Virus record (IMG/VR): IMGVR_UViG_3300021511_000006 | Location: 1 to 64,000 of that record | DNA: 64,000 nucleotides | Reading direction: 5' to 3' (one strand) | Source: a virus | Taxonomy: Duplodnaviria > Caudoviricetes | Shown here: piece by piece, positions 1-64,000 of the stretch | How positions within the stretch are numbered: the first letter of the stretch is position 1 | Layout: the number at the start of each line of letters is the position of its first letter | Notes under the pieces: model-generated | Told to the model about the DNA's origin: nothing | The model's input: only the letters and a program-made list of their open reading frames with translations | Databases searched by the model: none | Translations under genes and position numbers: made by a program

Positions 1-2
1 CG

Positions 3-1286
3 TCAGGAACTGGCGGGACATCTGGTTCAAGTGGAAACTCGGGAACATCTGGTAGTTCAGGAACCAGTGGAAACTCGGGAACATCTGGTAGTTCAGGAGC
101 AGCAGGAACATCAGGATCATCAGGAACAGCAGGAACTAGCGGATTAGATGGTGATAGATATGCTACCGATTCAACTTCAACAATTTCATTAGATTCAACA
201 TCAAATTTTCCATTAACAGTAGACACAGATTTGGCTTATACAGTTGGACAGTCTGTTGTTGTTGCATATGATGAAGATAATAAAGTGGAAGGGACTGTTA
301 TTTCATATAACCCAACCACTGGAGAAATGGTGGTTGACCCAGAAACTATAACTGGAAGTGGTACATATAATGATTGGGAAGTTAACTTGGTCGGTGCTTC
401 TGGTCCGGCAGGTCCTCCTGGAGAATCCGGAACATCAGGAACATCTGGTTCAAGTGGAAGTTCAGGAAGCTCTGGAACATCTGGCTCATCAGGAACTTCA
501 GGAAACTCTGGAACATCAGGATCAAGTGGTGTGTCAGGCACAAGTGGAAGTTCTGGTACAGCAGGCACAAGTGGAAGTTCAGGAAGTTCAGGCACAAGTG
601 GAAGTTCAGGGGTGTCAGGCACAAGTGGTAGTTCAGGAGTATCTGGGACATCTGGTTCATCAGGAGTATCTGGAACCAGTGGAAGCTCAGGACAATCTGG
701 TACATCTGGCTCATCAGGTTCAAGTGGTACATCAGGAACTTCCGGTACAAGTGGAAGCTCCGGAGCAGCAGGAACATCAGGTTCAAGTGGTACATCAGGT
801 AGTTCAGGAGAAGCAGGAACATCAGGATCATCAGGAACAGCAGGAACATCAGGTACAAGTGCTGATGGAGTTTATTATGATTCAACTGCAAATGAAGTTG
901 TTTACTATGATGAAGATAGACTTAAAACCCTTTCTGTTTCTATAACAGAATATGGTGGAGGTAGAGATTCAATTTCTACTACTAACCAATATTTAAGATC
1001 ATATGATGGTTCACCATTGAATTTAAATGGTTATGCTCTACCTTGGGATGCAACATTGGTTGCCATTTCAGTATCAGGTCAGAAAGCAAATCAAACATAT
1101 ACGATTGAAATCAGACGAAATGATTTGGCAGCAGTTATTGATTCTTTAACTGTAACAAATGTAAGAGAGAATCATGATGCTACAAAAGATACAGATTTCA
1201 ATGAAGGTGATAGAATCCAATTCTATTGCAACGGAACAAGTATTGATAGACCATTAGTCACAGCTTATTTTAGGAGAAGAATCTAA
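3..1286 (+). CDS. Gly-Ser/Thr triplet-repeat (collagen-like) virion fibre protein, 5' truncated by the window edge
   Basis: Frame is open from position 3 (SGTGGTSGSSGN...DRYATDSTSTISLD...LAYTVGQ), so the TTG at 231 is internal. Two G-X-Y blocks flank a globular DRYAT...YTVGQ domain. The stop abuts the next ATG. Confidence 0.75.
   Translation, partial: SGTGGTSGSSGNSGTSGSSGTSGNSGTSGSSGAAGTSGSSGTAGTSGLDGDRYATDSTSTISLDSTSNFPLTVDTDLAYTVGQSVVVAYDEDNKVEGTVISYNPTTGEMVVDPETITGSGTYNDWEVNLVGASGPAGPPGESGTSGTSGSSGSSGSSGTSGSSGTSGNSGTSGSSGVSGTSGSSGTAGTSGSSGSSGTSGSSGVSGTSGSSGVSGTSGSSGVSGTSGSSGQSGTSGSSGSSGTSGTSGTSGSSGAAGTSGSSGTSGSSGEAGTSGSSGTAGTSGTSADGVYYDSTANEVVYYDEDRLKTLSVSITEYGGGRDSISTTNQYLRSYDGSPLNLNGYALPWDATLVAISVSGQKANQTYTIEIRRNDLAAVIDSLTVTNVRENHDATKDTDFNEGDRIQFYCNGTSIDRPLVTAYFRRRI
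6..152 (+). repeat. Degenerate codon-level repeat encoding (G-S/T-S)n
   Basis: Recurrent tcaggaaca / tctggtagt units visible directly. Confidence 0.9.
402..860 (+). repeat. About 50 Gly-X-Y triplets (mostly GTS/GSS)
   Basis: Translation GPAGPPGESGTSGTSGSSGSSG...GTS. Confidence 0.95.
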
Positions 1287-4091
1287 ATGGCATTTAGAAT
1301 AACTACAACAGGTACTCAATCCCCAATTGTTTTTGGGGATCTGGGTGGTGTTTCATTTACACATCCGGTGGTTGATTATGACTTAGAAAATGATTTTGCA
1401 GAAGAAGATATAAGATCATCGGATGAAGTCCAAAGCGCAATTGACAGTGGTTGGATTACTGTCGTTGATGTATATGGTTCGCCGATTACACAAACCCGTG
1501 GTGCGGTTTCACATAATGAAATTGCCGGGTTAAATCATGATGATCATACACAATATGCTAAGACAGAAGGTTCGTCGAGAGCTGTATTTGATATTAATAA
1601 TGCATCAGAAGGTCAAAGACTTCTATATGATTCTACTGCAGATATATGGTATAATATTGATATAACAGTAGGAGTTGCTCCGTCTGTTAGTTGTGGACAG
1701 TGGGAATTTGATGATAAGATAGCTGAAGCTGATCCTACTAATGGCAAGTTTAGATTAGATGCTGCTCTATTAGCAAATGTTACAGAAATTTATATTGATA
1801 CTAACACTAACAGCGGAACTAATGTTTCAAATTTTCTGACAACTCTAATTGAAATTGGAGATATTATATATGCTCAACAAACGGATGATGGTAATAGATT
1901 TGGAATGTATGAAATTGATTCAATTACTCTTGTTGGAGGATCAACTGGTTATGTTAAATATGAAGTAACATATCTAGATGAAGGTGCATTTACTGACTTT
2001 AAGAAAAAGAAAGATTATTTATTATGTTTTGCTAAACAAGGAAAAGATGGAACATCAGGAACAAGCGGAACATCTGGAAGCTCTGGAGTTGCAGGTACAT
2101 CAGGTTCGAGTGGATCTAGTGGTTCTTCGGGAGAATCAGGAACAAGTGGATCGTCTGGCATCTCTGGTACATCAGGTTCGAGTGGAGATTCAGGAACTAG
2201 CGGTACATCAGGTACATCAGGGTCATCTGGAACATCGGGGGTAAACGGAAATGATGGTACATCGGGTAGTTCAGGCAGTTCAGGAACTTCGGGTTCGAGT
2301 GGGACTTCCGGTATTGATGGAACGTCTGGTTCAAGTGGTTCATCAGGATCTTCTGGTAGTTCAGGTACATCCGGATCATCAGGTTCTTCAGGAACTAGTG
2401 GAAGTTCAGGAACTTCCGGAATAGATGGTACCTCAGGATCTTCAGGAACTAGTGGTAGTTCAGGATCCAGCGGTTCATCAGGTAGTTCAGGAACATCACA
2501 AACTCCAGATGATCTAGCAACTGTTCAAGTGAGACGATCAACTAATTATACACTAACAACATCATGGGCAGATATAGTTTTTGATATAACTGATATTGAA
2601 AATGATTCATCTGTCTTAGAGCATAATAATATAAGTACACAAAGAATTGATATAAAAGAAGCTGGAATGTATATGTTATCATTTTCTACTTCAATTGATG
2701 CTGATACAGGCGAGGATGATTTTGATTTCAGATGTTACAAAAATGGGACTACAGTTATCCCCGGAAGTCTAAGAAAAATTAGTGAAGATGACGAGATCAA
2801 TGATGCTGGAAATATTTGTTATTATGAATTTGCAGCTAATGACTATATAACATTTCAATGTAAAGCTACAGGTGGAACAAATATATTAATCCCAGAAAGT
2901 ACATATACTGTAATGAGAATTCAAGGACCAAAGGGTGATATTGGTAGTGCTGGAACATCCGGCACAAGTGGTCAACAAGGTCCAGTCGGATCAGGAAGTT
3001 CAATAACCATTTTAGACAACGGTGTATTTGTTCCTAATACTCCTCATTCAGCTTTAGATTTTGAGGGCACTGCTGTAGATATAACAGATCAAGGAGATGG
3101 TACAGCTACGATTAATATTGATCTTGGTATTTCAGAATATTTTGATGGTTACTATCAAGGTGGTGCTGCAATTGGTACTGGTTGGACTGATATGCCAATT
3201 GATAATGAAAGAGAAAAGACATCTGCTTTTACACACACAGGATCATCAGCAGAAGTTACAATTTCCGAGGCTGGAATATATATTGTTCATTATAAAGTGA
3301 CAACAATGGTTACTTCGGGTACTGCTCGTGCTGAATGTGAATCTCGATTAGCACTTGATTCAGGAGGTGGTTATGCTGAAATTCCTGGAAGTAAATCAGA
3401 ACATTACAACAGACTGTTAAATTATGGAGCTTCAGCACAAACTCCATTGGTATTAGATCTTGCCGCAGGTGATAAATTAAAAGTTCAATCAATCAAAACT
3501 CGAGGCACTGGAAATACAATTCAATTTGGTGAAGATAACAGTCTTGTAATTTATACTGCTCCTGCAAAAGGGCCAAAAGGGGATGTTGGTCCAGCAGGTT
3601 CTGGCACTACTGTAAATGTAAAAGAAGATAATGTATCTGTAGCAAATACACCACATTCAAGTTTGAACTTTGAGGGTATGGAAGCGGATGATGCCGGTAG
3701 TGGTCAAGTAGATATTAAGAATGTGTATGGTTCTGAATTTCAAGAATCATCTTCTGATGCTGAATCTTCAACTACAAGTACAACGTTCCAACAAAAATTA
3801 AGAATGACTACACCAAGTTTACCATCTGGAAAATATCATATAGGTTTTTATTTAGAGACATGGCAATCAAATGCTTCTGATGCAGTAGAATGGCAGGTAG
3901 AATTAAATGATACAACTGTACTTGCCACCGCACAACAAGAACCAGATGATCTTAATGACAGATTTTCATATGGCGGTTATATGTACCAGACTATTTCTGG
4001 TGTAAATAATATAGATATTGATTACAGACAACAACGAGGTTCTACTGCTTATATAAGAAGAGCTAGATTAGAGCTATGGAGGGTTTCATAA
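1287..4091 (+). CDS. Tail fibre/adhesin-like protein with Gly-Ser/Thr repeat, C1q/BclA-like beta domains and a duplicated linker
   Basis: GLNHDDHTQY fibre motif; long G-X-Y block; two C1q-like segments (RIDIKEAGMYMLSFS; VTISEAGIYIVHYKV); duplicated GPKGD(I/V)G...NTPHS(A/S)L(D/N)FEG linker. Confidence 0.7.
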   Translation: MAFRITTTGTQSPIVFGDLGGVSFTHPVVDYDLENDFAEEDIRSSDEVQSAIDSGWITVVDVYGSPITQTRGAVSHNEIAGLNHDDHTQYAKTEGSSRAVFDINNASEGQRLLYDSTADIWYNIDITVGVAPSVSCGQWEFDDKIAEADPTNGKFRLDAALLANVTEIYIDTNTNSGTNVSNFLTTLIEIGDIIYAQQTDDGNRFGMYEIDSITLVGGSTGYVKYEVTYLDEGAFTDFKKKKDYLLCFAKQGKDGTSGTSGTSGSSGVAGTSGSSGSSGSSGESGTSGSSGISGTSGSSGDSGTSGTSGTSGSSGTSGVNGNDGTSGSSGSSGTSGSSGTSGIDGTSGSSGSSGSSGSSGTSGSSGSSGTSGSSGTSGIDGTSGSSGTSGSSGSSGSSGSSGTSQTPDDLATVQVRRSTNYTLTTSWADIVFDITDIENDSSVLEHNNISTQRIDIKEAGMYMLSFSTSIDADTGEDDFDFRCYKNGTTVIPGSLRKISEDDEINDAGNICYYEFAANDYITFQCKATGGTNILIPESTYTVMRIQGPKGDIGSAGTSGTSGQQGPVGSGSSITILDNGVFVPNTPHSALDFEGTAVDITDQGDGTATINIDLGISEYFDGYYQGGAAIGTGWTDMPIDNEREKTSAFTHTGSSAEVTISEAGIYIVHYKVTTMVTSGTARAECESRLALDSGGGYAEIPGSKSEHYNRLLNYGASAQTPLVLDLAAGDKLKVQSIKTRGTGNTIQFGEDNSLVIYTAPAKGPKGDVGPAGSGTTVNVKEDNVSVANTPHSSLNFEGMEADDAGSGQVDIKNVYGSEFQESSSDAESSTTSTTFQQKLRMTTPSLPSGKYHIGFYLETWQSNASDAVEWQVELNDTTVLATAQQEPDDLNDRFSYGGYMYQTISGVNNIDIDYRQQRGSTAYIRRARLELWRVS
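2040..2498 (+). repeat. About 50 Gly-X-Y triplets (mostly GTS/GSS)
   Basis: Translation GKDGTSGTSGTSGSSGVAG...GTS. Confidence 0.95.
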
Positions 4092-4945
4092 TGGCTGAAA
4101 AATATTCGTTTGGAATATCAGATGAATTTCCATATAAAAAAGTTGATACGAGTAGATTATCTAAAGAAATATCAGAATCAACCATAACAACATCGCTAGA
4201 TTATATTAACTCAAATAATATTATATGTGATGTATGGTTTAAAGATGTTCTAACTTCAGATAGTTCAGCTACTCTAAATGTGATTATTTCTGAACACGAT
4301 GGAGAACCATTACCAGAAGAAATAGCTCCAACAATGAAGGATGGTAGACCTATTGTTAGAGCTGATTCAAGACCTCTAAATACAGAAACATATTTTACAA
4401 TGGCTGGAGATGATAGTACTAGTATTGGAGGCGGCGCAGTAATGGTATGGGATTTTTCAAATAACGATAATATATATGAAGGACCGGAAATTCCATCGGG
4501 ATTTAAAGCCAAAAAACTTTCTATGACGTTTCATTGTCCTATCTATTTAAAAGATGGAACTGTATATTTCTTTGACGCTCCGTGGGGGTGTTATATGAAT
4601 ATGTTTATTGGTATTCCTGCTAATTCATATTATCCAAATCCTGCTGGGTCTATTCCTGCATCTGCACTGGGATTATCAAGCAATAATATGTATGCATATA
4701 CTACTGAAGAAATGGCATACCAATGTTATCTTAATAAGCATCATATGTATGGTGATTGCCCAATGGGAGATGAATTAAATGCAGAAGGTGCAGCAGTTAA
4801 TGCTGTTCCAGTTGGATGGAAAGTTTGTGGATTAATTGTAACACCAGATAGTGATAATGTAAGTAAAGGGTATGCTTCATTAGAATTATATAGATGTCAT
4901 ACTATGTTATTACCAGGGCAAACTATAGAAACTTTACATGATTAA
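4091..4945 (+). CDS. Hypothetical protein, probably virion-associated
   Basis: TAATG coupling to the upstream fibre gene gives start MAEKYSFG; structural-gene context. Confidence 0.6.
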   Translation: MAEKYSFGISDEFPYKKVDTSRLSKEISESTITTSLDYINSNNIICDVWFKDVLTSDSSATLNVIISEHDGEPLPEEIAPTMKDGRPIVRADSRPLNTETYFTMAGDDSTSIGGGAVMVWDFSNNDNIYEGPEIPSGFKAKKLSMTFHCPIYLKDGTVYFFDAPWGCYMNMFIGIPANSYYPNPAGSIPASALGLSSNNMYAYTTEEMAYQCYLNKHHMYGDCPMGDELNAEGAAVNAVPVGWKVCGLIVTPDSDNVSKGYASLELYRCHTMLLPGQTIETLHD

Positions 4946-4958
4946 AGGAGAATGAGTT

Positions 4959-5477
4959 ATGATACATGGAGTAAAAGATAAACCAGTTGATGAGCATTTT
5001 ACTGTATCAGATGCAGCTGGTAATTTGATATCTGGTATTGATACTACATCGTTTACAGTTTATATATATAATCCATCTGGTAATAATGTAGCTGGTTCTC
5101 TATCGGACTTTTTTACTGAACTTGGAGATGGTAGTTATAAATATACTTTTACTCCAGGTGTAAATGGAGTTTGGTATGTAAACGTAACGCATCCAACTTA
5201 TTTTCCTTGGGGCAAAACTGATGATATATATGTTGACGAGACTGACCTTTCTGGTATTTATGAAATTGTAAGAAAGACACTTGGTCTTGTTCATCACAAT
5301 TTTTATATAGATGAAGCACAGTATGACGAGTTTGGAAATTTAATTTCTTCAAGAGTAAGGATTTATTCTGATGCTGCATCAGTTGGAACAAATAATAATG
5401 TAACAGAAACATACTTGATTACTGCAGATGGAACAGCTTGTGGTCAATTTTCTTATTGGCGACAAGTACAGATATAA
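4959..5477 (+). CDS. Hypothetical protein, probably virion-associated
   Basis: AAGGAG Shine-Dalgarno; 172 aa, beta-rich; structural context. Confidence 0.6.
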   Translation: MIHGVKDKPVDEHFTVSDAAGNLISGIDTTSFTVYIYNPSGNNVAGSLSDFFTELGDGSYKYTFTPGVNGVWYVNVTHPTYFPWGKTDDIYVDETDLSGIYEIVRKTLGLVHHNFYIDEAQYDEFGNLISSRVRIYSDAASVGTNNNVTETYLITADGTACGQFSYWRQVQI

Positions 5478-5489
5478 AGGAATCATAAA

Positions 5490-6359
5490 ATGATTACATG
5501 TCTAGTTTGTGCAAAAAAATTTAAAATAGTTAGTCCAAGTCATTTAAAGTATAAACATCATATGACAGTTAAAGATTATTTGAAAAAATTTCCCGGATGT
5601 GAAACTGGATATGATTCTATGTGTGAGATACAAAAACAAACAAATTTAAAAAAATATGGTATTGAAAATGTTTCATATTTAGAAAAAGTTAAGAAGAAAA
5701 TAGTTGAAGCAAATATAGGGAATAAACATAAAGAAATAAGTAAGTTGAAAATGAGTAAGTCTCACAAATGTAAAATCATAACTAAGAAGCATAGAAAAAA
5801 TATTTCTAAAGGTGTAAAATTATCTATAGAAAAGATAAATGAAAGATATCCATTTTTTTCTAAAATAGAAGAAATAAGATATAATCCAGAAAAACTAAAT
5901 GATAAGGAAATACAAGTTCATTGTAAAAATCATAAGTGTGAAAATTCAAAAGAAAAAGGCGGATGGTTTACTCCGAAAAATACTCAAATGTCTGAAAGGA
6001 TACGACAACTTAATAATGGGAATGATGGATCATATTTTTATTGTTCCGAAGAATGTAAAGACGATTGTCCTCTTTTTAATTTAAGACCTGACTATATTTT
6101 AAATGATAAACAATCAAAGAAAGTATATACAAGTGAAGAGTATCAAACTTTTAGATCTTTTGTTTTAGAAAGAGATAATCATATTTGTCAATACTGTGGG
6201 GAAAAAGCAACAGATGTTCATCATGAAAGACCTCAAAAATTAGAACCATTCTTTGCGCTTGATCCAGATTGTGCATGGTCTTGTTGTAAAAAATGTCATT
6301 ATAAATATGGTCATAAGGATGAATGTTCAACTGGAGTGTTAGCACATTTAAGTTGTTAG
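5490..6359 (+). CDS. HNH homing endonuclease with N-terminal zinc finger
   Basis: CxxC...HLKxKH N-terminus; ERDNHICQYCG...VHH...CKKCH HNH core. Confidence 0.85.
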   Translation: MITCLVCAKKFKIVSPSHLKYKHHMTVKDYLKKFPGCETGYDSMCEIQKQTNLKKYGIENVSYLEKVKKKIVEANIGNKHKEISKLKMSKSHKCKIITKKHRKNISKGVKLSIEKINERYPFFSKIEEIRYNPEKLNDKEIQVHCKNHKCENSKEKGGWFTPKNTQMSERIRQLNNGNDGSYFYCSEECKDDCPLFNLRPDYILNDKQSKKVYTSEEYQTFRSFVLERDNHICQYCGEKATDVHHERPQKLEPFFALDPDCAWSCCKKCHYKYGHKDECSTGVLAHLSC

Positions 6360-6365
6360 TAAGTT

Positions 6366-6381
6366 TAGAACAAAATATAAA
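6366..6381 (+). promoter_or_regulatory. Motif L (TAGAACAAAATATAAA), candidate late promoter
   Basis: Intergenic, just upstream of the 6400 ORF; recurs upstream of several other genes. Confidence 0.6.
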
Positions 6382-6399
6382 AAAGGAACAAATAATAAA

Positions 6400-6600
6400 A
6401 TGGTAAATATAGCAACACTTGGTATGTTCAAAAGTTGTTGTGGGGGAGCTCCGGGAGGTGGAGGAGCACCGCCATATAGGCAAAATGCAGAAGAGTCTGT
6501 AACGCCAGTTATATTTATTCGTAACGTTAAGATGGTTACTATAAATTCACCTGAAGATTTATTAAGTAAAATACATATAAGACTTAAGGATAACGATTAA
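6400..6600 (+). CDS. Small Gly-rich hypothetical protein
   Basis: 66 aa ORF downstream of motif L. Confidence 0.6.
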   Translation: MVNIATLGMFKSCCGGAPGGGGAPPYRQNAEESVTPVIFIRNVKMVTINSPEDLLSKIHIRLKDND

Positions 6601-6615
6601 TGGAGGTCCTTTAAA

Positions 6616-7386
6616 ATGTTAAAGTTAAATGTCAATCAAGAGAAACAATTAAATTTTGAAATGCAGATCGGTGGGGTTCAAGCCGATCAAGTCTCTAGTT
6701 TTCTCAGAATTGAAATTGATGAAATTGAATATGGGTTTCCTGCACAAGTAGGACAAGAATCAGTTACTGTTAGCCTTCCTGCGTTAAGAACAGTAACTGC
6801 AAGGAAATTAAAAGAAGGCGAAGAAGTAAATGTTAAACTCGAAATTGTAGCAGATGGTCATTATCTAACACCATGGAAAGATACATTCACACTATCTAAT
6901 CCGTTGGTTGTTGAAGCAAAAATTATAGATGATGATTTTAATCCAACACCTGCATTTAAAACTAAACTTGTATCAAAGGGTAGTTCGGGAGATAGAAGTC
7001 AAGGTGTTGTGGTTGAAAGAGCCGAAGCAGAAGAAAAAGTTCCAACTATAACTGAAAGTGAAGACGAAATGACTGAAAAAATAGTTAATAAACTTGCAGA
7101 GAAATTAAGTTCTGTATTTGAAGGCAGAAGTGATAAAGCAGTTAAGAAAGAAAAAGTTATTGAGGAAAAAGTAGTTAAAGAAGAAAAAGAAGTTGAACCG
7201 AAACCGATAAAGAAAATAGATGTAAAAAATATTACTAAAGAAGGTGTTTACAATTATATGACAAGATCTGGCACAAAAAATGAGAAAGTTCAAAAACTTA
7301 TTTATGAGCAAGCTGAAGCTGAAGCTGGATCGTCTATTCCTGTTGAAGTATTAAAGCAAGTTGTTAAAGTTCTGAAAAGTAAATAA
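6616..7386 (+). CDS. Hypothetical protein
   Basis: GGAGG Shine-Dalgarno; 256 aa with charged C-terminal half. Confidence 0.7.
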   Translation: MLKLNVNQEKQLNFEMQIGGVQADQVSSFLRIEIDEIEYGFPAQVGQESVTVSLPALRTVTARKLKEGEEVNVKLEIVADGHYLTPWKDTFTLSNPLVVEAKIIDDDFNPTPAFKTKLVSKGSSGDRSQGVVVERAEAEEKVPTITESEDEMTEKIVNKLAEKLSSVFEGRSDKAVKKEKVIEEKVVKEEKEVEPKPIKKIDVKNITKEGVYNYMTRSGTKNEKVQKLIYEQAEAEAGSSIPVEVLKQVVKVLKSK

Positions 7387-7405
7387 TGACTGGAGGTGAT
7401 ACTTT

Positions 7406-7501
7406 TTGCGAGGATGTATTCGGTTAATTTGGAGACTAAGGCGTAAATATCAAATTAAAAAGCATGGATTTTGTAAGATACCAAATAAACTAAAAATGTA
7501 A
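7406..7501 (+). CDS. Possible 31-aa basic peptide (TTG start), not in the ORF track
   Basis: GGAGGTGA at 7392-7399, 6 nt before TTG; MRGCIRLIWRLRRKYQIKKHGFCKIPNKLKM fills the intergenic gap. Confidence 0.4.
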   Translation: MRGCIRLIWRLRRKYQIKKHGFCKIPNKLKM

Positions 7502-7519
7502 ATAGTGGGATCTCGAACA

Positions 7520-7933
7520 ATGGCTAATTTATTTCGATTAAGAAGAAGCGATCAAGGAACAGAAGGATTGTTTGTAAGTGAAGATTTTCATTGTCGAACT
7601 CTTGAGTTACCTTGGAGATATAATAAAAGACAAATATCTTGTATTCCATCTGGCGAGTATAATGTGGAAATAAGGTATTCAAATAAATATGGTAGAATTT
7701 ATTGGGTAAGACATGTTCCCAATCGAACTTATATTTTACTTCATGCTGGTAATTATGGTGGTGATAAAAGTAAAAACTATAAAACACATACAATGGGTTG
7801 TATACTATTAGGAAAGAAGAGAGGCTCTTTGGGAGGACAAGTTGCTGTGTTAAATTCAAGAGTTGCTCTTAGACAGTTTATGGAATATATGGAATATGAA
7901 CCATTTACATTAAGAATACAGGAAACATTTTAA
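7520..7933 (+). CDS. DUF5675-family protein (putative cell-wall enzyme)
   Basis: TLELPW...SCIPSGEY...HAGN...TMGCILLG motifs characteristic of DUF5675. Confidence 0.8.
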   Translation: MANLFRLRRSDQGTEGLFVSEDFHCRTLELPWRYNKRQISCIPSGEYNVEIRYSNKYGRIYWVRHVPNRTYILLHAGNYGGDKSKNYKTHTMGCILLGKKRGSLGGQVAVLNSRVALRQFMEYMEYEPFTLRIQETF

Positions 7934-8718
7934 TGAAAATACAACTTTGTGAATATGGATGTGGACAAGAAGCTAAACATCAATTTAAAAACGGTAAGTG
8001 GTGTTGTTCTAAATATCATAGTTCATGTCCACAAATAAAAAAGGTTAAAATAGGTTCAAAACTATCTGAAAACCATAAGAAAAAAATAAGAGATACTATG
8101 AAAAATAAAGAAATTAGAGAAACAATAAGAAAAGCAAATTTAGGTAATAATAATCCAAATTGGAAAGGTGGTTATGATAAAAATAACATTCCTAGTTATG
8201 ATGTTTATGCACACCAAATTTCGTATGCTGAAAAAGTTAGAAGAAATAAAGATGATAAAAATATTCTAGAAGTTAAATGTGCTTATTGTGGAAAATGGTA
8301 TATATCAAAATTAAGCTTTATTGGATATAGAATAGTATGTTTAAATAATTTGCAGCGTGGAGAGGGGCGACTTTATTGTTCTGATAAATGTAAAATTGAA
8401 TGTCCGATTTATAATAGAACTGAATGGCCTAACGGGATCAATCCACAAAATAATTCTAGAGAAGTACAACCTGAACTTCGACAAATGAGATTTGAAGTTG
8501 ATAATTATACTTGTCAAAAATGTGGTAAACATCAAGATGAGCTTACAGTGGGTTTACATTGTCACCATTTAGAGGGTATTAGATGGGAACCTTTAGAGTC
8601 AGCTGATATAGATAAAGTTATTACTTTATGTAAAAATTGTCATTTGGAAGTTCATAAAATAGAAGGATGTGGTTATAACGATATGAAATGCGGAGAGGAG
8701 GAAAAAGTAGCATGGTAG
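7933..8718 (+). CDS. HNH homing endonuclease with NUMOD3-like segment
   Basis: CEYGCGQEA N-terminus; NPNWKGG; YTCQKCG...HCHH...LCKNCH. Confidence 0.85.
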   Translation: MKIQLCEYGCGQEAKHQFKNGKWCCSKYHSSCPQIKKVKIGSKLSENHKKKIRDTMKNKEIRETIRKANLGNNNPNWKGGYDKNNIPSYDVYAHQISYAEKVRRNKDDKNILEVKCAYCGKWYISKLSFIGYRIVCLNNLQRGEGRLYCSDKCKIECPIYNRTEWPNGINPQNNSREVQPELRQMRFEVDNYTCQKCGKHQDELTVGLHCHHLEGIRWEPLESADIDKVITLCKNCHLEVHKIEGCGYNDMKCGEEEKVAW

Positions 8719-9371
8719 GATTAGACATAATTTTAGGGGGAATTACTGGACTTTTGGGAAACTGTCTGACTACGTGGTTCAAATATAAGAATATTAAATT
8801 AGATCACGAACATAAAGAAAAAATGGTAAGTCTTGAAACTCAAGCTATGATTCAAGAATCTCAAATGCAAATTGAAGTAACTAAATCAAGAATTGAAGGT
8901 GAAATTGAATTAGCAGATGCTTCTGCATTTGAAACTTCTCAAAAGATTGGAACACAAAAACTTTTCCATGAAAAATGGATTGATATGATAATGACAGCAG
9001 GAAAAGGAAAATGGTATGGAGGTATACTTCAATTTATTGGTTCAATGATTGCTGCTGGATTCGCTTTAGTTGATTGGTTAAATGGTATGATGAGACCTTC
9101 ACTTACTATTTATCTTGTGGGAGTATCTTCATACATAACAGTATTAGCTTGGGAAATTATGAAAACTCATGGTTTGGATCTTACTGCTGATCAAGCTGTA
9201 GCTATATTTAGTCAAGTATCATCAACTATGATTTATCTTTCAGTTTCATGTGTTACCTGGTGGATGGGCGACAGAACTATGAGTAAGTTTTTACAAGAAA
9301 GAGGGGATAAAAAAATAAGCGGTTATCCAACGAAACCGTCTGGTGGAGGAGGTGGAGATGTGGATCTTTAA
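8712..9371 (+). CDS. Putative holin (3TM holin-like)
   Basis: Several hydrophobic helices with MMRPSLT and WWMGDR motifs typical of 3TM holin-like proteins; next to DUF5675. Confidence 0.6.
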   Translation: MVGLDIILGGITGLLGNCLTTWFKYKNIKLDHEHKEKMVSLETQAMIQESQMQIEVTKSRIEGEIELADASAFETSQKIGTQKLFHEKWIDMIMTAGKGKWYGGILQFIGSMIAAGFALVDWLNGMMRPSLTIYLVGVSSYITVLAWEIMKTHGLDLTADQAVAIFSQVSSTMIYLSVSCVTWWMGDRTMSKFLQERGDKKISGYPTKPSGGGGGDVDL

Positions 9372-9891
9372 AAAGCAACCACTACCACCACCAATATATA
9401 AAAGAAGACCAATTGCGACTGCTGCAATTATTTTATCAATCGTTGCAACATTTGTATTGGGTCCGATTGGTGTTATATATAATAGTATGAGTGAAGAGTT
9501 GAAAACTGTTAGGGAAAAAGTTGAAGTTGTAGAGAAAGAAAAAGTCGATAATAATCTTTTGAAAGAAACTCTTAATGATTTAAAAGAGGATAGAAGAGAT
9601 AGAAATAAAAAAGCTGAAAAACGAGATGAAGCAATACAACAAAATCAACAAGCAATTCAAAAAATATTAATAAGACAAGAACTAGCTGCTCCAAAAAAAT
9701 TTAGAGTAATGGAATCAAATAAAGAATCAGAACCTAAAATGAAAAAAAGTATAACTATTAGAAAGAAGGAAAAACTTAATTTGAGTCCAGATCAGTTTGA
9801 AATATATCTTTCAATGTCTCCAGAAACTCGAGCTAAATATAAAAAATATTTAAGAGATAATGGAAAAGATGTTTCTGGTTTGCCTGATTAA
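9358..9891 (+). CDS. Membrane-anchored coiled-coil protein (possibly lysis-associated)
   Basis: GGAGGT Shine-Dalgarno; one N-terminal hydrophobic helix followed by a coiled coil. Confidence 0.55.
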   Translation: MWIFKKQPLPPPIYKRRPIATAAIILSIVATFVLGPIGVIYNSMSEELKTVREKVEVVEKEKVDNNLLKETLNDLKEDRRDRNKKAEKRDEAIQQNQQAIQKILIRQELAAPKKFRVMESNKESEPKMKKSITIRKKEKLNLSPDQFEIYLSMSPETRAKYKKYLRDNGKDVSGLPD

Positions 9892-9914
9892 TAGAAAATA
9901 AGAAAGGGTTTATA

Positions 9915-10481
9915 ATGGATTATAAAGAGAAAATTATAGAATTATTAAAAAAGAATATGACCGAAAAAAGTTTTAAACTTTGGAGTGGAATTGATAATCG
10001 TTTACCAGATATATGGAGCAAGTTAACTGCATCCACTGGAAAGTATCATAGGAAATTAAACGGTGAGGTGCAGAATATTGCAGAGCACACATATGAGATG
10101 CTTTTTTCAGCTGTTAAAATATGTAGATTATTTAATGTTGCTTTAAAAACAACTGATTTTGATAAAATCTTATTTGCCATAGTATTACATGACTCACTAA
10201 AATATGGTACATTGGGTACAAGAAGACATACAGATAATAAACATGATAAATATGCAGCAGATATGATCTCTGAAAATAAGAAAATATTTGAGATGATTTT
10301 AACAGAAGATCAATTCTTCATTATGGAGGAAGCTGTAAGGTTTCATTCAGGAAGATGGAGTACTGATGTTCCAAAAAATAAAGAGTTTACTTTTAAGGAT
10401 TATAATCCAGAGACATTATTAATACACATTCTTGATATGATGAGCACTGCTGATCTAATTCAAACTGACGTGAGGGAGTAA
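9915..10481 (+). CDS. HD-domain phosphohydrolase
   Basis: KYH...EHT...LHDSLKYG...FHSGRW...HILD metal-binding pattern. Confidence 0.8.
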   Translation: MDYKEKIIELLKKNMTEKSFKLWSGIDNRLPDIWSKLTASTGKYHRKLNGEVQNIAEHTYEMLFSAVKICRLFNVALKTTDFDKILFAIVLHDSLKYGTLGTRRHTDNKHDKYAADMISENKKIFEMILTEDQFFIMEEAVRFHSGRWSTDVPKNKEFTFKDYNPETLLIHILDMMSTADLIQTDVRE

Positions 10482-10484
10482 TGA

Positions 10485-11138
10485 ATGGCTACAGTTTTAA
10501 CATCTTATTCACTAGTGGCAGAACTACAACATTGGTTCAACCATTTTGTGATAAACTCGAAAATTAATAAATATCGAGTTCCCCCTCCTGTAGATATTCC
10601 GGAAACATACCTTGGTGAAAATTCGTTTATTGATATGTTATTTAATAATGCTTATGAGCATGATTCATATGAATATAGATATAGTACAGAGGAGAATGCT
10701 TTTTGTATTCCCCGTGTTGCATCTACAAGGTTACAAGTATATCCGGGATCTTCTCAATATCTTACTTTAGACCCTGATGGATCAAACGTTTTTAATTTAC
10801 AAGCAGATGATTTTGCAACGTTAGATGCTTTATTAGCATACCGAAATGATGGGACAGCATTAACAATTATAGATTCAACTTCTGTCAGTTTTATATCTGA
10901 TGCAACAGCAGGTATATTCATTTTATATGCAACTTTAGATACTCTTTCAACTGAGTTATCTAAAATGATATATTTATATTTAGTTTTAAAATTATATAAT
11001 AGATTTGAAGAATATAACAACGAGTCGTTAATCTCAACAGGAGGACTTATACAAACGTGCTATGAATCTTATCTTGTTGACCAGTATTTCTGTTTTATGA
11101 CAGAACAACATCCCGACTTGTTATATGACTGTATGTAA
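10485..11138 (+). CDS. Hypothetical protein (baseplate region)
   Basis: 217 aa ORF with GGGAG Shine-Dalgarno. Confidence 0.6.
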   Translation: MATVLTSYSLVAELQHWFNHFVINSKINKYRVPPPVDIPETYLGENSFIDMLFNNAYEHDSYEYRYSTEENAFCIPRVASTRLQVYPGSSQYLTLDPDGSNVFNLQADDFATLDALLAYRNDGTALTIIDSTSVSFISDATAGIFILYATLDTLSTELSKMIYLYLVLKLYNRFEEYNNESLISTGGLIQTCYESYLVDQYFCFMTEQHPDLLYDCM

Positions 11139-11147
11139 GGAGATAAA

Positions 11148-13802
11148 ATGGCGCATAACATAGATGAGTTCTGGAAAATACTTAAGTCAATCCAAGGCGA
11201 ATCTACTGATCTAACTGAAGCTATTGATGCTATAGCTAAAAATGAGAAAACAACTTCTCAAAGATTAATGGATTTAGTCATTGATCAGATTGCACATAAT
11301 TCTCCAGATTGGGCAAGACTAAAAGGTTTTTTTAGAGATTGGTATGCCGCTCATAGAACTGTAACTACTTTCCAAGCCAATATTTCTGATGTTTATGAAA
11401 TCCCAAATGATCAATTAGATGAATTATTTAGAAGTTTTGGATATGACCTATCTGCAGTTTTAAAAAATCCAATAAATAATGAATCACCCGCAGAAAAAAT
11501 TAATTTATTCCTCGAACTAGTAAATCTTTACAAAAGAAAAGGAACTCCACAAGCTCTACTTGAAGTTCTTCAATATTATGGAATTATTAGTGTTGATATT
11601 TATGAACTTCAATTACAATTTGAAGAACGCGAAAGAAAAAATCCTACAGATTTAATTTTCAAAGGAAAACTGACAACTGGAACATCTAATATCTCACCGC
11701 CAATTTATTTACCATTTAATTACTTAACAGATAAAGATCCACATTGGCTACAAACTGAAGCGCAAATCAAAAGATTAGTATCTGAGAATAAAATAAATTT
11801 TCCATCTCAATCTCCTTATTTTGTTGTGAAACCTTTATTTGATGAAGAATCAATTAATCCTGGTACTGGTATGTTAATAAGAAATATTCAAGATCAGCAT
11901 GATACATGGGATAATGCTGGACAACCAGATGAAGGATTAATTGCTGTTTTACCACAAGATGCAGTTATGACAATTACTGGTGAAATTGTATCCTTATTAA
12001 CTCTATATTTATCAACCATTTATGTATTCAACAAAGAGTTTGATGTTGGGGCTCCAGGCGACAGGTTTCTTTGTTATGATGGGACTAATACTGATCCAGT
12101 TATAATAATGGATGAGTTTAGAACTTTAACTCAAAGAGCTAGTACTAGATCACAATGGAAAGCGCAATTGGAATTATATCTTGATACATTTTCAAGAGTT
12201 ACCACTACTAACTTTTTACAAAATCATGATGATGCTGGAGATGTTTTATCAATACTGAATCCAGCAGTAAAAGCAAATCTTGATGGGTTAGCAACTGATA
12301 ATATCACTATATTAGGAACTCTATTAAGAGACTTAGGAGAATGGGTAAGAAATAATATCAGCTTTGGTTTCATCAATATGAGTTATATCTTATTTGGGCT
12401 TGATTCGTTCTTTGCTGAGTTAAGTAATGTAATTGAATTTTTTAAACCATATAGAGCAAGAATGATTCCTCTTGAAACAATTGAATTTACAAATAGACTA
12501 TTCAATTCAATTATAGTTGAAGATAAATTCTTAATGGATATTGAAGAAAACGTGCATGATTATTTAACTGGCGATAGTATTCCATGTTGTGATTCAACTA
12601 CGTGTATTAATGTTGATACCACATCTACTGATTTATTTTATTCAAGAGAAACATATGACTGTGGTTCGTATCATGATATTGGTGCCGTTACTGATATGCC
12701 ACGAGAAATGTTTATTGAAATTCAAGACGATATCCATGATGAATTAAGATGTCCTAGATTTTGTGGTGATGGTACTGCTGCTATCCAAATTGCTAGTAAT
12801 CTTGGCTCACCTAATGCTCCAATTGTTACATCTGAATTATTAAATTATATCCCTTTGGATATTACAGATATTGTAGCTGGAGATAATACTGTTGTTGGGA
12901 CATTTGCAGAAGTACAAAGTCCGGGTTATGCACTAACAATAAATATGTTTAATGAGGATGATTCGTCTCCATCAATATACAGTCATATAATTACAGAAAA
13001 AAGTATGTATGGATTCACTGCATTATTTTCTGATGTAATGGATTCTGCAAATTACTCTGTATCATATGATTATGATAATTCAGATAATTCAGGAATTATA
13101 AATGTTCCTGATGGTACTAGTGTTATAACAGTTAATATTCCACCACCACCAGAAATAATTGATGACACATCATATACAGTTGCTCTAAGCCTTTCTAATA
13201 CTGTAGATGTAAACCCATCATTATATAATTATTCAGTAATTGAAAGAACAGCAACTTACTTTACAGTTCAATTCTCAGGTGAAATGGATTCATCAAACTA
13301 TTATTTAGAATGGATCTTAATTACACATGAAAAGCAAGATGTGTTACCTTTAATGGAGGGATGGACTTCAGTTACTATACCATTGAATCCTTTTGAAGTA
13401 AATGATCGGTATGGTCTTAGTATTGTAATGTTAAATACAGTAGATACAACTTCATCAATAATTCCTTTTATAGTAACAGATAAATCAATTGATGGTTTCA
13501 CTGTAATGTTTGATAGCCCAATAGATTCACCTAATTATCAATTAATGTGGTCACGCCCTCTTGGCGCATCTCTATCTTCTAAAGAATATAATTATTATCA
13601 AACTGGAGGATTTACAAACTTTGATGGTGTTCCTGTATTTGATTCAACTGCATATGTTTATGTAGAAGGGACACAAGGTAGGTTTGATTGTACTCATGGT
13701 TTTGATCTGGTGCAGATTGAGATTGAAGATATAACCGAATATCTATTACAAGAAAATGGAAGTTATATACTGCAAGAAGATGGTTCAAGAATCCTTCTAT
13801 AA
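11148..13802 (+). CDS. Baseplate wedge-like protein (P2 gpI / T4 gp7-like) with C-terminal beta repeats
   Basis: LDELFRSFGY...LYKRKGTPQAL signature; three similar C-terminal repeats (F T/S V x F); terminal YLLQENGSYILQEDGSRILL. Confidence 0.6.
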   Translation: MAHNIDEFWKILKSIQGESTDLTEAIDAIAKNEKTTSQRLMDLVIDQIAHNSPDWARLKGFFRDWYAAHRTVTTFQANISDVYEIPNDQLDELFRSFGYDLSAVLKNPINNESPAEKINLFLELVNLYKRKGTPQALLEVLQYYGIISVDIYELQLQFEERERKNPTDLIFKGKLTTGTSNISPPIYLPFNYLTDKDPHWLQTEAQIKRLVSENKINFPSQSPYFVVKPLFDEESINPGTGMLIRNIQDQHDTWDNAGQPDEGLIAVLPQDAVMTITGEIVSLLTLYLSTIYVFNKEFDVGAPGDRFLCYDGTNTDPVIIMDEFRTLTQRASTRSQWKAQLELYLDTFSRVTTTNFLQNHDDAGDVLSILNPAVKANLDGLATDNITILGTLLRDLGEWVRNNISFGFINMSYILFGLDSFFAELSNVIEFFKPYRARMIPLETIEFTNRLFNSIIVEDKFLMDIEENVHDYLTGDSIPCCDSTTCINVDTTSTDLFYSRETYDCGSYHDIGAVTDMPREMFIEIQDDIHDELRCPRFCGDGTAAIQIASNLGSPNAPIVTSELLNYIPLDITDIVAGDNTVVGTFAEVQSPGYALTINMFNEDDSSPSIYSHIITEKSMYGFTALFSDVMDSANYSVSYDYDNSDNSGIINVPDGTSVITVNIPPPPEIIDDTSYTVALSLSNTVDVNPSLYNYSVIERTATYFTVQFSGEMDSSNYYLEWILITHEKQDVLPLMEGWTSVTIPLNPFEVNDRYGLSIVMLNTVDTTSSIIPFIVTDKSIDGFTVMFDSPIDSPNYQLMWSRPLGASLSSKEYNYYQTGGFTNFDGVPVFDSTAYVYVEGTQGRFDCTHGFDLVQIEIEDITEYLLQENGSYILQEDGSRILL

Positions 13803-13887
13803 TCCCGCAAGTTTCTAACCTATAGTTCGTCGAAAACTAATAACTAGTTAATATTCCAAGGATAATACGGTAGATGACTTTATTTTT

Positions 13888-13903
13888 TAGAACAAAATAT
13901 AAA
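13888..13903 (+). promoter_or_regulatory. Motif L, candidate late promoter
   Basis: TAGAACAAAATATAAA upstream of ATG 13940. Confidence 0.6.
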
Positions 13904-13939
13904 ATCCTTTTTAAAATTCAATGTTTAAGGAGCTTATAT

Positions 13940-14857
13940 ATGTCACAGTTAAAAGAAGAAATATTAAAGTTAGCTGATGGTTCTGTTTTAACAAATAAAG
14001 AGATTGCAAAAGTAGTTGGATGTTCACCTCGCACAGTAACTAAATATGCTGGGAGTTATGTTGAAAGGACTCAATCAAAAGAAATGGAAGATAGTTCTTT
14101 ATGGGAAATACAAAAAACTGTATTGCTCCCAGATATTCATCATCCTTATTATGAAGAAAGAGTAATGGATGCAGTTGGGGAATTCATTCTTGATTATGAA
14201 CCGGATGAAATTGTTTATATGGGTGACCAATTATCTTTAGATTGTATTTCAGGATGGAATAGAAATAAACCTTTGTTAAAAGAAGGTCAAAGATTAATGA
14301 AGGATTATGACAATTTTGATAAAGATATTTTACAAATTCATGAAGGATTAACAAAACCAGAAACTCGTAGAACTTTTATGATTGGAAATCATGAACAAAG
14401 AATTGAATGGTATACTCAAATACATCCCGAACTTGCTGAATTTATAAATGTTGGCAGACATCTAGATTTACTAGAAAGGGGTTATAATATTATTCCATTT
14501 AACGGAATACATAAGGTTGGTAAGTTAAGCGTGATTCACGGATATTACTGGAATAAATATCACGCTTCAAAAACATTAGAAGCGTTTGAAGGTAATATAG
14601 TTTATGCGCATGTTCACAATCCTCAAATGTATGCTAAAGTTTCTCCAATAGATAGAAAGGGATATCACACTGCGACTTCATTACCATGCCTATGTAACAT
14701 TAAACCCGACTATAAACAAAACGCTCCAAACTTCTGGATAAACGGTTTTGGAATTGTAGAACATTTACCTGCCACAGGATATTTCAATTTATATACAATA
14801 ATTATTATTGAAGGAAGTTTCATGTTTAATGGTCGTTATTACGGGAAAGATTTATAA
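13940..14857 (+). CDS. Calcineurin-like metallophosphoesterase with N-terminal HTH
   Basis: DIH, GD, GNHE, HG and HxH motifs; N-terminal NKEIAKVVGCSPRTVTKY helix-turn-helix; AGGAG Shine-Dalgarno before ATG 13940. Confidence 0.85.
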   Translation: MSQLKEEILKLADGSVLTNKEIAKVVGCSPRTVTKYAGSYVERTQSKEMEDSSLWEIQKTVLLPDIHHPYYEERVMDAVGEFILDYEPDEIVYMGDQLSLDCISGWNRNKPLLKEGQRLMKDYDNFDKDILQIHEGLTKPETRRTFMIGNHEQRIEWYTQIHPELAEFINVGRHLDLLERGYNIIPFNGIHKVGKLSVIHGYYWNKYHASKTLEAFEGNIVYAHVHNPQMYAKVSPIDRKGYHTATSLPCLCNIKPDYKQNAPNFWINGFGIVEHLPATGYFNLYTIIIIEGSFMFNGRYYGKDL

Positions 14858-14858
14858 C

Positions 14859-14946
14859 AAAAAAGCGGGGGGTGAGTCTTCGCTTCCCTGGAACGGGCCC
14901 GAATGACTCGACTCGGAATCCCCAACAGGTTTAGCCCCCACTTTTC
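14859..14946 (-). ncRNA. GC-rich structured intergenic element A (candidate sRNA or terminator with a large structured loop)
   Basis: 10-bp outer stem (AAAGTGGGGG/CCCCCGCTTT), inner pairings and a 3' U-tract on the minus strand. Confidence 0.35.
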
Positions 14947-14988
14947 CTTACACCAGCACTTTAGAGGTGCGTTGGTAAGATGTTACTT

Positions 14989-15120
14989 TTATTTGCACGT
15001 ACCTTTTTCTCCGCCAGTTTTTGGGCCAGTTCCCTGACCGGATTGGCCACTTCCTCCGCCTTGACCATTTCTAGGTCCGCCTGATTGTTTAGGCGGACCT
15101 GTTCCGTCACCCTTTGGCAT
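14989..15120 (-). CDS. 43-aa Gly-rich protein resembling the MPxGDGTGP (DUF5320-like) family; not in the ORF track
   Basis: MPKGDGTGPPKQSGGPRNGQGGGSGQSGQGTGPKTGGEKGTCK; Shine-Dalgarno AAGGGGGTG. Confidence 0.6.
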   Translation of the reverse strand: MPKGDGTGPPKQSGGPRNGQGGGSGQSGQGTGPKTGGEKGTCK

Positions 15121-15151
15121 ACTTAATCACCCCCTTAATGTTGTATGTAAT

Positions 15152-15307
15152 TTATTCCTTATCATCTATTGAGTTTAATTTTGCGTACATTTTTTTCTCA
15201 CATGTATTACACATGCTATGAGAAACTCCTCCATTCGCTTCATCATTTTCGTTACATGGTTTGGTTCCCATATCTAAACCACACCATGCGCATTTAATAA
15301 TTATCAT
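15152..15307 (-). CDS. 51-aa putative zinc-finger protein; not in the ORF track
   Basis: MIIIKCAWCG...VSHSMCNTCEKK (CxWC...HxxCxxC); Shine-Dalgarno AGGAGG. Confidence 0.7.
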   Translation of the reverse strand: MIIIKCAWCGLDMGTKPCNENDEANGGVSHSMCNTCEKKMYAKLNSIDDKE

Positions 15308-15316
15308 AATGTCCTC

Positions 15317-15679
15317 CTATTTCAGTGACCATCTAGCTGGTGCATCTGAGGTTGATGGTTCTCTAATAAGTTGAGCAGTAGTTTGCCCGAATTCTAACTC
15401 CCCACCAGAAACATCAATACTAATCCAGGTATACCCATCAATTTGATAGTCAACCTGATTAAATATTTCTTGGTCGGTCCATCCATTGTCAAATTTCCCC
15501 TCTGTCCAAACTTTCATTTCCTGACCATTAAGATCAACGATGGCCATATTAATTCCTCGTTGTTCAGCATTCTTATCTATAGAAACTAATTTTGGAATTG
15601 CCATCCCCACAATCACTCCTAAAATAACTAGGACTGCAAGGATTTCAACTAAGGTGAAACCCTTTTGATTTGGGTTCAT
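15317..15679 (-). CDS. Type IV pilin-like protein (class III signal peptide)
   Basis: MNPNQKG|FTLVEILAVLVILGVIVGMAIP prepilin cleavage/methylation motif; AGGAGG Shine-Dalgarno. Confidence 0.9.
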   Translation of the reverse strand: MNPNQKGFTLVEILAVLVILGVIVGMAIPKLVSIDKNAEQRGINMAIVDLNGQEMKVWTEGKFDNGWTDQEIFNQVDYQIDGYTWISIDVSGGELEFGQTTAQLIREPSTSDAPARWSLK

Positions 15680-15727
15680 GACTCCTCCTTTCAAATAATT
15701 TAAGTAATAAGTTTCATTCCTTCACCT

Positions 15728-15741
15728 ATTAATATATATAG
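15728..15741 (-). promoter_or_regulatory. Motif E (CTATATATATTAAT), candidate phage-RNAP promoter
   Basis: Exact 14-mer occurs at three divergent intergenic regions; here upstream of the pilin operon. Confidence 0.6.
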
Positions 15742-15742
15742 T

Positions 15743-15757
15743 TAGAACAAATATAAA
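15743..15757 (+). promoter_or_regulatory. Motif L variant (TAGAACAAATATAAA)
   Basis: Back-to-back with motif E, upstream of 15843. Confidence 0.55.
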
Positions 15758-15842
15758 AGGAAAATTCTCGTACGATAGACCCGACAGACTTTAAGCAAAA
15801 AATTGAGGTTCTAGTCTGTAACCTGTAAAAGGAGATACTATC

Positions 15843-16715
15843 ATGACTTATAAAGACAATTTCGTAGCCGAAGTAAAATGTAATGGCAAAATCTTAAGAA
15901 TTATAGATGGAGCTGTTCACCTACCTTATGGAAGTGAATACACACTTCTTCTTAAAAATCTTAATTCAAGAAAAGCATCTGTTAGTGTTCATGTTGATGG
16001 ACAGGATGTACTTGATTATAGTTCTCTTATTCTTGAACCAAATTCTAGTGCTGAACTTGAAGGATTTCTTAGTGGCACAGTTGCTAAAAATCGTTTTAAG
16101 TTTATTCACAAAACGAAACAAATTCAAGAACACAGAGGTGATAAAATCGACGATGGTTTAATTCGAGTTGAGTTTGCATTTGAAAAACCAGCTCCAGAAG
16201 TCATCAAAAAAACAATTATACATGAGGATCATTACTATGATCACTATCACCGCTATCCAAGACCATATTATCATTGGAATTATGATAAATGGTTTAGTGG
16301 TGACTCACAAGTAAAGTATGGATCATCTGCTGTTGACAATCAAACATCATTTACAAATTCAGGTGGTGATGAATTATTGGGAATAAAAGCTGAAAATTGT
16401 GCCAGAGGAGCTCATAGTGAAAGTATTAATATGGTGCAACATGATTCTCTTGGAGTTGAATCTCTTGGTCAACCTTTAGATGATGAAGGTATTACTGTTA
16501 AAGGCGCTGAATGCCATCAATCATTTAGATATGGAATAATTGGAGAACTAGAACAGGCTCAAGTTATTACTATTCAACTAAAGGGTATAAAAGGAAGTGG
16601 TGCTCAGATTCAACAACCTATAACTGTAAGAACTAAACTTCAATGTCCAACTTGTGGAATAAAATCTAAATCATCATTTAAATATTGTCCTTCTTGTGGA
16701 ACATATTTAGAATAA
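15843..16715 (+). CDS. Hypothetical protein with C-terminal double zinc ribbon
   Basis: NFVAEVKCNGKILR...LPYGSEY...DGQDV N-terminus; CPTC...CPSC C-terminus; AAGGAG Shine-Dalgarno. Confidence 0.75.
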   Translation: MTYKDNFVAEVKCNGKILRIIDGAVHLPYGSEYTLLLKNLNSRKASVSVHVDGQDVLDYSSLILEPNSSAELEGFLSGTVAKNRFKFIHKTKQIQEHRGDKIDDGLIRVEFAFEKPAPEVIKKTIIHEDHYYDHYHRYPRPYYHWNYDKWFSGDSQVKYGSSAVDNQTSFTNSGGDELLGIKAENCARGAHSESINMVQHDSLGVESLGQPLDDEGITVKGAECHQSFRYGIIGELEQAQVITIQLKGIKGSGAQIQQPITVRTKLQCPTCGIKSKSSFKYCPSCGTYLE

Positions 16716-16740
16716 TAAAAAAATCGTGCGAGTTTAATCG

Positions 16741-16776
16741 GGAGGGTACTAGAACTTTTTAGTACCCTCCTGTTTT
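16741..16776 (+). terminator. Intrinsic terminator
   Basis: Perfect 11-bp stem GGAGGGTACTA/TAGTACCCTCC followed by TGTTTT. Confidence 0.75.
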
Positions 16777-16809
16777 ACGTTATTTTTAGTTCTAAACCTC
16801 CTGAATAAT

Positions 16810-16825
16810 AAGAACAAAATATAAA
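16810..16825 (+). promoter_or_regulatory. Motif L, candidate late promoter
   Basis: AAGAACAAAATATAAA upstream of 16857. Confidence 0.6.
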
Positions 16826-16856
16826 GTAAATCATCACCGTTTATAAGGGATAAAAT

Positions 16857-17546
16857 ATGAAAAAGAAAATTGAGACAATAGAGGTTGTTGCTAAAGACTT
16901 TTATGGGGACAATTGTTTAGATGATTCAATTGGTCGTCGTAATATAGTAAAAAAAGGGAATCCGGAAGGTTATGTTGAAATTTATGAGGTTGATGTTTCT
17001 GGTAATAAAAAATTAATTGGGAAACATAATCTCGTTCTTTATAGAGGAAGAGAACTGTTAGCCCAAAGATTAGTTAATGTAGATAATACAAATGTTATAT
17101 CTACAAAAGATGAGTTTATTAGTTGGTTAGGTCTTGGGGATGGTGGAGTTATTCCAGGAGATCCATTAAATCCTTCACCTCCAACTTTAACAGATACAGA
17201 ATTAGCTTCTCAAATTATGATTACACCAACAGATTCGTCTGCTGCTGATTATCATATTATAGATCCTACTCACCCAGAAGAAGGATATTACAAAATTCCG
17301 TTTGATACAATTGAGTTTGAACAAGACATGCTTAATGATGATAAATGGTTAGTACTTAGAATTACAACTACAATTAGTGCCTACTATGCAAATAATAAAC
17401 AATTAAGCGAAGCAGCATTATTTTCGGCTGCTTCCTCCTTGGGAGGCTACACTGGGCAATTTACAATTTTTTCAAGAGTTACTTTTCCATCAATTGTTAA
17501 AACATCTGATCGAAGACTCATCTTTTCTTGGTTCTTATATATATAA
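16857..17546 (+). CDS. Baseplate / tail-collar-type structural protein
   Basis: HNLV...GLGDGG...SEAALF...FSRVTFPSIVKT pattern typical of myophage tail-collar/baseplate proteins; precedes the sheath gene. Confidence 0.55.
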   Translation: MKKKIETIEVVAKDFYGDNCLDDSIGRRNIVKKGNPEGYVEIYEVDVSGNKKLIGKHNLVLYRGRELLAQRLVNVDNTNVISTKDEFISWLGLGDGGVIPGDPLNPSPPTLTDTELASQIMITPTDSSAADYHIIDPTHPEEGYYKIPFDTIEFEQDMLNDDKWLVLRITTTISAYYANNKQLSEAALFSAASSLGGYTGQFTIFSRVTFPSIVKTSDRRLIFSWFLYI

Positions 17547-17661
17547 AAAAGAATCATGAAAAAAGATTTTTATAGTATAGACCTGGAGAGAAAGGAAGAT
17601 AAAGAATTATAGAGATTAATATTACTAAACTAGAGAAAAATAAATTAGGAGGAAAAGAAAC

Positions 17662-19614
17662 ATGGCTGCTAATGTTTCTCCAGGAGTTTTTTCTAAAATT
17701 ATCGACCTTTCTCAATTCGTTCAGGCTGTACCTTCAACAATTGGTTTTATTTCAGCACTTAACGAAAAGGGAGAAGATAATGTTTTAAAATTTATTGGTT
17801 CAAGAGCTGACTATATTTCAGAATATGGGGAACCAAATATTGCAACATACGGCAAAAACTATGGACAAGGTCCATACTGTGCGTACAATTATTTAGGAGA
17901 ATCAGGAGCTCTTTTTTACATGAGAGTTCTACCTGATAATGCTACGTATTCAAACATGAGGATTGATGCAACAGTTAATCCTGCTGATTCAACCGCTGGT
18001 ATGCAAATTACGTTTGTAGAAGGTATGAATACAGTTGATGAACTTGAAACTAACCTATTACAAGATGGTAATGCATATCCGATTTGTTTCCTATATCCAA
18101 TTGGAAGGGGACAATGGTATAACAAAATAGGTGTAAGATTAACGGAGGTATCGAACCCAACTCTTTGGGATCAATATATTTTAGATATCTACGAAAGACA
18201 ATCTGATGGACAAGATGCTATAATTGAATCGTTTGAAGTTTCATTTGAGAAAACAGCAAAAGATAGCGCGGGCGATTCGATCTGGGTTGTAGATGTTTTA
18301 AATACATATTCAGCAATCCTTAAAGCAGAAATGTATATTGACAAAGATACAGATCGTCTCTCAGCTGGATATGATGAAAATATTAGAATTTATGATAAAG
18401 ATATTGATACTAATATAAGAGTTACTTTAACCGCTGGTTCTGCTGATCTTACAGACATCAAACAAGACTTCTCTGATTGGGAAGGTGTTGGTACAGGCAA
18501 TTATGTTATTATTGCTAAAGATGCCAGAGGAGCTGAAATTTGGGGTTGGTGCGGAGCTACTGCTGGAGCAGATGAAGAAGAAATTACAGTCTTTTCCGAA
18601 ATATCATTAGCAACACAATCATGGAATGGAGCTGTAACAGAATTTGATGATGCTTCTGAAATTGAATATCGTATTAAGAAATCATACGGTTCAGTTGCTC
18701 AAGCATTTACATCAGCTGACCCTGTTCCATTAAGAAAAGGAAGTGATGGTGATCTATTACAAGCTGATGGTTCTTTAGATCCTGCTGAAGCTGTACAACT
18801 TCTGAATCAAGCATATAATGGTATCATTGATGATAACGTGCTTGATACTGAAAATACTTATTTCTCAATGGTATGGGATTGTGGTTATCCATCTGATGTT
18901 AAATCTGCAATTAGTACATTATGTCAAACAAGACGTGACTGTGTTGGTATTCTTGATAATGGGGATAACGCAAGTGTTAATCTTGCCCTTGCTACAAGAA
19001 ATAATACCAATACATTTAATAATTACTTTGTTGCTCTTTACGAATCATATAATAAAGTGTATGATCCATTTACAGGACAAGATGTATGGTTCTCACCAAT
19101 TTATCATATGTCATATATCCTACCAAGAAACGATACTGTAGCTGAACTTTGGTTCGCAGCAGCTGGTTTCAATAGAGCAGCGATTGACACAATTAAAGAA
19201 CTTCGTTATAATCCAAGACTTGGACAAAGAGATCAACTATATCTAAAACAGCTAAATCCAATTGTTAAATTTAATCCTGGATATGTTGTTTGGGGTCAGT
19301 TGACATCTCAAGCAAAAGCAAGTGCTTTACAGGACTTAAATATTGTTAGACTTGTTCTGTATATCAAGAGAGCATTTGAAGACTTCTGTCGTTTCTTCAT
19401 CTTTGAACAAAATGATGAAATTACCTGGTCACTTGTAGCAGGTAATCTAGTTGACTTCCTTGAAGTGATTAGAAAGAAACGTGGTCTGACAAACTTCTCA
19501 GTAGACGTAGGCGCAACAGAATACGAAAGACGTACAAAGAAATTCCACGTTAACGTAACTCTAGAACCTACAAGAACTGTAGAACAGATTGAACTGAACT
19601 TCTTTATTGTATAA
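17662..19614 (+). CDS. Contractile tail sheath protein (T4 gp18-like)
   Basis: N-terminal SPGVFSKIIDLS; C-terminal LNPI...WGQLT...LNIVRL...FIFEQND...LEPTRTVEQIELNF. Confidence 0.95.
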   Translation: MAANVSPGVFSKIIDLSQFVQAVPSTIGFISALNEKGEDNVLKFIGSRADYISEYGEPNIATYGKNYGQGPYCAYNYLGESGALFYMRVLPDNATYSNMRIDATVNPADSTAGMQITFVEGMNTVDELETNLLQDGNAYPICFLYPIGRGQWYNKIGVRLTEVSNPTLWDQYILDIYERQSDGQDAIIESFEVSFEKTAKDSAGDSIWVVDVLNTYSAILKAEMYIDKDTDRLSAGYDENIRIYDKDIDTNIRVTLTAGSADLTDIKQDFSDWEGVGTGNYVIIAKDARGAEIWGWCGATAGADEEEITVFSEISLATQSWNGAVTEFDDASEIEYRIKKSYGSVAQAFTSADPVPLRKGSDGDLLQADGSLDPAEAVQLLNQAYNGIIDDNVLDTENTYFSMVWDCGYPSDVKSAISTLCQTRRDCVGILDNGDNASVNLALATRNNTNTFNNYFVALYESYNKVYDPFTGQDVWFSPIYHMSYILPRNDTVAELWFAAAGFNRAAIDTIKELRYNPRLGQRDQLYLKQLNPIVKFNPGYVVWGQLTSQAKASALQDLNIVRLVLYIKRAFEDFCRFFIFEQNDEITWSLVAGNLVDFLEVIRKKRGLTNFSVDVGATEYERRTKKFHVNVTLEPTRTVEQIELNFFIV

Positions 19615-19621
19615 TCTAACC

Positions 19622-19666
19622 AAAAAAAATGAGTCGCTCAAGAGTAAATCCTGAGTGACTCATTTT
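19622..19666. terminator. Bidirectional intrinsic terminator between convergent genes
   Basis: AAAATGAGTCGCTCA...TGAGTGACTCATTTT stem with A- and T-tracts on either side. Confidence 0.85.
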
Positions 19667-19672
19667 CCGTCG

Positions 19673-20176
19673 TTATTGAGATAACGGATTTCCTAACGAA
19701 ACAGCTGATAATGAATGTTTTAATGAACCATCTAACATCTTTGTAGTATATACCAAATATACTAGAGTATTCATTTCTTTATCATAAAATCTAGCAATTT
19801 TCATTACCTTCGATCCGATAGATTTTTGTATATGAGCAATATCTTTATTAGTGGTTTTATTAATAAGAAGTTTTCCGTTTTTATCAACAGGAATTTTACC
19901 GGTTAATTCAACGTCAATTGACGTGTTACTTGGATCTGCCCATGCAAGCATTTTACCACTTTTAATTGTAGTAAAATATATTGATATAAATGGATTTTCT
20001 GGGTCTTGAACTCGAATGACTTTAATTTTATCATTACCTTGAATCATTCTTTTGATGCAGTCAGCCTCACCTATTTGAACAGCAGGTGGACCCGCATATG
20101 AGATTCCTGCTATTATAGATAATAGTAAAATTATAAATAAAAATATAATACAATTAATCATGCATCTTTTGGACAT
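19673..20176 (-). CDS. creA: CreA-family exported protein
   Basis: Signal peptide; DPEN...ADPSNTSI...RFYD...TLVYLVY...DGS...SAV matches the CreA pattern. Confidence 0.75.
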   Translation of the reverse strand: MSKRCMINCIIFLFIILLLSIIAGISYAGPPAVQIGEADCIKRMIQGNDKIKVIRVQDPENPFISIYFTTIKSGKMLAWADPSNTSIDVELTGKIPVDKNGKLLINKTTNKDIAHIQKSIGSKVMKIARFYDKEMNTLVYLVYTTKMLDGSLKHSLSAVSLGNPLSQ

Positions 20177-20188
20177 AAAACTTTTCCC

Positions 20189-20713
20189 CTAATCGAACTT
20201 GTAGTTTGTGTTGTTAATTTCATTTTGATATTTTTTCAATTCAGTTAATGAATCCCATGCTTCATCAATAATAGTTTGATCCAATAAAGGAACAATATTG
20301 ATAATAAGGAAACTTATCCTCTCAATATCTTGCCCTCGAATATATGTACGATGGTCCTTTTTCCACCTTTCTGCAAATTGTTTATATTGTTCTTGACTTC
20401 TTCTCAATGGATTATCAATTCCTTTAAGGACTAGTTTTAGTTCTGTCATCAATTGTAAGAAAAAGAAGCATGATCTAGGATGTAATAATGCATTATTTAA
20501 AGTGCTGAAAACTGGAGAATTCGCAACTGCATCTGATATAATTTTAACTTGACTTAAGTTAACATCTTTAATTTTAAACATACCAACTTGTTCCCTCATT
20601 GTTAAATGACTTTTGAAGTCAAAATCGGGTGGGACGGCAACGAACTCTGCCATAACATAATTTTTAACGTGTGTATTTAATTCCCTATGATCATTAGATT
20701 TGTCAAGATTCAT
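20189..20713 (-). CDS. Hypothetical protein
   Basis: Start reassigned to ATG 20713 (AGGAGA Shine-Dalgarno); the longer ORF overlaps the real upstream gene. Confidence 0.6.
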   Translation of the reverse strand: MNLDKSNDHRELNTHVKNYVMAEFVAVPPDFDFKSHLTMREQVGMFKIKDVNLSQVKIISDAVANSPVFSTLNNALLHPRSCFFFLQLMTELKLVLKGIDNPLRRSQEQYKQFAERWKKDHRTYIRGQDIERISFLIINIVPLLDQTIIDEAWDSLTELKKYQNEINNTNYKFD

Positions 20714-20729
20714 ATTATCTTCTCCTGTA

Positions 20730-21236
20730 TTAGTGATGGCTAATTCTGATGTACGGTAACCCACCCCAGTCGTTGCCATGTTCAAGTTCAGAATAGATGC
20801 CACCATCTTCATCACTGTAAGTAAAATAGTAGACATATCCATTATCCTTCCATGATTCAATAAATTTCTTAGCTTTTTCTCTTGCTTGTTCGGTTTGCCT
20901 AATTTCTCCTTCTTCGTTGCATAATTCTTGCCATACTCGATTATCCCAAAGATCATCTTGTGATATTCCTTCCCTTTTACAGAATTCTTTTTCATAATCC
21001 CAAGCACCTACAATATCATCAGTATAACCACTTATGATTTCTTCAACCATTTTAGATATGCATCTTTGACTAAGTTTTTGAGGAGTTTGATCTACTGCAT
21101 CTCTAAAAATAATATCGACAAAATCAGATCTAAATATATATGGATTTAAATCTTGAATTTTGGTAATTTTACACGGCCAAATAACGATGAATGATGAAGA
21201 GCTAGAGTTAGTTACAAAGTCAGATTTTATTTTCAT
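20730..21236 (-). CDS. TNSSS-motif protein 1 (MKIKSDFVTNSSSSSF)
   Basis: N-terminal motif shared with 62704 and 63081. Confidence 0.75.
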   Translation of the reverse strand: MKIKSDFVTNSSSSSFIVIWPCKITKIQDLNPYIFRSDFVDIIFRDAVDQTPQKLSQRCISKMVEEIISGYTDDIVGAWDYEKEFCKREGISQDDLWDNRVWQELCNEEGEIRQTEQAREKAKKFIESWKDNGYVYYFTYSDEDGGIYSELEHGNDWGGLPYIRISHH

Positions 21237-21606
21237 CTTTTTTTATTTCCTTATTCTTTTCTGATTTAAGATAACGATCCATTCCTATCCCTGCACAAAC
21301 TAGTATGACGGCCCAACATACAGCCGACCCCCACCATGCAAATGCTACACATACTAGAAGATTAAGAAAGTATATGGAATAATAAATCACTGATGGGTCG
21401 ACTTGACATTTTACAAACAGACTAAATATAAACATAAGTGTAAGTATAGTTAATGCACACATATAAATTATTGCAGCCCATCGTTGTCCATTATATCCAA
21501 CTCCTGCAAGAATAAGAATAATCCCGAGTAGAGAAATTTCAATGCCATTTTGCAGAGTAAAGTGTTTTATTTCTTCGCTTATAGAATACTGTGTTCCTTT
21601 CTTCAT
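21220..21606 (-). CDS. Small multi-pass membrane protein
   Basis: Three to four hydrophobic segments; start at MKKGTQY. Confidence 0.65.
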   Translation of the reverse strand: MKKGTQYSISEEIKHFTLQNGIEISLLGIILILAGVGYNGQRWAAIIYMCALTILTLMFIFSLFVKCQVDPSVIYYSIYFLNLLVCVAFAWWGSAVCWAVILVCAGIGMDRYLKSEKNKEIKKDENKI

Positions 21607-21617
21607 TATATTCCCCT

Positions 21618-22622
21618 TTATAATCCCAATGGGCAACAGTTTGGCTTGCCTTGTAATATTTTTCTAAATGATTTGAACTTCATTGAGCGATTCCAGATGT
21701 AGTCAATGTCCTTATCATCTTTTATTGGAACGGCCCATATAGTGGCGTCTGCAAAGCTACAAGGCATCATTTTCATGTCGTGAGTAATATATGCTGACAT
21801 TCTTGCACCTTCACATGTATCAATTGATATTTTTTGAAGTTTATCTGGTTCAACATAATTTAAAACATGATTGACTAAACAACTATCCATCCCAATTTTG
21901 AATTTAGATTTTGGATTGAATACGAGTTTTGCAAAAGTTGAAAATTGATACGTAGATGGTTTCCATTTAAGATTAGCTCCTGCCCCAGCTGGTTTGAATA
22001 ATAAAAATATTACGGCATTTAATCTATTAATGTCTACCAGATCCCTTTTGTGTTTTTGTTTCCAAGGATTATGCCCGTATAAAATTTTAAGAGATTTGAA
22101 ATATGAATCCTTAGTAAACATTAAATGAATATTAGTTTTTACTCCAGCATCTATCAATTTTGTTAGAGCTTCATATGTATAATCTCTTTCGTAATCCGAA
22201 ACTGCAACCGCTCCACACATTTTGGATATTTCAACTTGTTTATCTGTTAAGTCAATGCCACTGGTTGTGTAATTTGGGACGACTCCGTTCTTACGAGCAT
22301 ATGAAACTATTTCTTCAAAGTTCTCATGTTGATTTGGATCACCTCTGCCTCCCAAAGCAACCTGATTTGTATGATGTTTAACTTGATCTATAATTGATTT
22401 GAAATCCTCAAGCTTCATGTTGGGATTATTTGTATGTCCTTGATAACAGAATTCACATTTATGCTTACAATGCCCCATAACTCCAACATCTATTAACGAG
22501 GGAAGATATAAAGAGAATGGATCTTCTTTACCCTTAGTCCCTCGTAACATTTCAATGCCATTTGTTGTATCAAAAAAAAGTTCATAATCAGAATTTGCGA
22601 AAAATTTATTGAATTTTATCAT
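21618..22622 (-). CDS. Radical SAM enzyme with SPASM/twitch-like C-terminus
   Basis: CKHKCEFC (CxxxCxxC); GGRGDP; CEGARMSAYIT...MPCSF...CCPL. Confidence 0.9.
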   Translation of the reverse strand: MIKFNKFFANSDYELFFDTTNGIEMLRGTKGKEDPFSLYLPSLIDVGVMGHCKHKCEFCYQGHTNNPNMKLEDFKSIIDQVKHHTNQVALGGRGDPNQHENFEEIVSYARKNGVVPNYTTSGIDLTDKQVEISKMCGAVAVSDYERDYTYEALTKLIDAGVKTNIHLMFTKDSYFKSLKILYGHNPWKQKHKRDLVDINRLNAVIFLLFKPAGAGANLKWKPSTYQFSTFAKLVFNPKSKFKIGMDSCLVNHVLNYVEPDKLQKISIDTCEGARMSAYITHDMKMMPCSFADATIWAVPIKDDKDIDYIWNRSMKFKSFRKILQGKPNCCPLGL

Positions 22623-23017
22623 AATTTTTTAAACCTCACTTTCTCTTTGACAGTACCTTTCTCCATAGGTTTTGTGTCCATTTCCACTTTTTCTTTTTCG
22701 ATTCGTCTCTCAACAACTTCTTTTTCTGACGTTTGCTTATCTTGTGCCTTGTCAATTTGTTCACCTTCTTTCTTTATATTTAGTTCTTCTCTGACTTTAT
22801 TTTTTACTCCCTTAAATGCTTCTTTAGCTGAAGTGACAACGTCCTGAAGATTATCTTTGATTTCTTTTTTTGATTCGTCCACAACTTCTTCCTGTGTTTC
22901 AACTACAATCTCTTTTACATCTGTTTTATCATCATCACAGAAAAGTATGTTAAAAATAAAAGCACATACAATAATTGTCCCTATACCTATGCCACCACTA
23001 CTACTACTATTAGACAT
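22619..23017 (-). CDS. Membrane-anchored charged protein
   Basis: AGGAGGGG Shine-Dalgarno; MSNSSSSGGIGIGTIIVCAFIFNILFC N-terminal anchor. Confidence 0.65.
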   Translation of the reverse strand: MSNSSSSGGIGIGTIIVCAFIFNILFCDDDKTDVKEIVVETQEEVVDESKKEIKDNLQDVVTSAKEAFKGVKNKVREELNIKKEGEQIDKAQDKQTSEKEVVERRIEKEKVEMDTKPMEKGTVKEKVRFKKL

Positions 23018-23070
23018 TTTACAATCCCCTCCTTTATAAAAATTAAAGTTAAATAGTTTATTCTTCATTT

Positions 23071-23084
23071 ATTAATATATATAG
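23071..23084 (-). promoter_or_regulatory. Motif E (CTATATATATTAAT)
   Basis: Exact copy upstream of the radical SAM/CreA operon. Confidence 0.6.
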
Positions 23085-23121
23085 ATAATGGTATAAATCA
23101 TGAACAATGTCTTAGCGAGTT

Positions 23122-23137
23122 TAGAACAAAATATAAA
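23122..23137 (+). promoter_or_regulatory. Motif L, candidate late promoter
   Basis: TAGAACAAAATATAAA upstream of ATG 23157. Confidence 0.6.
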
Positions 23138-23156
23138 ATTGACCTCTGGTAATATA

Positions 23157-23684
23157 ATGAACTATATAGATAAAATTTTAGAAGAAGTTGAAGATAATGA
23201 ATCTGTTGGTACGTTTGCAATCGACTCATTTCCCAAAAGTCAAAAAAAGAAGAAAAGGCAAATTATAAGAACTATTTATCCTGAGAGTAAAGATGAACAG
23301 ATTCCTAAAAGAGCGATGGTTGATCTTGACGGAACAATTCATAGATATTCTAAAGGATATAAAGATGGAACAATTTATGATAACGCATTTGATAATGCAA
23401 AAGAAGTCATTAATTGGTTAAAACGAAATGGTTATGAAATAGTTATATTTACTACAAGAGCATCAAAACAAAATGCTGATGAGCTTGGGGGTGATCATAA
23501 AGATCAAATAAAGAAAGTTGGTAAGTGGTTAAAAGATAAAGGTATTTATTTTGATCGGATTACAGCTGAGAAACTTGCAGCAGATTTTTATATTGATGAT
23601 AAAGCTATTAGTATTTATAATGGTGATTGGAAAACTGTTTTAAAAGTTATAAAGAAGCGTATTAAGTATAGGGATATTAAATGA
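23157..23684 (+). CDS. HAD-superfamily phosphatase with N-terminal extension
   Basis: DLDGT motif I, FTTR motif II, YIDD motif IV. Confidence 0.8.
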   Translation: MNYIDKILEEVEDNESVGTFAIDSFPKSQKKKKRQIIRTIYPESKDEQIPKRAMVDLDGTIHRYSKGYKDGTIYDNAFDNAKEVINWLKRNGYEIVIFTTRASKQNADELGGDHKDQIKKVGKWLKDKGIYFDRITAEKLAADFYIDDKAISIYNGDWKTVLKVIKKRIKYRDIK

Positions 23685-24451
23685 AATGTGAATATGGTTG
23701 TGGTCAAGAAGCAAACCATCAACTAAAAAATAATAAATGGTGTTGTGAACGTACCACAAAAAAATGTCCAGAAATAATAAGAAAAAGTTCAGAAGGGAGA
23801 CGGGGAAGTAAAAGAACTAGAGAACAAATAATAAATATTTCAAAAGGTCATATTGGTCAGCTTTCAGAAAAGAAAGGATTATCTTATAAAGAATTATATG
23901 GAAATAAGGCAAATATAATTAAAAGAAAAATGCGAAACGCTAAATTACTAGTTAAGGATATTAATAAAATAAAACAAAGATTTCCTTTTCTTTATTTAGT
24001 TGAACGTTTTAAAGTAGATAAATCTGACAATGTTTATGTAAAATGTAAGAATTCTGCTTGTGAAAGATGGTTCATTCCAACATATTCACAAATTTATGAA
24101 AGACATAGAGCATTAAATACACCTGCTGGTTTTGAAGAAAATAATTTTTATTGCTCTATACAATGTAAAAATAATTGTATTTTATATGGATCATCTGCTA
24201 GCTTTTTAATAACAAATTCTGAACTTCAAATACTCAGTAAATTTGTTCTTGAAAGAGAAAATTATATTTGCGAATACTGTGGGGAAAAAGCAATAGAAGT
24301 TCATCACATAAAACCTAAAAAATTAGAACCATTTTTTGCGCTTGACCCTGATTATGTTATTGCGGTGTGTAAAAAATGTCATTATAAATATGGACATAAA
24401 AACGGAACAAAATGCTCAACTGGTAATTTATCTGCAGCAATTTGTTCTTAA
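23681..24451 (+). CDS. HNH homing endonuclease
   Basis: CEYGCGQEA N-terminus; ERENYICEYCG...VHH...CKKCH. Confidence 0.85.
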   Translation: MKCEYGCGQEANHQLKNNKWCCERTTKKCPEIIRKSSEGRRGSKRTREQIINISKGHIGQLSEKKGLSYKELYGNKANIIKRKMRNAKLLVKDINKIKQRFPFLYLVERFKVDKSDNVYVKCKNSACERWFIPTYSQIYERHRALNTPAGFEENNFYCSIQCKNNCILYGSSASFLITNSELQILSKFVLERENYICEYCGEKAIEVHHIKPKKLEPFFALDPDYVIAVCKKCHYKYGHKNGTKCSTGNLSAAICS

Positions 24452-24465
24452 TAGGAGATAAAACA

Positions 24466-25191
24466 ATGGGTATGAAATATTCATTTGCCGAACTTGGACA
24501 AAATATTTTAACAAGAAAGTTTGGTGGAACTACAGTTGGGGTTGCAGATCCTTACACTACAGGTTATCATTTTATATGGTTTGATAAGTTACCGCCTGCC
24601 TTAACTGCTTATGTTTCGGAAGGTATTAGTGGTATAACAAATCTCGGAGAAATACAGACAGTGCTTGCAGCATCTTGTCTATCGGTAACACCTCCAGGTG
24701 GAACTCTAAATAAAATTGAGTACACTGGGCTTGGTGGTGTCAAATGGGCTGTGCCGGGAAATATCGACTATGGAAATACTGTATCTGTAAAATTCTTAGA
24801 ATTTAACAAGACCCCAATTCTTGATATTATGCATTCTTGGGTTAAAATGATAAGAGATTATAGAACTGGTATTACTGAATTAGTGGATGGATCGGAAGGT
24901 GAAGGATATACAAAGAAAACTTATGCTGGTCTTATGTATTACTGGACTACAGCACCTGATGCTAGAACAGTAGAATATTATGCAGCATATGATGGTGTAT
25001 TTCCAGGAAAAGATCCACAAGATTTATTTACAAGCGATGTTGAAACAGTTGGTAGATTAGATCTTGAGATCGAATTCAATGTAGATTACGCATGGCATGA
25101 ACCTTGGGTACTAGCTAAGTGTAATACTTTTGCTGAAACATTTGCTAAAGTCGGAGATACTGTTAAAGGATATGGTGCAAGACAAGCATAA
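24466..25191 (+). CDS. Tail tube protein (T4 gp19-like)
   Basis: PGGTLNKIEY...PGNIDYG...VKFLE...GVFP...EIEFNVD pattern; sheath gene nearby. Confidence 0.8.
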   Translation: MGMKYSFAELGQNILTRKFGGTTVGVADPYTTGYHFIWFDKLPPALTAYVSEGISGITNLGEIQTVLAASCLSVTPPGGTLNKIEYTGLGGVKWAVPGNIDYGNTVSVKFLEFNKTPILDIMHSWVKMIRDYRTGITELVDGSEGEGYTKKTYAGLMYYWTTAPDARTVEYYAAYDGVFPGKDPQDLFTSDVETVGRLDLEIEFNVDYAWHEPWVLAKCNTFAETFAKVGDTVKGYGARQA

Positions 25192-25204
25192 TTGAGGTAA
25201 ACTA

Positions 25205-25672
25205 ATGTTACAAAAATCTTATCTTAAAGTCGTTGCTGCGTATATTGTTGATGAATCCACCCTTTCAAAATACGCTAAAATTCAGATGCTTCGTTTTATT
25301 GAGAATGATGCATCTGAAGCTCAGTTAAAAGTATTCATTACTGAAGGTAAAATACGAAGTGAAAGCGAGAACATATCAGAAATTGCTCCTATTGCTGCTG
25401 CATTAGTAATTGGTGCTGGTCTTGCAGTTGGAAAGGCGGTATATAATAAATTTTATAGTGATGTTGCTAAGGCATGTGCTGGAAGAAAGCAGGATGATAA
25501 AAGAAGATGCATACGAGATTTTAAACTAAAAGCAAGTTATGCTAAATTAACAGCGTTAAAGAGAGAAATGGGAAAATGTAATCAGACAAATAACGTAAAA
25601 AAATGTAGAAATACTTTTATTAAGCATATGAAAAAAGTGGAAAAACAGATTCAAAAAGATAGGGTTATCTAG
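25205..25672 (+). CDS. Hypothetical protein with hydrophobic helix and Cys-rich helical module
   Basis: Paralogous segments in 25687 and 27431. Confidence 0.7.
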   Translation: MLQKSYLKVVAAYIVDESTLSKYAKIQMLRFIENDASEAQLKVFITEGKIRSESENISEIAPIAAALVIGAGLAVGKAVYNKFYSDVAKACAGRKQDDKRRCIRDFKLKASYAKLTALKREMGKCNQTNNVKKCRNTFIKHMKKVEKQIQKDRVI

Positions 25673-25686
25673 GAGGTAGTTAAAAG

Positions 25687-25962
25687 ATGGATATTAATAA
25701 AATGAAGTTAGGTCTTATGTATATTTTTTCAGAGAATGAAAAGGTATCGAAGCCAGCTAAACTTCAACTTATAAATTTTATTGAGCAAGCTGATGAGTAT
25801 CAGTTGAAAGTTTTAATAATGGATGGTGAGCTTGTGTCTAAAGATAAATTAGATGAACAATCAATGGGTATTATTAATGATAGATTTGATGATACTCTAT
25901 TAAATAATATTTATGATGCAGCTTTAAAAGGTATTACAGCTGCTATAGCTTTAAAGAAATAA
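25687..25962 (+). CDS. Hypothetical protein, paralog of the 25205 N-terminus
   Basis: SKPAKLQLINFIEQADEYQLKVLIMDG versus SKYAKIQMLRFIENDASEAQLKVFITEG. Confidence 0.7.
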   Translation: MDINKMKLGLMYIFSENEKVSKPAKLQLINFIEQADEYQLKVLIMDGELVSKDKLDEQSMGIINDRFDDTLLNNIYDAALKGITAAIALKK

Positions 25963-26003
25963 AAGAATAATAATTTTGAAACGAAAGAAAGGAGATATGG
26001 AAA

Positions 26004-26795
26004 ATGACATTCAAAGGATTTGCAGTAGAACTCCCGGTGTATGAAGTAATTACACCACAAACCAAACAATCATTTACTTTAAAAACTCTTAATGTACAAG
26101 AGGAAGAAAAGTTAAAAGGAAGTTTAGTTACTCCAGCAAAAATTGCGGAGCATTTAAATAAGTGTATTTTTGACTCTTTGGTATCTAAACCAGAGGGTAT
26201 TACAGACCTTGATTCTTTTCTTCGTAATGTAACATTGAAAGATAGAGATGCTCTTTTGTATGGTCTTTATCACATTACATATGAGGAAATAAGAAACTAT
26301 CAGGTAAAATGTACAGCTTGTGCTCACGAGTATGCTATAACTATACAAGCATCAAGTACATTCAATTTCAATTCATATCCGAATAAAGATATTTTAAAAG
26401 ATAAAGAAAAAATTGAACTCCCTGTTTCAAAAGGTGTTTTTGTAACAGTTAAACAACCAACTCTATTTGATGAAATATCAGGCATAACTCAATTAGGGAA
26501 TAGACCAGGAAGTACAATTGAACTAATAACAGAAACTCTTATCATTGATAGATTTGAGCAAGACGTTGAGGATAAAAAAGCTCCTATTATTTATTCTGAG
26601 AGAATTGATGTTATTGATGCTTATCTTTCATTACCTGCTCGAGACAAACGTGCTATATATCGTGCATATGAAAAGGCGTTTGGAAATTATGGTATTGAGT
26701 TAAAGATGCAAAGTAATTGTACTAGTTGTGGTAATCAAGATGAGTATGATATTGATTTAGTGGAAAGCTTTTTTCGCGCATTGTTCTCAGCATGA
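26004..26795 (+). CDS. T4 gp26-like baseplate hub / tail assembly chaperone
   Basis: LPVYEVITP...TLNVQEEEKL N-terminus; C-terminal CxxC; ends FFR. Confidence 0.75.
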   Translation: MTFKGFAVELPVYEVITPQTKQSFTLKTLNVQEEEKLKGSLVTPAKIAEHLNKCIFDSLVSKPEGITDLDSFLRNVTLKDRDALLYGLYHITYEEIRNYQVKCTACAHEYAITIQASSTFNFNSYPNKDILKDKEKIELPVSKGVFVTVKQPTLFDEISGITQLGNRPGSTIELITETLIIDRFEQDVEDKKAPIIYSERIDVIDAYLSLPARDKRAIYRAYEKAFGNYGIELKMQSNCTSCGNQDEYDIDLVESFFRALFSA

Positions 26796-26982
26796 TCAGA
26801 TTTCAGATTTTAGAGATAATCTTACTGAGAACATTTTTGCATGTATGGAGATGAGTAAACAATCATATGTAGATGTTATACTTATGCCAGTTAAAAGATT
26901 TCAAGATTACCTTAAATGGAAATCACAACTAGAGGAACAAAAGCAAAAGAGATTTGAAGAGGAAAGTAAAAAATATGGCTAA
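26770..26982 (+). CDS. gp51-like downstream ORF in the +1 frame, probably reached by frameshift; not in the ORF track
   Basis: +1 frame is open from just before TTT TTT CGC to TAA 26982 (...ENIFACMEMSKQSYVDVILMPVKRFQDYLKWK...). Confidence 0.6.
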   Translation, partial: FFAHCSQHDQISDFRDNLTENIFACMEMSKQSYVDVILMPVKRFQDYLKWKSQLEEQKQKRFEEESKKYG

Positions 26983-27418
26983 TATATTAGATAGATTTAA
27001 TGAAGCAGTTGCTGGTTCAAATTCTAAATTAGCTGATTATACTTCAAAAGTTAGTGTTAGAGGAGACTTCAAAAGGATTTCAAGTATAGAAGTTCTTATT
27101 AGTTCTTGGAATAATATATTAATGACTCCAAGAAGAACTTACCAGTTTGATCCTGAGTATGGAAGTAATCTATATAAAATGGTTTTTGAACCTGCTGATC
27201 AAGTAACTGTTAATAAAGTTGTGGAAGAAGTTACATCTACTTTATTAAAATATGATGATCGAGCAGATATTGAAAATGTGAATGTTACGTTTTTTAAAAA
27301 TCTAAAAGGTTTTTCTGTTGCTATAGATGTTAATTATCAAGGAGAAACTGGTCAATTAGAAATTATTATTGATGAATCTACATACTTTAAATTCTTCGAA
27401 GCATCGGATTCACAATAA
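26975..27418 (+). CDS. Baseplate wedge protein (T4 gp25-like)
   Basis: NILMTP...DPEYGSNLYKMVFEP gp25 signature. Confidence 0.85.
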   Translation: MANILDRFNEAVAGSNSKLADYTSKVSVRGDFKRISSIEVLISSWNNILMTPRRTYQFDPEYGSNLYKMVFEPADQVTVNKVVEEVTSTLLKYDDRADIENVNVTFFKNLKGFSVAIDVNYQGETGQLEIIIDESTYFKFFEASDSQ

Positions 27419-27430
27419 GGGGTTATATAA

Positions 27431-28624
27431 ATGATTACACAAACAGATAGAAATATTTTAAAGGATGTTGGGAGAAAGTATTTGCTTGATATTGCTCTTG
27501 ATAGTCAGATATTAAAAAATAAACTTACCTTTAAGGAGCATGTTGAATTATGTAACTCTATTGGTAGCTTATCATATAAAGAAGTTGTAGCTCTGACTAT
27601 TACAGAAGACATTAAAGAATTTGAAGGTAAGTTTCGTAAATTTCTAAAATATGGTTTTGCAGCAATTGCAGGTATGACTGCCGGAGCGGTAGCTGCCACA
27701 GGTATACTTGCCACGGCTGGAGGTGCTCTTTTGGGACCCCCTCTTGCTATGTTTGTATTATACATATTTAGAAAATTAACAGATACTTGCTCAAGATCAT
27801 GTTTAGCTAAATTTCCAATGTCAACTCAAAGAAAGATTTGTCGTTATCAATGTCAAGTTAACGCAGCTCGTAAAATTGTTAATGATCTTAGATCAGAAAT
27901 CACAAAATGTAATCAGTTTGCAAACCCTGAAAAGTGTGAGAAAAAACTCAGAAAAGAATATATAAAATGGTCAAGAAGATTACAACAACAAATGGTTAAA
28001 TTGAATAAAGCTAGTTTGGGTACAGAAGAAAAACTAAGAAAACAAAGACAAAAAGAATTAGCCAAAAAAGCGAAAACCCTTGCCGCAGGATATCAAGTTC
28101 CAGTATCTAAATTATTAAATATTGTTACTGAAAGTAAACAATTCAGACAAAACATCCCATTTAGACAACACTTAAAAATATATCAAGCAGTCAATTCAAT
28201 CAAAGAAGAAGATGATAGTTTAGCAGTCAAACCTCCCAAGATAGATCCCAAGAAAGAGAAATATGCAAGAAATGCATTATATCTTGGTCTTTGGGTAGTA
28301 CCTATTCCCTTCTTTAATGACGTTGTAAATTATATTATAAAAAAACATAATTTTGCATGTATTGGAAAATGTTTAAAACAAAGAAAATTTTCTAGAACAT
28401 TATGTATTCATCAGTGTAGTTATTTATCAGCAAAATATGCAGTACAGATGTTAAACAAACAATTATCAAAATGTGGCAAATCTAATAAGCCTGTTAAATG
28501 CAAAAAGAAAATTTATGATATGCTCGAAGATTGGAAACAAAGAGAGGTTGAAGCTAAGATTAAGTTTAATGCATCTATGAGATCAGAGATGCGAAAAGCA
28601 AAAGAGAGAGAAGGTAAACTATAA
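27431..28624 (+). CDS. Modular hypothetical protein with hydrophobic segment and two Cys-rich helical modules
   Basis: Two C...C...C...KC...KC repeats homologous to the 25205 C-terminus. Confidence 0.7.
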   Translation: MITQTDRNILKDVGRKYLLDIALDSQILKNKLTFKEHVELCNSIGSLSYKEVVALTITEDIKEFEGKFRKFLKYGFAAIAGMTAGAVAATGILATAGGALLGPPLAMFVLYIFRKLTDTCSRSCLAKFPMSTQRKICRYQCQVNAARKIVNDLRSEITKCNQFANPEKCEKKLRKEYIKWSRRLQQQMVKLNKASLGTEEKLRKQRQKELAKKAKTLAAGYQVPVSKLLNIVTESKQFRQNIPFRQHLKIYQAVNSIKEEDDSLAVKPPKIDPKKEKYARNALYLGLWVVPIPFFNDVVNYIIKKHNFACIGKCLKQRKFSRTLCIHQCSYLSAKYAVQMLNKQLSKCGKSNKPVKCKKKIYDMLEDWKQREVEAKIKFNASMRSEMRKAKEREGKL

Positions 28625-29301
28625 TGTCAGATATTCAAAATTATAATCGCTTATATAGTTATGTACATGAGTATCAAAATCTATTATATGATTATTATAG
28701 TAAACATGCGGTTAGATTTTTAGTAACATATTATAACTTAAATATTGATGAAACAATCTGGGAAGATGAAGATATTTTTGGTGGTTCATATGAGCAAACT
28801 GGAGATCTGACAGGCATAAAAAGAAATAAACTTTTACTTCTTCCTGTTTATTATCCAGAAGAAGTAACAACTTCATTTGATGCTGAGGAAATTGGTTATA
28901 ATAAAAATACTGAAACTACTATTGTTATACCAAGCTCTTATGGATTTAAACCATATCCACATGATATTATAAAATTTGAACAAGGATTTTTAAAACCTAC
29001 AAATGATATATCTCCTCTATATACAGTTACTGGAGTAGAGATTCATCCAAACACTGATAAAAGATATTGGAGATTAAAATGTCAAGTATTTCAAAGTGAA
29101 ACTTTATCATCTGTAGATAGTCAGGTTGTTAATACATATGCTTTTGTTGAATATGATAAAAAGATACATACTCTTTCCAATTCACAGTTTATATCTAGAC
29201 TTCTATATAAAGATTCACTTTTACGACCTGTTTTAAAAGATACCCTATTTGACGATAGAGTTGGGTTTTATTTCACACCCAGAATACCACCAAATTGTTA
29301 G
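28624..29301 (+). CDS. Structural protein, possibly neck/head-closure (gp14-like)
   Basis: Context plus KPYPHDIIKF...YTVTGVE...YWRL beta-barrel-like pattern; weak assignment. Confidence 0.4.
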   Translation: MSDIQNYNRLYSYVHEYQNLLYDYYSKHAVRFLVTYYNLNIDETIWEDEDIFGGSYEQTGDLTGIKRNKLLLLPVYYPEEVTTSFDAEEIGYNKNTETTIVIPSSYGFKPYPHDIIKFEQGFLKPTNDISPLYTVTGVEIHPNTDKRYWRLKCQVFQSETLSSVDSQVVNTYAFVEYDKKIHTLSNSQFISRLLYKDSLLRPVLKDTLFDDRVGFYFTPRIPPNC

Positions 29302-29311
29302 GAGATAAAGA

Positions 29312-31798
29312 ATGGCCAATACATTATTATCGGAGCAAATATATTTATCCAGAGATTCAATTCGTGAATTAGTTAGCAACGAAGTAAAGAATTATCTTGA
29401 ACTAGAAAATGTGGATCTTGTAAAATCATCATTCCTTACTTTTTTGGTTGACACCATTTCGACATTGACTGGTAACCTTTTATTTTATCAGCTATCAACA
29501 TATCGTGAATTTTTCTTAACAAAAGCACAACTTCCAGAATCAATATTAAATCTATCTTCATTTCTTGGGTATAATACAAAAGAAGCTATCCCTTCAACTG
29601 TAAACGTATTAATGACAATTCCATTTGGGTTTGATGATCCAATTACTCAATTTACAATACCAGAAGGTTTTAAATTTACGGCAGACGGGGATGTTGAATT
29701 TGTAACTTATTATAGTACAACTGTTGAAGTAGTAAATAATGCAAATGTAACAATTAAAGTCATTGAGGATAATAAAAGATTTAATCTCCCTGTTGATTTA
29801 TCAACTGAATCTTTTAGTTTTGTATTACCATTAACTCAAACTAAAATTATTGAACAAGAATTTCAGATTGATACTGATATACAACAATTCCAATTTGTAA
29901 CATTAGACGTTCCAATTACTGGTGAAGTCGCTGAACTACAAGTTAATATTCAAGAACCTGGAAGTTCAGGTACAACAACATGGACTGAATTTGATAGTCT
30001 ATTTCTTATGGATCCGACAGATAAGGGATATGTATCAAGAAGAACAGATACAGGAAGAAAGTTAACTTTTGGTAACGGACTGGTTGGTGTACAACCAGTT
30101 GGAGGGTCTACTGTTTATGTAACAACTCTAACAACAGATGGCGTTGAAGGTAATGTTATTGGAGGTTCAATTAGAGAAGGAGATAGAATTTATCTAACGA
30201 CTTTAGCAGGTGTTACCCAAATTGTTGAATACGAAGTAATTAATGCCTCATCTGCATATGGTGGTCAGGATGAAGAATCATTAGAAGAAATCAGGAGAAA
30301 TTCAATTGCAGCAATTAGATCATTAGAACGTTTAGTTACAGAAGGTGACTATAAAGATATTAATGTCGTTGTTCCTGATGTTCCATTTGCTCAAAACTCA
30401 CTACCTGTTCTTAAACGATCTGATTTGCAGGTCAATGAGATTGAACTTTTTAGCGCCTTATTATTTGGGACTGGAACAACAGAAATTGAAAATTTGGTTC
30501 CCACAAGAAACGCTGTATTTACTGTACCACAGGGGACTACAAGATTATTTAGAAATGAAATTATAACTATTGGGGACAGTGATTATTATAATATATTTGA
30601 GATAGATATTGATACACACAATACAGTTGGTATATATGAATATATTATTTTAGCAATAGATATTCTTCCTGCATTAGAAACAAGTTTTACATCAACATAT
30701 GATATTTATTCTGATTTATTAGAAGTTGAAAGAACAGGTACTCAAGGTATATTTAAACTTCATTATAAATCTACAGAATCTGATTCTGAATTAACAACAT
30801 GTGAAATGGTTATTCAGTCAAGCGGCTCAACAAGAATTATGACTAATGATTCAACAGCAGGTTATTTTACTTATACATTTGATCCTTATACTAATATCCC
30901 AGCGGGTGAACAAACATATGAGTTTACAATAAGAGATCCAAGTAATGCTGAAGTTGCATTATATTCTAATAAAGTTACATTCAGGGCAGACTTAAGCACA
31001 TTTATGAGATCAAATGTTGCTATTGATTCAACCAATATTATTGTATATGATGTTCCTGTTATAGAAAAAGAATATTATGATGGTATTAATCAGAAAACAT
31101 TTGAATCTCAAGTACTTCAAGAATTAACTAGTGCTGCAGATTTGTCTGATCGTAGAATGCTAACTGACTTTTCAAATATAAAGTTTACAAATACGTTTGG
31201 TGTGTTGAATACAATGCTTCTCAATCAGCCTACGATTTCATCCGTTATTGATATTGTCCCAACTGAACCTACGTTGTGTGATGTTGGAGATAGATATATT
31301 CTGGATCTGTATCCAAATAGGCATTTAGAACATCAAGATAATATTATTAGATGCACAGACGCTACAGCATTAACGTTTGCTTACGAAGAAGCTGTTTCTG
31401 ATGCAATTGTGTATGTTGAAAATAAAGGAATAAATTATATCTATTCAGTAAAAGGATGGATTCCATTACCTCTTTATCAAATCCCTCTTGAAATTGAAAT
31501 TGAAGTATTTAGAGATATATCGTTTAGTGGTACTTTAACATCATTACAGGATACTGTTAGAACATCTATCATAGATGCATTTAAGGATAGATTTGGTACT
31601 GGTGCTGAAGTATATAGATCAGAAATTATTGATGTTGTTCAAGAAATTGATGGTATAAGTCATTGTAGTTTAAGAAAACCAGAAACAAGTATATTCTTTA
31701 ATTTTGAATTGAAAGAGTTAACTGAAGATCAATTATTAGAGTATGGCCCAGAATACGTTTACTTTAATGAAGATAATATTACAGTTAGGGTGGTATAA
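29312..31798 (+). CDS. Baseplate wedge protein (T4 gp6 / baseplate J-like)
   Basis: AQLPESILNLSSFLGY; LTFGNG; GGQDEESLEEIR; RLVTEGDY. Confidence 0.85.
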   Translation: MANTLLSEQIYLSRDSIRELVSNEVKNYLELENVDLVKSSFLTFLVDTISTLTGNLLFYQLSTYREFFLTKAQLPESILNLSSFLGYNTKEAIPSTVNVLMTIPFGFDDPITQFTIPEGFKFTADGDVEFVTYYSTTVEVVNNANVTIKVIEDNKRFNLPVDLSTESFSFVLPLTQTKIIEQEFQIDTDIQQFQFVTLDVPITGEVAELQVNIQEPGSSGTTTWTEFDSLFLMDPTDKGYVSRRTDTGRKLTFGNGLVGVQPVGGSTVYVTTLTTDGVEGNVIGGSIREGDRIYLTTLAGVTQIVEYEVINASSAYGGQDEESLEEIRRNSIAAIRSLERLVTEGDYKDINVVVPDVPFAQNSLPVLKRSDLQVNEIELFSALLFGTGTTEIENLVPTRNAVFTVPQGTTRLFRNEIITIGDSDYYNIFEIDIDTHNTVGIYEYIILAIDILPALETSFTSTYDIYSDLLEVERTGTQGIFKLHYKSTESDSELTTCEMVIQSSGSTRIMTNDSTAGYFTYTFDPYTNIPAGEQTYEFTIRDPSNAEVALYSNKVTFRADLSTFMRSNVAIDSTNIIVYDVPVIEKEYYDGINQKTFESQVLQELTSAADLSDRRMLTDFSNIKFTNTFGVLNTMLLNQPTISSVIDIVPTEPTLCDVGDRYILDLYPNRHLEHQDNIIRCTDATALTFAYEEAVSDAIVYVENKGINYIYSVKGWIPLPLYQIPLEIEIEVFRDISFSGTLTSLQDTVRTSIIDAFKDRFGTGAEVYRSEIIDVVQEIDGISHCSLRKPETSIFFNFELKELTEDQLLEYGPEYVYFNEDNITVRVV

Positions 31799-31800
31799 TT

Positions 31801-32910
31801 ATGGAGCAGTTACTTGCAAAAGCAAATATTAATGATGCCAGATTAAAAAGTCATTTAACAAGAGTTGTGGCTAAGAATTTGGGAGCTTTATCTGCACCGT
31901 GTTATTATCCCGAAGTTAAAAAGAATTTTTATGAATTTTTAAAGCTAACAGGACTTACAGAAAAAGATATAAAGGAATTTGCAAAAAGACGCTGGAAGGG
32001 AAGAAAAGAATCTAAATTTGCAACTCAAAGTAATGCAATTGCTAATTTTAATGTATTCTTACTTCAATACTTTCTAAAGAAGAAAGATAAAACAGCGTAT
32101 AAATATATGATGATTTTTTTCATCATAAGGCATTATGCAAACTTGATGCACAAAACATTTAAGTATTGTAACGATGAAACATTTAAATATGCTCTGGAAG
32201 TCTTAACAAAAACCCACCTATTTGCAAGAGAGAAAACAATCTCTAATGCTCTTTTTTATATTGCAAGTGAAATGGTAAGACGTTGGTCGAGAGGTTTACG
32301 AACTGGCGATTTAGATGCAATATCAAGATTTATGCAAGATAGTAGAACTAGAGTTTCTCAAAGTATGAAGAGTTTTGCGCAAACATATTATAAAGCAGCA
32401 GAAGAAGGATCAGCATTGAGAAGTGAAGAAGAACCATCAGAAGAAGAGAATGTATATCAGATTAAAGCAGCGAGTAAGGGAATTCAATTAGCTGATGAAA
32501 TAACTAAAAAAATAACTGTGTATAGATTTAGTGATTATAAATCACAAGAGACTGCCCGTAATCTTGCAAAAATTAATTCTTCTCTTGCAACACAGATAGT
32601 ATCTAAATTAAATAACACAAAACATTCGGACAATTTAAGAATTATTTTTAGATTATTTTTAAAAGATTTAAAAGATGCACAATCATTATGCGGAAAGAAA
32701 TATGAAGTATATATTAGACAACTAATGTCTATAAAAAGAACGAAAATGAAAATCTATTTTAAACAACAAGTTAATGTTTTGCTTATAAAAATTTTAGACG
32801 AAATAGATTACAAATTAAAATATGACAAACTCACATCACAAACTCAATTCCTTATTAATTTATATCTCGCCTATTATTTAACTATGGTATTGAAAAATAC
32901 TGTATGTTAA
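31801..32910 (+). CDS. Hypothetical helical protein
   Basis: 369 aa ORF converging on 32907; no recognisable motif. Confidence 0.65.
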   Translation: MEQLLAKANINDARLKSHLTRVVAKNLGALSAPCYYPEVKKNFYEFLKLTGLTEKDIKEFAKRRWKGRKESKFATQSNAIANFNVFLLQYFLKKKDKTAYKYMMIFFIIRHYANLMHKTFKYCNDETFKYALEVLTKTHLFAREKTISNALFYIASEMVRRWSRGLRTGDLDAISRFMQDSRTRVSQSMKSFAQTYYKAAEEGSALRSEEEPSEEENVYQIKAASKGIQLADEITKKITVYRFSDYKSQETARNLAKINSSLATQIVSKLNNTKHSDNLRIIFRLFLKDLKDAQSLCGKKYEVYIRQLMSIKRTKMKIYFKQQVNVLLIKILDEIDYKLKYDKLTSQTQFLINLYLAYYLTMVLKNTVC

Positions 32911-34166
32911 AGATGCGGAATAAAACTAGCATCAGTATCAGTTACTAGATCGTTCTGTGTTTGAAATGCGTCATGAGGTACTCTATTTTGTTCGCTTGCA
33001 GCGACTACTTTGGGTGCTTGTCTTTGTTTGGCTGCTGCATTTTTAACTGAGTGTATTAATTCTTCTATAGATGGTTGATGTACTCGTGTTGTTAAAAGGT
33101 TTATACCAGCTCTATCTCCAACAACTTGATTTATTTTATTTCTTTTTGTATATAATGCAGCATCTGATTCTGTAAGAGATTTTATATAATTTCTTACAGT
33201 TGGTCTATTTGTGAATGTATTTTTTCCTTCTTCAACAAGCATACTATTATATAAACTTGAAAAATCAAGTCTCACATCTACTATACCAAGATTTTGATTA
33301 TATGCAATTTGTTGTTGGTCTCCACCTTTAATCACAGTAATATTTGTAATGACAGCTGGATTTAAATTATAAATTCCAGTAGATTTTATTTTATGAAAAA
33401 ATGGCCAATTATATGTTTTACCATCATCTGATCTTGGAACAGCTAAGCATAAGAGTACAGCAAGAGGACCAGCTATATGTTCTTCAGTTGATGCTTTATT
33501 TCCTGGATTTGGATTATATAATCTAATGGTTGCAGTATATGATGGAGTGAATCCACTATTTACCCAAACTTGCGGAAAGTCAACTCTTTGACCAGCCACC
33601 ATTTTACTAATTAGAGCTGCTCCACCTCCCATAAGTTTACTTAGTCCAGAGGCTTCTCCAGATTGCATTCTTTTAATTAATTTATCAAGACCTGCAGCTG
33701 TTGATTGTGCTGCACTACCAGCTCCCGACATCAAACCTCCAGCAGCGCCTCCCATTTCTCCACCAATATCTGTCATAAGTTTTCCAAATTTACCTGCAGC
33801 TTCTATTCCTGTATCTGCTCCTGCCATTTGTGCTAATTGTGACATACCTTGTGAAGCAACATCTGTAAACTTTTGAAGATATGTTTCAGTATAATTATTT
33901 GTAAATGAATCTGTTGGAAAGTTATCAGCTAAGAAAGCGCATTTAATTGGTACTTGAGTTGCAAATCCGTGATTCCCCAATATTTTTAAATATGTATCCG
34001 GAACTTCATCAAGTCTGAATAAGTTTAGTCCGCTTTCATAATGGGGTTTACATGGTACTATTTCAAGAATAGGCATACTATTTACAACCATTTCATCGCT
34101 TATCCATGTAGATGGAGGAAGTCCAAATACTCCATTAAAAGGGTTTAATTGTTTTATATTAGCCAT
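32907..34166 (-). CDS. Baseplate tail-tube cap/initiator-like protein (gp48/gp54-like)
   Basis: YTATIRLYNP...WPFF...AVITNITV...VDVRLDF tube-fold pattern; adjacent to the tape-measure-like gene. Confidence 0.5.
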   Translation of the reverse strand: MANIKQLNPFNGVFGLPPSTWISDEMVVNSMPILEIVPCKPHYESGLNLFRLDEVPDTYLKILGNHGFATQVPIKCAFLADNFPTDSFTNNYTETYLQKFTDVASQGMSQLAQMAGADTGIEAAGKFGKLMTDIGGEMGGAAGGLMSGAGSAAQSTAAGLDKLIKRMQSGEASGLSKLMGGGAALISKMVAGQRVDFPQVWVNSGFTPSYTATIRLYNPNPGNKASTEEHIAGPLAVLLCLAVPRSDDGKTYNWPFFHKIKSTGIYNLNPAVITNITVIKGGDQQQIAYNQNLGIVDVRLDFSSLYNSMLVEEGKNTFTNRPTVRNYIKSLTESDAALYTKRNKINQVVGDRAGINLLTTRVHQPSIEELIHSVKNAAAKQRQAPKVVAASEQNRVPHDAFQTQNDLVTDTDASFIPHL

Positions 34167-34178
34167 TATTATATCTCC

Positions 34179-37100
34179 TTACCTTATATTACATCTAGTT
34201 ACATCTTGTGCGAATCCATGTCCAGAACTAAATGGGCCCGCGCCGCCACCACCACCAGAGGAAGTGGACATTTGATTGCTATTCGATGAAGCTACTACAT
34301 TTGTGTTCATCATTATAGCAGCTGTAGTTTGTTTACTTCCTGTATCTACTTTTTCACCCAGTTGTTTAGAAAGTTCATTATAACCTCTTTTTCTTGATTC
34401 TTGATCTAAAGCAAACCTTTTTGTTTCAGTATCCATATAGTTTTCAAGTGCGTTATTTCTTCTAGTACTCACACTCTGAACTACGGATGAAGGATCAAAT
34501 CCTTTTGGTACTGGTACTGGTTTAGGTACTGTACTTGCTGGTTCATTTAAAGCAGATTCTAATTTACTTGCTAAAGTTCCTTCATGAATATCTTTAACCG
34601 TGCTCATAACTTTCTTAAAAATAGCACCAATTATTGGAAGGTTAGATACTTTTTCAATAAATTTGTCTTTTAGATATGTATATGCTTTTTTCATACCAAC
34701 TATTGGGAACATCATATTGTAAAGAACTACTTTTACAGTTTTTGATATTTTATCCAATAGATCACTACCAAACATATTTTTTAGTTTTTTACCAATCCAT
34801 ACGAATGGCATTTTGATATATCCAAAAATAGTGGCCATAGTACCTCCAATCCATTTCATTGCTGATTGTACAAGACCAGGTTTTTCCCACCATGTTTTAA
34901 AACTTTCCCATACTTTTCCAAGAGTCATTTTAAAACCCCATTTCATTAATACCCATGCACTTTTTAAGCCTTCTTTTAACATTTTATATGGGAAGATAAC
35001 AATATTCCATACACCTTTTACCATATCTTTTATAGCACCAAAAGTTTTGGACATACCTTCAGATATTTTCTTTCCACCAACGAAACCGAGAATACCCCCT
35101 GCTGCTGCTCCAATACCACCACCTATTAATGTACCAATACCTGGAACAATAGATCCAATTGCTGCTCCAAGAGCACCACCTTTCATGGCTCCATGTGTGG
35201 CACCAGCAAAACCGGTGTCTGAACCTCCAAGAAATCCAGCTAGTCCTCTAGTTAAAATACTTCCTGCAAAACCTTCTGGATCTCTCATTGCTGAAAATGC
35301 ATCCCACGCTCCCATTGCACCACCAACTAAAAGACCAGCTCCTGCTCCTGCAAGTTTTCCTCCAAACTTAAGAACCTTTCCTCCGACACCAAGAGCTCGT
35401 CCAGCAAGTCCTTTTTTTGCAGCTCCAGTAGCTGCTTTTCCTGCCACCCCTTTAGCTGCTGCTTTTCCTGCTGCTCCTTTAGCTGCTCGTCCTGCTGCCA
35501 TTGTTCCAAGTTTCTTTAATCCTAAAAATTGTAGAACGGGTGCTAGAAATCCCAAAAATTTATTAATGACACGACCCATCATATTTTGAAGGAATCCTAA
35601 AGCAAGGACTATCATATCCCAAGTTTTGCTTCCTAATTTTCTTAGTCTTCTTCGAACTCCTTTTGTCTCTGAAAGATGTTCTTTTGCAAATTTATTACCT
35701 TTCTTTCCAAGATCTTCAAACTTCGCATCAGATTTCTTTCCTTCCTTAAGATCTTTTTCAGCCATCTCAGCAGTCTTTGAAATATTTTCTGCCATACTTG
35801 GAGAATGAGGACCTTCTCTTTCTTCTTGATCTTCTTTAAGTTTGCGTATTTTTTCTAGTTCAGATACTACAGTATCTTTACCTTGTTCATATTTTGATCT
35901 AGCCCATTCCTTTGTTGCACCCCATTTTTCTGTAGCTTCTTGAGGTACGCCCATGCTGCTTACGACTCTACCAGGATGTGCAAAACCCCCAAATCCTGTG
36001 ATACCAGCTTTAGCCATAGACCCTTTATCAAGTTCAAGTTTTTCAACCATTCTATCAAACATTTTTTCAGAGAATGATTTTTGTTCCTCTATACCTTTTT
36101 CTCCAGTTAAGGCTTCTCGTATTTTATCGAACATTGTATATGTGACTTGTTTTGAAGGTGTAATTTCCTCACCAACAAGGGCTTCTGCTGCTGCCTTTGT
36201 ATAGATTATAAGATCATCAATCTTTGGCATTAAGGTTGTATATGTCATTCCTAGTATATTTGATATTTTTAAAAAGACATTATGTGTTTGTGTTGCGCCC
36301 CTAACATCTCCAGCATAACCGCCTCTAACACCAAATAAAAATTTAATTGGGCTAACTATAGCTGACTTCATAATATCAGAAAATAGAAGCATATTTCTAA
36401 ATGCTGGATGTTGAATAAGAGTTCTTTGCCATGCAATTCTCATACGAGAAGTCATACCAATTAATCCAACTTTTAGTTCAAGAATGGCTCTTAATAATCT
36501 TTTTTGATGACCTTCTTGTTTTGTATCTCGAACATTTTGAAATTCTTTTATAAATGTTTGAACTATGCTTCCCTGTTGTTCATCTCTTTCTACAACAACA
36601 GTTTCTAATTTTACTAAATTTTGAGACATTAATGATAATGTCTTATCTAGTTTCTTTGATATATCTGCAGATTTTGCTTCATCAATTTGTTTAAGGAGTT
36701 TATCAATTGGAGTAACAACTTCTGCTGCATGAACTTCAACCATTCCTCCTTGTTTAATATAACCACCTTCTTGTAGTTTTGGGGCCGCTCCTTCAATAGT
36801 CTGTTGAAGCTTTTCTAGATCTGATACTGTTGCTGGTTCTCTTTCCCTTTCTTCTTTTACTATATCTTTCCCTTTTTTGAATATGTTAGCAATCCCATGA
36901 CCAGCTTTTGATAATCCTTCAGACATTGCTGATCCGACTTTATCTTTAATTTTTCTGGCTGCACCTTGAAAAACATCAGTTTCCATAAATTTTGCAGCGA
37001 AGTAACCAAAGAGAGGAGTTGCTCTGGAAAGGGCCATAGCAATAGTGTTAGTTTTATTTATACTAATATCTTCACTAATTGCTTTACCGTATTGACTAAT

Positions 37101-37445
37101 AGCCTGTGTAGTTGCTTTTCCCGTATCAACTGTAATAGTTTTAACACCTGTTGCTAGGGAATTGATTGTGCGGCCCAACCCTTTTAAGACAGTGTTATAT
37201 CCTTGAGCTGTTTCACTTGTAAAGTCTCCACGTTCCATCTCTAGTTGTGCCGTCATTTTTTGTTGCTGTTTTGTTAATGCATCAACCTCAGTTGAAATTT
37301 GAAGTCTTTTTCTATTTTGCTCTTGGGTTAGATCATCAACAGATCGGTGGAGACTACTAATTCTACGAGCTCTATCAGCAGCCATGTCACTAGCACCTTG
37401 ATTCAATAGATCTGTACCAGGTAAAGTTTTTTCATCCTCTGGCAT
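34179..37445 (-). CDS. Tape-measure-like protein
   Basis: 1088 aa helical/coiled-coil protein with an Ala/Gly-rich hydrophobic stretch and Trp/Phe-periodic repeats. Confidence 0.7.
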   Translation of the reverse strand: MPEDEKTLPGTDLLNQGASDMAADRARRISSLHRSVDDLTQEQNRKRLQISTEVDALTKQQQKMTAQLEMERGDFTSETAQGYNTVLKGLGRTINSLATGVKTITVDTGKATTQAISQYGKAISEDISINKTNTIAMALSRATPLFGYFAAKFMETDVFQGAARKIKDKVGSAMSEGLSKAGHGIANIFKKGKDIVKEEREREPATVSDLEKLQQTIEGAAPKLQEGGYIKQGGMVEVHAAEVVTPIDKLLKQIDEAKSADISKKLDKTLSLMSQNLVKLETVVVERDEQQGSIVQTFIKEFQNVRDTKQEGHQKRLLRAILELKVGLIGMTSRMRIAWQRTLIQHPAFRNMLLFSDIMKSAIVSPIKFLFGVRGGYAGDVRGATQTHNVFLKISNILGMTYTTLMPKIDDLIIYTKAAAEALVGEEITPSKQVTYTMFDKIREALTGEKGIEEQKSFSEKMFDRMVEKLELDKGSMAKAGITGFGGFAHPGRVVSSMGVPQEATEKWGATKEWARSKYEQGKDTVVSELEKIRKLKEDQEEREGPHSPSMAENISKTAEMAEKDLKEGKKSDAKFEDLGKKGNKFAKEHLSETKGVRRRLRKLGSKTWDMIVLALGFLQNMMGRVINKFLGFLAPVLQFLGLKKLGTMAAGRAAKGAAGKAAAKGVAGKAATGAAKKGLAGRALGVGGKVLKFGGKLAGAGAGLLVGGAMGAWDAFSAMRDPEGFAGSILTRGLAGFLGGSDTGFAGATHGAMKGGALGAAIGSIVPGIGTLIGGGIGAAAGGILGFVGGKKISEGMSKTFGAIKDMVKGVWNIVIFPYKMLKEGLKSAWVLMKWGFKMTLGKVWESFKTWWEKPGLVQSAMKWIGGTMATIFGYIKMPFVWIGKKLKNMFGSDLLDKISKTVKVVLYNMMFPIVGMKKAYTYLKDKFIEKVSNLPIIGAIFKKVMSTVKDIHEGTLASKLESALNEPASTVPKPVPVPKGFDPSSVVQSVSTRRNNALENYMDTETKRFALDQESRKRGYNELSKQLGEKVDTGSKQTTAAIMMNTNVVASSNSNQMSTSSGGGGGAGPFSSGHGFAQDVTRCNIR

Positions 37446-37458
37446 GTTTTAAATCTCC

Positions 37459-38370
37459 TTACAGTTTGTTAACCATCTTATATACTTTTTGACTTGGGCG
37501 TTTGACTAATGCTGGTAATGAAATTACCTCGGATGGTGCATATAATTCTTGATAACATAATTCCTTAATATGTTTTACATTTATCCCAAACGTCGTTTTA
37601 TATGCTGTATATAATGGAGTAACAATGTGTCTATTAGCATAAGCGGCTTTGACAATCAAAGATGGTACTCCGCTTGCCATTGCTTTAAATATAATTTTAA
37701 TAAGAACAATATACTCAGTAACTAATTTTTTTAATTTCTCAGGAGGTAATGTAGATATATCACCAAATGTTTCTAATAACATTTTATGATATTCAATTAA
37801 TACTTTATTAGATGGAATATTTCTTTCTGTATTATTATAAATAAAATTAATTATTCTTTGAGCTCTTTTATCATCAAGACCATTTCGTTGAATCATAAAA
37901 AGCTGTGACCAATAATTTTTATAATATGAAGTTAGTTCTTGCTTAAATGTTGATAAAAATTGTCTTGGAAATTTATAAGAAGTCTTGTGTATCAGTTCAT
38001 GTAAAGTTGTAATTGATAATTCATTATTAGATGCAAACCCAAAAATATTTGACTCATTCTCAACGAATACAAGAATATATTTTCCTAAAGTTTGTCCTGC
38101 AAATCCTTTAAATTCAGGAGGTTGTTTCTTTAGAATACTTTTAAGAACTCTATCTGTTAGATAACAAGGAATAAATTCTCCTTTGGTTATTAATTTAACC
38201 ATTGTTGGTACAATAGGAGCTACCCGTGAAGATTTCATCATTGCTTTTATAAAATTTTGTTTTAACACAGAAGATGTATATATTTTGACTCCCCCATAAT
38301 TCATTACAAGTTGAAGGGTTCCTCTTGGGGCAGCAAATAACTCAGTAATTTGCGCAATTTGATCTTCCAT
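37459..38370 (-). CDS. Hypothetical protein with HExxH motif (possible metallopeptidase)
   Basis: ITTLHELIH. Confidence 0.5.
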   Translation of the reverse strand: MEDQIAQITELFAAPRGTLQLVMNYGGVKIYTSSVLKQNFIKAMMKSSRVAPIVPTMVKLITKGEFIPCYLTDRVLKSILKKQPPEFKGFAGQTLGKYILVFVENESNIFGFASNNELSITTLHELIHKTSYKFPRQFLSTFKQELTSYYKNYWSQLFMIQRNGLDDKRAQRIINFIYNNTERNIPSNKVLIEYHKMLLETFGDISTLPPEKLKKLVTEYIVLIKIIFKAMASGVPSLIVKAAYANRHIVTPLYTAYKTTFGINVKHIKELCYQELYAPSEVISLPALVKRPSQKVYKMVNKL

Positions 38371-38382
38371 CTAATCTTCTCC

Positions 38383-40035
38383 TTAAGCTTGATCATACAT
38401 ATTTAAAATATCAATAAATCCACCCATTTCGTCAATGTGATTTTTAATATGTTTCATAATTCCATCATTGCTAAAATCAGATTGTGTATCTGCATTTCCT
38501 GCAATGATATTAGCCATCTCATTTGAGAGAGCAGTATATTCTTGAGTATCAATCATCATTGGTGGATCATATTTTCTTACATAGAATACACAAGATGTAC
38601 CTAATGCTAAATCGTCATGACATCCTGTGTCTGCTTCAACTTTGCCATTTGTTTTTGTTACAAGCCCAGTTAGTTCCAGTGCTAATCTTTCAGACTTAAC
38701 ACATTCAGGATATTGTGTAATATAAGAATATAAAGCATCAATCATTAATGGTCTAGTTTTTGTATTAGTTGATAGACCTGGTAATACTGTTTGTTTGCCT
38801 CGTTTTTCTTTGTATATCATAGATGAAAATTCACTATTATTAAGCTGTTCAACAACCTGATTTCCATATGAGTTTGATTCTACAACAATCATTCCTGGAT
38901 ATTGTGTTGCTAATACTTTAACAACTTTTATAAAATCAAGTACTTTACATTTTCCTTGATACTCGGCGACTTGTTCAAGAGTTTCATAATCCCATACAGT
39001 TACTGCAGATTTATCATCTCCATGTTCAGGTGCTGTATCTACACCCATTATATAATATCTGCCAGGAATTGGATTTACAAATCTCCATAATTCCCCATTA
39101 AACAATCTCAATTTTTCAGTAGGTTCCATAACAGCATTCTGAACTTTTTCTACAGTATCTGCTTCAAAGAATGATCCTTCTGTTGGTAAGAATTTAAGTT
39201 CTAACTCTTGCGCAATTTTTCGCTTATCATTATCGAATAGCTCACATTGAGTTTTGTACCAATCAGCATCATCTGCTAATTCAGGAATCATTTTCCAATG
39301 AATTACAAAAGGTTCAAAAATATCATGTCTTGAAACTGCTTTATAGTATCTTTTAAAGTACCATTCTCCAACTCCATTAGTTTTATTAGGTGTTGAAAGA
39401 ACAACAGTTCCGTATGGAACATTTGCCTTTTTTGCTTGCATCTGATTAGTAGAAAGAGCGGGAACCATTGATGTCCAAGCAGAATCAATATGATGAACAA
39501 ATGCTGCCTCATCTATAACTAGAAAAGTAATTGCTTTACCACGAAGAGTTTTATCTGGAGCATTTGGATTAACAGGTGAAGCAAATACTTTACTTCCATT
39601 TGTAAGAATAAATGATTGTTCTGTCCTTTTTGCAAAACCTCTTCCTAACGGTCCTTTCGGAGGTTTCATCCATTCAGGAAGTTTTTCAACCATTCCTCTA
39701 ATTGCTCTAGCAAAGTCAGTAGCTTCTCTACCGTCTTTAGAAATAATACCAATAACCGCATTGTCATAAAATATCGTTAACCAGGCGGAATATGCTTGAA
39801 TAATTGTAGAAATCCCTATTTGACGACTCTTTAAAACTAATACATAATGTTTGTTTTCAATAAGATTAACAAGTTCAACTTGTTTCCTATATGGTTGAAG
39901 AAGAACGTCTTTACCGGGAACTTCTATCAGTATGTAACTACGACAAAAGTAATCAAAGTCGGCCTTACACTTTAAAAATTCAGCTACATAATTATCCGCC
40001 ATTCCTTGAATTTCAGTGACTTGAAGTTTTGGCAT
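38383..40035 (-). CDS. terL: Terminase large subunit (T4 gp17-like)
   Basis: LKSRQIGIS Walker A, LVIDEAAF Walker B, STPN, MGVDTA and HDDL nuclease motifs. Confidence 0.95.
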   Translation of the reverse strand: MPKLQVTEIQGMADNYVAEFLKCKADFDYFCRSYILIEVPGKDVLLQPYRKQVELVNLIENKHYVLVLKSRQIGISTIIQAYSAWLTIFYDNAVIGIISKDGREATDFARAIRGMVEKLPEWMKPPKGPLGRGFAKRTEQSFILTNGSKVFASPVNPNAPDKTLRGKAITFLVIDEAAFVHHIDSAWTSMVPALSTNQMQAKKANVPYGTVVLSTPNKTNGVGEWYFKRYYKAVSRHDIFEPFVIHWKMIPELADDADWYKTQCELFDNDKRKIAQELELKFLPTEGSFFEADTVEKVQNAVMEPTEKLRLFNGELWRFVNPIPGRYYIMGVDTAPEHGDDKSAVTVWDYETLEQVAEYQGKCKVLDFIKVVKVLATQYPGMIVVESNSYGNQVVEQLNNSEFSSMIYKEKRGKQTVLPGLSTNTKTRPLMIDALYSYITQYPECVKSERLALELTGLVTKTNGKVEADTGCHDDLALGTSCVFYVRKYDPPMMIDTQEYTALSNEMANIIAGNADTQSDFSNDGIMKHIKNHIDEMGGFIDILNMYDQA

Positions 40036-40045
40036 ACTAATCTCC

Positions 40046-40061
40046 TTTTATTTTTGTTCTA
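40046..40061 (-). promoter_or_regulatory. Motif L variant (TAGAACAAAAATAAAA) upstream of terminase
   Basis: Immediately upstream of the AGGAG Shine-Dalgarno of terL. Confidence 0.55.
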
Positions 40062-40082
40062 AATTAGGATATATATCTCATA

Positions 40083-40096
40083 CTATATATATTAAT
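40083..40096 (+). promoter_or_regulatory. Motif E (CTATATATATTAAT)
   Basis: Third exact copy, back-to-back with motif L. Confidence 0.5.
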
Positions 40097-40248
40097 TAAT
40101 GAATAAGAACTTGAGAATTTTTTAAAAATCATAAAAAAAGGAGTCTGAAATGAAGAAGAGCGGTTTAGGGTTATGTGAAAGTCTCGATATACTTATTTTT
40201 TATTTTTCTTACTGACGTGGTATTAATTAGGGTGGGGGGGGTTTCCCC

Positions 40249-41526
40249 TTAATTCTTTTTATTTGTTCTAACTAAATTTATTGTCGCTGTAGTTTCCCAA
40301 TTACCTGACTTTGAAAAATTTATAGCAGAACTCCAAAGAATATACTTCCCTTCAAAATCTGCATATTCTATAGTCTTTGGTTTAAACTTTACACATTCAC
40401 CAACATTAATTAAATTTAAAACTGGTAAGTTTCTTTCTATATTAATTGAGATAGTTGATAAGTCAGCAATCGTTCTAGAAAATCTAGAATTAAATATTAC
40501 TGGTTCAGTATTAAAACCAGTATCTTCATTATAATATCTTGTTCTATATACGGCAGGATCTATATATAATGGACTTGAAATTGATTTTGATTGGTAATGT
40601 AATGAATACGATTCTGCTACAGTTTCTAACTCCTGATTAATTGTTGCGCTTATTGTATTGTTCGGTCTTACAAGATGTTTTAATGAAGTTGCCAGCTTTG
40701 CAAATTTTGCGTTACCGGAATAATCTGTTTGTATTGTATCATAAGTATAAAAGACTTCTCCGGTTGCTGATTCATCTATAATACGATCCATTTCTTTTTT
40801 GTCTTTCATACTTGCCATTTCATAAACTGTGAACGTCTGAGCTTTTTTCAACTTTGCAGTTAGATTTTTAATATAAACAGTACTATCATATTGACAGAAA
40901 ACACCAGGTACTCCATCAAATAGCCCAAATCTTTGATCTAAAAAACCATCAAATACATCTGGATCATTTCTTGTATGCTCTTTAACGATTTTATAGAAAG
41001 TTGTTGGAGGAATACATACTTGATCAATTGCAAGTTTATTTTGACCATTTATATCATATTCTAATGTTGCTCCCACATCAGATGCTAAACTTGATATTAT
41101 TGAAGATAGATTAGTACCGATAAATACTTTATTAACAAGAGAGTTCATAATGATATATGCTTTTCTTGCTACAGTTGTTACAGTTAATGTTGTTCTATCT
41201 TTTTGAGTCATTTTAGACATTTCATCTTTCTGTGTAAGTTGAAAACCAGAAGATACATATAATAATTCAATATCAATTCTAGGACCAGGATAACTTTGTT
41301 CTCTAAGTAATGTTATACTTAACTTAATTGGTTCCCCACCAAAGATATCTTCTACTATTACATCATTGGGGTCGATCTGCATTGTTAAGGTTACAACCTG
41401 ATATGCAGTTGAAAGAGACGAACCAAATACTATATTTGTCATATCATTTGTATAATCTAAATCTTTTATTTTAACTTGGAGATCATATGATTCGCTTGGA
41501 GTAAATACTCTTTTTTCTTCTGGCAT
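40249..41526 (-). CDS. Baseplate hub-like protein (T4 gp27 / late control D-like)
   Basis: Start MPEEKR after an AGGAG Shine-Dalgarno and a motif L variant (41542-41557); C-terminal VGECVKF...GKYIL...TINLVR pattern. Confidence 0.5.
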   Translation of the reverse strand: MPEEKRVFTPSESYDLQVKIKDLDYTNDMTNIVFGSSLSTAYQVVTLTMQIDPNDVIVEDIFGGEPIKLSITLLREQSYPGPRIDIELLYVSSGFQLTQKDEMSKMTQKDRTTLTVTTVARKAYIIMNSLVNKVFIGTNLSSIISSLASDVGATLEYDINGQNKLAIDQVCIPPTTFYKIVKEHTRNDPDVFDGFLDQRFGLFDGVPGVFCQYDSTVYIKNLTAKLKKAQTFTVYEMASMKDKKEMDRIIDESATGEVFYTYDTIQTDYSGNAKFAKLATSLKHLVRPNNTISATINQELETVAESYSLHYQSKSISSPLYIDPAVYRTRYYNEDTGFNTEPVIFNSRFSRTIADLSTISINIERNLPVLNLINVGECVKFKPKTIEYADFEGKYILWSSAINFSKSGNWETTATINLVRTNKKN

Positions 41527-41570
41527 ATTAAATCGAACTCCTTTTATTTTTTGTTCCAAAAAAAATCTAT

Positions 41571-41703
41571 AAAAAGTGAAGGATGAGAGGTATGGTCTCC
41601 AAACTGGTACCAACCCAGTTCATACCTCCCACCCGACACCCCTTCACTAACTCTCCGGTATGGTCTAAGTACCGGATACAACAAGGAGGACCCGCTATGG
41701 GTC
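41571..41703 (-). ncRNA. Structured intergenic element B (three hairpins, the last a nested long stem with U-tract)
   Basis: GTGAAGG/CCTTCAC, GAGGTATG/CATACCTC and AACTGG/CCAGTT nested stems; CCGGTA/TACCGG; GACCC/GGGTC. Confidence 0.4.
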
Positions 41704-42614
41704 TATGATGATTGAAGTCTATCTAAGACTTCATACATCCGTGGTGGAATTACAAGTACGCTTTCCGCAGCATTCTCCAATAACCTTTTGATATTCAGGT
41801 TAGGTTCAAAACTACTGTAGCATACAATTGCAAGAAATATCTGCCAAGCTGATGGAAGTCCTGACTCGGGAGATATATTATCAAGAAGAGCTGAAATTCC
41901 CTCTCTTCTTTTTTTGCCGTAACCTTCAATAACATCTAATAAGGTCAGCATTTCGTCCTCTGTTACTCTACTCTCAAAACTTTGAGTAATCATATCAAGG
42001 ATACTATCTGTAAAGACCTGCATATATGAATTTACGGCAGAAGTTACACTGGTCATTGAACTCTCAATATGCACTTGTCTTAATTCTCCCAAAGTAAATG
42101 CAAATGTGATTTTACTGTGATCATAATCCATAGTGATACCAAATGCAATAGTTGCTGCTCTAGTACCGTTATAGCTATTATTGACAATCATCACTGGTAA
42201 TACATCACCAGCATTTGGGACATTTTGAGAACTTTGGATGATAATTTCATTTCTCATCCTTGTGAGAAGATCATCTAGAATTGTATTCTCTTCTAATATT
42301 GGCATGCCAACAGATAAGATTGCTTCTCGAATCTTTTGATTTAAAACATCGTTGCCAATAAACTTGTACATGTCAGAGACACATCCAGCATATTTATAAT
42401 CTATCCACTCTGGTTTTTTGGTAAATATACCTAGTTTAGGAACTGCTAAACCGTCTGTTTCATGTAGACTAGGAGTAGCTATGTTTGTAAATTTTGTAGC
42501 AAGCTGACGATATATAACTTCACCATATAAATCGTTGTAAGAGTACATACCTTTTTCTTCAGCGTGTGTTATATCGAGGCCCATTTGTTCTGCTCGTTCA
42601 TGAAACGGTGTCAC
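41703..42614 (-). CDS. DUF932-like protein
   Basis: VSDMYKFIGN...MIVNNSYNGT resembles the DUF932 NSHDGS motif; GTG start with GGGGGTG Shine-Dalgarno. Confidence 0.6.
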   Translation of the reverse strand: MTPFHERAEQMGLDITHAEEKGMYSYNDLYGEVIYRQLATKFTNIATPSLHETDGLAVPKLGIFTKKPEWIDYKYAGCVSDMYKFIGNDVLNQKIREAILSVGMPILEENTILDDLLTRMRNEIIIQSSQNVPNAGDVLPVMIVNNSYNGTRAATIAFGITMDYDHSKITFAFTLGELRQVHIESSMTSVTSAVNSYMQVFTDSILDMITQSFESRVTEDEMLTLLDVIEGYGKKRREGISALLDNISPESGLPSAWQIFLAIVCYSSFEPNLNIKRLLENAAESVLVIPPRMYEVLDRLQSS

Positions 42615-42618
42615 CTAA

Positions 42619-42909
42619 TCACCCCTTTTTGATTATTTTAGTCATTGCTTTTATCAACTTTCTTTTCATACCTTCTTGAAACATTACCATTCTACCATCA
42701 AATACCTGTTCAGCTAATATATGACTTAATATATCAACAAGACATTCTGTATTAACATTTCCTGATGGACCATAACGATTTTTTGCAATATGTACTCCGT
42801 CTATATGATCAACATATAAAATTAAATTGGCACTGTGAGTACGTTCTGATATAGTTGGATGTTTTATCTTATATGGATTTGTTGTGCAATCGGAATTTAA
42901 CCCATTCAT
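42619..42909 (-). CDS. Small protein with a DnaB/SF4-helicase C-terminal-like motif
   Basis: ANLILYV...IAKNRYGPSG. Confidence 0.45.
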   Translation of the reverse strand: MNGLNSDCTTNPYKIKHPTISERTHSANLILYVDHIDGVHIAKNRYGPSGNVNTECLVDILSHILAEQVFDGRMVMFQEGMKRKLIKAMTKIIKKG

Positions 42910-43508
42910 ATTCTTTCAGCCAAAAATCTTAAATATATATCTCGACCATCGAAATCATAAGAAGATATACAATTCTTCACTATAAATCTTTCTTCTAAGC
43001 CAAAGAAATACTCTGCTCGAGAGGATGTCCATATGGATGCATGTGGACATCCTGGTTCATTTAGAAGCTCAGTTGTTAGTATTATATTATGTGCTTCAAA
43101 GTTTCCGCCAGCTGGATCCAATGGATCTTCTTTTAAAATCATACTTGCTAATATTTCGTAATCAGGAACAACAATATCTACAAGACCTTCTTTTTTAACA
43201 ACAGTTGACATAAGATATATAAAATATAGAACTCTATCCATAGGAATATGTTCAAGAAATCTATATGCACAAACCCGATCAAACACTATCTGTGTCCTTT
43301 CCATAAATGTAAATGCATCTTCTTTACAAAAATATTCCATATCTATTGTACTGCCATTTTTTCTCCAAAGAGAAACTATATCTTCAAGATCTTCTGGTTC
43401 CCAAGCTGAATAATAGGATGTATCTAAATTAATTAAAAGATGCGGTCCTTTATCCTGACCAAGCAGTATTGGTTGAATTTTTCCTGCGCCTAAATTTAAT
43501 ATTATCAT
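42906..43508 (-). CDS. Class I SAM-dependent methyltransferase
   Basis: LNLGAG motif I; FLEHIP; GLVDIVVPD. Confidence 0.8.
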   Translation of the reverse strand: MIILNLGAGKIQPILLGQDKGPHLLINLDTSYYSAWEPEDLEDIVSLWRKNGSTIDMEYFCKEDAFTFMERTQIVFDRVCAYRFLEHIPMDRVLYFIYLMSTVVKKEGLVDIVVPDYEILASMILKEDPLDPAGGNFEAHNIILTTELLNEPGCPHASIWTSSRAEYFFGLEERFIVKNCISSYDFDGRDIYLRFLAERI

Positions 43509-43511
43509 TTT

Positions 43512-44243
43512 TTACCTCACAAATTCTGTTACGATACTTTTAGTAAACGGTTGAATATAAAACTTAAAGTATCTATCTTTATCAATATCATCTGTATCCA
43601 TAATTTTTAATGTTTGTGGAGAAATCTCCATTTCACCATAAGCTTTTAAGAAGACATTGACTTTTCCGTTTTTTAATGGAACTCCAAACAAGTTTGGATT
43701 GTTTGAGTTTATAAATTTATCTTTTATTTTTTGTAGATTCCGAAAGATGGAATCTTTATTTGCGTAATTGATTCTACAAATTTGCTCGTAGATTTTATCA
43801 ATTGCATTATATCTAAATGCAACACCTTTTATAGATGTGTTAAGTTCACTATCAAATGCAATATATTTTTTTCGGTCAATAGATGAAATGAATATTTGAA
43901 AATGTTTTCTTATGTTTAATGGAACATGATGGATATTAGTTTCTGCTAAAGTTTTAGTTATTATAATACCATCATATTGTCTAAGAATAATATCATCATC
44001 TGTGATATTATTACGTAAGATATATTCATCAATTATTGATCTGGTTGTAGTACGTAATATTGATGTTAATTTGGGATTCTTTCTCATCATTTTGCCTATC
44101 TGAATATTTCTTTCTAATTTATTATTTCGATCAACTCCAGATAGATCCATTCCAAGTTTTGTCATTATTGTATAATGACATGCTTCAATATCGTAAAGAT
44201 AAACATCTCTTAAAATTAGCTTTACATTTTTGTTAATATTCAT
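43512..44243 (-). CDS. Possible divergent DNA polymerase palm-like protein
   Basis: YDIEACHYTI and RQYDGII resemble polymerase motifs A and C. Confidence 0.4.
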   Translation of the reverse strand: MNINKNVKLILRDVYLYDIEACHYTIMTKLGMDLSGVDRNNKLERNIQIGKMMRKNPKLTSILRTTTRSIIDEYILRNNITDDDIILRQYDGIIITKTLAETNIHHVPLNIRKHFQIFISSIDRKKYIAFDSELNTSIKGVAFRYNAIDKIYEQICRINYANKDSIFRNLQKIKDKFINSNNPNLFGVPLKNGKVNVFLKAYGEMEISPQTLKIMDTDDIDKDRYFKFYIQPFTKSIVTEFVR

Positions 44244-44252
44244 AATAAGTAA

Positions 44253-44318
44253 TGGGCGGGGTGGTCGCCTTTTGACTTTTAAGTATTACTGTCAATCCAC
44301 GGCTCACAGTCCCGCCCA
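44253..44318 (-). ncRNA. Structured intergenic element C
   Basis: TGGGCGGG/CCCGCCCA outer stem with GTGG/CCAC and TTGAC/GTCAA inner stems. Confidence 0.35.
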
Positions 44319-44324
44319 ACTTCC

Positions 44325-45068
44325 TTATGTTAAAATGTCAATGAGAGCACCATCAATTTGAAGATGATGGTTAATATCTGTGACTTCTTCTTGTCTCTCA
44401 AGCAACCAGTTTACAACATCCTGATTAGTTGTAAATCCATCAATTGCTTTTGCGCTTTGTTTGTATAGAAGTTGTAATGCTTCTAAATCAGCATTGACTA
44501 ATAGTTTTGCTGATATTTCAGTGACATTACTTGTAGTTACTTCGAGTTCAGTATCTTTCTTTTTAACTCTGGCCGTAGCATACGGAATCATCTTTCCATC
44601 AATGTTATTACAGAAAACAGCAATGAGTCCTGTTTTTACCCCATAACATTTAATGAAGATATTATTCTCATATTCATAGACTATTCTGAACCCGTTGTTA
44701 TATACATCCATCAATGTAGCAGGAAGGTTCAGAACTGGATGTACGTCAGCGTTTTCAAATACTCTTAGATTCCTCTTATCATTGCCTTCGGAATCCGGTT
44801 CAATATTTGAATCTTTGACTGCCATAATTAAGGTTTTCGCCGGATCGACTCCTCTGATGGCAACTTTAACTTGATTGATGTTATCAAACTGGTCACAATT
44901 TTGTTCAAACCAGTCAGACAGAGATATAATACTGATTGTATTGTCTTGTACTTCTTCACTTATTGCTTCTACTTCTTCGGCGGGTAAATCTAAATCTGCC
45001 TCCGAAAATGCAACTGCTTCATCTATAGCAGGTCCATCTTTTACCATTTGAGATAAATTCTCGTTCAT
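44325..45068 (-). CDS. Acidic hypothetical protein
   Basis: 247 aa; AAGGAG Shine-Dalgarno. Confidence 0.7.
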   Translation of the reverse strand: MNENLSQMVKDGPAIDEAVAFSEADLDLPAEEVEAISEEVQDNTISIISLSDWFEQNCDQFDNINQVKVAIRGVDPAKTLIMAVKDSNIEPDSEGNDKRNLRVFENADVHPVLNLPATLMDVYNNGFRIVYEYENNIFIKCYGVKTGLIAVFCNNIDGKMIPYATARVKKKDTELEVTTSNVTEISAKLLVNADLEALQLLYKQSAKAIDGFTTNQDVVNWLLERQEEVTDINHHLQIDGALIDILT

Positions 45069-45091
45069 ATTGATTAAGTCTCCTTAAAATA

Positions 45092-45448
45092 TTAGTCTTT
45101 CCACTTCTTTGAATCCTCTTTGGGATTCTCTCTCCATTTTTCGGCATTAATTTTAGTATATGTTTCGAGTGCAGCTCCTGCGAGAGCTAGGATTTTTATA
45201 ACCTCTTCGTATGCCTTTACTGGTGCTACTCCATGATTATCAAATTCTACACATGAATCTAACCATGGTGGTAATTCTTTTTCCCATTTTCCTGCGTATG
45301 CTTCTATAGCTTTATCTGCATATCTTTTTAGAAATAGGAGGAAACTAGGAAAGCTTAAAGATTTGTCATCTGAATATTCTCCAAAGGCTTCGACTTCATA
45401 ATCTCGTTCTTTGAAGTAAAGATTTATTACATCGAACTCTTTATTCAT
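45092..45448 (-). CDS. Possible MazG-like (all-alpha NTP pyrophosphatase) protein
   Basis: KERDYE...YEEVIKILALAGAALE helical pattern. Confidence 0.45.
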   Translation of the reverse strand: MNKEFDVINLYFKERDYEVEAFGEYSDDKSLSFPSFLLFLKRYADKAIEAYAGKWEKELPPWLDSCVEFDNHGVAPVKAYEEVIKILALAGAALETYTKINAEKWRENPKEDSKKWKD

Positions 45449-46074
45449 ATGTTTGTCTCCAGTATTTGTTTTGTTTTCTTAAGAAACATGTCTCGAGATT
45501 CTTCTGAATCTCCATACTTAGTTAATAGTTTTGCGATAAACTCTGATAAATTAAAATCAAATAAAAACCACGTCTTATCAATAACTTTAAATGGTTTTTT
45601 CATTTTAACGTAAATATTCCCATCTCTGTGTAAATGTGGAAAAGTTGATGTTTTCCTATATGGTTTAGTAACATAATATTTTCTTGTTTTACAGGGTTTA
45701 GATCCTGTAAGAAACATGAGTATTTTACCATAGTCTATATATGTTTGTCGTTTATATTTAATCCATCTATAGCGATTAACAATCACAGCGTATTGGTTAT
45801 CAGCGTATTTTGCTATAATTGGATTACGTCTCCAAAACTTTTTCTTATCAACTCTACTAGTTGGAAACCAATCTCTCCAATCTCCAAAATCTCGCTCATA
45901 ATATCCAGAACCAAATCTGACTATATCTCCTTTTCTAATAGATAGTCTTTCAGAATCTTCTACTGTTTCATATCTTGTAGGATATTCTTGTCCAGTAAGG
46001 TGGAATCGAAAACGTCCACAAGAAGGACTATAAACATTATATGAGTTAAAACTCTCATGTTTCCAAGCTTCCAT
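45445..46074 (-). CDS. Basic hypothetical protein
   Basis: 209 aa; coupled to folE2 by TAATG. Confidence 0.6.
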   Translation of the reverse strand: MEAWKHESFNSYNVYSPSCGRFRFHLTGQEYPTRYETVEDSERLSIRKGDIVRFGSGYYERDFGDWRDWFPTSRVDKKKFWRRNPIIAKYADNQYAVIVNRYRWIKYKRQTYIDYGKILMFLTGSKPCKTRKYYVTKPYRKTSTFPHLHRDGNIYVKMKKPFKVIDKTWFLFDFNLSEFIAKLLTKYGDSEESRDMFLKKTKQILETNI

Positions 46075-46961
46075 TATAAGTAACGTTTCCCATCAAATCC
46101 TCCTGGGATTCCTTTCCAGTTGACTGCAATGGCTTCAGAAGTATGTATTGATTCTTCATGGCTACACTTAATAATCCAATCACGAATTCCGTCAATGTTA
46201 GTTAATGATTGAGATATAGCTCTTATCGCATCTTCAACAAACATAGGATTCTCACCTGCGACTCGAGCAATCTCCTGTTCATCAACTCTCTTAATAATTG
46301 GATATGGTTGCGTTGGTATTACGTTTTCAACGGCTTCAATAATATCCTCCAACCAAACATATTTATCAGTATAAGGATTAGCTTCAACCATTATATGAGC
46401 AAATGATCTTTGATTATGAGGGAATCCTTTTGTATCAAGAACACTACATAATTCAGCAGAGCATGGACAATATGAAGCATATTGAATTGTTGCTCCTTGA
46501 AAGAATCTGTAAACCAATCCAGGTTTTTTTGGTCCGGTTGGTTGTGTTACTTGAACCTCATATACCTGTCCTTCAAATCTACATTTATAATAGATAGGAA
46601 ATTGATTATCAGATATAATTGATTTTTTAATAATTGGCATTCTAAAATCGAATGTCATATACGCTCCGGCACCTCCAACATTTTCAAGCATTTTTTGTAA
46701 AATTTCTTTAATCAATGCGCTTTTTAATGGTAGATCTAAATATGGTTTTAATGTAAGTAGGAGTCTAGACATTGAGATGCCTTTAGTATCAGCATCAAGA
46801 CTAGTTCTTATAGCAACGTTTGCAATCATTTGATGAAATCCACCATACTTAGATTCAAGTTTAAATGGAACTTCAACATTTTCGACTCCTACTTGCATAA
46901 TAGGAATTTTGATATTTGGTTCTGTACATTGAATATCAGGTAAACATTTTTTATCTATCAT
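46074..46961 (-). CDS. folE2: GTP cyclohydrolase IB (FolE2)
   Basis: LPDIQ, QVGV, KGISMSRL, SYCPCS, HNQRS, NPMFVED and ESIH motifs. Confidence 0.92.
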   Translation of the reverse strand: MIDKKCLPDIQCTEPNIKIPIMQVGVENVEVPFKLESKYGGFHQMIANVAIRTSLDADTKGISMSRLLLTLKPYLDLPLKSALIKEILQKMLENVGGAGAYMTFDFRMPIIKKSIISDNQFPIYYKCRFEGQVYEVQVTQPTGPKKPGLVYRFFQGATIQYASYCPCSAELCSVLDTKGFPHNQRSFAHIMVEANPYTDKYVWLEDIIEAVENVIPTQPYPIIKRVDEQEIARVAGENPMFVEDAIRAISQSLTNIDGIRDWIIKCSHEESIHTSEAIAVNWKGIPGGFDGKRYL

Positions 46962-46973
46962 AAATTTTTTCTC

Positions 46974-47243
46974 CTATAAAGTTGGGAGCACAGTTTTATT
47001 AAAAATTATTTCAACTTCATCTTGCCACTGCTGGAAATCAGATGGGGTAACTTTAGAATCTGGCTGTGGTTCAATATTGTGCTCTATATCGTCCATGCAA
47101 TGGAATATTAGATCTGAAGGATACCCAAAAGGATCATGATCAGCACTTTCAAGAAAATTCTCTTCAATAGTAAATGACCGGTCCGGAACTTTTCGAGTGA
47201 TCATAATTTCGGCACCACATATTGGACAATACATTTTTTTCAT
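46974..47243 (-). CDS. Small zinc-binding hypothetical protein
   Basis: CPICG N-terminus; FHCMDDIEH. Confidence 0.65.
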   Translation of the reverse strand: MKKMYCPICGAEIMITRKVPDRSFTIEENFLESADHDPFGYPSDLIFHCMDDIEHNIEPQPDSKVTPSDFQQWQDEVEIIFNKTVLPTL

Positions 47244-47422
47244 ATATCTAAATCCTTTGGATTAAATATTGGTAAATGTTTTTCTTTATCTTCTTCTTGT
47301 TCTTTAGCTATTTTTTTAAGTTCTGCTTTTATTTTTTCTTTATCTTCTTCAATCTTTAAATTTTCCCAAACAACTTTATAATTTCCAGTAGTAGCAGTAG
47401 CAGTATAATAACCATTTTCCAT
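47240..47422 (-). CDS. Small hypothetical protein
   Basis: 60 aa; coupled to the RNAP beta stop; AGGAG Shine-Dalgarno. Confidence 0.5.
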   Translation of the reverse strand: MENGYYTATATTGNYKVVWENLKIEEDKEKIKAELKKIAKEQEEDKEKHLPIFNPKDLDI

Positions 47423-47424
47423 TG

Positions 47425-50421
47425 TTAATCAACTCCTATTACTGTTAGATATGAACTAAGTAATTTAACAGATTCGGGTACTGCATCTAATTCTTTACTA
47501 TCATCGGTTAGATTTGACTCAATGAATTTACGAATATAACTATTTTTCAAATCAATACAGTCAGATTTAGTTGTGAGAAACTCATGTAAATTAATTGGAG
47601 CATCGTGCCCAATCAAACATGCTGTTTCCATTTCACCACATCTTTGACCACCCTTATTCTTTCTGCCGCCAAGAGGTTGTAGTGTTCGTCTTGCATATGC
47701 TCCAATACCTCTTGCTGCAAGTTTCTCTTCTGCAATATGAACCATTCTAAAGAAATGAATGAATCCAACAGCGATTCGATTAGCCAAATGAACTTTAGAT
47801 AACGGATCATATATTTTATATTTAAATTCTGCTCCTGTAAATTTTAGGGCATCTTCAACTTGCTCCAATCTACATGATTGAAATGGAGGTTGGACGATGG
47901 TAAAATTTTGAATAAAGTCTTCCGTTATTGTTTTTGGAAGTTGTTCAAATAGTTGTTTAAAATACCATCCATCTTCTGTACAATCAATTATTCGTATAAA
48001 TTTTAGTAAGTATTTTCTTATGAGTTTCTGTGTTATATTCTCTTTGAGCATTTGTGACATTGATTGTTTTAGACAATCGACTGCCATAGATAAATGCATT
48101 TCGTATAACTGCCCAATATTCATTCTTGATATTATACCGAGAGGGTTAATACAGATATCTAAATGTCGCCCATCTGGTAGTTGTGGCATTTTATTATGAG
48201 GAACAATTCTGGAGATTACTCCTTTATTCCCATGTCTATTTGCCATTTTATCGCCTACTTTTACACGCCTGAAATGAACTCCATACATTTCAACATAAAG
48301 ACCATTTATCCTCTCACGTTTTCGTTTATACTTTCCGGCGAATGAGAATTTATCTAGATTATGATCTTTAATAGTTTTCATAGCTTGATCTTTAGGCATA
48401 ACTTTTTTGAGGATTTTTTGTAGATCTTTTTCCTTGTCTTGTTGTTTATCTAGTTGCCCTTCAATCCAATCTTTATATTCAGGTATTTCTGTATTCCATA
48501 AGTTACCGTATAAATTAATTTCAGATATTATATAGTTTTTTCGAGCTTCTAATGGAATACCCTCAGAGAAAACTGAATAATATTCGTCAGTGTTTAATTT
48601 TTTAAGAATAGCATATGGATTGCCTGCTTTAATTGTTTCAAGTTCTTCTGGTAATGGTTTATATTCGTCTTCTTTTAAAGAAAGAAGAACTTTATCTGGA
48701 GATAATGTGAATGACAAATCTTTATAGTGAACTGATGTTAATATATCATCATTAACCAGTCTATCTGAAATTACAATACCGTCTTCATAGTTATTTCCAT
48801 AATATACCATAACGCCTGTAAGCAAGTTTCTTCCAATGTTAATATTCCCGTCTTTACAAAAATTACTTTCTGCTAAAATATCTCCGGATTTAAATTTGTC
48901 ACCCGATTTAACATATATGTTCATAAAGTCCATGTGTTCAACATAGATTTTTCTATGCTGAACATCAAACAACTCAACGGTTTCGTCATTATATAGAACA
49001 ATGATATAGTTACTGTCAATATGGACTACTTCTCCATTCTTTTTAGCTGTCTTAACAAATTGTGTGTATTTTGTATATAGACCTTCACAACCAGAGCTTA
49101 TTAAAGGAGTATCAAATTCTCTTAACATAATTGATTGTCTCATCTGTGAAGATGCCATTTGCAATCTTGTTTGATCATCATGTTTAAGAAACGGAGTCAT
49201 TGAAACAGGAATCGAAATTGGATTATCTTCACAAATATCATCTGTAAATTTTAAGTTTTCATCAAGATGTACATTTGGAATCAGATTCTGTAAAACTCCA
49301 CAGTTGTCTCTATCTGGAGTGTCAACTGGGCATAAACGCCCAAACATAGTTGGACAAATATCTCTTAAATGTTTCGGAATATTTTCTCTTTTAAAACCAC
49401 CTGGTCCAAGTAGACTTATCCTTGATAATTTTGTAAGTTCTTCAATTGGGTTTATTGAGAAATCAAACTGAACAATATCTGAAACATTACAGTCTGATAA
49501 AATCTGGGTGGAGTTAATATTAAACTTTGGTTGTCTTGATGTTCTATTTGCAAAACATAAATCAAATATAATCTTTGATACTTTTCCAATGACAACATAT
49601 TCAAAACATCTTACCCGTTTATTTATAAATAGTGTATCATCAACAAATCCTGTTTTTAGAATTTCAGACAACTCTTCTAAAATAGAATCATACTGCATAA
49701 ACTTTGCTGTGAGTATATCAACTTTAGAAATTAGATCAATAGCATATAATATATCTTCGCCTTTTGACTTCGCATTATATCTAGAATACAATTTACCAAG
49801 TTCAAGAGTAAAATCATCAGTTGTGTATCCGATTGATTCTTCACAATAAGTTTTTAAATCAACTCTTAATAAATCATAAAGATTACTACTGCTTGGGTCA
49901 ATATCAAGGTCAAGTTCATATATTTTGGTAACTTCTTCAATACCATAGTACGCCAATAATATTAAAGAAAATGGAACTTTTTTACCCAAGAAACTGATCT
50001 GAATGTGCGGGATTTCTTTATCTTTAAATACCATTATAGTTGCTACATTTGTTCGTAGTTTTATACTTTCACCCCTTGTAACAATGGGGGTATCAAAAAG
50101 CTGAAATAAAGGGATTTTTCTTCTTCCATTAATATAAACATAGTTACCATCAATTAATTTGGGGATAAATATACTTATATCAATTTCAGAGCTTCCCTTT
50201 TGTAATTTAATAACCAATGTTTGTTTAAGAGTCTTGGCGAGCTCTCCTGATGAGAAACGAGAATCTTTAAGACTAATCTCGTTTATCTGAAATCCAATTT
50301 CTTCAACAGGTTTAACTATTTCTTGTACAGTAGATAAAATTTGATCATAATCTAGTTGTCGTATTGTGAAGATATTTTTATCTTCGTTGTGAATTGTAGA
50401 TATTGGATTAATTATTTTCAA
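47425..50421 (-). CDS. rpoB: Phage multisubunit RNA polymerase, beta-like subunit
   Basis: GRLCPVDTPD, MASSQMRQ, VGDKMANRHGNKG, NPLGIISRMNIGQ and GGQRCGEME motifs; 998 aa. Confidence 0.93.
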   Translation of the reverse strand: MKIINPISTIHNEDKNIFTIRQLDYDQILSTVQEIVKPVEEIGFQINEISLKDSRFSSGELAKTLKQTLVIKLQKGSSEIDISIFIPKLIDGNYVYINGRRKIPLFQLFDTPIVTRGESIKLRTNVATIMVFKDKEIPHIQISFLGKKVPFSLILLAYYGIEEVTKIYELDLDIDPSSSNLYDLLRVDLKTYCEESIGYTTDDFTLELGKLYSRYNAKSKGEDILYAIDLISKVDILTAKFMQYDSILEELSEILKTGFVDDTLFINKRVRCFEYVVIGKVSKIIFDLCFANRTSRQPKFNINSTQILSDCNVSDIVQFDFSINPIEELTKLSRISLLGPGGFKRENIPKHLRDICPTMFGRLCPVDTPDRDNCGVLQNLIPNVHLDENLKFTDDICEDNPISIPVSMTPFLKHDDQTRLQMASSQMRQSIMLREFDTPLISSGCEGLYTKYTQFVKTAKKNGEVVHIDSNYIIVLYNDETVELFDVQHRKIYVEHMDFMNIYVKSGDKFKSGDILAESNFCKDGNINIGRNLLTGVMVYYGNNYEDGIVISDRLVNDDILTSVHYKDLSFTLSPDKVLLSLKEDEYKPLPEELETIKAGNPYAILKKLNTDEYYSVFSEGIPLEARKNYIISEINLYGNLWNTEIPEYKDWIEGQLDKQQDKEKDLQKILKKVMPKDQAMKTIKDHNLDKFSFAGKYKRKRERINGLYVEMYGVHFRRVKVGDKMANRHGNKGVISRIVPHNKMPQLPDGRHLDICINPLGIISRMNIGQLYEMHLSMAVDCLKQSMSQMLKENITQKLIRKYLLKFIRIIDCTEDGWYFKQLFEQLPKTITEDFIQNFTIVQPPFQSCRLEQVEDALKFTGAEFKYKIYDPLSKVHLANRIAVGFIHFFRMVHIAEEKLAARGIGAYARRTLQPLGGRKNKGGQRCGEMETACLIGHDAPINLHEFLTTKSDCIDLKNSYIRKFIESNLTDDSKELDAVPESVKLLSSYLTVIGVD

Positions 50422-50423
50422 TG

Positions 50424-50609
50424 TTATATCCCCTTTTCTTTACAGTCTGATTTTAAAGCGTCCTCTAGTTTATCATCCTCAATATAATAAGGATCGCTAT
50501 TCATTCTTAGAACATTCATTATAATTTGAGTTAGTCGAAGATCCGGTGCATCATTCCAGATCTTCTCAACCAACCCTAATATACGTTTAATTCTAGCTGG
50601 ATCTCTCAT
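50424..50609 (-). CDS. Small protein of the MRDPxRI (DUF1040/YihD-like) type
   Basis: MRDPARIKRIL...W...PDLRLTQII. Confidence 0.65.
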   Translation of the reverse strand: MRDPARIKRILGLVEKIWNDAPDLRLTQIIMNVLRMNSDPYYIEDDKLEDALKSDCKEKGI

Positions 50610-53311
50610 GTAATTTTCTCTCCCTTAAGTATTTTATCCATAACTCCGGAATATCTTCCTTCATATAATATTCCTTGAAGAATAGACTTCTTTGGATTTG
50701 AAAATGCCATAGCAAGAATCCAACTTTCTCGGTTAGGTACAGATTGTACAGAGTAGAAATTTGGTATAATTTTTTCTCTATCTTCTATCAGTCTCCATTT
50801 TTTGTAATCTTTCCACATCAATTGTGTAACTACACATTCAAAATGTATGTGATGAATATCTTTATCATATACATCAAATAAAGCATCAACTATTTCGGTA
50901 TATGTTTTTCCTTTAAATTTATGTAATAATTCAGCAACAGATGCAAGATCTCCAATAATATCTCTTTGTTTCATGGAGTTTTCTTTATTTTCTTCTCCCT
51001 TAATTACTGCTGAACCTGAAGTATGAAAAGTTCTTAAAACTAATTGTGTTCCCCTCTCTCCTAATGTTTGAGCAGCAATAATACCAACAAATCGGCTATT
51101 TAAACTTTTATATAAATCTCCATAACACTTTTTACAGAGTCTATCAGATTTACATAAAATAGGACTTCGTATCTGAATTAATTTTCCAATTATATCTTTA
51201 TAATTATCTTGAGTAATTTTATATAGTGATGATTCATCTTCTGAAAGACACCATCTATTTACTAACATATGAGCCTTTCGTTCTGTTTTTACATCGACTT
51301 CTAATAAGTCTGTAGTGCCACAATCATCAAGATCTTGATCAATCTGTAAGTTAGCACATGTAAAAATGAGTTTCCTTGATAGATATCCGCTTGTGCCCGT
51401 ATTTAATGCAACATCTAAGAGACCTTTTCTACATCCATATGTTGAGAAGAAAAATTCTTTTTGATTCAAACCTTCAAGTAAAGAATTTTTAATTGGATGA
51501 TCTAAAATCTCTCCATCAAAGTTTGAAATGAATCCTCTGGATAATACAAGTTGTTTAACTTGATCCCAACTTCCCCTTGCGCCAGATTCTATCATATATG
51601 AATATTTAAATTTATCTCTAAGTTCATGAATCAAACTAGGATCTGAAAATGCAACAATTTGATCTCTTGTTTCCTTATGAGAATAAATATTATCTTTTAT
51701 TTTGGATATCCCTTCAATTTTACAATCTTGTAAAGACATAGTACATCCATATAAAGTTGCAAATTTGAATCCTATCCTTTTAATATTATCAAGAACCTGT
51801 ATAGTTATATCGCTAGAATATTTATCTTTAATATCATTAAGGATTGTAAGAAGTTCTTTATTAGCAACAAGACCTTCAACTATTGGATAATCTTCTGGAA
51901 GTTGTTTGTTAAATTCAGCTTGACCCAATGGAAGGCTTTTATTTTTAAACATAACTGTCTTATCTGAAAAGCTGGGTGATGTTAAATAATAAATTCCTAG
52001 TATTATATCTTGGCTTGGAGTTGTAGTAAGACCTTCATTTGAAGGGCTATTTAAATTAGAAGAAATTAAAATTTTCTTTAAAATCTCTTCTTTAGCTTCA
52101 TTAGTAACCGGAATATAAACTGCCATTTGATCTCCATCAAAATCTGCATTGAATGGAGGGCATGCTAAAGGATGTATTTTGATTACTTGATCTAACGTAA
52201 TCTTAATTTTAAAAGCAAGCATGCTCAATTTATGAAGAGATGGTTGTCTATTTAATATACAACATTCTTCACTTGTTATTTCTTCACAAACTTTTAATAG
52301 AACAGGTGAATAATTATCAATACATTGATCTACAAAATCAATCGCCTTATTAAGAAGTTTAAATTTACCAAGTTGAATGATTCTCTTGGCAATCGGAAGT
52401 TTAAATAATTCAAGTACCATTAAATATGGTAGTTTACACTCATATAGTGAAAGAGTTGGATCTGGAGTAATAACTGCGCGTCCAGAAAAATCAATTCTTT
52501 TACCAAGAATATTCCCTCTAATTAATCCTTCTTTTTTTGCCATCTTTTCCAAAATTCTGGTATACAACTCACTCACATCTTTTTGTAGTTGTTTGAAATA
52601 AGTATAGTAAAGAGCTTTATCTCGATGAATATCAATGATCGTATCTTTCATCGCTTCTTTCTTGGTGAGTATTTGGACATAGTAACGATTGATTTTGTCC
52701 ATTAGTTGTTTTGCTTCTCCAGAACTTTTTGATGTTGGTCTAAGATCAGGTGGGAGAACAATAATTTCGTCTATGAGCAGACTATTAATATTATTTAAAA
52801 TAATTTGCCATTCAGCAATTCCTTCTTCAATCATTTCTGTTGCAATGTTTTTAACAAGAACTTCAATAGCTTCTGCACGTTCCCATGTTTCTACTCCTTC
52901 TGGGATTTGTTCGGGTATAGGTGTAACAACAAGTTCATCTCCAGTTTTATAGAGAACGCTTTGATCATTTTTCATAAGATTATCAATTGCTTTTTTCAAA
53001 GTCTTCCCACCCAGATCTATCAGTAGATCATAAAATATTGGATTTACAACTGGTATTGGTATTTTGATTTTTGCAAATCTTTTTCTTCGAGCATCACTAT
53101 TTATAATATCAACTCCACAGTCATCACATTTGCCTCCAGATCTTGATACTCCATGATATGTACCACATTGACAAGTATAATTCCTCATTGGACCAAATAT
53201 TTGTTCAGAAAATAATCCAAATGGGTGAAACTTTTTCTTTCCAAATGTTTTTAGAGACGTCACTTCGTCTAAGGGTTCACAAAATGTTTCATAATCTAAT
53301 AACTTAGGCAT
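50606..53311 (-). CDS. rpoC: Phage multisubunit RNA polymerase, beta-prime-like (catalytic) subunit
   Basis: NADFDGDQMA active site; N-terminal CQCG...CDDC zinc finger; GKRIDFSGRAVI; LNRQPSLH; bridge helix RKGLLDVALNTGTSGYLSRKL; trigger loop LRTFH. Confidence 0.95.
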   Translation of the reverse strand: MPKLLDYETFCEPLDEVTSLKTFGKKKFHPFGLFSEQIFGPMRNYTCQCGTYHGVSRSGGKCDDCGVDIINSDARRKRFAKIKIPIPVVNPIFYDLLIDLGGKTLKKAIDNLMKNDQSVLYKTGDELVVTPIPEQIPEGVETWERAEAIEVLVKNIATEMIEEGIAEWQIILNNINSLLIDEIIVLPPDLRPTSKSSGEAKQLMDKINRYYVQILTKKEAMKDTIIDIHRDKALYYTYFKQLQKDVSELYTRILEKMAKKEGLIRGNILGKRIDFSGRAVITPDPTLSLYECKLPYLMVLELFKLPIAKRIIQLGKFKLLNKAIDFVDQCIDNYSPVLLKVCEEITSEECCILNRQPSLHKLSMLAFKIKITLDQVIKIHPLACPPFNADFDGDQMAVYIPVTNEAKEEILKKILISSNLNSPSNEGLTTTPSQDIILGIYYLTSPSFSDKTVMFKNKSLPLGQAEFNKQLPEDYPIVEGLVANKELLTILNDIKDKYSSDITIQVLDNIKRIGFKFATLYGCTMSLQDCKIEGISKIKDNIYSHKETRDQIVAFSDPSLIHELRDKFKYSYMIESGARGSWDQVKQLVLSRGFISNFDGEILDHPIKNSLLEGLNQKEFFFSTYGCRKGLLDVALNTGTSGYLSRKLIFTCANLQIDQDLDDCGTTDLLEVDVKTERKAHMLVNRWCLSEDESSLYKITQDNYKDIIGKLIQIRSPILCKSDRLCKKCYGDLYKSLNSRFVGIIAAQTLGERGTQLVLRTFHTSGSAVIKGEENKENSMKQRDIIGDLASVAELLHKFKGKTYTEIVDALFDVYDKDIHHIHFECVVTQLMWKDYKKWRLIEDREKIIPNFYSVQSVPNRESWILAMAFSNPKKSILQGILYEGRYSGVMDKILKGEKIT

Positions 53312-53314
53312 TTA

Positions 53315-53551
53315 TTAATCCCCCGCTTTGAATTTGTCGCTTATAAATTGTCCTATCTCACAGAAATGTTGACTTACTTTATTTGCAATCAATTGATCTA
53401 TATCAGGCATTACTTCATGCGCAATTATTTTTATATCATCTACTGCCAACTGTATCTGTGAGTTTTTGATAGCCTTATCGACTATGCGAACAATCTCTTG
53501 TTCTAACAATGATGGTGGTTCTGTTAAATTAAACTTTTTTGTCTTGGCCAT
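53315..53551 (-). CDS. Small helical hypothetical protein directly upstream of RNAP beta-prime
   Basis: 78 aa from MAKTKKF. Confidence 0.55.
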   Translation of the reverse strand: MAKTKKFNLTEPPSLLEQEIVRIVDKAIKNSQIQLAVDDIKIIAHEVMPDIDQLIANKVSQHFCEIGQFISDKFKAGD

Positions 53552-53747
53552 CTGACTCTCTTTCATTTATTTTTTGTTTTAAATTACCAATGCCTTTATC
53601 AACTAAGTCTTCTGCTGTTTGTGCAGTTCTATTAACCATCAAATTAAAAAATGATCTAACAGCTTTTTTACCATTACTTACAAGATCATCAATAATTGTT
53701 TCGACCTGATTTGACATTTCTTTATCACTCAATCGTTTTTCTTCCAT
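53529..53747 (-). CDS. Small amphipathic helical hypothetical protein
   Basis: 72 aa; overlaps both neighbours. Confidence 0.55.
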   Translation of the reverse strand: MEEKRLSDKEMSNQVETIIDDLVSNGKKAVRSFFNLMVNRTAQTAEDLVDKGIGNLKQKINERESDGQDKKV

Positions 53748-54091
53748 GTCCCTAGTACCCCTTGTTTTTTATATTTTATTTCGCCCCAAGGTGTAAAGTA
53801 ACAGTTGTCTAAGTTAAAGCAAGATAACATACTAATTATCATTGAGTTTGAGTTTTTTGTTAGTTCATGCTGTCTCAAACTATTTGGAATACAAAACTCT
53901 CCAGTCCTTGGAATTGCATTTGGATGTGGATTGTTTAAAATTACCATGTCGATTTTACCATCAACAGTTTTAACTATATAATTTTTAATCTCGAATTTTT
54001 TTGCTAATTTCGTAATTTGGTATAATTCATTTTTATAAATTAATTTTCTTGGCATAATAAATTCTCTTACTTCAACATTTAGTATTTCCAT
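53729..54091 (-). CDS. Small E2/UBC-like protein
   Basis: HPNAIPRTGEFC matches the UBC HPN-x(7-8)-C catalytic signature; TAATG-coupled to the ThiF-like gene. Confidence 0.55.
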   Translation of the reverse strand: MEILNVEVREFIMPRKLIYKNELYQITKLAKKFEIKNYIVKTVDGKIDMVILNNPHPNAIPRTGEFCIPNSLRQHELTKNSNSMIISMLSCFNLDNCYFTPWGEIKYKKQGVLGTWKKND

Positions 54092-54951
54092 TATGCAGCT
54101 CCTGTTTCAGGAATTAATTCAATATAAGTATTATTACCTTCATCAAAAACTGATACTACAAAATTATTAAAATCTTCTTGACAACTTACAATAGATGTCA
54201 ATACTGAAATTAAGTCTTTGCTATTCTTTAAAGCATTCACAGGAATTACTTTTTCAGAAATTGGATAAACTTTACTTCCAAGAAATAAAGTTAATTCTTT
54301 GTTTTTATTTATATCTAAAATTGGGACGATCTTATCCGGCAGATTTACAAATTTATCTTCGCCGATTACATTATCATAAATAACATCATAACAATTATTC
54401 TCAAAATATTTAACATAATCAAGTTCATATTTTTCGACAGTTTGAATTTCTATAAGAGCTGCAATTGAAACGTTATCAATCATCATTGAAATAATTGATG
54501 CTGCATGTCTTAAATCATTCTTTGTCAATTCCGTAATGTATTTTCCAGCTTGTTGTTTTTTATAAGTAACATTCTTTCTAAAATCAGCCATCAAGTATCT
54601 TGATGATATATAAAATCTTGCGTCAATTTCAGACTTTCGATCATATGTAAAATCTCGACAATCAATTACCAAATCTTCTTTTGGAAGTTTCGTAACACCT
54701 TCAATATATTCAGTTTGAAACGCCCAGATTTCTATATTTGGATTTTGATCCATTAAAATATCTTTTAAAGCTTCAACTTTTGGAATACCTACATCAATCT
54801 GTCTGTAGATAGAATTTTTTAAATTCTTCTTCTTAACTATATCGTGGTCTATTATGACTAGCTTTTCGGTGTTCTCTAAATTAGAGATTGCTTCTGCTGT
54901 GAACCCTCCAAGGGTTCCTAATCCAATAATTACAACGTTTTTAAATACCAC
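54091..54951 (-). CDS. ThiF/E1-like adenylating protein 2
   Basis: IIGLGTLGG, IDHDIV..KNL, DVGIPKVEALK and VIDCRD. Confidence 0.8.
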   Translation of the reverse strand: MVFKNVVIIGLGTLGGFTAEAISNLENTEKLVIIDHDIVKKKNLKNSIYRQIDVGIPKVEALKDILMDQNPNIEIWAFQTEYIEGVTKLPKEDLVIDCRDFTYDRKSEIDARFYISSRYLMADFRKNVTYKKQQAGKYITELTKNDLRHAASIISMMIDNVSIAALIEIQTVEKYELDYVKYFENNCYDVIYDNVIGEDKFVNLPDKIVPILDINKNKELTLFLGSKVYPISEKVIPVNALKNSKDLISVLTSIVSCQEDFNNFVVSVFDEGNNTYIELIPETGAA

Positions 54952-54983
54952 GTTTTATAGTCTCCTTTTCAATCATTATTTTT

Positions 54984-55009
54984 TGGGGGGAGTTAAAAGC
55001 ATCCCCCCA
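54984..55009. other. G/C-run hairpin without U-tract
   Basis: TGGGGGGA/TCCCCCCA stem just after the 55016 stop. Confidence 0.6.
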
Positions 55010-55015
55010 TAAGAA

Positions 55016-55603
55016 TTAAGCCAATCTTGAGTCTAACTCCTCACTATGATTTTCAATTGGTTCTGTAAATATAATTGCTCTTCTTATTAGTTCTTGTTCG
55101 TCATCTCCAACTGGGGTAGGTCTATAATGAGATTTATATTTATATAGCGAGTTGGCTAATTTGACAGGATAACTCACAGGAATCTCATATGAATATTTTT
55201 TATATCCTCTGGTTGTTCTGACAGTTATAGGCATGCTCGGATCTATTCGTTTGAGTTCTTCTGCAATTTCATTCCTGAAATGGAGCTCATCGTCATTTGA
55301 TTTTATCTTTACACCACGTTTTACGAGCTCGTCATCACGACCAGAACCATTTATTTTCCAGTTGTTCTCTTTTCTGACTAGAGCTTTAATAGCACGACCA
55401 AATGCTTTGTTCTTTCCCTCAGATTTAGAAAATGTATCTAAGAGAGAACATATAGATACTCCTCGTGCTTCAATTCGCTGTTTTGAGGAGTTTATAAAAA
55501 CACAAGTTGTAAATGCATTATTTACAACTGGACTGTTGACAAAGTAAAATGAAATTTTATCAACGTCATTGTCTTGTAAGATTTTTTGTATGTCTTCATT
55601 CAT
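55016..55603 (-). CDS. Hypothetical protein inside the ubiquitin-like cassette
   Basis: ARGVSICSLLDTFSKSEGKNKAFGRA, a pattern common in small phage proteins. Confidence 0.65.
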   Translation of the reverse strand: MNEDIQKILQDNDVDKISFYFVNSPVVNNAFTTCVFINSSKQRIEARGVSICSLLDTFSKSEGKNKAFGRAIKALVRKENNWKINGSGRDDELVKRGVKIKSNDDELHFRNEIAEELKRIDPSMPITVRTTRGYKKYSYEIPVSYPVKLANSLYKYKSHYRPTPVGDDEQELIRRAIIFTEPIENHSEELDSRLA

Positions 55604-55624
55604 GGTTTCATTCCTTTATCTGGT

Positions 55625-55644
55625 GGGGGGTCCGAAGACCCCCC
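55625..55644 (-). other. Stable cUUCGg tetraloop hairpin 3' of the Ubl gene, without U-tract
   Basis: Minus strand GGGGGGTC-TTCG-GACCCCCC. Confidence 0.7.
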
Positions 55645-55654
55645 AACAGTTAAG

Positions 55655-56122
55655 TTAGCAACCCTTCTTGCCTGCTGGTTTCAGGAATTCCAGATTGTCA
55701 CCGTTTTTCAGTACGTAATCAGCATCGACTGCTTTACCATTTACCAGACCGGTAGACAGACGATCAACGTTCAGTACTTCTCTCAGGAAGTCCCCAACAT
55801 CTTTTACTGTCTTCCCTGCGACTGGGAAATTACCCGAAGATGCACCACATGATACATGAATGGTAGTAGTAGCTCTGCTACCGAAAGGTGCTCCTGGTTT
55901 GGTCAGCGTACTTTGCCCGGAAAATTCCAGTCCGGTCAGTTTACCACCTGCAGTTTTAGCAATGGTTGCTCCTTTTTTACCGTACTGAGCCATAATGGCG
56001 TTAACAACATCGTCCTTCGGTTTCTTGGTAACACCGACGATACCCAGTTCATCAACACACATTCTTTTCAGATCTTTTGAAGTTTTTGCCTCTAAGAAAT
56101 CTCGATTAAAACTTTTACCCAT
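55655..56122 (-). CDS. Ubiquitin-like (beta-grasp) protein with N-terminal Rho-N/HeH-like domain, ending GKKG-C
   Basis: IHVSCGA...GKTVKDV...LNV...VNG...DYVLKNGDNLEFLKPAGKKGC; located between E1 genes. Confidence 0.8.
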   Translation of the reverse strand: MGKSFNRDFLEAKTSKDLKRMCVDELGIVGVTKKPKDDVVNAIMAQYGKKGATIAKTAGGKLTGLEFSGQSTLTKPGAPFGSRATTTIHVSCGASSGNFPVAGKTVKDVGDFLREVLNVDRLSTGLVNGKAVDADYVLKNGDNLEFLKPAGKKGC

Positions 56123-56137
56123 GATAATAAGTCTCCT

Positions 56138-56821
56138 TCATTTCACTATTCGGATTTTTGCGTCTGTAGTCATACTAAGCATATCAAAGTAGATTTCAGA
56201 CCGTTCATACTGTTCTTTTATAACCACGTTATAAAAAGCCCAGCACATCAATGTTGCTACCCCCAAATTTGTAAAATACAACTGAGGGTCTGATTGTGAA
56301 AGTTCTTCACAACTCATTTCTTCGGGTAACTTATCGTTAGGGTTTGCAATTTCCGGATGGTAAGCACATAAGTCCGGAGTTAAATCTTTTCCTTCCTTCC
56401 GGACATAAATCTGTACATTACCATCTGTAAATTCGTTCCCACCAGAGATTAAAATAACATCTTGTAAAGTTTTACAGTAATTAGAAACGATCATTCTGGT
56501 TTTGTGATTATCAACACATAGAAATACAATATCGCCTTCTCTTATAGTTTCCACAATATTTTTTTCGTTTACGAAGGCTTCATAAGAATCAAACCGTAGC
56601 TCACTAAATTTTATCTGAAGTTCAGTGCCTTTAATATCGGCTTTATTCCCCATGCGGGTAAACTCTTGCCTCTCATAGTTTTTATGCTCATATTCATCTC
56701 CATCTACTAATAGAATATCTGCGGCTAAATCCTTTGAATAATTCAGAAATCTGCATATTCTTTCAGAGAGAATAGAACCTACTCCCCCAAGTCCAATAAT
56801 AGTTATAGGTAATCTAGTCAC
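56138..56821 (-). CDS. ThiF/E1-like activating enzyme 1 (PRTRC ThiF-like)
   Basis: IIGLGGVG, VDGD...NYERQ, CVDNHKTR, SGGN and SCEEL...PQLYFTN with a candidate catalytic Cys. Confidence 0.9.
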   Translation of the reverse strand: MTRLPITIIGLGGVGSILSERICRFLNYSKDLAADILLVDGDEYEHKNYERQEFTRMGNKADIKGTELQIKFSELRFDSYEAFVNEKNIVETIREGDIVFLCVDNHKTRMIVSNYCKTLQDVILISGGNEFTDGNVQIYVRKEGKDLTPDLCAYHPEIANPNDKLPEEMSCEELSQSDPQLYFTNLGVATLMCWAFYNVVIKEQYERSEIYFDMLSMTTDAKIRIVK

Positions 56822-58370
56822 TACTTCTCTCCCTTGAAAATACTCGTCTAAACATGTTTTTTAATGACGCGTTAGGTTTCTCAGGAATTGGAGTGTAACT
56901 GGATCCTGGTTCTTTTATTTTTTCAATAGTTTCTTCCTTGGCTGCTAAGTCTAGTGCAGCAATATTAGCTTCTTCTTTTTCGGAATCTAGAAATGTTCCT
57001 GCATCTTTTTCAAGTTGTTCTTCTAATAATTCTTTTGAAGAAACTTCTGGTATAAATTCGCTATAGCAAAAAGGGCATATTGCGTCTTCTTGAACTGCAC
57101 GAAAGCTGCTATTACATGATGGACATACTACGTATTCAGATTTAGGTTGATCTTTTTCAAATAAGTGATCAAATTCATCAGATGGAGCATAACTGTTAAG
57201 TAGAGTATCATCATCCACAAGAATTAGGTGTTCATCAGTTAAACAATTAGAACATATGGTTGTACCTTCAAGACCTTCTTCTTTAACCAATTCACCACAT
57301 TGATTACATTGGTATATATCCTCTGTGAAGTCTTCCTTCTCTATCTCATTTGTTAGTTTACACTCTCTATGAACACATGTTGCGCAAGGAACAAAGTCAC
57401 CCTCTGGCGTATGTGGAGGAAATTTAAGAGGTGATTTATTACCAGGCCCAACATTTAATGGAGATACTCGTGTACCAGTTACATGACGTACGATACCTGT
57501 TCGTTTCCAGGCATCTGAGTTATAATGTTGTCCCCAACCAGCATATCCTCGGGAACCATAACCATAACCATATTGATGTCCCCAACTCTTATATGTGTAA
57601 ACTCCTTTGCTTACCATCTTCATCCATTTTTTGTTAAAGACTCGATCACTTGGAGATACATTCACATCATAGCGCCTATCAAACTTTCGATAGCTATAAA
57701 ATTTTGGTGTTGCTGTTGCGTCTTCAACTAGTTTGCCATCTTGTACTTTATAGATTGTTCTTACAGCTTTATTATCGACTTCATTTGTTTCTGCCATAAG
57801 AATTAATTTGTCAATATATTCATCTGGATCAACCATAACTCTATGGCCATTTGCTACAATTGATGAAGAGATGCTTGGATACTCTTCATCAAGATCGCCC
57901 AATGTAATATGAAGACCGTCAAAGTGCTCTTCATCATCATCATCAACACCAGAATGAAATGCTGACATATTCCCATGACTATGAATAGTACCGATCATTG
58001 TCATTCCTTCAATAGTAATTCCTTTATCGTAGTCACAGGATGCACCTGCAACTTTTTGTACCGGCGGAATGATTTTATATTTTCCTGTTTCTTCATTATA
58101 AAACAGGAGCACAATAGATTCTGATCTATATTCTTCATATACTGCTTTAAAAAATCCCATGACTTTAGCAATCCATTTACCAGGAATTTTAGTAATATGC
58201 ATTTTAGCCATAGTAGTAACACTATTTAGAATAGAGATATTTTTAACGGGCGCAAGACTTTCCATGACCCCAAGTTTTTTCTTTAGATACACACCTTCTT
58301 TTGCAATAATATAAAATACATCATCCTTAGGCATTTCATTTTGACCATCATTTAGGATTACTTTGAACAT
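56814..58370 (-). CDS. JAB/MPN+ metalloprotease with C-terminal zinc fingers
   Basis: E...GTIHSHGNMSAFHSGVD JAMM motif; several CxxC pairs in the C-terminal half. Confidence 0.88.
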   Translation of the reverse strand: MFKVILNDGQNEMPKDDVFYIIAKEGVYLKKKLGVMESLAPVKNISILNSVTTMAKMHITKIPGKWIAKVMGFFKAVYEEYRSESIVLLFYNEETGKYKIIPPVQKVAGASCDYDKGITIEGMTMIGTIHSHGNMSAFHSGVDDDDEEHFDGLHITLGDLDEEYPSISSSIVANGHRVMVDPDEYIDKLILMAETNEVDNKAVRTIYKVQDGKLVEDATATPKFYSYRKFDRRYDVNVSPSDRVFNKKWMKMVSKGVYTYKSWGHQYGYGYGSRGYAGWGQHYNSDAWKRTGIVRHVTGTRVSPLNVGPGNKSPLKFPPHTPEGDFVPCATCVHRECKLTNEIEKEDFTEDIYQCNQCGELVKEEGLEGTTICSNCLTDEHLILVDDDTLLNSYAPSDEFDHLFEKDQPKSEYVVCPSCNSSFRAVQEDAICPFCYSEFIPEVSSKELLEEQLEKDAGTFLDSEKEEANIAALDLAAKEETIEKIKEPGSSYTPIPEKPNASLKNMFRRVFSRERSSD

Positions 58371-60933
58371 TTACTATACTCCTCTCTTCGTTTATAAGTC
58401 TTAATTCAGATGCTTCACATGTAAAGAAGTGACCATGTAAATTTGGCCACGCTCTAACTATACCCGCTTCATTTTGAATTTTTGGTCCAATTCTTGGATT
58501 CGGAATACAATCTAATATAGAATTAGCTGTAATATATCTATCTAAACTATAATAATCAGCATATGATGTAAAGTATGCAAAATCTAATACTTTAAGACCA
58601 CCTACTCCATTAGTAAAGACAAACCATCCCTTTCGATTACTATACTCATTAATACCTTGAATAATATCACCAGGTTGATACTTAATTTTTGATACATCAA
58701 TTGAAGCATGCTTTAATGATGGCCATCTTTTTGACTTAATTGTAGTTTTTTGGAATTTTGTTAATACGTCGCTGTACCATAAAGTACAACAATTTGAGCA
58801 CAGAACAAGGGGTTCTGGTCCTCCCGTATCAGTTATAAATCCAATAATAATATTTATATCTTTCTTTGGGAATTGTGAAATGCTGGCTTCTTTAGCTTTG
58901 ATCTTTGTTCCTGCAATCAATTTACCAAATTTATTTGTAATCTTTCTTATTCTACCAACATAAATGATTCCATTTGCTCCATCAACATATCTTTCTTGAT
59001 GTAGAGTCCCTTCTTTATCAGCTAATATGAAAAATATATCACCAATAGCTGAGTCGAATTTAAACCCTTGAATTACTTTGACTGACAACATATTAACTGG
59101 ATTATGCCAATCTGAAACAACTACTTTATCTCCTATAGTAAATTCAATATCCATATCAAAACTCTGGATACGAAATTTATCTTCCCCCAACATATATTTT
59201 TTTATTTCTGGAGGAATTGGTTTAATAAGTCTAGTTCTGTTTCCTTCAAATATAACGCCAGCAGGAGAACCAAACACACTATTATTTAATAATTTTGTCT
59301 CATTTATATCTTTTATAGCTAGCATTTTTCGACCCACTCTAAATACTGGTGGTAGAGGTTTAAGTTTATCAATTTCATATAGACTTTTAGCTCGTTTTGC
59401 TGCTGATGAGTTTAAGGTAAGATTATATGATCTTATACTTTGATTAACATGTTTCATTTCAATATGTAATTGATTTCTACTGGTAGAAATTTGATTAAAT
59501 TTAACAACGACACCATTTTGAAACGGAACGTTTGCAATAGTTGGTACATAGACATATCGTTTGTTCTTTTTCAACATAATATTTTCATATTTTGGTTTTG
59601 ACGTATCAAATATCTCTCCCTCAGTATTTTCCAAAATATAAAATCCATCTCCGAATCTACCTTCATGAAATCCATCTGCAGATTTACGAACAAAGGAAAC
59701 CCTTTTATATGTAATGCCCCCGATGGCATTTTTCATAATTAGAATATCACCTTCTTTAATCTTTACTCCATTTTTCAGAATTCCCGTTTCTTCAAATCTG
59801 AGTTTCTTTGTTTCTTTAAGGAGATATTTTGTAAACATTTTGGTTTTCTTAAATATAATAAGTCTTCCATCATCTCGTTCAACTCTTATATATTTTACAT
59901 CTCCACTATCCATGAAGCTAATAAGTGAATTAATATAACAAAGAGATTTACCATTTTTAATATAAAAAGGATCTCCAACATGAACATAAAAAGTTTCATT
60001 TAAATATACGCCCGATGCAACATCATAAAATAAACTAAATTTCTTTCTAGATCTTGGAGTAGGTTTTTCATCCTTGCCTGTACTTAAAGGTTGACTAAAC
60101 ATACTAGCAAGGCTGTGATATTGAACATCATTTTGTTTTGATATGCTATAAGTTCGTTTTACTTCTTCTATTGCTTGTCCTATATTCATAGGAATTTTAA
60201 CCCAATCAACATTATAAATAAACATTGGATTTAATTGTGACAATGCTTGCCACTCCATATAAGAATTAACCCCAGCAATTTTTGAATATGAGTTATAGTT
60301 ATACATAAAGTCAGTATTAAATTCAGATCCCCAAAAGACATTGATTGCTTTTTCTACTGTTGAATTTAATGATTGTGTCCGACCATCTGCTCTATCTCCA
60401 AAACAAATATACTGATTATCAGCTATATTTAGTAATGGTATTTTAAGCAAGTAATCAGCTAACCCCGAGAGTCTTGCAATCCTAAGATATGCTTGCCCAC
60501 CAGATATATCATAATAATCTGATATATATAGAAGAAATATAACATACGGAAATGCCAATGTAAATTGCCTTGGACCTCCCTTCTCAGCGAAGTTTTTCTT
60601 ATATTTGTATTCTTCTAATTTTCCTTCTGCTTTTAATTTATCAACTTCAGCATGAAAATGCATATTAATGCTGACAGTTCTAAATGCCGGAGGTTCTTCA
60701 ACAACAATAATATGACCTTTGTTTACTTTTTCCATATATCTACAATTTGGTGGAATAACTACTGGTGTTTCGCTACCAAATTCCAGACTTATACGTCTTA
60801 GATAGTCAGGTGTTAATAACACTTTTTTATTAATTTTTGGGGTTGATTCCCCCTTCATTGATTTATCATATTCAGAAGAATAAAGATGTGTATATTTCTG
60901 ATTAATTCGTATTTCATTTTGTAAATCGAGCAT
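58348..60933 (-). CDS. Prokaryotic E2-like (Prok-E2 family D-like) domain fused to a long C-terminal region
   Basis: LAFPYVIF...PLLNI...YICFG...FWGSEFNTD pattern with candidate catalytic Cys; adjacent to JAB, E1 and Ubl. Confidence 0.7.
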   Translation of the reverse strand: MLDLQNEIRINQKYTHLYSSEYDKSMKGESTPKINKKVLLTPDYLRRISLEFGSETPVVIPPNCRYMEKVNKGHIIVVEEPPAFRTVSINMHFHAEVDKLKAEGKLEEYKYKKNFAEKGGPRQFTLAFPYVIFLLYISDYYDISGGQAYLRIARLSGLADYLLKIPLLNIADNQYICFGDRADGRTQSLNSTVEKAINVFWGSEFNTDFMYNYNSYSKIAGVNSYMEWQALSQLNPMFIYNVDWVKIPMNIGQAIEEVKRTYSISKQNDVQYHSLASMFSQPLSTGKDEKPTPRSRKKFSLFYDVASGVYLNETFYVHVGDPFYIKNGKSLCYINSLISFMDSGDVKYIRVERDDGRLIIFKKTKMFTKYLLKETKKLRFEETGILKNGVKIKEGDILIMKNAIGGITYKRVSFVRKSADGFHEGRFGDGFYILENTEGEIFDTSKPKYENIMLKKNKRYVYVPTIANVPFQNGVVVKFNQISTSRNQLHIEMKHVNQSIRSYNLTLNSSAAKRAKSLYEIDKLKPLPPVFRVGRKMLAIKDINETKLLNNSVFGSPAGVIFEGNRTRLIKPIPPEIKKYMLGEDKFRIQSFDMDIEFTIGDKVVVSDWHNPVNMLSVKVIQGFKFDSAIGDIFFILADKEGTLHQERYVDGANGIIYVGRIRKITNKFGKLIAGTKIKAKEASISQFPKKDINIIIGFITDTGGPEPLVLCSNCCTLWYSDVLTKFQKTTIKSKRWPSLKHASIDVSKIKYQPGDIIQGINEYSNRKGWFVFTNGVGGLKVLDFAYFTSYADYYSLDRYITANSILDCIPNPRIGPKIQNEAGIVRAWPNLHGHFFTCEASELRLINEERSIVNVQSNPK

Positions 60934-61311
60934 TTATTCACCCCTTAAAAATTTATACTGTTTAGCATATCCAGTTAGTATTTGCTCTGGTCTATGATCA
61001 TTAATTTCCCAAACTCTTTGCCTCTTTATTGATGGACTCTCTGGATTCTTTTGCAGTTCTTTTTCACTTGTTATAAATAGAACTGCTAGATATACATCTT
61101 CACTTTCACGTTCTAATGATAAGAATGAAATTTCTCCTTGAGTCCGACCTGGTACTTCCAGTGTAATAAATATATTTGGTCCTTTTGGAAGTATTGTTAT
61201 ATGCTCAATGTTGCCCGTTTCTTGCTCAAATATTTGATCGCATAATATTCTGATTTTTTCAAGTACATCATCACTTTTGATTTCTGCAAGAAGTTTCTTT
61301 AAGATACCCAC
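60934..61311 (-). CDS. Hypothetical protein
   Basis: 125 aa; GTG start with AAAGGAG Shine-Dalgarno. Confidence 0.6.
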   Translation of the reverse strand: MGILKKLLAEIKSDDVLEKIRILCDQIFEQETGNIEHITILPKGPNIFITLEVPGRTQGEISFLSLERESEDVYLAVLFITSEKELQKNPESPSIKRQRVWEINDHRPEQILTGYAKQYKFLRGE

Positions 61312-61325
61312 TTATAAGTTCTCCT

Positions 61326-61652
61326 TTACGGTTGTTTCTTTGTATAATATCTTCTCTCTTTAGTATCCATCCATTCAATCCGATCAAATGGAACTGACCT
61401 CCAACCTTTCATATTCAGATCATAAACATGCATAATTTTATTTTTCTGAATAAGTTTCAGGATTTTTTCAATGTTTACAGATTTTGGATGGTCTCTTTTT
61501 GGAATTTGTTTAAAATCCAAAGTACACTTCATGATACGATTCGAACCATCTTTCTTTGTAAATCTTATAATTACTTGCTTCTCATCATATACTTTTTTCC
61601 AGAACTGTATGGCACTTACAATTATATTAGTATCTAATTCTTTTTCTGCCAT
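61326..61652 (-). CDS. WYL_2 (DUF2693)-like SH3-fold protein
   Basis: FTKKDG...MKCTL...VYDL...GWRS. Confidence 0.75.
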   Translation of the reverse strand: MAEKELDTNIIVSAIQFWKKVYDEKQVIIRFTKKDGSNRIMKCTLDFKQIPKRDHPKSVNIEKILKLIQKNKIMHVYDLNMKGWRSVPFDRIEWMDTKERRYYTKKQP

Positions 61653-61655
61653 AGT

Positions 61656-62702
61656 TTAATCCTCCCGTTTATCTGAGTGAACTAGTGTGCCCACTTCCTT
61701 ATTTGTTCTATCAAAATATTGACTCATCATTAAGCATGAATGATTACAGAGGTCACAAAGACGCTTTTTATCTGTTCTTATTCCAGTTAATACATCACTG
61801 GACAAAAGTTGTGGATATGCTGAATCGAATAGATTTTTTATGGTGTTATATGGAGTTATTACTCCTTTAATTCTTAAACATAATCTTATTGTTCCATCAG
61901 AGTCAATTGTTAAGTTATGTATACCATCCTCAAGCTCGCAGTCAAAATTTGATGGTAATGTATCAAACATTCTTGGAATTAAAATATCTTTCATATGAAC
62001 TAACAATGAATGGTCGTGCATAATATCAAGCAACTGTCCTGCTAAACTTAATGTTGGTTGAACTAAAAGATTCTTATCCCTAATATTTGAAAAATCGTAA
62101 TAGATGTTTTTTGTAATATCTACAAATGTAATATCGCTATATATTTCTTCCTTACTTAAATTACAGATAAGTTGGTGTAAGAAATGTTGATTATGTTTCA
62201 TAACTGTTATTTCAGCTACAACATCTTTAACCAACCCTGCTGCTTGAAGTTCTTTTAATCTTTGTAATCCTTCAATACTTTTTCTGACTCGATCTTTGTT
62301 GAGTTCAGGCTCGTTAAAAATAGGATCAACAGAACTTGTAAAACCTTCTATATGACCTACTTTATTAAATAGTTTTATCAATGCAGGTTGAACTTCAGGT
62401 GTGTTATTACTGATTATTGTATAATATATTTCATTATCATTACAATAATTAATAATGTCTGCAAGGTCTGGTCTTAATAATGGCTCGCCTCCATAAAAGA
62501 TATTGAAGACATTTGGATTATGTATTTTTAATTTTCCTAATGTTTCAATAACAACTTCAGTTGGCATTTCGTTTTTGATATAATGTTTCATATCAGGATA
62601 GCAAGAAGGTTTATTTTCATAGTTTCGAACTATACCACAGTAATCACATTTCAAATTGCACTTCCTTGTGAGAAGCCAATTTACAATTCTAACTTGACTC
62701 AT
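61656..62702 (-). CDS. Radical SAM enzyme with Cys-rich (SPASM/twitch-like) C-terminus
   Basis: CNLKCDYC, GGEPLL, IISN, C...DSDGTIRLC and CDLCNHSC; start MSQVRIV after a GGAG Shine-Dalgarno. Confidence 0.9.
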   Translation of the reverse strand: MSQVRIVNWLLTRKCNLKCDYCGIVRNYENKPSCYPDMKHYIKNEMPTEVVIETLGKLKIHNPNVFNIFYGGEPLLRPDLADIINYCNDNEIYYTIISNNTPEVQPALIKLFNKVGHIEGFTSSVDPIFNEPELNKDRVRKSIEGLQRLKELQAAGLVKDVVAEITVMKHNQHFLHQLICNLSKEEIYSDITFVDITKNIYYDFSNIRDKNLLVQPTLSLAGQLLDIMHDHSLLVHMKDILIPRMFDTLPSNFDCELEDGIHNLTIDSDGTIRLCLRIKGVITPYNTIKNLFDSAYPQLLSSDVLTGIRTDKKRLCDLCNHSCLMMSQYFDRTNKEVGTLVHSDKRED

Positions 62703-62703
62703 A

Positions 62704-63084
62704 TTAATCTCCAGTTTCAAGTAATATCGTTCCGTCATATTCTTCTATAATATCACGAAATCTGTCTATTCGATAACAGTCATTTCTGTCTATTCTAGCA
62801 TAAGCGATAAACTTACCCCTATCTAATATCTCAGCAGCTTCTTTATAACATATTTTATCCATATTATAAAAATCGCTAGGAACTCCTCTTGCTTTTGCAA
62901 TCCAATCGTTTCTTCCTGCTTCGGTAAAATTGATAAGATTTTTTTTATTCTTGAAGAATCTAAAAGATTCATCATGATGGAATTCGAATTTCTTTTGTAT
63001 ATCTTTCCTCAATGTTTTGTTGCCTAGTTCAATAATGAACATTGTGGACGAGCTATTTGTTATAAAATCAAGATTTATTTTCAT
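62704..63084 (-). CDS. TNSSS-motif protein 2 (MKINLDFITNSSSTMF)
   Basis: N-terminal motif; immediately upstream of the radical SAM gene. Confidence 0.75.
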   Translation of the reverse strand: MKINLDFITNSSSTMFIIELGNKTLRKDIQKKFEFHHDESFRFFKNKKNLINFTEAGRNDWIAKARGVPSDFYNMDKICYKEAAEILDRGKFIAYARIDRNDCYRIDRFRDIIEEYDGTILLETGD

Positions 63085-63464
63085 TGATTTTCTACCTTCA
63101 CTACTAATTTTTTAAGCTCCCTTAAGCTTATTGGAGAAACTGTGGTTGCACCCTCTCCATCAACATCAATCGCTTTTAAAATTAAATCATCTTTTCTTAA
63201 GATATCAAATAAAATTAAAGAGTCCCACCCATACGGACCAAGCATAATTTCTTTTCCATCTTTAAGAAGTTTTCCCTCTTTAATTATCTCGTTTAATGTA
63301 CATTCAATTTCTTCATTACTTGGCTTTTCAACTTCTATATAATCTTTATATTCTTGTGAATGTCTAATTCTATTTATTTCGATATTATAGTCTTCTGGTA
63401 TAAAGATTATAAAAGCAGAAGATGAACTATTTGTTATAAAATCCATTTTAATTTTCATAATCAT
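63081..63464 (-). CDS. TNSSS-motif protein 3 (MKIKMDFITNSSSSAF)
   Basis: N-terminal motif; tandem with protein 2. Confidence 0.75.
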   Translation of the reverse strand: MIMKIKMDFITNSSSSAFIIFIPEDYNIEINRIRHSQEYKDYIEVEKPSNEEIECTLNEIIKEGKLLKDGKEIMLGPYGWDSLILFDILRKDDLILKAIDVDGEGATTVSPISLRELKKLVVKVENQ

Positions 63465-63467
63465 TCC

Positions 63468-63998
63468 TTAGTGCAAAGTCAATATTTCATCAGCTTCAAG
63501 TTGATCTTCGTGTCTATGAGAAATCAGATATATTGATTTTCCAAACTTCAGCTTAGATAAAACCTTTGATACATATCCAACATTCTCTTCATCTAAAGCA
63601 TCGAATATTTCATCGAATAATAAGATGTTTATTGATACGTCTTGAATGCTTGCTTGTAAATCACCAAGAGTTAAAATTGTAGCAATATCAATAATCCTTG
63701 TTTGGCCGCCTGATAATTGAATTCTTGAGTTTGCTCGAGTATGTGTATCAACAACATTAACTGAAATTTTATCTCTAAATTCTCCAGCTTTAGTTGCTGC
63801 TAATGTATCAAATGATACAATATATCGCCCGTTTGTAAGTTTGTCTAAGTAATAAGAAACCTTTTCATTCATAAATGGAATCGCTTCATCAATTAACATT
63901 GATGGAATTCCAGATGAAGAAAATGCCATTTTCCAAAAATCTAATATTGTTTGTCTTCTCTTAAGAACTTGTAAATCTATATCAGCTTTTTCAATTTG
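63468..63998 (-). CDS. SbcC/Rad50/T4 gp46-like SMC ATPase, C-terminal part (truncated by the window edge)
   Basis: LSGGQ signature, LLFDE Walker B, D-loop ALD, ISH; frame stays open to the window end. Confidence 0.9.
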   Translation of the reverse strand, partial: QIEKADIDLQVLKRRQTILDFWKMAFSSSGIPSMLIDEAIPFMNEKVSYYLDKLTNGRYIVSFDTLAATKAGEFRDKISVNVVDTHTRANSRIQLSGGQTRIIDIATILTLGDLQASIQDVSINILLFDEIFDALDEENVGYVSKVLSKLKFGKSIYLISHRHEDQLEADEILTLH

Positions 63999-64000
63999 AA

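Follow-up and report, generated by a model that had tools for sequence, protein, structure and literature searches.

In this work we have analysed a 64,000-nucleotide stretch of viral DNA (positions 1 to 64,000 of IMG/VR record IMGVR_UViG_3300021511_000006), which we call the window, and in it a block of seven consecutive genes on the minus strand (53729-60933). The replicon is that of a tailed phage and encodes a tail sheath, a baseplate, a tape-measure protein and a large terminase. The phage is an uncultured giant (jumbo) tailed phage with hundreds of relatives that have the same conserved gene set beside RNA polymerase genes; here the block is placed between recombination and radical-SAM genes on one side and RNA polymerase genes on the other, with a radical SAM gene, conserved at that place in related loci, three genes upstream. 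In the order of transcription the block encodes a long E2 (E2f), a JAB/JAMM protease, a compact E1 (E1a), a ubiquitin-like (Ubl) precursor, the protein p195, a second ThiF-like protein (E1b) and a small E2 (p120), and all of these except p195 correspond to parts of a Ubl conjugation system. Overlaps of 23 nt (E2f/JAB), 8 nt (JAB/E1a) and 1 nt (E1b/p120) join neighbouring genes, the start codon of p120 overlapping the stop codon of E1b. A sequence-only reading of the stretch had proposed consecutive, partly overlapping minus-strand genes here, and all of them are in place; the six genes that it described stand, and the seventh inside the same interval, p195, it had left undescribed. It had also suggested looking for synteny in other phage contigs, and the block was indeed syntenic in every related contig examined. 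Since it is syntenic in six IMG/VR contigs at 40-90% identity and is also retained in a locus whose E2f is only about 26% identical, its composition is not due to chance. Within the lineage E2f diverges down to 22-26% identity, and the content and position of the block stay fixed.

The first gene encodes E2f (861 aa; 58348..60933, minus strand), which belongs to a family of 1025 cluster representatives, mostly of 820-950 aa. The N-terminal part of E2f is a UBC-like domain, and an array of small beta-barrels comes after it. The E2-D-like domain with a YICFG motif that had been recognized earlier is present: E2f contains QYICFG and matches Pfam Prok-E2_D weakly (E 3.7e-4, 20.7 bits, under the cut-off of 25), and six of seven E2f orthologues match this profile as well. 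In the AF2 model (pLDDT 93.8) the UBC-like domain, about residues 56-230 (60244..60768), resembles UbcH5B (8v0d_A; VIA Z 4.8 over 117 aa, rmsd 4.9) and UbcH5c (4r8p_L; Z 4.7). Because structural scores of about 4.8-5.0, as found for both E2 domains of the block, lie in the range that VIA calls common, we rest the E2 assignment on fold, motif and context combined. Asn169 (60427-60429) and the candidate catalytic Cys177 (60403-60405) are invariant in all 109 E2f relatives and stand 8 residues apart. An Asn eight residues upstream of the Cys is the canonical UBC spacing. No conserved His was found downstream of Cys177 among the relatives. The motif was aligned by hhalign with that of PRTRC_B (pLA4 protein B) over N...C (E 0.026), and tblastn links the domain to a stand-alone 373-aa E2 of a compact bacterial cassette (E 7e-16). 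The tandem SH3/Tudor/KOW/BAH-like barrels extend over about residues 300-740 (58714..60036). Their top Foldseek matches are the KOW arrays of SPT5 (E ~1e-5), and with VIA residues 375-443 were BAH-like (Z 5.7), residues 583-666 Tudor/KOW/CarD-like (Z 5-5.8) and residues 667-739 SH3-like (Z 5), all scores of about 5-5.8 that the tool again calls common. We presume that the barrels form a substrate-binding module. UBE2O, a eukaryotic E2/E3 hybrid, similarly combines a UBC domain and tandem SH3-like substrate-binding barrels in one polypeptide, and its SH3-like domain matches residues 595-665 of E2f with Z 4.2, a likeness of architecture in a very common small fold. However, the domain order is reversed, with the UBC domain N-terminal in E2f, and the two proteins have no sequence relationship.

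The JAB/JAMM metalloprotease (518 aa; 56814..58370, minus strand) has an intact JAMM motif, Glu84...His130-x-His132-x7-Ser140-x2-Asp143 (57942-58121), so that the HSH...S..D protease expected at this place is confirmed. These five residues are invariant in seven orthologues and are kept in two distant loci, L007 and L009. The protein matches Prok-JAB with E 3e-5, below the curated cut-off, and PRTRC_A with E 3.9e-12 (46.1 bits, cut-off 101.8), and tblastn relates it to the plasmid PRTRC protein A (E 1e-12). Its C-terminal half is variable and contains Cys-x2-Cys pairs (about 57066-57386). The next protein, E1a (227 aa; 56138..56821, minus strand), is a compact ThiF-type E1 whose match to Pfam ThiF (E 1e-16, 61 bits) is above the cut-off of 28.1, whereas that to PRTRC_ThiF reaches 35.5 bits against a cut-off of 144.75. 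UBA5 is its nearest solved relative. The motifs GxGxxG, DGD, NYERQ and VDNH are invariant, and the cysteine of the SCEE motif noted before is indeed there as Cys171 (MSCEEL; 56309-56311), a candidate catalytic residue conserved in L007 and L009, which Cys152 is not. Judged by its sequence, E1a has the features that characterize an E1: an adenylation domain with motifs for nucleotide binding and, after the Rossmann fold, a conserved Cys.

The Ubl precursor (155 aa; 55655..56122, minus strand) is predicted from profile matches to consist of an N-terminal Rho_N/HeH-like segment, a linker and a C-terminal beta-grasp-type domain. The match to Pfam TGS (23.5 bits) exceeds the cut-off of 22.2, those to ThiS, Rho_N and MoaD are weak, and a profile search against the PDB found nothing relevant. 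Of the earlier description as a beta-grasp protein ending in GKKG-C, the tail is established, and the fold is a prediction from these profile matches. The C-terminus here is GKKGC, with Gly154 (55661-55663) capped by Cys155 (55658-55660). In 119 of 120 cluster representatives the tail is PAGxKG, either free or with one capping residue: it is followed by Cys in 81, by nothing in 35 and by N, Y or F in three, and one representative had no match. A Ubl that is matured by a protease would be expected to show just such a pattern. The gene also has the highest GC content (44%) and GC3 (0.36, about 3 sd above the mean) among the 58 ORFs of the window. The HeH/Rho_N-like segment together with the most biased gene composition in the window therefore suggests an abundant modifier, which may bind nucleic acid. 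Directly after the Ubl stop codon there is a GC-rich hairpin, GGGGGGUC-UUCG-GACCCCCC (55625..55644, minus strand); for a 51-nt segment including it the folding energy is -24 kcal/mol (z -4.3), and two related loci (L005 and L006) have a hairpin at the same position, followed by a T-run.

The protein p195 (195 aa; 55016..55603, minus strand) had no family match in profile searches. Its gene is flanked by two G6/C6 hairpins, the second of which lies on its downstream flank (54985-55008), and it is missing from three related loci (L005, L006 and L007); p195 is an optional insert and probably does not belong to the machinery. The second ThiF predicted for this interval follows as E1b (286 aa; 54091..54951, minus strand), with a match to Pfam ThiF (E 4e-15, 56 bits) that spans positions 22-128 of the 238 in the profile, so that only the N-terminal half of the domain is recognisable. 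Its nearest solved relatives are MoeB, ThiF and MccB, with PaaA among the best, and its Rossmann half matches PADLOC models of Cap2-type E1-E2 proteins (E down to 4e-11). E1b retains the GxGxxG, DxD, Lys and DxxD motifs; its NxxRQ motif carries a four-residue insertion, and its only invariant Cys is that of a DCRD motif, leaving no conserved catalytic Cys. The C-terminal domain showed no detectable similarity to a Ubl or to any solved chain and ends in ETGAA (54094-54108); ETGAA or DTGAA forms the very C-terminus in 117 of 120 cluster representatives and also in the distant L007. The last protein, p120 (120 aa; 53729..54091, minus strand), is a minimal UBC-like E2 according to its AF2 model (pLDDT 92.3) and its HPN/Cys motif. 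The top 14 VIA matches were all E2 enzymes, as were most of the next 16, the best being 1yrv_A (Z 5.0 over 94 aa, rmsd 4.2, again in the common range), and the scores were 4.1 with BubB and 3.1 with Cap2. The best PDB profile match is an E2, aligned at the HPN..C motif with E 0.36. An HPN...C protein had been foreseen here, and HPN (53918-53926) and Cys67 (53891-53893) occur in all 120 homologues; the protein has an invariant PHPN...G.FCIP. Both E2 candidates thus combine a UBC-like predicted fold with an invariant Cys. The idea of a doubled E1/E2 set stands insofar as a second ThiF-like and a second E2-like gene are present; it is not a simple duplication, the two E2s being of different types and the second ThiF having no conserved Cys. 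The block is organised as a conserved four-gene core (E2f, JAB, E1a and Ubl), closed by the hairpin, after which come E1b and p120, an add-on to the core that is apparently co-transcribed with the RNA polymerase genes. In one locus, L028, the long E2f, JAB, E1a and Ubl are present with no adjacent E1b or p120.

The closest named relative of this system is the plasmid PRTRC cassette (NCBIfam TIGR03734-03742), which we take to be the type 6d operon described by Iyer, Burroughs and Aravind in 2006 (PMC1779556); sequence comparison detected homology but not membership. The order E2 (B)-JAB (A)-ThiF at the pLA4 locus (L011) equals that of E2f-JAB-E1a, the phage JAB has an extra N-terminal region as PRTRC_A does, the E2, aligned at P-L-L-N...C-x-G, has no HPN His, the phage Ubl ends in G-x-K-G where PRTRC_C (pLA4 protein C) ends in GTKG, and the E1 carries no rhodanese fusion. 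However, the matches to Prok-E2_D, Prok-JAB, PRTRC_A and PRTRC_ThiF are all under the curated cut-offs, those to the PRTRC models by a wide margin, and neither E2f nor the Ubl matched an NCBIfam model of proteins B and C. ParB and other PRTRC plasmid genes had been said to be absent from the window, and we agree: pLA4 ParB gave one spurious 43-aa match (E 0.31) in a tblastn search of the whole window, which also has none of the proteins D, E and F. PRTRC cassettes are carried by plasmids and ICEs, whereas this one is carried by a lytic-type jumbo phage. Beta-barrels add about 600 aa to the phage E2f, Zn-ribbon-like Cys pairs extend the JAB and an N-terminal HeH segment the Ubl, the Ubl gene comes after E1 instead of upstream, and the second E1-like/E2 pair is added. 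A stand-alone E2-JAB-E1-Ubl core was also found in at least 20 MAG loci. Compact cassettes of this order, which equals that of the phage core, occur in bacterial MAGs (L014-L022, L031, L035, L042), and AAA+-Ubl-E2-JAB-E1 cassettes in Planctomycetota (L023, L024, L026, L027, L030, L033, L039, L041, L045 and others). In both, E1a is 36-54% identical, the JAB, the Ubl and the N-terminal domain of the E2 are detectably homologous, and the Ubl tail is xxG-x-KG. Their E2, of only 240-370 aa, lacks the barrels of the phage protein, and they have no E1b, no p120 and no RNA polymerase neighbourhood; those of Planctomycetota add a proteasome-ATPase-like AAA+ protein, which is absent from the phage window.

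We propose, with a probability of roughly 75%, that the block is a ubiquitin-like protein-conjugation system owned by the phage. That the phage itself carries such machinery was the central point of the sequence-only reading, and the tailed-phage replicon and the motifs, folds and profile matches of the parts support it. In the pathway that we envisage, the JAMM protease would cut the single capping residue Cys155 off the Ubl precursor and expose Gly154, which E1a would adenylate with ATP, holding the Ubl as a thioester on Cys171. The Ubl would then be transferred to Cys177 of E2f, whose SH3/Tudor/KOW-like C-terminal barrels may choose the target, so that E2f, like UBE2O, would be an E2/E3 hybrid with no need for a separate E3. 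The JAB protease probably also strips conjugates. As a classical HPN-Cys minimal E2, p120 could be a second outlet for activated Ubl, and the cysteine-less E1b probably recruits or serves this translationally coupled partner.

More than one role is conceivable for E1b. Could the two ThiF-type proteins be the subunits of one heterodimeric E1, as in the eukaryotic NAE1-UBA3 or SAE1-SAE2? E1a would then be the active adenylating and thioester subunit and E1b a silent one whose C-terminal domain docks p120, giving one cascade with two E2s instead of two branches. Eukaryotic E1s recruit the E2 via a C-terminal ubiquitin-fold domain, and the missing Cys, the disrupted NxxRQ, the half-recognisable ThiF domain and the coupling to p120 all agree with a silent docking subunit. 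However, the relatives of E1a in the compact cassettes do without any E1b, L028 has neither E1b nor p120 next to its core genes, a hairpin separates the core from E1b, and docking gives no account of the invariant ETGAA end; we regard the heterodimer as possible but somewhat doubtful. Or is E1b itself the substrate, with its ETGAA tail trimmed to the terminal Gly, adenylated and passed to Cys67 of p120 for attachment of E1b, or of its C-terminal domain, to a target? In type II CBASS, Cap2 comparably attaches the C-terminus of the CD-NTase, and the near-universal position of ETGAA/DTGAA at the very end, the retained motifs GxGxxG, DxD, Lys and DxxD, the pairing of E1b with an E2 of its own and the similarity to MccB and PaaA, two E1-like enzymes whose substrates are the C-termini of peptides, would suit this role. 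Against it, the C-terminal domain of E1b has no similarity to Ubls, and we find the idea unlikely.

The sequence-only reading had suggested that the cassette may tag host or phage proteins, or decoy or undo host Ubl defence. Perhaps the cassette serves mainly to neutralise the Ubl immunity of the host. Phages are known carriers of counter-defence genes, and this one might oppose Bil, type II CBASS (Cap2/Cap3) or Bub by stripping conjugates, by decoying E1 or E2 or by tagging defence proteins. The match of E1b to Cap2-type models points the same way, as does the anti-phage activity of host Ubl systems (PMC10557695, PMC10097602, PMC11601596). However, anti-defence loci are typically variable, whereas this block keeps its position and its genes throughout a lineage with a strongly diverged E2f, and a full activation-and-transfer chain exceeds the needs of deconjugation, which makes a mainly counter-defensive role decidedly unlikely. 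The strict retention of the block throughout a broad lineage of phages suggests that it serves a core function during the infection cycle and is not a variable counter-defence locus. The phage system shares with Bil (BilABCD) and with Cap2/Cap3 of type II CBASS an E1, an E2, a JAB peptidase, a C-terminal Gly-type substrate and Cys thioester chemistry (PMC10557695, PMC10097602), and p120 is a classical HPN-Cys E2 with weak structural similarity to Cap2, but those systems are host-encoded defences and this one is phage-encoded and lineage-conserved. Membership of type II CBASS was rejected: Cap2 is an E2-E1 fusion, whereas the phage E1 and E2 are separate genes, and among the seven proteins there was no match to CD-NTase or effector PADLOC models, the matches being generic ones to the E1 region. 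In Bub operons Ser stands in for the E2 Cys (oxyester chemistry), the peptidase-E1 fusion has no Cys and a serine protease, BubE, is present (PMC11601596). Membership of Bub was likewise rejected, as both phage E2s have an invariant Cys, the JAMM peptidase is separate and E1a keeps Cys171; the likeness of p120 to BubB is structural only.

Sulfur carriers are also trimmed by JAB-type proteases, QbsD acting on QbsE and Mec+ on CysO, and the Gly-Cys tail of the Ubl, in need of such trimming, is like those of known carrier precursors. A sulfur-carrier pathway, in which a ThiS/MoaD-type Ubl trimmed by JAB would be adenylated by the ThiF proteins and thiocarboxylated, its sulfur being used for cofactor, nucleic-acid or peptide modification with the nearby radical SAM enzyme, fits the weak ThiS/MoaD matches and the Gly-Cys tail of the Ubl, the best matches of the E1 proteins to ThiF/MoeB models and the conserved radical SAM gene, but is highly improbable: the set includes two different E2-like proteins, both of them conserved and both with an invariant Cys, whereas sulfur-carrier systems are not known to have an E2, profile searches with the seven proteins matched no rhodanese or cysteine-desulfurase family, and the closest relatives are E2-JAB-E1-Ubl cassettes of the conjugation type, adjoined in Planctomycetota by a proteasome-type AAA+ ATPase. 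The two conserved E2-like genes and the lack of a rhodanese or desulfurase among the seven proteins also set the block apart from the ThiS/MoaD-ThiF/MoeB systems.

If the phage owns a conjugation system, what could it modify? We speculate, as a long shot, that the virus uses its Ubl to control transcription or the nucleoid: the Tudor/KOW/CarD-like barrels of E2f would dock RNA polymerase, of the host or of the phage, or DNA-bound proteins, to which the abundant HeH-bearing Ubl would be attached, and E1b-p120, sharing a transcript with the phage genes for beta' and beta, would be a second branch in which E1b itself is activated or conjugated. If this were true, the Planctomycetota cassettes beside a proteasome-type AAA+ ATPase would hint at an undescribed bacterial tag-and-unfold pathway ancestral to the phage system.

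The established Ubl/JAB pair of phages is formed by the tail-assembly proteins I and K of lambda and T1 (PMC1779556). They resemble the present system in that the phage encodes a JAB peptidase and, next to it, a beta-grasp protein with a Gly at the C-terminus; however, they lack E1 and E2, are sited in the tail module and do not serve conjugation, whereas the cassette described here has the full enzyme chain.

Seven adjacent genes on the minus strand fill positions 53729-60933 of the window, which agrees with the consecutive arrangement described in the sequence-only reading. They encode E2f, a UBC-like and beta-barrel protein (58348-60933, 861 aa), the JAMM protease JAB (56814-58370, 518 aa), the ThiF-type E1 E1a (56138-56821, 227 aa), the ubiquitin-like protein Ubl (55655-56122, 155 aa), the optional p195 (55016-55603, 195 aa), the second ThiF-like protein E1b (54091-54951, 286 aa) and the minimal E2 p120 (53729-54091, 120 aa). 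Overlaps join E2f to JAB (23 nt), JAB to E1a (8 nt) and E1b to p120 (1 nt). The machinery is indeed carried by a tailed phage, as had been proposed, since the window also encodes a tail sheath, a baseplate wedge, a tape-measure-like protein and a large terminase. Unsplit RNA polymerase beta' and beta genes lie directly downstream of the cassette. Both subunits are short (47425-53311; beta 998 aa, beta' 901 aa). Among cultured phages their nearest relatives are in Rhizobium jumbo phages (Kleczkowskaviridae), whose beta' subunits share about 27% identity, and no Ubl cassette was found beside beta' in those phages. Directly upstream of E2f, a radical SAM enzyme (SPASM/twitch-like), the WYL_2-domain protein p108 and a 125-aa protein occupy 60934-63464; this trio is also constant at the eight phage-type comparison loci (L001-L007 and L009), and Mre11/Rad50-like genes lie farther upstream.

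E2f, used as a query against IMG/VR, gave six contigs, including one of 223 kb, which share 40-90% identity and an identical gene order: radical SAM, WYL_2 protein, p125, E2f, JAB, E1a, Ubl, (p195), E1b, p120, two small ORFs, beta', beta. The synteny proposed as a check on the earlier reading thus holds in these six contigs, and the order is retained even at a locus whose E2f is just about 26% identical. Two MAG contigs with archaeal or bacterial labels are of the same phage type. Full phage synteny was seen inside MAGs labelled Thermoplasmatales archaeon, uncultured bacterium and Candidatus Pacearchaeota (loci L012 and L013, protein P0005), and these labels probably reflect errors of binning and not the host. 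Among 1.84 billion cluster representatives, a profile search found 1025 E2f relatives (238 below 1e-30), mostly of 820-950 aa, and word-indexed searches gave 161 relatives of p120, 452 of E1b and 601 of Ubl, on contigs of up to 310 kb. Neither blastn in distant mode with the 7.2-kb block nor tblastn with E2f found a match in 50,697 phage records, and no cultured phage within that collection has the cassette. Unnamed proteins of uncultured phages with similar structures are present in BFVD. The complete set belongs to the virus and is conserved, fixed in its arrangement, throughout a jumbo-phage lineage that is uncultured and very large.

The AF2 model of E2f, based on an alignment of 109 diverse relatives, has a pLDDT of 93.8, and residues 56-230 align with UbcH5B/c with Z values of 4.8 and 4.7 over 117 and 116 residues. 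Asn169 and Cys177 are present in 109/109 sequences and lie eight residues apart, which is the spacing of canonical UBC enzymes. Together with the predicted UBC-like domain, this invariant pair supports the E2 fusion claimed earlier. Six of seven E2f orthologues match Prok-E2_D (Pfam) below the family cut-off, hhalign places the P-L-L-N...C-F-G of E2f on the P-I-L-N...C-W-G of plasmid PRTRC protein B (E 0.026), and in a compact cassette a stand-alone E2 of 373 aa aligns with residues 8-260 of E2f (E 7e-16). The His of the HPN motif is replaced in E2f, and the E2 of operon type 6d likewise lacks it (Iyer et al., PMC1779556). Over the remaining 600 residues the model shows small beta-barrels in a row, which resemble BAH, Tudor, KOW and SH3 domains at Z values of about 5-5.8, indicative of the fold class only. 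The best Foldseek matches are SPT5 KOW arrays, and an SH3-like domain of UBE2O aligns as well. Could the barrels bind RNA polymerase? The polymerase genes close by make this tempting, but we did not count the matches to SPT5 in Foldseek, or those to the RNAP-binding barrels of CarD, NusG and UvrD/PcrA in the structural comparison tool VIA, as evidence for such binding, because a Z of about 5 is typical of any SH3-like barrel. Between residues 688 and 814 (window 58489-58870) there is a near-invariant polar set, D702 (in a D-T-G motif), S713, N714, T717, Q753, D756 and R814, which suggests another binding or catalytic site in the C-terminal third; no fold match accounts for this set. The orthologue on the 223-kb contig stops five codons earlier than the others (L003:12578-12580), and the extreme C-terminus of E2f is therefore dispensable.

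The protease and the first E1 were both recognised correctly from the sequence. The JAMM motif of JAB is complete (Glu84, His130, His132, Ser140, Asp143) and invariant in near and distant orthologues. JAB matches PRTRC protein A, and its C-terminal half is variable with several Cys-x2-Cys pairs. The closest plasmid relatives of its N-terminal domain are on Bacillales megaplasmids (30% identity, E 1e-11), as on the Metabacillus plasmid pB218 (L010:6525-9441), where the JAB-like gene adjoins a ThiF gene and unannotated neighbours, none of them bearing the PRTRC name. E1a is a compact ThiF-type E1 (Pfam, 61 bits) whose nearest solved relative is UBA5. Its nucleotide-binding motifs are invariant, and Cys171, the Cys of the reported SCEE motif (MSCEEL), is kept in distant loci; Cys152 is not. 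PDB profile searches were uninformative for JAB and for Ubl. Ubl scores above the Pfam TGS cut-off, with weak ThiS, MoaD and Rho_N matches, and among 120 cluster representatives its PAGxKG tail is followed by Cys in 81, by nothing in 35 and by N, Y or F in 3, one giving no match. Thus, of the beta-grasp modifier ending in GKKG-C, the tail with a free or one-residue-capped end stood in 119/120, while a beta-grasp fold is suggested by the TGS and the weaker ThiS and MoaD matches. Such a tail pattern would mark a modifier that is trimmed to expose its terminal Gly. The Ubl gene has the highest GC and GC3 among the 58 ORFs of the window, which would fit high expression, though amino-acid composition may contribute.

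The p120 model has a pLDDT of 92.3, and its fold search listed E2 enzymes at all of the first 14 places and at most of the following 16, the bacterial BubB and Cap2 included; the best match has Z 5.0 over 94 residues. In 120/120 homologues HPN is followed, nine residues on, by a Cys, so that the HPN...C protein of the earlier reading is indeed E2-like in its predicted fold, from which the N-terminal helix and the C-terminal helices of a full UBC domain are missing. PDB profile searches with 7 and 62 sequences were uninformative, their sole pointer being a non-significant E2 match at HPN..C. The distant locus L007 has two tandem p120-like genes (16506-17331), one with HPN...Cys and one with HPN and no Cys; the latter would be a UEV-like inactive E2 variant. 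The ThiF match of E1b is confined to the Rossmann half at the N-terminus (positions 22-128 of the 238 in the profile). E1b retains GxGxxG, DxD, Lys and DxxD, but its NxxRQ motif is interrupted by four extra residues; its single conserved Cys is in DCRD, and it ends in ETGAA or DTGAA in 117/120 representatives and also in L007. Its C-terminal 90 residues gave no match in a PDB profile search or in hhalign against Ubl, and the idea that they are a fused copy of Ubl was dropped as unsupported. The doubled E1/E2 set claimed earlier was therefore only partly upheld: a second ThiF/E2 pair is present, but E1b lacks a conserved Cys outside DCRD, and p120 gave no significant hhalign match to E2f or to PRTRC_B, so the two E2s did not arise by recent duplication. 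E1b could be an adaptor of p120, a silent E1 partner or, via its ETGAA tail, a substrate itself.

The cassette looks like two transcription units, the core E2f-JAB-E1a-Ubl and a second one which starts with E1b-p120 and continues into the RNA polymerase genes. This appearance rests on a stable GC-rich hairpin which follows the Ubl stop codon, without a U-tract in the window and with a T-run in L005 and L006. A consensus promoter and terminator scan missed this hairpin and found sites no more numerous than in shuffled sequence. In the window, p195 is bracketed by two G6...C6 hairpins (54985-55644), and it has no family match. L005, L006 and L007 lack p195 and have one hairpin with a T-run after the Ubl gene; p195 is therefore an insert, seemingly into the terminator region.

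From the established chemistry of E1/E2/JAMM systems, JAB would trim the cap residue of Ubl, and E1a would adenylate Gly154 and then form a thioester on Cys171. Ubl would be transferred to Cys177 of E2f, with the target chosen by the barrel array and the mark possibly reversed by JAB; p120 would be a second E2 outlet. The cassette may serve counter-defence alone, but this would be a poor fit to its strict conservation among deeply diverged relatives. The conservation of two E2s, and the lack of a sulfur-donor family match among the cassette proteins (0/7), make a sulfur-carrier pathway unlikely. Of the named systems, the PRTRC cassette of plasmids and ICEs is the closest; it has in common with the phage cassette its gene order (B-A-ThiF), its type of JAB, an E2 in which the His of HPN is missing and a Ubl tail of the form G-x-K-G. 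What speaks against placing the phage cassette in that system is that ParB is absent from the window, as noted earlier, and that all scores fall far short of the family cut-offs. Nor is it an operon of the Bil, CBASS or Bub type. To our knowledge, Ubl conjugation in bacteria has been characterised solely in anti-phage defences that the host encodes (type II CBASS and Bil, with Bub as a proposed case), and we know of no function for the older plasmid PRTRC cassette. We found no description in the literature of a phage-encoded E1/E2/JAB/Ubl cassette. An E2 fused to a long substrate-binding-type array is without described counterpart, as are what appear to be a Ubl with a nucleic-acid-binding-type head and a further E1-like/E2 pair attached to the RNA polymerase operon of the phage. 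If active, the cassette would mean that phages use protein tagging for their own infection cycle or for host reprogramming, and it would offer a handle on the role of PRTRC-type systems. Its parts are small, soluble-looking and clearly delimited, so that their biochemistry is directly approachable in E. coli.

Using E1a as query, we found relatives with 36-54% identity at 34 MAG loci, in compact E2-JAB-E1-Ubl or AAA+-Ubl-E2-JAB-E1 cassettes, the latter in Planctomycetota and some other phyla. None of the 34 has E1b or p120, and L028, with a long E2f, JAB, E1a and Ubl, likewise has neither adjacent, a distribution which fits the two-unit picture. The AAA+ protein of these MAGs resembles the proteasome ATPase (model pup_AAA, E 1e-32), with CDC48 and PAN also matched; the phage window has no counterpart. 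The AAA+-Ubl-E2-JAB-E1 cassette looks like a cellular tag-and-unfold module, of which we found no description. One AAA+-linked locus lies in a 4.8-Mb contig. The AAA+ ATPase gene directly precedes Ubl-E2-JAB-E1 at L030:3763-8696 and also at L023, L024, L026, L027, L032, L033, L037, L039-L041, L043 and L045.

Follow-up and report, generated by a model that had tools for sequence, protein, structure and literature searches.

Prokaryotic ubiquitin-like conjugation has so far been studied as a bacterial defense against phages, as in CBASS Cap2, Bil, and Bub. In type II CBASS, Cap2 is a single E2-E1 polypeptide encoded in a defense island, which attaches the CD-NTase by the C-terminus of the latter and is accompanied by the JAB peptidase Cap3. 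Eukaryotic E1s end in a ubiquitin-fold domain (UFD) that recruits the E2. In the Bil system, BilD has no such C-terminal domain at the UFD position, and in BilA the reactive Gly is followed by a C-terminal Ala, which its DUB removes (PMC10557695). The Cys-less E1 of Bub has an essential crossover-loop Tyr and is fused to a JAB domain, and the E2 of Bub relies on a Ser-His pair and forms oxyester intermediates (PMC11601596).

The locus analyzed here belongs to a phage. It is located in a window of 64,000 nucleotides, the whole stretch of DNA that was analyzed (positions 1 to 64,000 of the IMG/VR record IMGVR_UViG_3300021511_000006), and contains a pair of genes encoding proteins herein referred to as E1b and E2s. 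The pair resembles type II CBASS in several respects: the Cap2 E1 domain is the best structural match of E1b, the E1 is accompanied by a putative E2-type Cys carrier and by a JAB peptidase, and the would-be tag is the C-terminal end of a larger protein, with a small final residue. In contrast to CBASS, E1 and E2 are encoded by separate genes, in that order, the presumed substrate tail belongs to E1b itself and not to a CD-NTase, E1b has no conserved Cys, and the genes lie in a phage core block. No CD-NTase or effector family was found among the cassette proteins.

The gene pair and its neighborhood

The genes of the pair and of the neighboring cassette are as follows.

54091..54951, minus strand: E1b, a ThiF/E1-like protein of 286 aa, Cys-less and with a tag-like domain at its C-terminus (start codon GTG; Pfam ThiF 4.4e-15; AF2 pLDDT 86.6, pTM 0.83; 325 homologues)
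53729..54091, minus strand: E2s, a 120-aa putative minimal UBC-like E2 of a new family (72 close homologues; at least 279 clusters; AF2 pLDDT 90.9)
54089..54093, minus strand: TAATG stop/start overlap (E1b stop TAA at 54091-54093, E2s ATG at 54089-54091)
55655..56122, minus strand: free ThiS/MoaD-like Ubl, 155 aa, ending ...LEFLKPAGKKG-C (weak TGS, ThiS, and MoaD matches)
56138..56821, minus strand: E1a, a canonical small E1 with invariant Cys171 (SCxE) and NxxRQ (Pfam ThiF 1.1e-16; NCBIfam PRTRC_ThiF 6.4e-9)
56814..58370, minus strand: JAB/JAMM peptidase, 518 aa (Prok-JAB 3.1e-5; NCBIfam PRTRC_A 3.9e-12)
58348..60933, minus strand: 861-aa protein with a weak Prok-E2_D-like region (PF14460 3.7e-4, below the cut-off; the same weak match in locus L035)
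47425..53311, minus strand: phage multisubunit RNA polymerase, beta' (50606-53311) and beta (47425-50421), immediately downstream of the pair (Pfam Rpb1 and Rpb2)

Both ORFs of the pair are on the minus strand. The GTG start of E1b is preceded by AAGGAG, and the Shine-Dalgarno sequence of E2s, AGGAG, is found at 54099-54103, within the final codons of E1b. An earlier, sequence-only reading of this DNA had described a ThiF-like gene coupled by TAATG to a 120-aa ORF. This description holds, and a one-base stop/start overlap or direct abutment recurs in 22 of the 24 related loci. In all fetched loci reaching both genes, E1b is immediately upstream of E2s or separated from it by one short E2s-like ORF (L037 and L038), and the pair is part of the same cassette in every fetched related phage contig that spans the region.

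The neighboring genes for the JAB peptidase, E1a, Ubl, and E2-D-like protein resemble the PRTRC cassette (operon type 6d; Iyer, Burroughs and Aravind, 2006, PMC1779556), and both the PRTRC_A and PRTRC_ThiF models were matched. The E1b-E2s pair, in contrast, has no counterpart in that description, and E2s keeps the classical His that is absent from the E2-like proteins of types 6c and 6d (PMC1779556). The Ubl tail, ...AGxKG with the final Cys present or absent, is conserved in 20 loci. Genes for radical SAM and GTP cyclohydrolase proteins were found within the same conserved block.

The phage lineage carrying the pair is one of uncultured giant (jumbo) phages. One record of this lineage is complete, a genome of 277 kb with terminal repeats. 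No DNA match for positions 50000-62000 was found in the GenBank phage collection.

Adenylation domain and C-terminal domain of E1b

The following parts were distinguished in E1b.

54424..54951, minus strand: E1 adenylation domain, residues 1-176, with GxGxxG (G10, G12, G15), Asp35, NLKNS (43-47), Lys58, and DCRD (97-100)
54523..54582, minus strand: probable crossover loop, residues 124-143 (alignment A2; modeled loop between strand 119-123 and helix 144-159)
54364..54417, minus strand: disordered linker, residues 179-196 (pLDDT <50; length varies among homologues)
54094..54363, minus strand: C-terminal domain, residues 197-286 (helix, two strands, helix, two strands, five-residue tail)
54094..54108, minus strand: C-terminal tail E-T-G-A-A followed by the stop codon (TGAA or TGGA in every lineage examined)

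The Pfam ThiF model (PF00899) matched E1b with 55.9 bits (cut-off 28.1), over residues 5-116 only. The PADLOC Cap2 'E1-E2' models matched only the first ~100 residues (4e-11), and the weak matches in the GenBank phage collection cover only the N-terminal part. A half ThiF domain was considered and rejected, as the fold search showed a complete E1 domain to approximately residue 181. The best VIA-align match was the Cap2 E1 domain (7tsq_A, Z 19.0); further matches include MoeB (17.1), AclA (17.1), Atg7 (16.7), SAE1 (16.7), APPBP1 (16.6), MccB (16.5), UBA5 (16.4), PaaA (15.8), BubCD (15.4), and TcdA (14.1). In total, 23 E1-superfamily structures matched with Z 12.6-19.0 over residues 1-181 (up to 1-203 in some of the named matches), versus Z of 10.3 or less for unrelated Rossmann folds. 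According to the model, residues 1-181 are a complete E1 adenylation fold.

GxGxxG, Asp35, Lys58, DCRD (Asp97 and Asp100), Arg105, Tyr130, Gly136, and Tyr138 are invariant in the E1b alignment (A2). Roles were assigned to the nucleotide-site residues by aligning E1b with E1a and by comparison with what is generally known of MoeB. The position of the Arg in NLxRQ is occupied in E1b by the invariant Asn46 of NLKNS; having lost this phosphate-binding Arg, E1b may not adenylate. The only invariant Cys of E1b is Cys98 of DCRD, and position 124 is Cys or Phe. The sequence-only reading had pointed to the absence of the SCxE catalytic-Cys region, and this was confirmed: no invariant Cys was found outside DCRD, versus Cys171 in E1a. 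Loop 124-143 is probably the crossover loop. E1b resembles the Bub E1 in lacking a catalytic Cys and in having two invariant Tyr residues, Tyr130 and Tyr138, in the probable crossover loop, and BubCD was found among the matches of both the E1b and the E2s models. It differs from the Bub E1 in being fused to a tag-like domain and not to a JAB domain.

The distinct C-terminal domain noticed in the sequence-only reading is real, consisting of residues 197-286 behind the disordered linker. DSSP assigned helices to residues 208-215 and 244-255 and strands to residues 220-225, 230-236, 264-271, and 274-281, with pLDDT of 84-95. By the order of secondary-structure elements only (beta-beta-alpha-beta-beta), the model is compatible with a beta-grasp-like domain. 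The whole-model fold search of E1b covered only residues 1-203. The domain showed no similarity to the Ubl domain of the cassette (hhalign probability 0.2%), no relevant sequence match among PDB chains, and no usable match of the C-terminal part in the ESM Atlas.

Thr283, Gly284, and Ala286 of the tail are invariant in 37 sequences. The same TG[AG]A tail was found in the distant loci L035, L036, L037, and L040, and it is kept where E2s is only 23-28% identical. The tail ends with Ala-Ala or Gly-Ala, not with Gly-Gly, and was modeled with pLDDT of ~85 after the low-confidence linker. All four tail codons vary synonymously in 22 loci, which argues that selection acts at the protein level and is not limited to the ribosome-binding site of E2s embedded there; retention solely as a ribosome-binding site was therefore rejected. 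The terminal Ala-Ala was also considered as a protease degron of the ssrA kind, a reading that leaves the invariant Thr-Gly unexplained. Together, the C-terminal domain and its TG[AG]A tail suggest a second, built-in tag.

Alternatively, the C-terminal domain could be a UFD that docks E2s. E1b would then serve the free 155-aa Ubl, either by itself or paired with E1a in a heterodimer of which it is the Cys-less half, and the Ubl would have a second exit via E2s. The layout of E1b, with an adenylation domain, a hinge, and a small beta-rich C-terminal domain, mirrors the UFD position in eukaryotic E1s, also in being encoded beside a putative cognate E2. Moreover, the invariant Cys absent from E1b is provided by E1a, and the distant lineages L035 to L037 and L040 have the E1b gene right behind that of the Ubl. 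The structural matches also extend to SAE1 (Z 16.7) and APPBP1 (Z 16.6), which are inactive partner subunits. However, UFDs have no conserved Gly-containing terminal tail, so the invariant Thr-Gly-x-Ala end is left unexplained, and the E1b domain is likened to them by element order only. Unlike typical inactive adenylation domains, E1b retains GxGxxG, Asp35, Lys58, and DCRD; E1a and E1b are only distant relatives (BLASTP E 0.34); and the N-terminal helix usually bound by UFDs is absent from the E2s model. We consider a UFD serving the free Ubl a possible but less likely alternative. The sequence-only reading had itself proposed one Ubl with two E1/E2 routes, which fits less well than a built-in tag, since it misses the beta-beta-alpha-beta-beta domain that E1b carries, with its TG[AG]A tail, in every lineage examined.

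Motif, fold, and distribution of E2s

Two conserved segments were found in E2s.

53891..53926, minus strand: HPN-x8-C active-site-like motif, HPNAIPRTGEFC, residues 56-67, His56 to Cys67 (alignments A1, A5, and A6; profile searches)
53786..53818, minus strand: second conserved block, FNLDxCYFxPW, residues 92-102, after the long helix (alignment; Cys97 invariant in the near clade only)

The HPN-x(7-8)-C motif that the sequence-only reading had seen in the 120-aa ORF is present as HPN-x8-C. HPN-x(7,8)-C occurs once in the six-frame translation of the whole window. A single occurrence could be due to chance, which does not apply to conservation throughout a family. All 71 representatives, with identity down to ~20%, have His56 and Cys67, and conservation reaches at least 90% at Pro57 and Asn58, so the conservation of HPN and Cys proposed as a check on this motif is family-wide. 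The family comprises at least 279 representative clusters (E of 1e-3 or less). Its divergent members contain HPNA[ND]PDTGE[FL]CLDE, which is nearer still to the canonical UBC motif HPNxxxxGxICLD. In profile searches, the motif was aligned to HPN...Cys of Pex4 (5nkz) and UBE2U (1yrv), which were among the only PDB sequence matches. Cys97 of the second block is not invariant across the wider family.

The Pfam UQ_con family (PF00179) was not matched by E2s of the window or by 39 close relatives, with E up to 10, nor was it found in four related phage records. One of the 71 distant representatives matched UQ_con with E 0.0033, below the cut-off yet as the top family in its list. Nothing was found for E2s in PHROGs, PADLOC, and NCBIfam, and no protein match was found in the GenBank phage collection. 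Ten longer proteins of the family, checked for fusion partners, had no Pfam domains. Related phages also have extra E2s-like copies without the Cys (P0206, P0273, P0325, and a 97-aa ORF in L037). A Cys-to-Asp variant (P0277) was found on a 1.2-kb contig.

The E2s model (AF2 pLDDT 90.9) starts with a strand at residues 3-8 and continues with a beta-meander, the HPN loop, the Cys, a short helix, and a long helix; the final helix ends at residue 89 and is followed by short strands only. In an unbiased scan of 48,161 chains, UBC E2s ranked first, with 1yrv (Z 5.0 over 94 residues) followed by UbcH7, UBE2K, and UBE2S. When the top PDB chains of Foldseek were re-aligned (pdb_via), the best 50 were all UBC E2s, and the best BFVD match was a viral E2. 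Thus, almost all top structural matches in three structure libraries were UBC E2s; no usable match was found in the ESM Atlas. All UBC matches are weak (Z 4.0-5.0, 82-94 aligned residues, rmsd 3.3-4.6 A; Foldseek E 0.08-1), and by the search tool's own caveat, Z of 4-5 can reflect merely a common arrangement.

E2s shares with canonical UBC E2s (UBE2K, UBE2S, UBE2U 1yrv, and Pex4 5nkz) the order of elements from the beta-meander to the long helix, as well as HPN followed by Cys after 8 residues, as in Pex4. UBE2K has the same spacing. On the other hand, E2s has 120 residues versus 144-200 in the UBC chains, its model residues 1-110 align to UBC residues ~30-140, and the model has neither helix alpha-1 at the N-terminus nor helices alpha-3 and alpha-4 at the C-terminus. 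Judged by position, the two final helices of UBC have no counterpart in E2s. The NLDxCYFxPW block is a further difference from canonical UBC E2s. E2s differs from the Bub E2 in having Cys67 with HPN. The structure prediction and Foldseek comparison proposed in the sequence-only reading thus favor UBC enzymes, though weakly. Its UBC-like E2 interpretation stands as far as the conserved HPN and Cys and the best-matching fold are concerned, and is weakened by the fold scores and the missing Pfam match. From sequence and model, we read E2s as belonging to a new family of minimal UBC-like E2s.

The same low fold scores and the absence of a UQ_con HMM match agree with an explanation without protein tagging, in which E1b modifies a peptide or nucleotide like MccB, PaaA, AclA, or TcdA, and the 120-aa product is a small, unrelated protein with Cys and His that resembles UBC by convergence. 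These four enzymes are among the E1b matches (Z 16.5, 15.8, 17.1, and 14.1, respectively), and the radical SAM and GTP cyclohydrolase genes of the block would fit such a function. However, three independent structure libraries and two profile searches all gave UBC, aligned on HPN...Cys, and the surrounding cassette contains a JAB peptidase, a Ubl, a Cys-bearing E1, and an E2-D-like protein. We regard this explanation as very improbable.

Loss of activity was also considered. A non-adenylating E1b and E2s could be regulatory pseudo-enzymes, acting as a scaffold, decoy, or UEV-like partners that tune the E1a/E2-D/JAB/Ubl system or block host Bil or CBASS Cap2. The replacement of the NLxRQ Arg by Asn46 and the absence of a conserved Cys in E1b speak for this, the Cys-less E2s-like copies resemble UEV-type partners, and Cap2-type E1 domains are the closest matches of E1b. 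In contrast, the invariant polar residues of E1b, together with the invariant His56 and Cys67 and the conserved Pro57 and Asn58 across the E2s clusters, point to retained chemistry. Furthermore, the pair has a fixed place in the core block by the RNA polymerase genes in each fetched locus that spans it, unlike fast-changing counter-defense genes. Regulatory pseudo-enzymes appear improbable. The same holds for the pseudo-E1 scaffold or regulator offered by the sequence-only reading: E1b has not decayed, as it combines the full E1 fold with invariant GxGxxG, Asp35, Lys58, DCRD, and several Arg and Tyr residues, and a scaffold role fits less well.

A candidate self-contained tagging module

The preferred reading, to which we give a probability of approximately 0.45, is that E1b and E2s form a second, self-contained branch with a built-in tag, like a split Cap2 acting on its own tail, and not a second route for one Ubl. 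Observations behind it are the gene structure, the conservation, the E1 fold, the UBC-like fold resemblance, the invariant motifs, and the fixed pairing. The pair would be kept by the jumbo-phage lineage, beside the PRTRC-like Ubl cassette, as a ubiquitin-like tagging module.

What this reading proposes in addition is that the pair is catalytically active, that the tail serves as substrate, and by which route and to which target it is transferred. E1b would be an active Cys-less adenylating enzyme of the E1 type, and its substrate would be its own C-terminus, i.e., the small beta-grasp-like domain on the flexible linker ending with ...TGAA. This end may be cut back by the JAB peptidase as far as the invariant Gly284. 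After activation, the tail would pass to Cys67 of the co-translated E2s, either straight from the adenylate or via a crossover-loop Tyr as in Bub, and from Cys67 to a target lysine, so that E1b or its tag domain would become covalently attached. Such self-attachment would be comparable to the attachment of the CD-NTase, by its C-terminus, that Cap2 carries out in type II CBASS. In its full form, the proposal is that E1b activates its own Ubl-like C-terminus and attaches itself or its tag domain, via E2s, to a protein of the phage or of the host, with the neighboring RNA polymerase or a component of the virion as possible targets; we put this forward tentatively, as a possible but rather doubtful extension.

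A description of this phage system was not found in the searched literature. The family libraries and literature searched contain no counterpart of an E1 with a tag-like C-terminus of its own, nor of a 110-120-residue E2 that keeps HPN...Cys, which is mostly absent from the bacterial E2-like proteins described earlier. If active, the pair would provide a compact two-protein model for minimal E1-to-E2 transfer without an E1 cysteine, and it could reveal which proteins a phage must tag during infection. In this jumbo-phage lineage, the phage keeps its own machinery, at a fixed place beside the RNA polymerase genes. If self-tagging is true, E1b would be the first fusion of an E1 with a Ubl that acts on itself, and the system would be the first ubiquitin-like conjugation used by a phage for its own program and not by the cell against phages. 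The HPN-type mini-E2 family would then also bear on the origin of classical E2 active sites.

The gene pair and its genomic setting

The genes for E1b, a ThiF/E1-like protein, and E2s, a small UBC-like protein, lie in an AT-rich part of a tailed jumbo-phage-like genome; the window also encodes a tail sheath, a collagen-like fibre and the phage's own multisubunit RNA polymerase.

Genes of the cassette and its surroundings, in cassette order, with the fibre gene last
60934-62738: radical SAM gene and two small genes, one of them WYL_2-like, always preceding the cassette (L001:1358-3161 in a related locus)
upstream of the pair, first in order: 861-aa protein with a weak Prok-E2_D region
upstream, second in order: JAB peptidase, 518 aa (NCBIfam PRTRC_A, 3.9e-12)
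56138-56821, third in order: E1a, the other E1 of the cassette, 227-aa ThiF protein (NCBIfam PRTRC_ThiF, 6.4e-9)
55655-56122, fourth in order: Ubl, free ThiS/MoaD-like protein, 155 aa, ending ...KG-C
55016-55603: 195-aa gene between Ubl and E1b, no family match
54091-54951, minus strand: E1b, ThiF-like, 286 aa, GTG start
53729-54091, minus strand: E2s, 120 aa, ATG start
53315-53747: small ORFs of 72 and 83 aa, between E2s and RNA polymerase beta'
1287-4091: 934-aa protein with collagen triple-helix repeats and a BclA C-terminal-like domain, probably a virion fibre or surface filament

The sequence-only reading had described a ThiF-like gene joined by TAATG to a 120-aa ORF with UBC-type HPN-x(7-8)-C spacing, and both features are present. 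The E1b stop codon TAA overlaps the E2s ATG, an AGGAG is located 9 bases 5' of this ATG, and residues 56-67 of E2s read HPNAIPRTGEFC. The HPN-x(7,8)-C pattern has no second occurrence in any of the six reading frames of the window.

Related contigs were collected from IMG/VR, ENA, JGI, NCBI and Logan assemblies. All those spanning the region have the same gene order: radical SAM, two small genes, E2-D-like, JAB, E1a, Ubl, (195-aa gene), E1b, E2s, (small ORFs), and the RNA polymerase genes beta' and beta. This order is kept with beta' identity down to 57% and E2s identity down to about 25-31%. E1b is immediately 5' of E2s or separated from it by one short E2s-like ORF (L037, L038), and a one-base stop/start overlap or abutment of the two genes was found in 22 of 24 loci. 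The 195-aa gene was found by sequence match in some clades only; in four loci (L035, L036, L037, and L040), the Ubl gene is directly followed by E1b. The 83-aa ORF is conserved in most relatives and the 72-aa ORF in closer ones only; neither has a family match.

The PRTRC matches (56138-58370) connect the cassette's first half with the plasmid/ICE "ParB-related, ThiF-related cassette". When the window and loci L004-L037 are compared, the free Ubl ends in ...LEFLKPAG[KR]KG in most relatives. An extra Cys after the Gly is confined to a subset, including the window, so that only some lineages would need the JAB peptidase to trim the Ubl. In L001, L037, and L038, the gene called just 3' of the beta gene encodes a type-2 GTP cyclohydrolase I (PF02649); by position, 46074-46961 would be its counterpart in the window. 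Together with the radical SAM gene, this enzyme could be part of a nucleotide or DNA modification pathway.

E2s as a probable minimal UBC-like family

In total, 72 close homologues of E2s were found, and a profile search of 1.84 billion representatives yielded 279 clusters with E-values no higher than 1e-3; for 159 clusters the value was no higher than 1e-10. No family covering E2s was found in Pfam, PHROG, NCBIfam, or PADLOC, and no homologue in the GenBank phage collection. Homologues (P0004; L036, GCA_017610225.1) are deposited in GenBank within metagenome-assembled genomes, of which one bears the label Candidatus Pacearchaeota; the phage contigs concerned were probably binned with cellular genomes by mistake.

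All 40 close relatives share HPN, Pro61, Cys67, and a further block, FNLDxCYFxPW. Among 33 sequences with identity down to 30%, the invariant residues are His56, Pro57, Asn58, Pro61, Cys67, and Cys97. Even in 71 representatives with identities as low as about 20%, no variation is seen at Pro14, His56, or Cys67, and conservation of Pro57 and Asn58 is still at least 90%; the proposed motif holds across the family. Divergent members have HPNA[ND]PDTGE[FL]CLDE, which is nearer the canonical UBC pattern than the window copy. Some lineages have a second E2s-like copy, tandem or as a separate small gene (the 97-aa gene L037:7724-8017; P0206, P0273, and P0325 in distant lineages), in which HPN-like residues are kept and the Cys is lost or shifted. 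Such pairs recall eukaryotic E2/UEV pairs.

The AlphaFold2 model of E2s (pLDDT 90.9) contains, in this order, a beta-meander, the HPN loop, the Cys, a short helix, and a long helix. All four fold searches agree on UBC E2 enzymes. Foldseek against PDB returned mostly these enzymes (E 0.2-1), and on re-checking with VIA-align the top 50 were all UBC E2s (Z 4.0-4.9). A VIA-align scan of 48,161 representative chains without Foldseek pre-filtering placed UBC E2s at the top, led by 1yrv (Z 5.0, 94 residues aligned) and followed by UbcH7, UBE2K, and UBE2S, with UEV, RWD, and BubCD lower; the best Foldseek match in BFVD was a giant-virus E2 (E 0.084). Sequence profile searches of PDB gave three chains in all, including the UBC enzymes Pex4 and UBE2U, both aligned around HPN...Cys. 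The predicted fold is nearest to the one proposed, though weakly matched. The Z-scores are low, and Pfam UQ_con gives no match to E2s, to close relatives of E2s or in related phage records; E 0.0033 was reached by one distant member. The model lacks an N-terminal helix, and its alignment with UBC enzymes is confined to about residues 30-140 of the latter. For these reasons we place E2s outside PF00179, and quite probably it is a minimal member of the UBC-like superfold forming its own family.

E1b, its C-terminal tail and a possible tagging branch

Although the Pfam ThiF match covers only residues 5-116, the model of E1b (pLDDT 86.6, pTM 0.83) and a fold search with it indicate that the E1 adenylation domain is complete and extends to about residue 181. 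Its structural matches are the Cap2 E1 domain (Z 19.0), MoeB and AclA (both 17.1), Atg7 and SAE1 (both 16.7), MccB (16.5), UBA5 (16.4), and BubCD (15.4), against Z of 10.3 or less for unrelated Rossmann folds. Adenylation chemistry unrelated to tagging is, in our estimate, very unlikely. Invariant features of 37 sequences with at least 35% identity include GxGxxG, Asp35, Asp37, Asn43, Asn46, Lys58, DCRD (97-100), Arg105, several more Arg, Tyr130, and Tyr138. Two canonical features are absent: in pairwise alignment with E1a (NYERQ), an invariant Asn (NLKNS) replaces the NLxRQ Arg, and apart from the Cys of DCRD no Cys is conserved. E1a has an invariant Cys171 in SCxE, as well as Arg51-Gln52 and Asp104-Asn105. 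The SCxE region is absent from E1b, as first noticed, and judging from sequence (BLASTP E 0.34) the two E1s are not recent paralogues. The sequence-only reading had left open a pseudo-E1 scaffold or regulator, or a two-branch cascade with one Ubl. We regard regulatory pseudo-enzymes or decoys as improbable and favour a second branch that is self-contained.

The distinct C-terminal domain noted earlier is modelled beyond a disordered linker (residues 179-196, pLDDT <50): a helix is followed by two strands, a helix of 12 residues, two more strands, and a tail of five residues (pLDDT about 84-95). In its order of elements, the predicted domain is compatible with a minimal beta-grasp; by sequence, it resembles neither the cassette Ubl nor PDB chains. 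The domain might instead act like a UFD that recruits E2s to serve the free Ubl, and E1a might then be the partner bearing the Cys; we consider this unlikely. The terminus is the most conserved part of the domain, ending in ...ELIPETGAA or ...LLFVTGGA before the stop in 21 of 21 loci of the first set, and in ...ETGAA in four lineages with E2s only 23-28% identical. Conservation merely as an embedded Shine-Dalgarno site for E2s was ruled out: across 22 loci, every codon of the Thr-Gly-Ala-Ala end occurs in three or four synonymous forms, and selection therefore acts on the protein.

On these features, the best reading is that E1b and E2s form a second, self-contained tagging branch with the substrate tail built into the E1, to which we assign a probability of about 45%. 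The chemical steps and the target of this branch are all what we infer. E1b would adenylate its own C-terminus, either in cis or between dimer partners, possibly after trimming to Gly284 by the JAB peptidase; the Bil DUB removes an Ala beyond the reactive Gly of BilA (PMC10557695). The acyl group would pass to Cys67 of E2s, directly or through a crossover-loop Tyr; in Bub pathways, a Cys-less E1 requires an invariant Tyr370 (PMC11601596). E2s would then transfer the group to a lysine through the HPN site. The closest working analogue is Cap2, which attaches a CD-NTase through the C-terminus of the CD-NTase; here, the parts are split over two proteins and the presumed substrate tail is within the E1.

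A place among known systems

No description of a phage E1b/E2s system was found in the literature. According to Iyer et al. (2006; PMC1779556), the classical His is missing from bacterial E2-like proteins of their operon types 6c and 6d, whereas the E2s family keeps it. Among the related loci, L034 (IMGVR_UViG_3300001782_000005) has a genome of 277,131 bp that carries direct terminal repeats and is rated complete, and would suit as a reference genome for the lineage.

Follow-up and report, generated by a model that had tools for sequence, protein, structure and literature searches.

Gene block encoding the ubiquitin-like protein

The window, a stretch of 64,000 nt of DNA from a large uncultured phage, contains on its minus strand a gene for a protein of 155 residues with the C-terminal residues ...KPAGKKGC. 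This protein, designated Ubl here, is predicted to start with a helical head which is connected by a linker to a beta-grasp domain (Table 1). The gene is part of a block with the order E2 fusion, JAB peptidase, E1, Ubl, E1-like protein and UBC-like E2, which is followed by the RNA polymerase beta'/beta genes. This block of Ubl, enzyme and polymerase genes was identified in 57 of 57 related viral contigs, and radical SAM genes are located within it. The ribosome-binding site of the Ubl gene is predicted to be strong.

Table 1. Features of the Ubl locus in the window.
Feature	Position	Strand	Basis
UBC-like E2 candidate, 120 aa, HPN(56-58)-x8-Cys67	53729..54091	minus	motif conservation; no Pfam match
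Second ThiF-like protein, 286 aa	54091..54951	minus	Pfam ThiF 4.4e-15 over residues 5-116
Accessory gene just past the hairpin, 195 aa	55016..55603	minus	no family match; in only 18/57 related loci
Stem-loop 3' of Ubl: 9-bp GC-rich stem with cUUCGg tetraloop (55624-55645), outer 3-bp CUG/CAG helix	55620..55649	minus	
Gene of the candidate Ubl precursor, 155 aa + stop	55655..56122	minus	ORF list and sequence
Codon 155 (TGC, Cys), putative one-residue cap after the reactive Gly	55658..55660	minus	tail statistics; tail state labile on RNA polymerase tree
Beta-grasp domain, residues 84-154, end G151-K152-K153-G154	55661..55873	minus	fold search, conservation, Pfam
Linker, residues 51-83	55874..55972	minus	low model confidence; holds conserved motif
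Three-helix head, Rho_N/SAP/HeH-type, residues 6-50	55973..56107	minus	Pfam, family profile, model
Shine-Dalgarno sequence GAAGGAG of the Ubl gene	56133..56139	minus	10 nt before ATG, overlaps E1 stop codon; read from sequence
E1, ThiF-type adenylating enzyme, 227 aa, Cys171 in MSCEE	56138..56821	minus	Pfam ThiF 1.1e-16
JAB/JAMM peptidase, 518 aa, zinc-ribbon-rich C-terminal extension	56814..58370	minus	Pfam Prok-JAB 3.1e-5
861-aa protein with E2 family D-like segment (about 155-235, Cys177) and long remainder	58348..60933	minus	Pfam Prok-E2_D 3.7e-4, below cutoff

For Ubl, 409 close homologues and 714 clusters at E<=1e-3 were identified. Neither the protein nor 8 kb of DNA was matched in a collection of cultured phages, relatives were absent from a scan of 185,579 cellular species representatives, and around the polymerase gene of Rhizobium phage RHph_Y65 a Ubl set is missing. 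Within the window, neither domain of Ubl has a paralogue detectable in a six-frame search, and no Rfam family was found across its whole length. A phage E1/E2/JAB/Ubl block was nowhere described in the literature searched.

The E1 motifs and Cys171 are at least 95% conserved, and the JAMM residues E84, H130, H132, S140 and D143 of the JAB peptidase are invariant in 38 sequences. The 861-residue E2 fusion matches gp214 of Bacillus phage WH1, a standalone E2_D-like protein, and its Cys177 is at least 80% conserved; an Atlas search with the remaining 600 residues gave nothing usable (TM <=0.25). For the smaller E2 candidate, the HPN motif and Cys67 were found to be at least 95% conserved in 47 sequences. 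The second ThiF-like protein has a distinct C-terminal region with a conserved ..ETGAA end. Judged by these motifs, the block is predicted to provide Ubl with a cognate E1 containing ATP-binding motifs and a cysteine, and with an E2 containing a putative catalytic cysteine.

Domains and C-terminus of Ubl

The domain structure of Ubl was analysed on an AF2 model calculated from a 117-sequence alignment, which replaced an earlier model from a shallow alignment (pLDDT 54.6) and is of moderate confidence, with a pLDDT of 68 overall and of 70-86 within the domains. In the head, helices are formed by residues 7-11, 15-24 and 36-47. The first-pass annotation had described this part as Rho-N/HeH-like, and the family bears this out. 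For the protein alone, the match to Pfam Rho_N (PF07498) is weak (E 0.0037, residues 10-51, 17.6 bits against a cutoff of 24.9). Among 117 relatives, Rho_N is matched by 71, at best with 8e-18, and SAP by 11, and with the family profile Thermotoga Rho (3l0o) is matched in its N-terminal domain at E 4e-5. The assignment of the head as a Rho_N/SAP/HeH helical domain is solid at the family level. In Rho itself, RNA is bound primarily by the adjoining OB fold and not by the Rho_N helical bundle. Residues 51-71 have a pLDDT below 50, and F67, S71, T74, K75, P76 and G81 of the linker are invariant or nearly so in the family alignment.

The beta-grasp-like domain noticed earlier was likewise recovered, since the best 50 structural matches of the model were all beta-grasp proteins (50/50), mostly ubiquitin-like proteins and sulfur carriers, with Z scores of 7-9.1 and an rmsd of about 2-3 Å over 58-81 residues (66-71 in the best matches). 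A fold search with residues 84-154 identified Fubi (Z 9.1), MoaD and ISG15 (Z 8.3 each), SAMP1 (Z 7.1) and also TtuB. Foldseek against the PDB gave nothing at E<=0.001, and its weak matches were likewise to ubiquitin-like proteins. On the basis of the model, residues 84-154 are predicted to adopt the beta-grasp fold of conjugated ubiquitin-like modifiers. An FHA domain was considered as well, with a profile match to the Dun1 FHA domain at E 0.036 and one FHA match among the 117 relatives. The weak FHA matches of the family rest on a common ..VNG..V....L..GD..F motif, and this reading was rejected because no FHA domain is present among the 50 best structural matches, all of which are beta-grasp.

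The domain had been described as closing with GKKG-C, with conservation of the GxKG end in homologues taken as one test of the reading. This conservation was found: in 117 diverse relatives, G151 is conserved to 98%, K153 to 100% and G154 to 93%, and the G-x-K-G C-terminus is nearly invariant across over 700 sequence clusters. The terminal Cys, present in the protein of the window, turned out not to be a feature of the family. Among 120 close relatives, 81 have a Gly-Cys end, 36 stop at Gly and three have Gly followed by N, Y or F; over all clusters, the majority have nothing after Gly, and the others have Cys or 1-8 other residues. The tails seen in the family are none, C, N, Y, F, LN, II, SK, KVM, VVRIG and others. 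On a beta' tree of 53 phages, the Cys tail must have been gained or lost at least 6-8 times, and tails are mostly lacking in the deepest branches. The residue after the Gly is dispensable and variable, and Ubl seems to belong to those proteins with a conserved C-terminal Gly that is either free or followed by a removable tail.

Two further observations concern the tail itself. Cys is far commoner than other tail residues, which a purely disposable cap leaves unexplained, and the K-G end differs from the G-G of most studied modifiers. An origin of the Cys codon as the relic of a mutated tandem stop codon was rejected, because tail-less genes end in GGN TAA/TAG (TGA once) with no second stop. 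It was also considered that the encoded Gly-Cys end could undergo an N-to-S acyl shift, giving a thioester independently of the E1. This is unlikely in view of the absence of the Cys from most relatives and of the conservation of the E1 gene, which ranks among the highest in the block.

Some relatives of Ubl are poly-Ubl proteins with two to five head-to-tail repeats, each ending in ..AG.KG, and a short final tail. Poly-Ubl forms without the Rho_N head are accompanied by the same E1, JAB and E2 set, with no polymerase genes nearby. The variable tail and the repeats ending in G-x-K-G together form the pattern of a precursor which is trimmed after the Gly.

The best Pfam match of Ubl is to TGS (PF02824; 5.9e-5), with 23.5 bits just over the cutoff of 22.2. 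This would be consistent with a protein which is never conjugated, in which the Rho_N head and a TGS-like beta-grasp domain together serve the RNA polymerase of the phage, or its transcripts, as an abundant adaptor or chaperone. RNA-handling proteins contain both domain types, the block continues into the polymerase genes in all 57 loci, and a chaperone role fits a high abundance. However, the alignment to TGS is restricted to the second half of the Pfam model (positions 32-60 of 60), conservation is strictest at the extreme C-terminus, beyond which the tails vary freely, and the poly-Ubl forms without a Rho_N head occur with the conjugation-type enzymes away from polymerase genes. A purely non-covalent role is thus considered unlikely.

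TGS and ThiS are related beta-grasp families. For Ubl, the match to Pfam ThiS is weak and below the cutoff (E 0.0059, 17.6 against 22.5 bits), and a match to MoaD (0.0011) was obtained, with moaD_arch below its cutoff (19.4 against 49.5 bits). With MoaD, TtuB and ThiS-like structures among the top fold matches, these similarities raise the question of a sulfur carrier, for which the E1 would adenylate Gly154, a sulfurtransferase would form the thiocarboxylate, and the sulfur would be passed on for the modification of a cofactor, a nucleoside or a DNA or RNA base, with the JAB removing the residues past the Gly like Mec+ or QbsD. The E1 is of the minimal ThiF or MoeB type, with a size used by sulfur carriers, the radical SAM genes of the block fit such a pathway, and JAB enzymes are known to work in sulfur-carrier pathways, as for CysO with Mec+. 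Against this, the block contains two E2-like proteins with conserved cysteines, and sulfur-carrier pathways operate without an E2 (PMC10557695). Among about nine block proteins scanned, no rhodanese, cysteine desulfurase, PP-loop protein, MoaE or ThiG was found, the protein ends in K-G instead of G-G, and for a catalytic carrier an extreme dosage, poly-Ubl genes and a Rho_N head would all be superfluous. By family cutoff, Gly-Gly end and partner enzyme among the scanned proteins, Ubl would not be classed with the ThiS/MoaD sulfur carriers, and this role is regarded as a weak alternative of low probability.

Codon usage and the 3' hairpin

The first-pass annotation had claimed a shifted codon usage and a high GC content for the Ubl gene. 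The ORF has a GC content of 44.4%, whereas that of the window is 32.7% and that of the E2 gene 30.7%. Of the nine 60-nt lines of the ORF, seven have 43-55% GC, and the two lines at the 5' end have 30-35%. Its GC3 of 0.357 is the highest of 68 ORFs. Only a part of the GC excess is codon choice, with another part stemming from the amino-acid composition (GC12 0.494). The codon adaptation analysis proposed at that time revealed a selective shift: for Leu, CTG is used in 12 of 13 cases, in comparison to 3% in the operon, the share of TTC is 71% versus 18%, and that of ACC is 50% versus 10%. The families of CTG, TTC, ACC and GGT are shifted, and those of AAA, GAA and GAT are not. A four-codon index, partly circular since its codons were chosen from Ubl itself, amounts to 0.69 for Ubl in comparison to a window median of 0.147; for the tail sheath gene, no shift in this index was found. 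The shift recurs in related phages, where Ubl exceeds all other block genes in GC3 at 47 of 54 loci (p 1.7e-10). Its preferred Leu codon is unlike the flanking TTA in 56 of 57 loci, being CTG in 27 and CTT in 19. The shift is selective, and the codons are of the host-optimal type.

It could be argued that the gene is not highly expressed and that the GC-rich codons and the hairpin derive from a recent donor of higher GC content or from a constraint at the nucleotide level, considering that amino-acid composition accounts for part of the excess and that codon bias is indirect as evidence for expression. However, the identity of Ubl is correlated with that of the RNA polymerase among related phages (Spearman 0.86), so that the two diverge together, and the gene is inherited vertically. 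In addition, the shift is found in most of the related loci with a preferred Leu codon that varies between phages, it spares the AAA, GAA and GAT families, and distant cassettes achieve a high dosage through gene repeats. This explanation is therefore held to be decidedly unlikely.

A cUUCGg hairpin 3' of the gene had also been reported. It is present, with the sequence UGGGGGGUC-UUCG-GACCCCCCA on the minus strand (55624-55645), and lies 9 nt past the stop codon. The 81-nt hairpin region has a folding energy of -28.1 kcal/mol (z -3.65), which is equalled in none of 200 shuffles. A GC-rich hairpin is located 3' of Ubl in 86% of 49 related loci and at 2.9% of 549 other gene ends, which served as the control, the hairpins being selected by their own pairing. 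The loops of the related hairpins are mostly UUCG, UCCG or GAAA. No U tract follows the hairpin of the window, CCAGAUAAAGG being present instead, and the hairpin is not listed in a terminator scan; at least five T in the first 8 nt past the stem occur in only about 6 of 44 related loci. Defined by a hairpin plus a U tract, an intrinsic terminator would not be assigned here, and termination is not assured without the U tract. For the poly-Ubl cassettes, a hairpin with a U-tract terminator was identified directly 3' of the Ubl gene.

Codon usage and 3' hairpin, both recurrent in the lineage, point to a high output of Ubl, and its gene carries the strongest expression signals in the window.

Predicted tagging system and comparison to known systems

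With a probability of roughly two in three, the gene product is a precursor from which the phage obtains a ubiquitin-like protein modifier for use in bulk. Since the activating, conjugating and trimming genes of the phage itself surround Ubl, it is probable that some phages operate a bulk protein-tagging system of their own. In such a system, the adjacent JAMM peptidase would remove Cys155 and expose Gly154; in the poly-Ubl relatives it would cut between the repeats, and it probably reverses conjugates as well. The ThiF-type E1 would adenylate Gly154 and take Ubl onto Cys171, from where the tag would be handed to the cysteine of one of the E2s (Cys67 in the UBC-like protein or Cys177 in the fusion) and finally to target lysines. 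The hairpin may end or stabilise the transcript after the Ubl gene and, together with the optimal codons, would raise the tag protein far above the enzymes. The high dosage suggested by these signals implies that the tag is used stoichiometrically, either in chains or on a large number of target molecules, and the Rho_N-like head could bring a putative nucleic-acid- or polymerase-binding module to the tagged molecules.

A further-reaching version is possible, though doubtful: the tag might be a bulk structural modifier, produced in amounts that equal or exceed those of major virion proteins and attached in many covalent copies or chains, with the Rho_N/SAP head tethering nucleic acid. Candidates for tagging would then be virion proteins, or proteins on the phage DNA or on the polymerase. 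The extreme dosage signals, the poly-Ubl genes elsewhere and the virion annotation in phage WH1 are compatible with it. If true, the phage would build a covalent coat, or a chromatin-like or transcription-compartment scaffold. In the annotation of its depositors, the poly-Ubl protein of WH1 carries the label of a virion structural protein.

The Ubl machinery is as conserved as the RNA polymerase of the phage. If conjugation is real, these phages tag proteins for their own programme, be it takeover, assembly, or the protection of DNA or transcription, and the G-x-K-G poly-Ubl genes would represent viral counterparts of polyubiquitin.

A beta-grasp protein, a ThiF-type E1 and a JAB are also shared with the sulfur carriers CysO with Mec+ and QbsE with QbsD, where the JAB cuts after the C-terminal Gly. 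For CysO and Mec+, the bond cut is Gly-Cys, and the Cys is added after translation and not encoded. These carriers have a G-G end, no extra head domain and no need for bulk amounts, and their pathways lack an E2. Phage-encoded ubiquitin-like proteins with a conserved C-terminal Gly and an adjoining JAB are known from tail assembly protein I with protein K of lambda and T1-type phages (PMC1779556). In contrast to the system described here, I and K have no E1 or E2, they are located in a tail assembly cluster, and the ubiquitin-like part is fused to a C-terminal domain (PMC1779556).

In the PRTRC cassette (ParB-related, ThiF-related) of plasmids and integrative elements, PRTRC protein A is the protein which the JAB of the window resembles most (NCBIfam PRTRC_A 3.9e-12, 46.1 bits). 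The E1 is aligned nearly over its full length with PRTRC_ThiF (6.4e-9, 35.5 bits). By the curated cutoffs of 101.8 and 144.75 bits, respectively, the block would not be assigned to PRTRC; Ubl has no match to PRTRC protein C, and no ParB homologue was seen in the block.

Precursors of eukaryotic polyubiquitin consist of repeats, or a monomer, with an extra residue past the Gly, which is a terminal Cys in human UBB, Val in UBC and Asn in yeast UBI4 and is removed by a deubiquitinase. That design serves a high dosage, for which the form in the window would use codon choice and an mRNA hairpin instead of repeats. Ubl also belongs to another sequence family (ThiS/MoaD/TGS-like), with K-G instead of G-G.

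Cultured jumbo Bacillus phages, namely vB_BauM_KLEB27-3, vB_BceM_WH1 and Edson (OM634661, LC597490, PV796108), contain poly-Ubl cassettes whose enzymes are homologous to those of the window (E1 29% identity, 1.6e-18; JAB 2e-12; E2_D segment 1e-3) and on which no paper was found in a literature search. Their Ubl repeats end in ..AG[VT]KG, comparable to G-x-K-G, and as in the window the Ubl gene has the top GC3 of the cassette and a hairpin, here a terminator, directly 3'. Unlike in the window, Ubl is composed of four or five 57-residue repeats without a Rho_N head, the gene order is different, and the cassette is not beside polymerase genes. The similarity of these repeats to the Ubl family of the window is weak and mostly restricted to the C-terminal motif. 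These cassettes make the question of conjugation testable at the bench.

The closest known system is Type II Bil, with BilA as Ubl, BilC as JAB, BilD as E1 and BilB as E2. In BilA, as many as nine non-conserved residues extend past the conserved Gly, and BilC cuts after this Gly (PMC10557695). Like Ubl, BilA has a single beta-grasp domain, often with a variable N-terminal domain (PMC10557695; PMC11601603), and a few non-conserved residues past the Gly, which in Bil are removed by the JAB; separate E1, E2 and JAB genes in one operon are also common to both. For the block proteins, no match to Bil models was obtained in NCBIfam or PADLOC, libraries which may lack suitable models. The E1 of Bil is an IAD-AAD-CYS protein of roughly 500 residues, in contrast to the single adenylation domain of 227 residues and the second ThiF-like gene found here, which might supply the second half of a Bil-type E1. 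Unlike in Bil, the E2s of the window are a fusion of the family D-like type and a minimal HPN..C protein, and its Ubl has a Rho_N-like head and a K-G end. Bil is a sparsely distributed anti-phage defence of bacteria, and bacterial ubiquitin-like conjugation as a whole (Bil, Bub, CBASS Cap2/Cap3) has so far been known as such; here, the machinery is viral and belongs to the core genes which a phage lineage inherits vertically as a block.

Domain composition and C-terminus of the Ubl

A role as conjugated modifier is the favoured reading of the ubiquitin-like protein (Ubl) of the window, to which we assign a probability of about 0.68. The protein ends in ...KPAGKKGC, and searched alone it gave weak Pfam matches throughout, to TGS (5.9e-5), Rho_N (0.0037) and ThiS (0.0059). 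In a search of 5.8 billion proteins 409 relatives were identified, the 120 listed ones sharing 60-100% identity with the query, and an exhaustive profile search extended the family to 714 clusters at E<=1e-3. On the family level the domain evidence is much stronger, since among 117 diverse full-length relatives Rho_N was matched by 71 (best 8e-18), SAP by 11, TGS by 31 and ThiS by 28, and the family profile matched the Rho N-terminal helical domain 3l0o (E 4e-5). The Rho-N-like N-terminus proposed in the first-pass annotation was thereby confirmed. An AF2 model built from the 117-sequence alignment reached a pLDDT of 68, with both domains at 70-86 and the linker (residues 51-71) below 50. In a fold search with this model, residues 84-154 were matched to Fubi (Z 9.1, rmsd 1.9 A, 66 residues) and further to ISG15, MoaD, SAMP1, TtuB, SUMO and ubiquitin; all of the best 50 chains were beta-grasp domains, the fold earlier suspected for this region. 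A weak sequence match to an FHA domain was rejected, as it reflected a short common motif and no FHA domain was present among these 50 chains.

In the 117 diverse relatives Lys153 is invariant, while Gly151 and Gly154 are conserved in 98% and 93%, respectively, so that the GxKG end holds for the homologues as well. The Gly-Cys tail described earlier is frequent in close relatives, with 81 of the 120 listed ending in Gly-Cys, 36 in Gly and 3 in Gly followed by N, Y or F, but not in the cluster representatives, the majority of which end at Gly and the others with C or with tails such as LN, II, SK, KVM or VVRIG. Where a tail is present, Cys far outnumbers any other residue. On a beta' subunit tree of 53 phages the state of the Cys tail requires 8 changes, at least 6 of which are forced by well-supported branches, and on the deepest branches the Ubl is mostly tail-less. 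In tail-less genes GGN is directly followed by TAA or TAG (TGA once) without a second stop; this ruled out a Cys codon derived from a mutated stop and identified it as a true insertion. The family also includes poly-Ubl proteins with 2-4 head-to-tail repeats and a short final tail, in which each repeat ends in ..EFVK.AG.KG and the next starts without a gap. Tails and repeats together are the pattern expected of a precursor that would be cut after Gly.

As a conjugated modifier, the Ubl would be made as a precursor from which the JAB exposes Gly154; the E1 would then activate the Gly154-ended form, and one or both E2-like proteins would transfer it to target lysines. A sulfur carrier, for which the ThiS and MoaD matches speak and against which the fused repeats and the E2-like partners speak, is a role which we regard as very unlikely. 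The Rho_N/SAP-type head is always kept in the polymerase-linked lineage, in 1-3 copies, and the poly-Ubl cassettes lack it. Binding of nucleic acid or polymerase by this head is a conjecture; that the Ubl is instead a non-covalent RNA or polymerase factor is unlikely.

The gene block and its inheritance

Features of the window and of related loci; identities are medians to the window
Feature	Position (strand)	Length (aa)	Identity	Remark
E2 fusion		861	37%	weak E2 family D segment; co-oriented with Ubl gene
JAB	56814-58370 (-)	518	40%	
E1, ThiF-type		227	69%	co-oriented with Ubl gene
Ubl	55655-56122 (-)	155	60%	
195-aa protein		195		no assigned family; after Ubl gene, co-oriented
Second ThiF-like protein	54091-54951 (-)	286	38%	
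120-aa protein	53729-54091 (-)	120	34%	
RNA polymerase subunits			68-69%	
Radical SAM protein	61656-62738 (-)			SPASM or twitch-type
Pilin-like ORF	15317-15694 (-)	125		
Gap between convergent genes	14858-15316			hairpins 14867-14888, 15024-15048, 15072-15101
Poly-Ubl, Bacillus phage vB_BauM_KLEB27-3	L063:742-1449			
Poly-Ubl, Bacillus phage vB_BceM_WH1	L064:6827-7726			
Poly-Ubl cassettes, metagenomic contigs	L061:2690-8366; L062:10001-16197			

The window is phage DNA, with genes for a collagen-like tail fibre, a tail sheath and a tape-measure-like protein. Here, the 120-aa gene is followed by small ORFs and then by RNA polymerase beta' and beta, and the whole run from the E2 fusion onwards shares one orientation. 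The gene order around the Ubl was the same in 57 of 57 related contigs (up to 248 kb) of the viral collection: radical SAM, WYL_2, 125-aa gene, E2 fusion, JAB, E1, Ubl, (195-aa gene), ThiF-like, 120-aa gene, beta', beta. Ubl identity follows RNA polymerase identity with a Spearman coefficient of 0.86. Judged by the common order and this correlation, the Ubl block is a core, passed on vertically, of a lineage of uncultured myophages. On the same two grounds a moron, an accessory gene of recent acquisition, was rejected. The radical SAM, WYL_2 (Sm-like barrel) and 125-aa genes always precede the block, and in P0166, one distant relative whose Ubl has three heads, the Ubl gene lies between the first two of them, which hints at a functional link.

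In the JAB, E84, H130, H132, S140 and D143 are invariant in 38 sequences. Its long C-terminal extension contains several CxxC pairs at residues of about 320-450 (zinc-ribbon-like) and an acidic tail; in relatives the JAB ranges in size from about 310 to 630 aa. The nucleotide-binding motifs and Cys171 of the E1 are kept across relatives, and Cys177 of the E2 family D segment is present in at least 80% of sequences. The 120-aa protein, whose gene start overlaps the ThiF-like stop codon, has no Pfam match; it carries the eukaryote-type UBC signature HPN-x8-Cys67, and at least 95% of 47 sequences share HPN and Cys67. In the second ThiF-like protein the C-terminal ~170 residues are non-ThiF and end in ..ETGAA, of which the Gly and the terminal Ala are kept by at least 95% of 50 sequences. 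No relationship of this region to the Ubl family was detectable; possible identities are a ubiquitin-fold domain, an E2-docking domain and a second reactive C-terminus.

Codon usage and the hairpin behind the Ubl gene

The shifted composition noted earlier was confirmed. The GC content of the Ubl ORF is 44.4% versus 32.7% for the window, an excess which stems in part from amino-acid composition (GC12 0.494), but in GC3 (0.357) the Ubl ranks first among 68 ORFs. Compared to the other operon genes, the Ubl uses CTG for 12 of 13 Leu (3%), TTC for 71% of Phe (18%), ACC for 50% of Thr (10%) and GGT for 65% of Gly (35%), while AAA, GAA and GAT are unchanged, so that the shift is selective. In every other ORF with at least 9 Leu codons, including the tail sheath gene, the CTG share is 11% or less. 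In 47 of 54 related loci the Ubl leads the conserved block genes in GC3 (Wilcoxon p 1.7e-10). Its preferred Leu codon departs from TTA, the choice of the flanking genes, in 56 of 57 loci and varies by phage (CTG in 27, CTT in 19). Taken with the vertical inheritance, these patterns speak for translational selection adjusted to the individual host and against a foreign origin. The Ubl ribosome-binding site, GAAGGAG, overlaps the E1 stop codon. Third in GC3 within the window is the pilin-like ORF, the N-terminus of which resembles that of type IV pilins (PHROG pilin matches).

The cUUCGg hairpin noted earlier was substantiated: a 9-bp stem lies 9 nt past the Ubl stop codon, folding of the 81-nt region gave -28.1 kcal/mol (z -3.65), and a mere handful of comparable hairpins exist within the 64-kb window. 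Hairpins defined by a stem of 7 bp or more, with 5 or more GC pairs and located within 70 nt of the stop, follow the Ubl in 86% of 49 distinct related loci versus 2.9% of 549 other gene ends. Stem sequences vary between loci with pairing kept, and the loops are mainly UUCG, UCCG or GAAA. A U tract is usually absent in related loci and is absent in the window, so the window hairpin does not qualify as a classical intrinsic terminator. Leaky termination of the phage or host polymerase is one possible role and stabilisation of the 3' end another; both would lift the Ubl message above the downstream genes, and possibly above the AU-rich upstream genes. These dosage signals imply that the Ubl would be consumed stoichiometrically. 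That it is not highly expressed is quite unlikely, and would bear on one sub-claim only. The gap between convergent genes has a GC of 0.44 and three strong hairpins, and contains neither a tRNA nor an Rfam match; a cluster of terminators or an uncharacterised small RNA may lie there.

Poly-Ubl cassettes and related systems

With the window E1 as query, five records of the phage collection were matched, including three jumbo Bacillus phages. In KLEB27-3 the gene order is poly-Ubl, 147-aa, 559-aa, E2-like, PRTRC_A-like JAB and ThiF; E2-like, PRTRC_A-like JAB and ThiF genes also accompany the WH1 poly-Ubl. The 57-aa repeats, four in KLEB27-3 (..FEVKAGVKG) and five in WH1 (..KVQAGTKG), all end in ..AG[VT]KG. 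In the Bacillus-phage cassette the E1 (1.6e-18), JAB (2e-12) and E2 segment (1e-3) are homologous to those of the window, and the match of its poly-Ubl to the window Ubl family is weak, chiefly in the C-terminal motif. The WH1 poly-Ubl is annotated as 'virion structural protein', a label for which no basis was found and which is a lead only. Metagenomic poly-Ubl cassettes lie alongside an E2 family D protein, ThiF and reverse transcriptase; both contigs have the order poly-Ubl, E2 family D, two unassigned genes, ThiF, two unassigned genes and reverse transcriptase. A hairpin follows the Ubl gene in 4 of 4 poly-Ubl cassettes checked (U tract in 3), and in the two Bacillus phages measured the Ubl gene has the top GC3 of its cassette. 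Read in this way, gene repeats and codon tuning are two routes to excess tag with a common design, a putative terminator hairpin past the Ubl gene.

None of the defence-system models fits the JAB, E2 fusion or Ubl, and on the ThiF domains E1-E2 fusion models were the only matches. The nearest curated models for the window JAB and E1 are PRTRC proteins, with scores far below cutoff. An experimental precedent for a Ubl cut after Gly is given by the Type II Bil system, in which as many as nine non-conserved residues extend beyond a Gly that is conserved throughout; its JAB, BilC, cleaves between Gly97 and Ala98 (PMC10557695).
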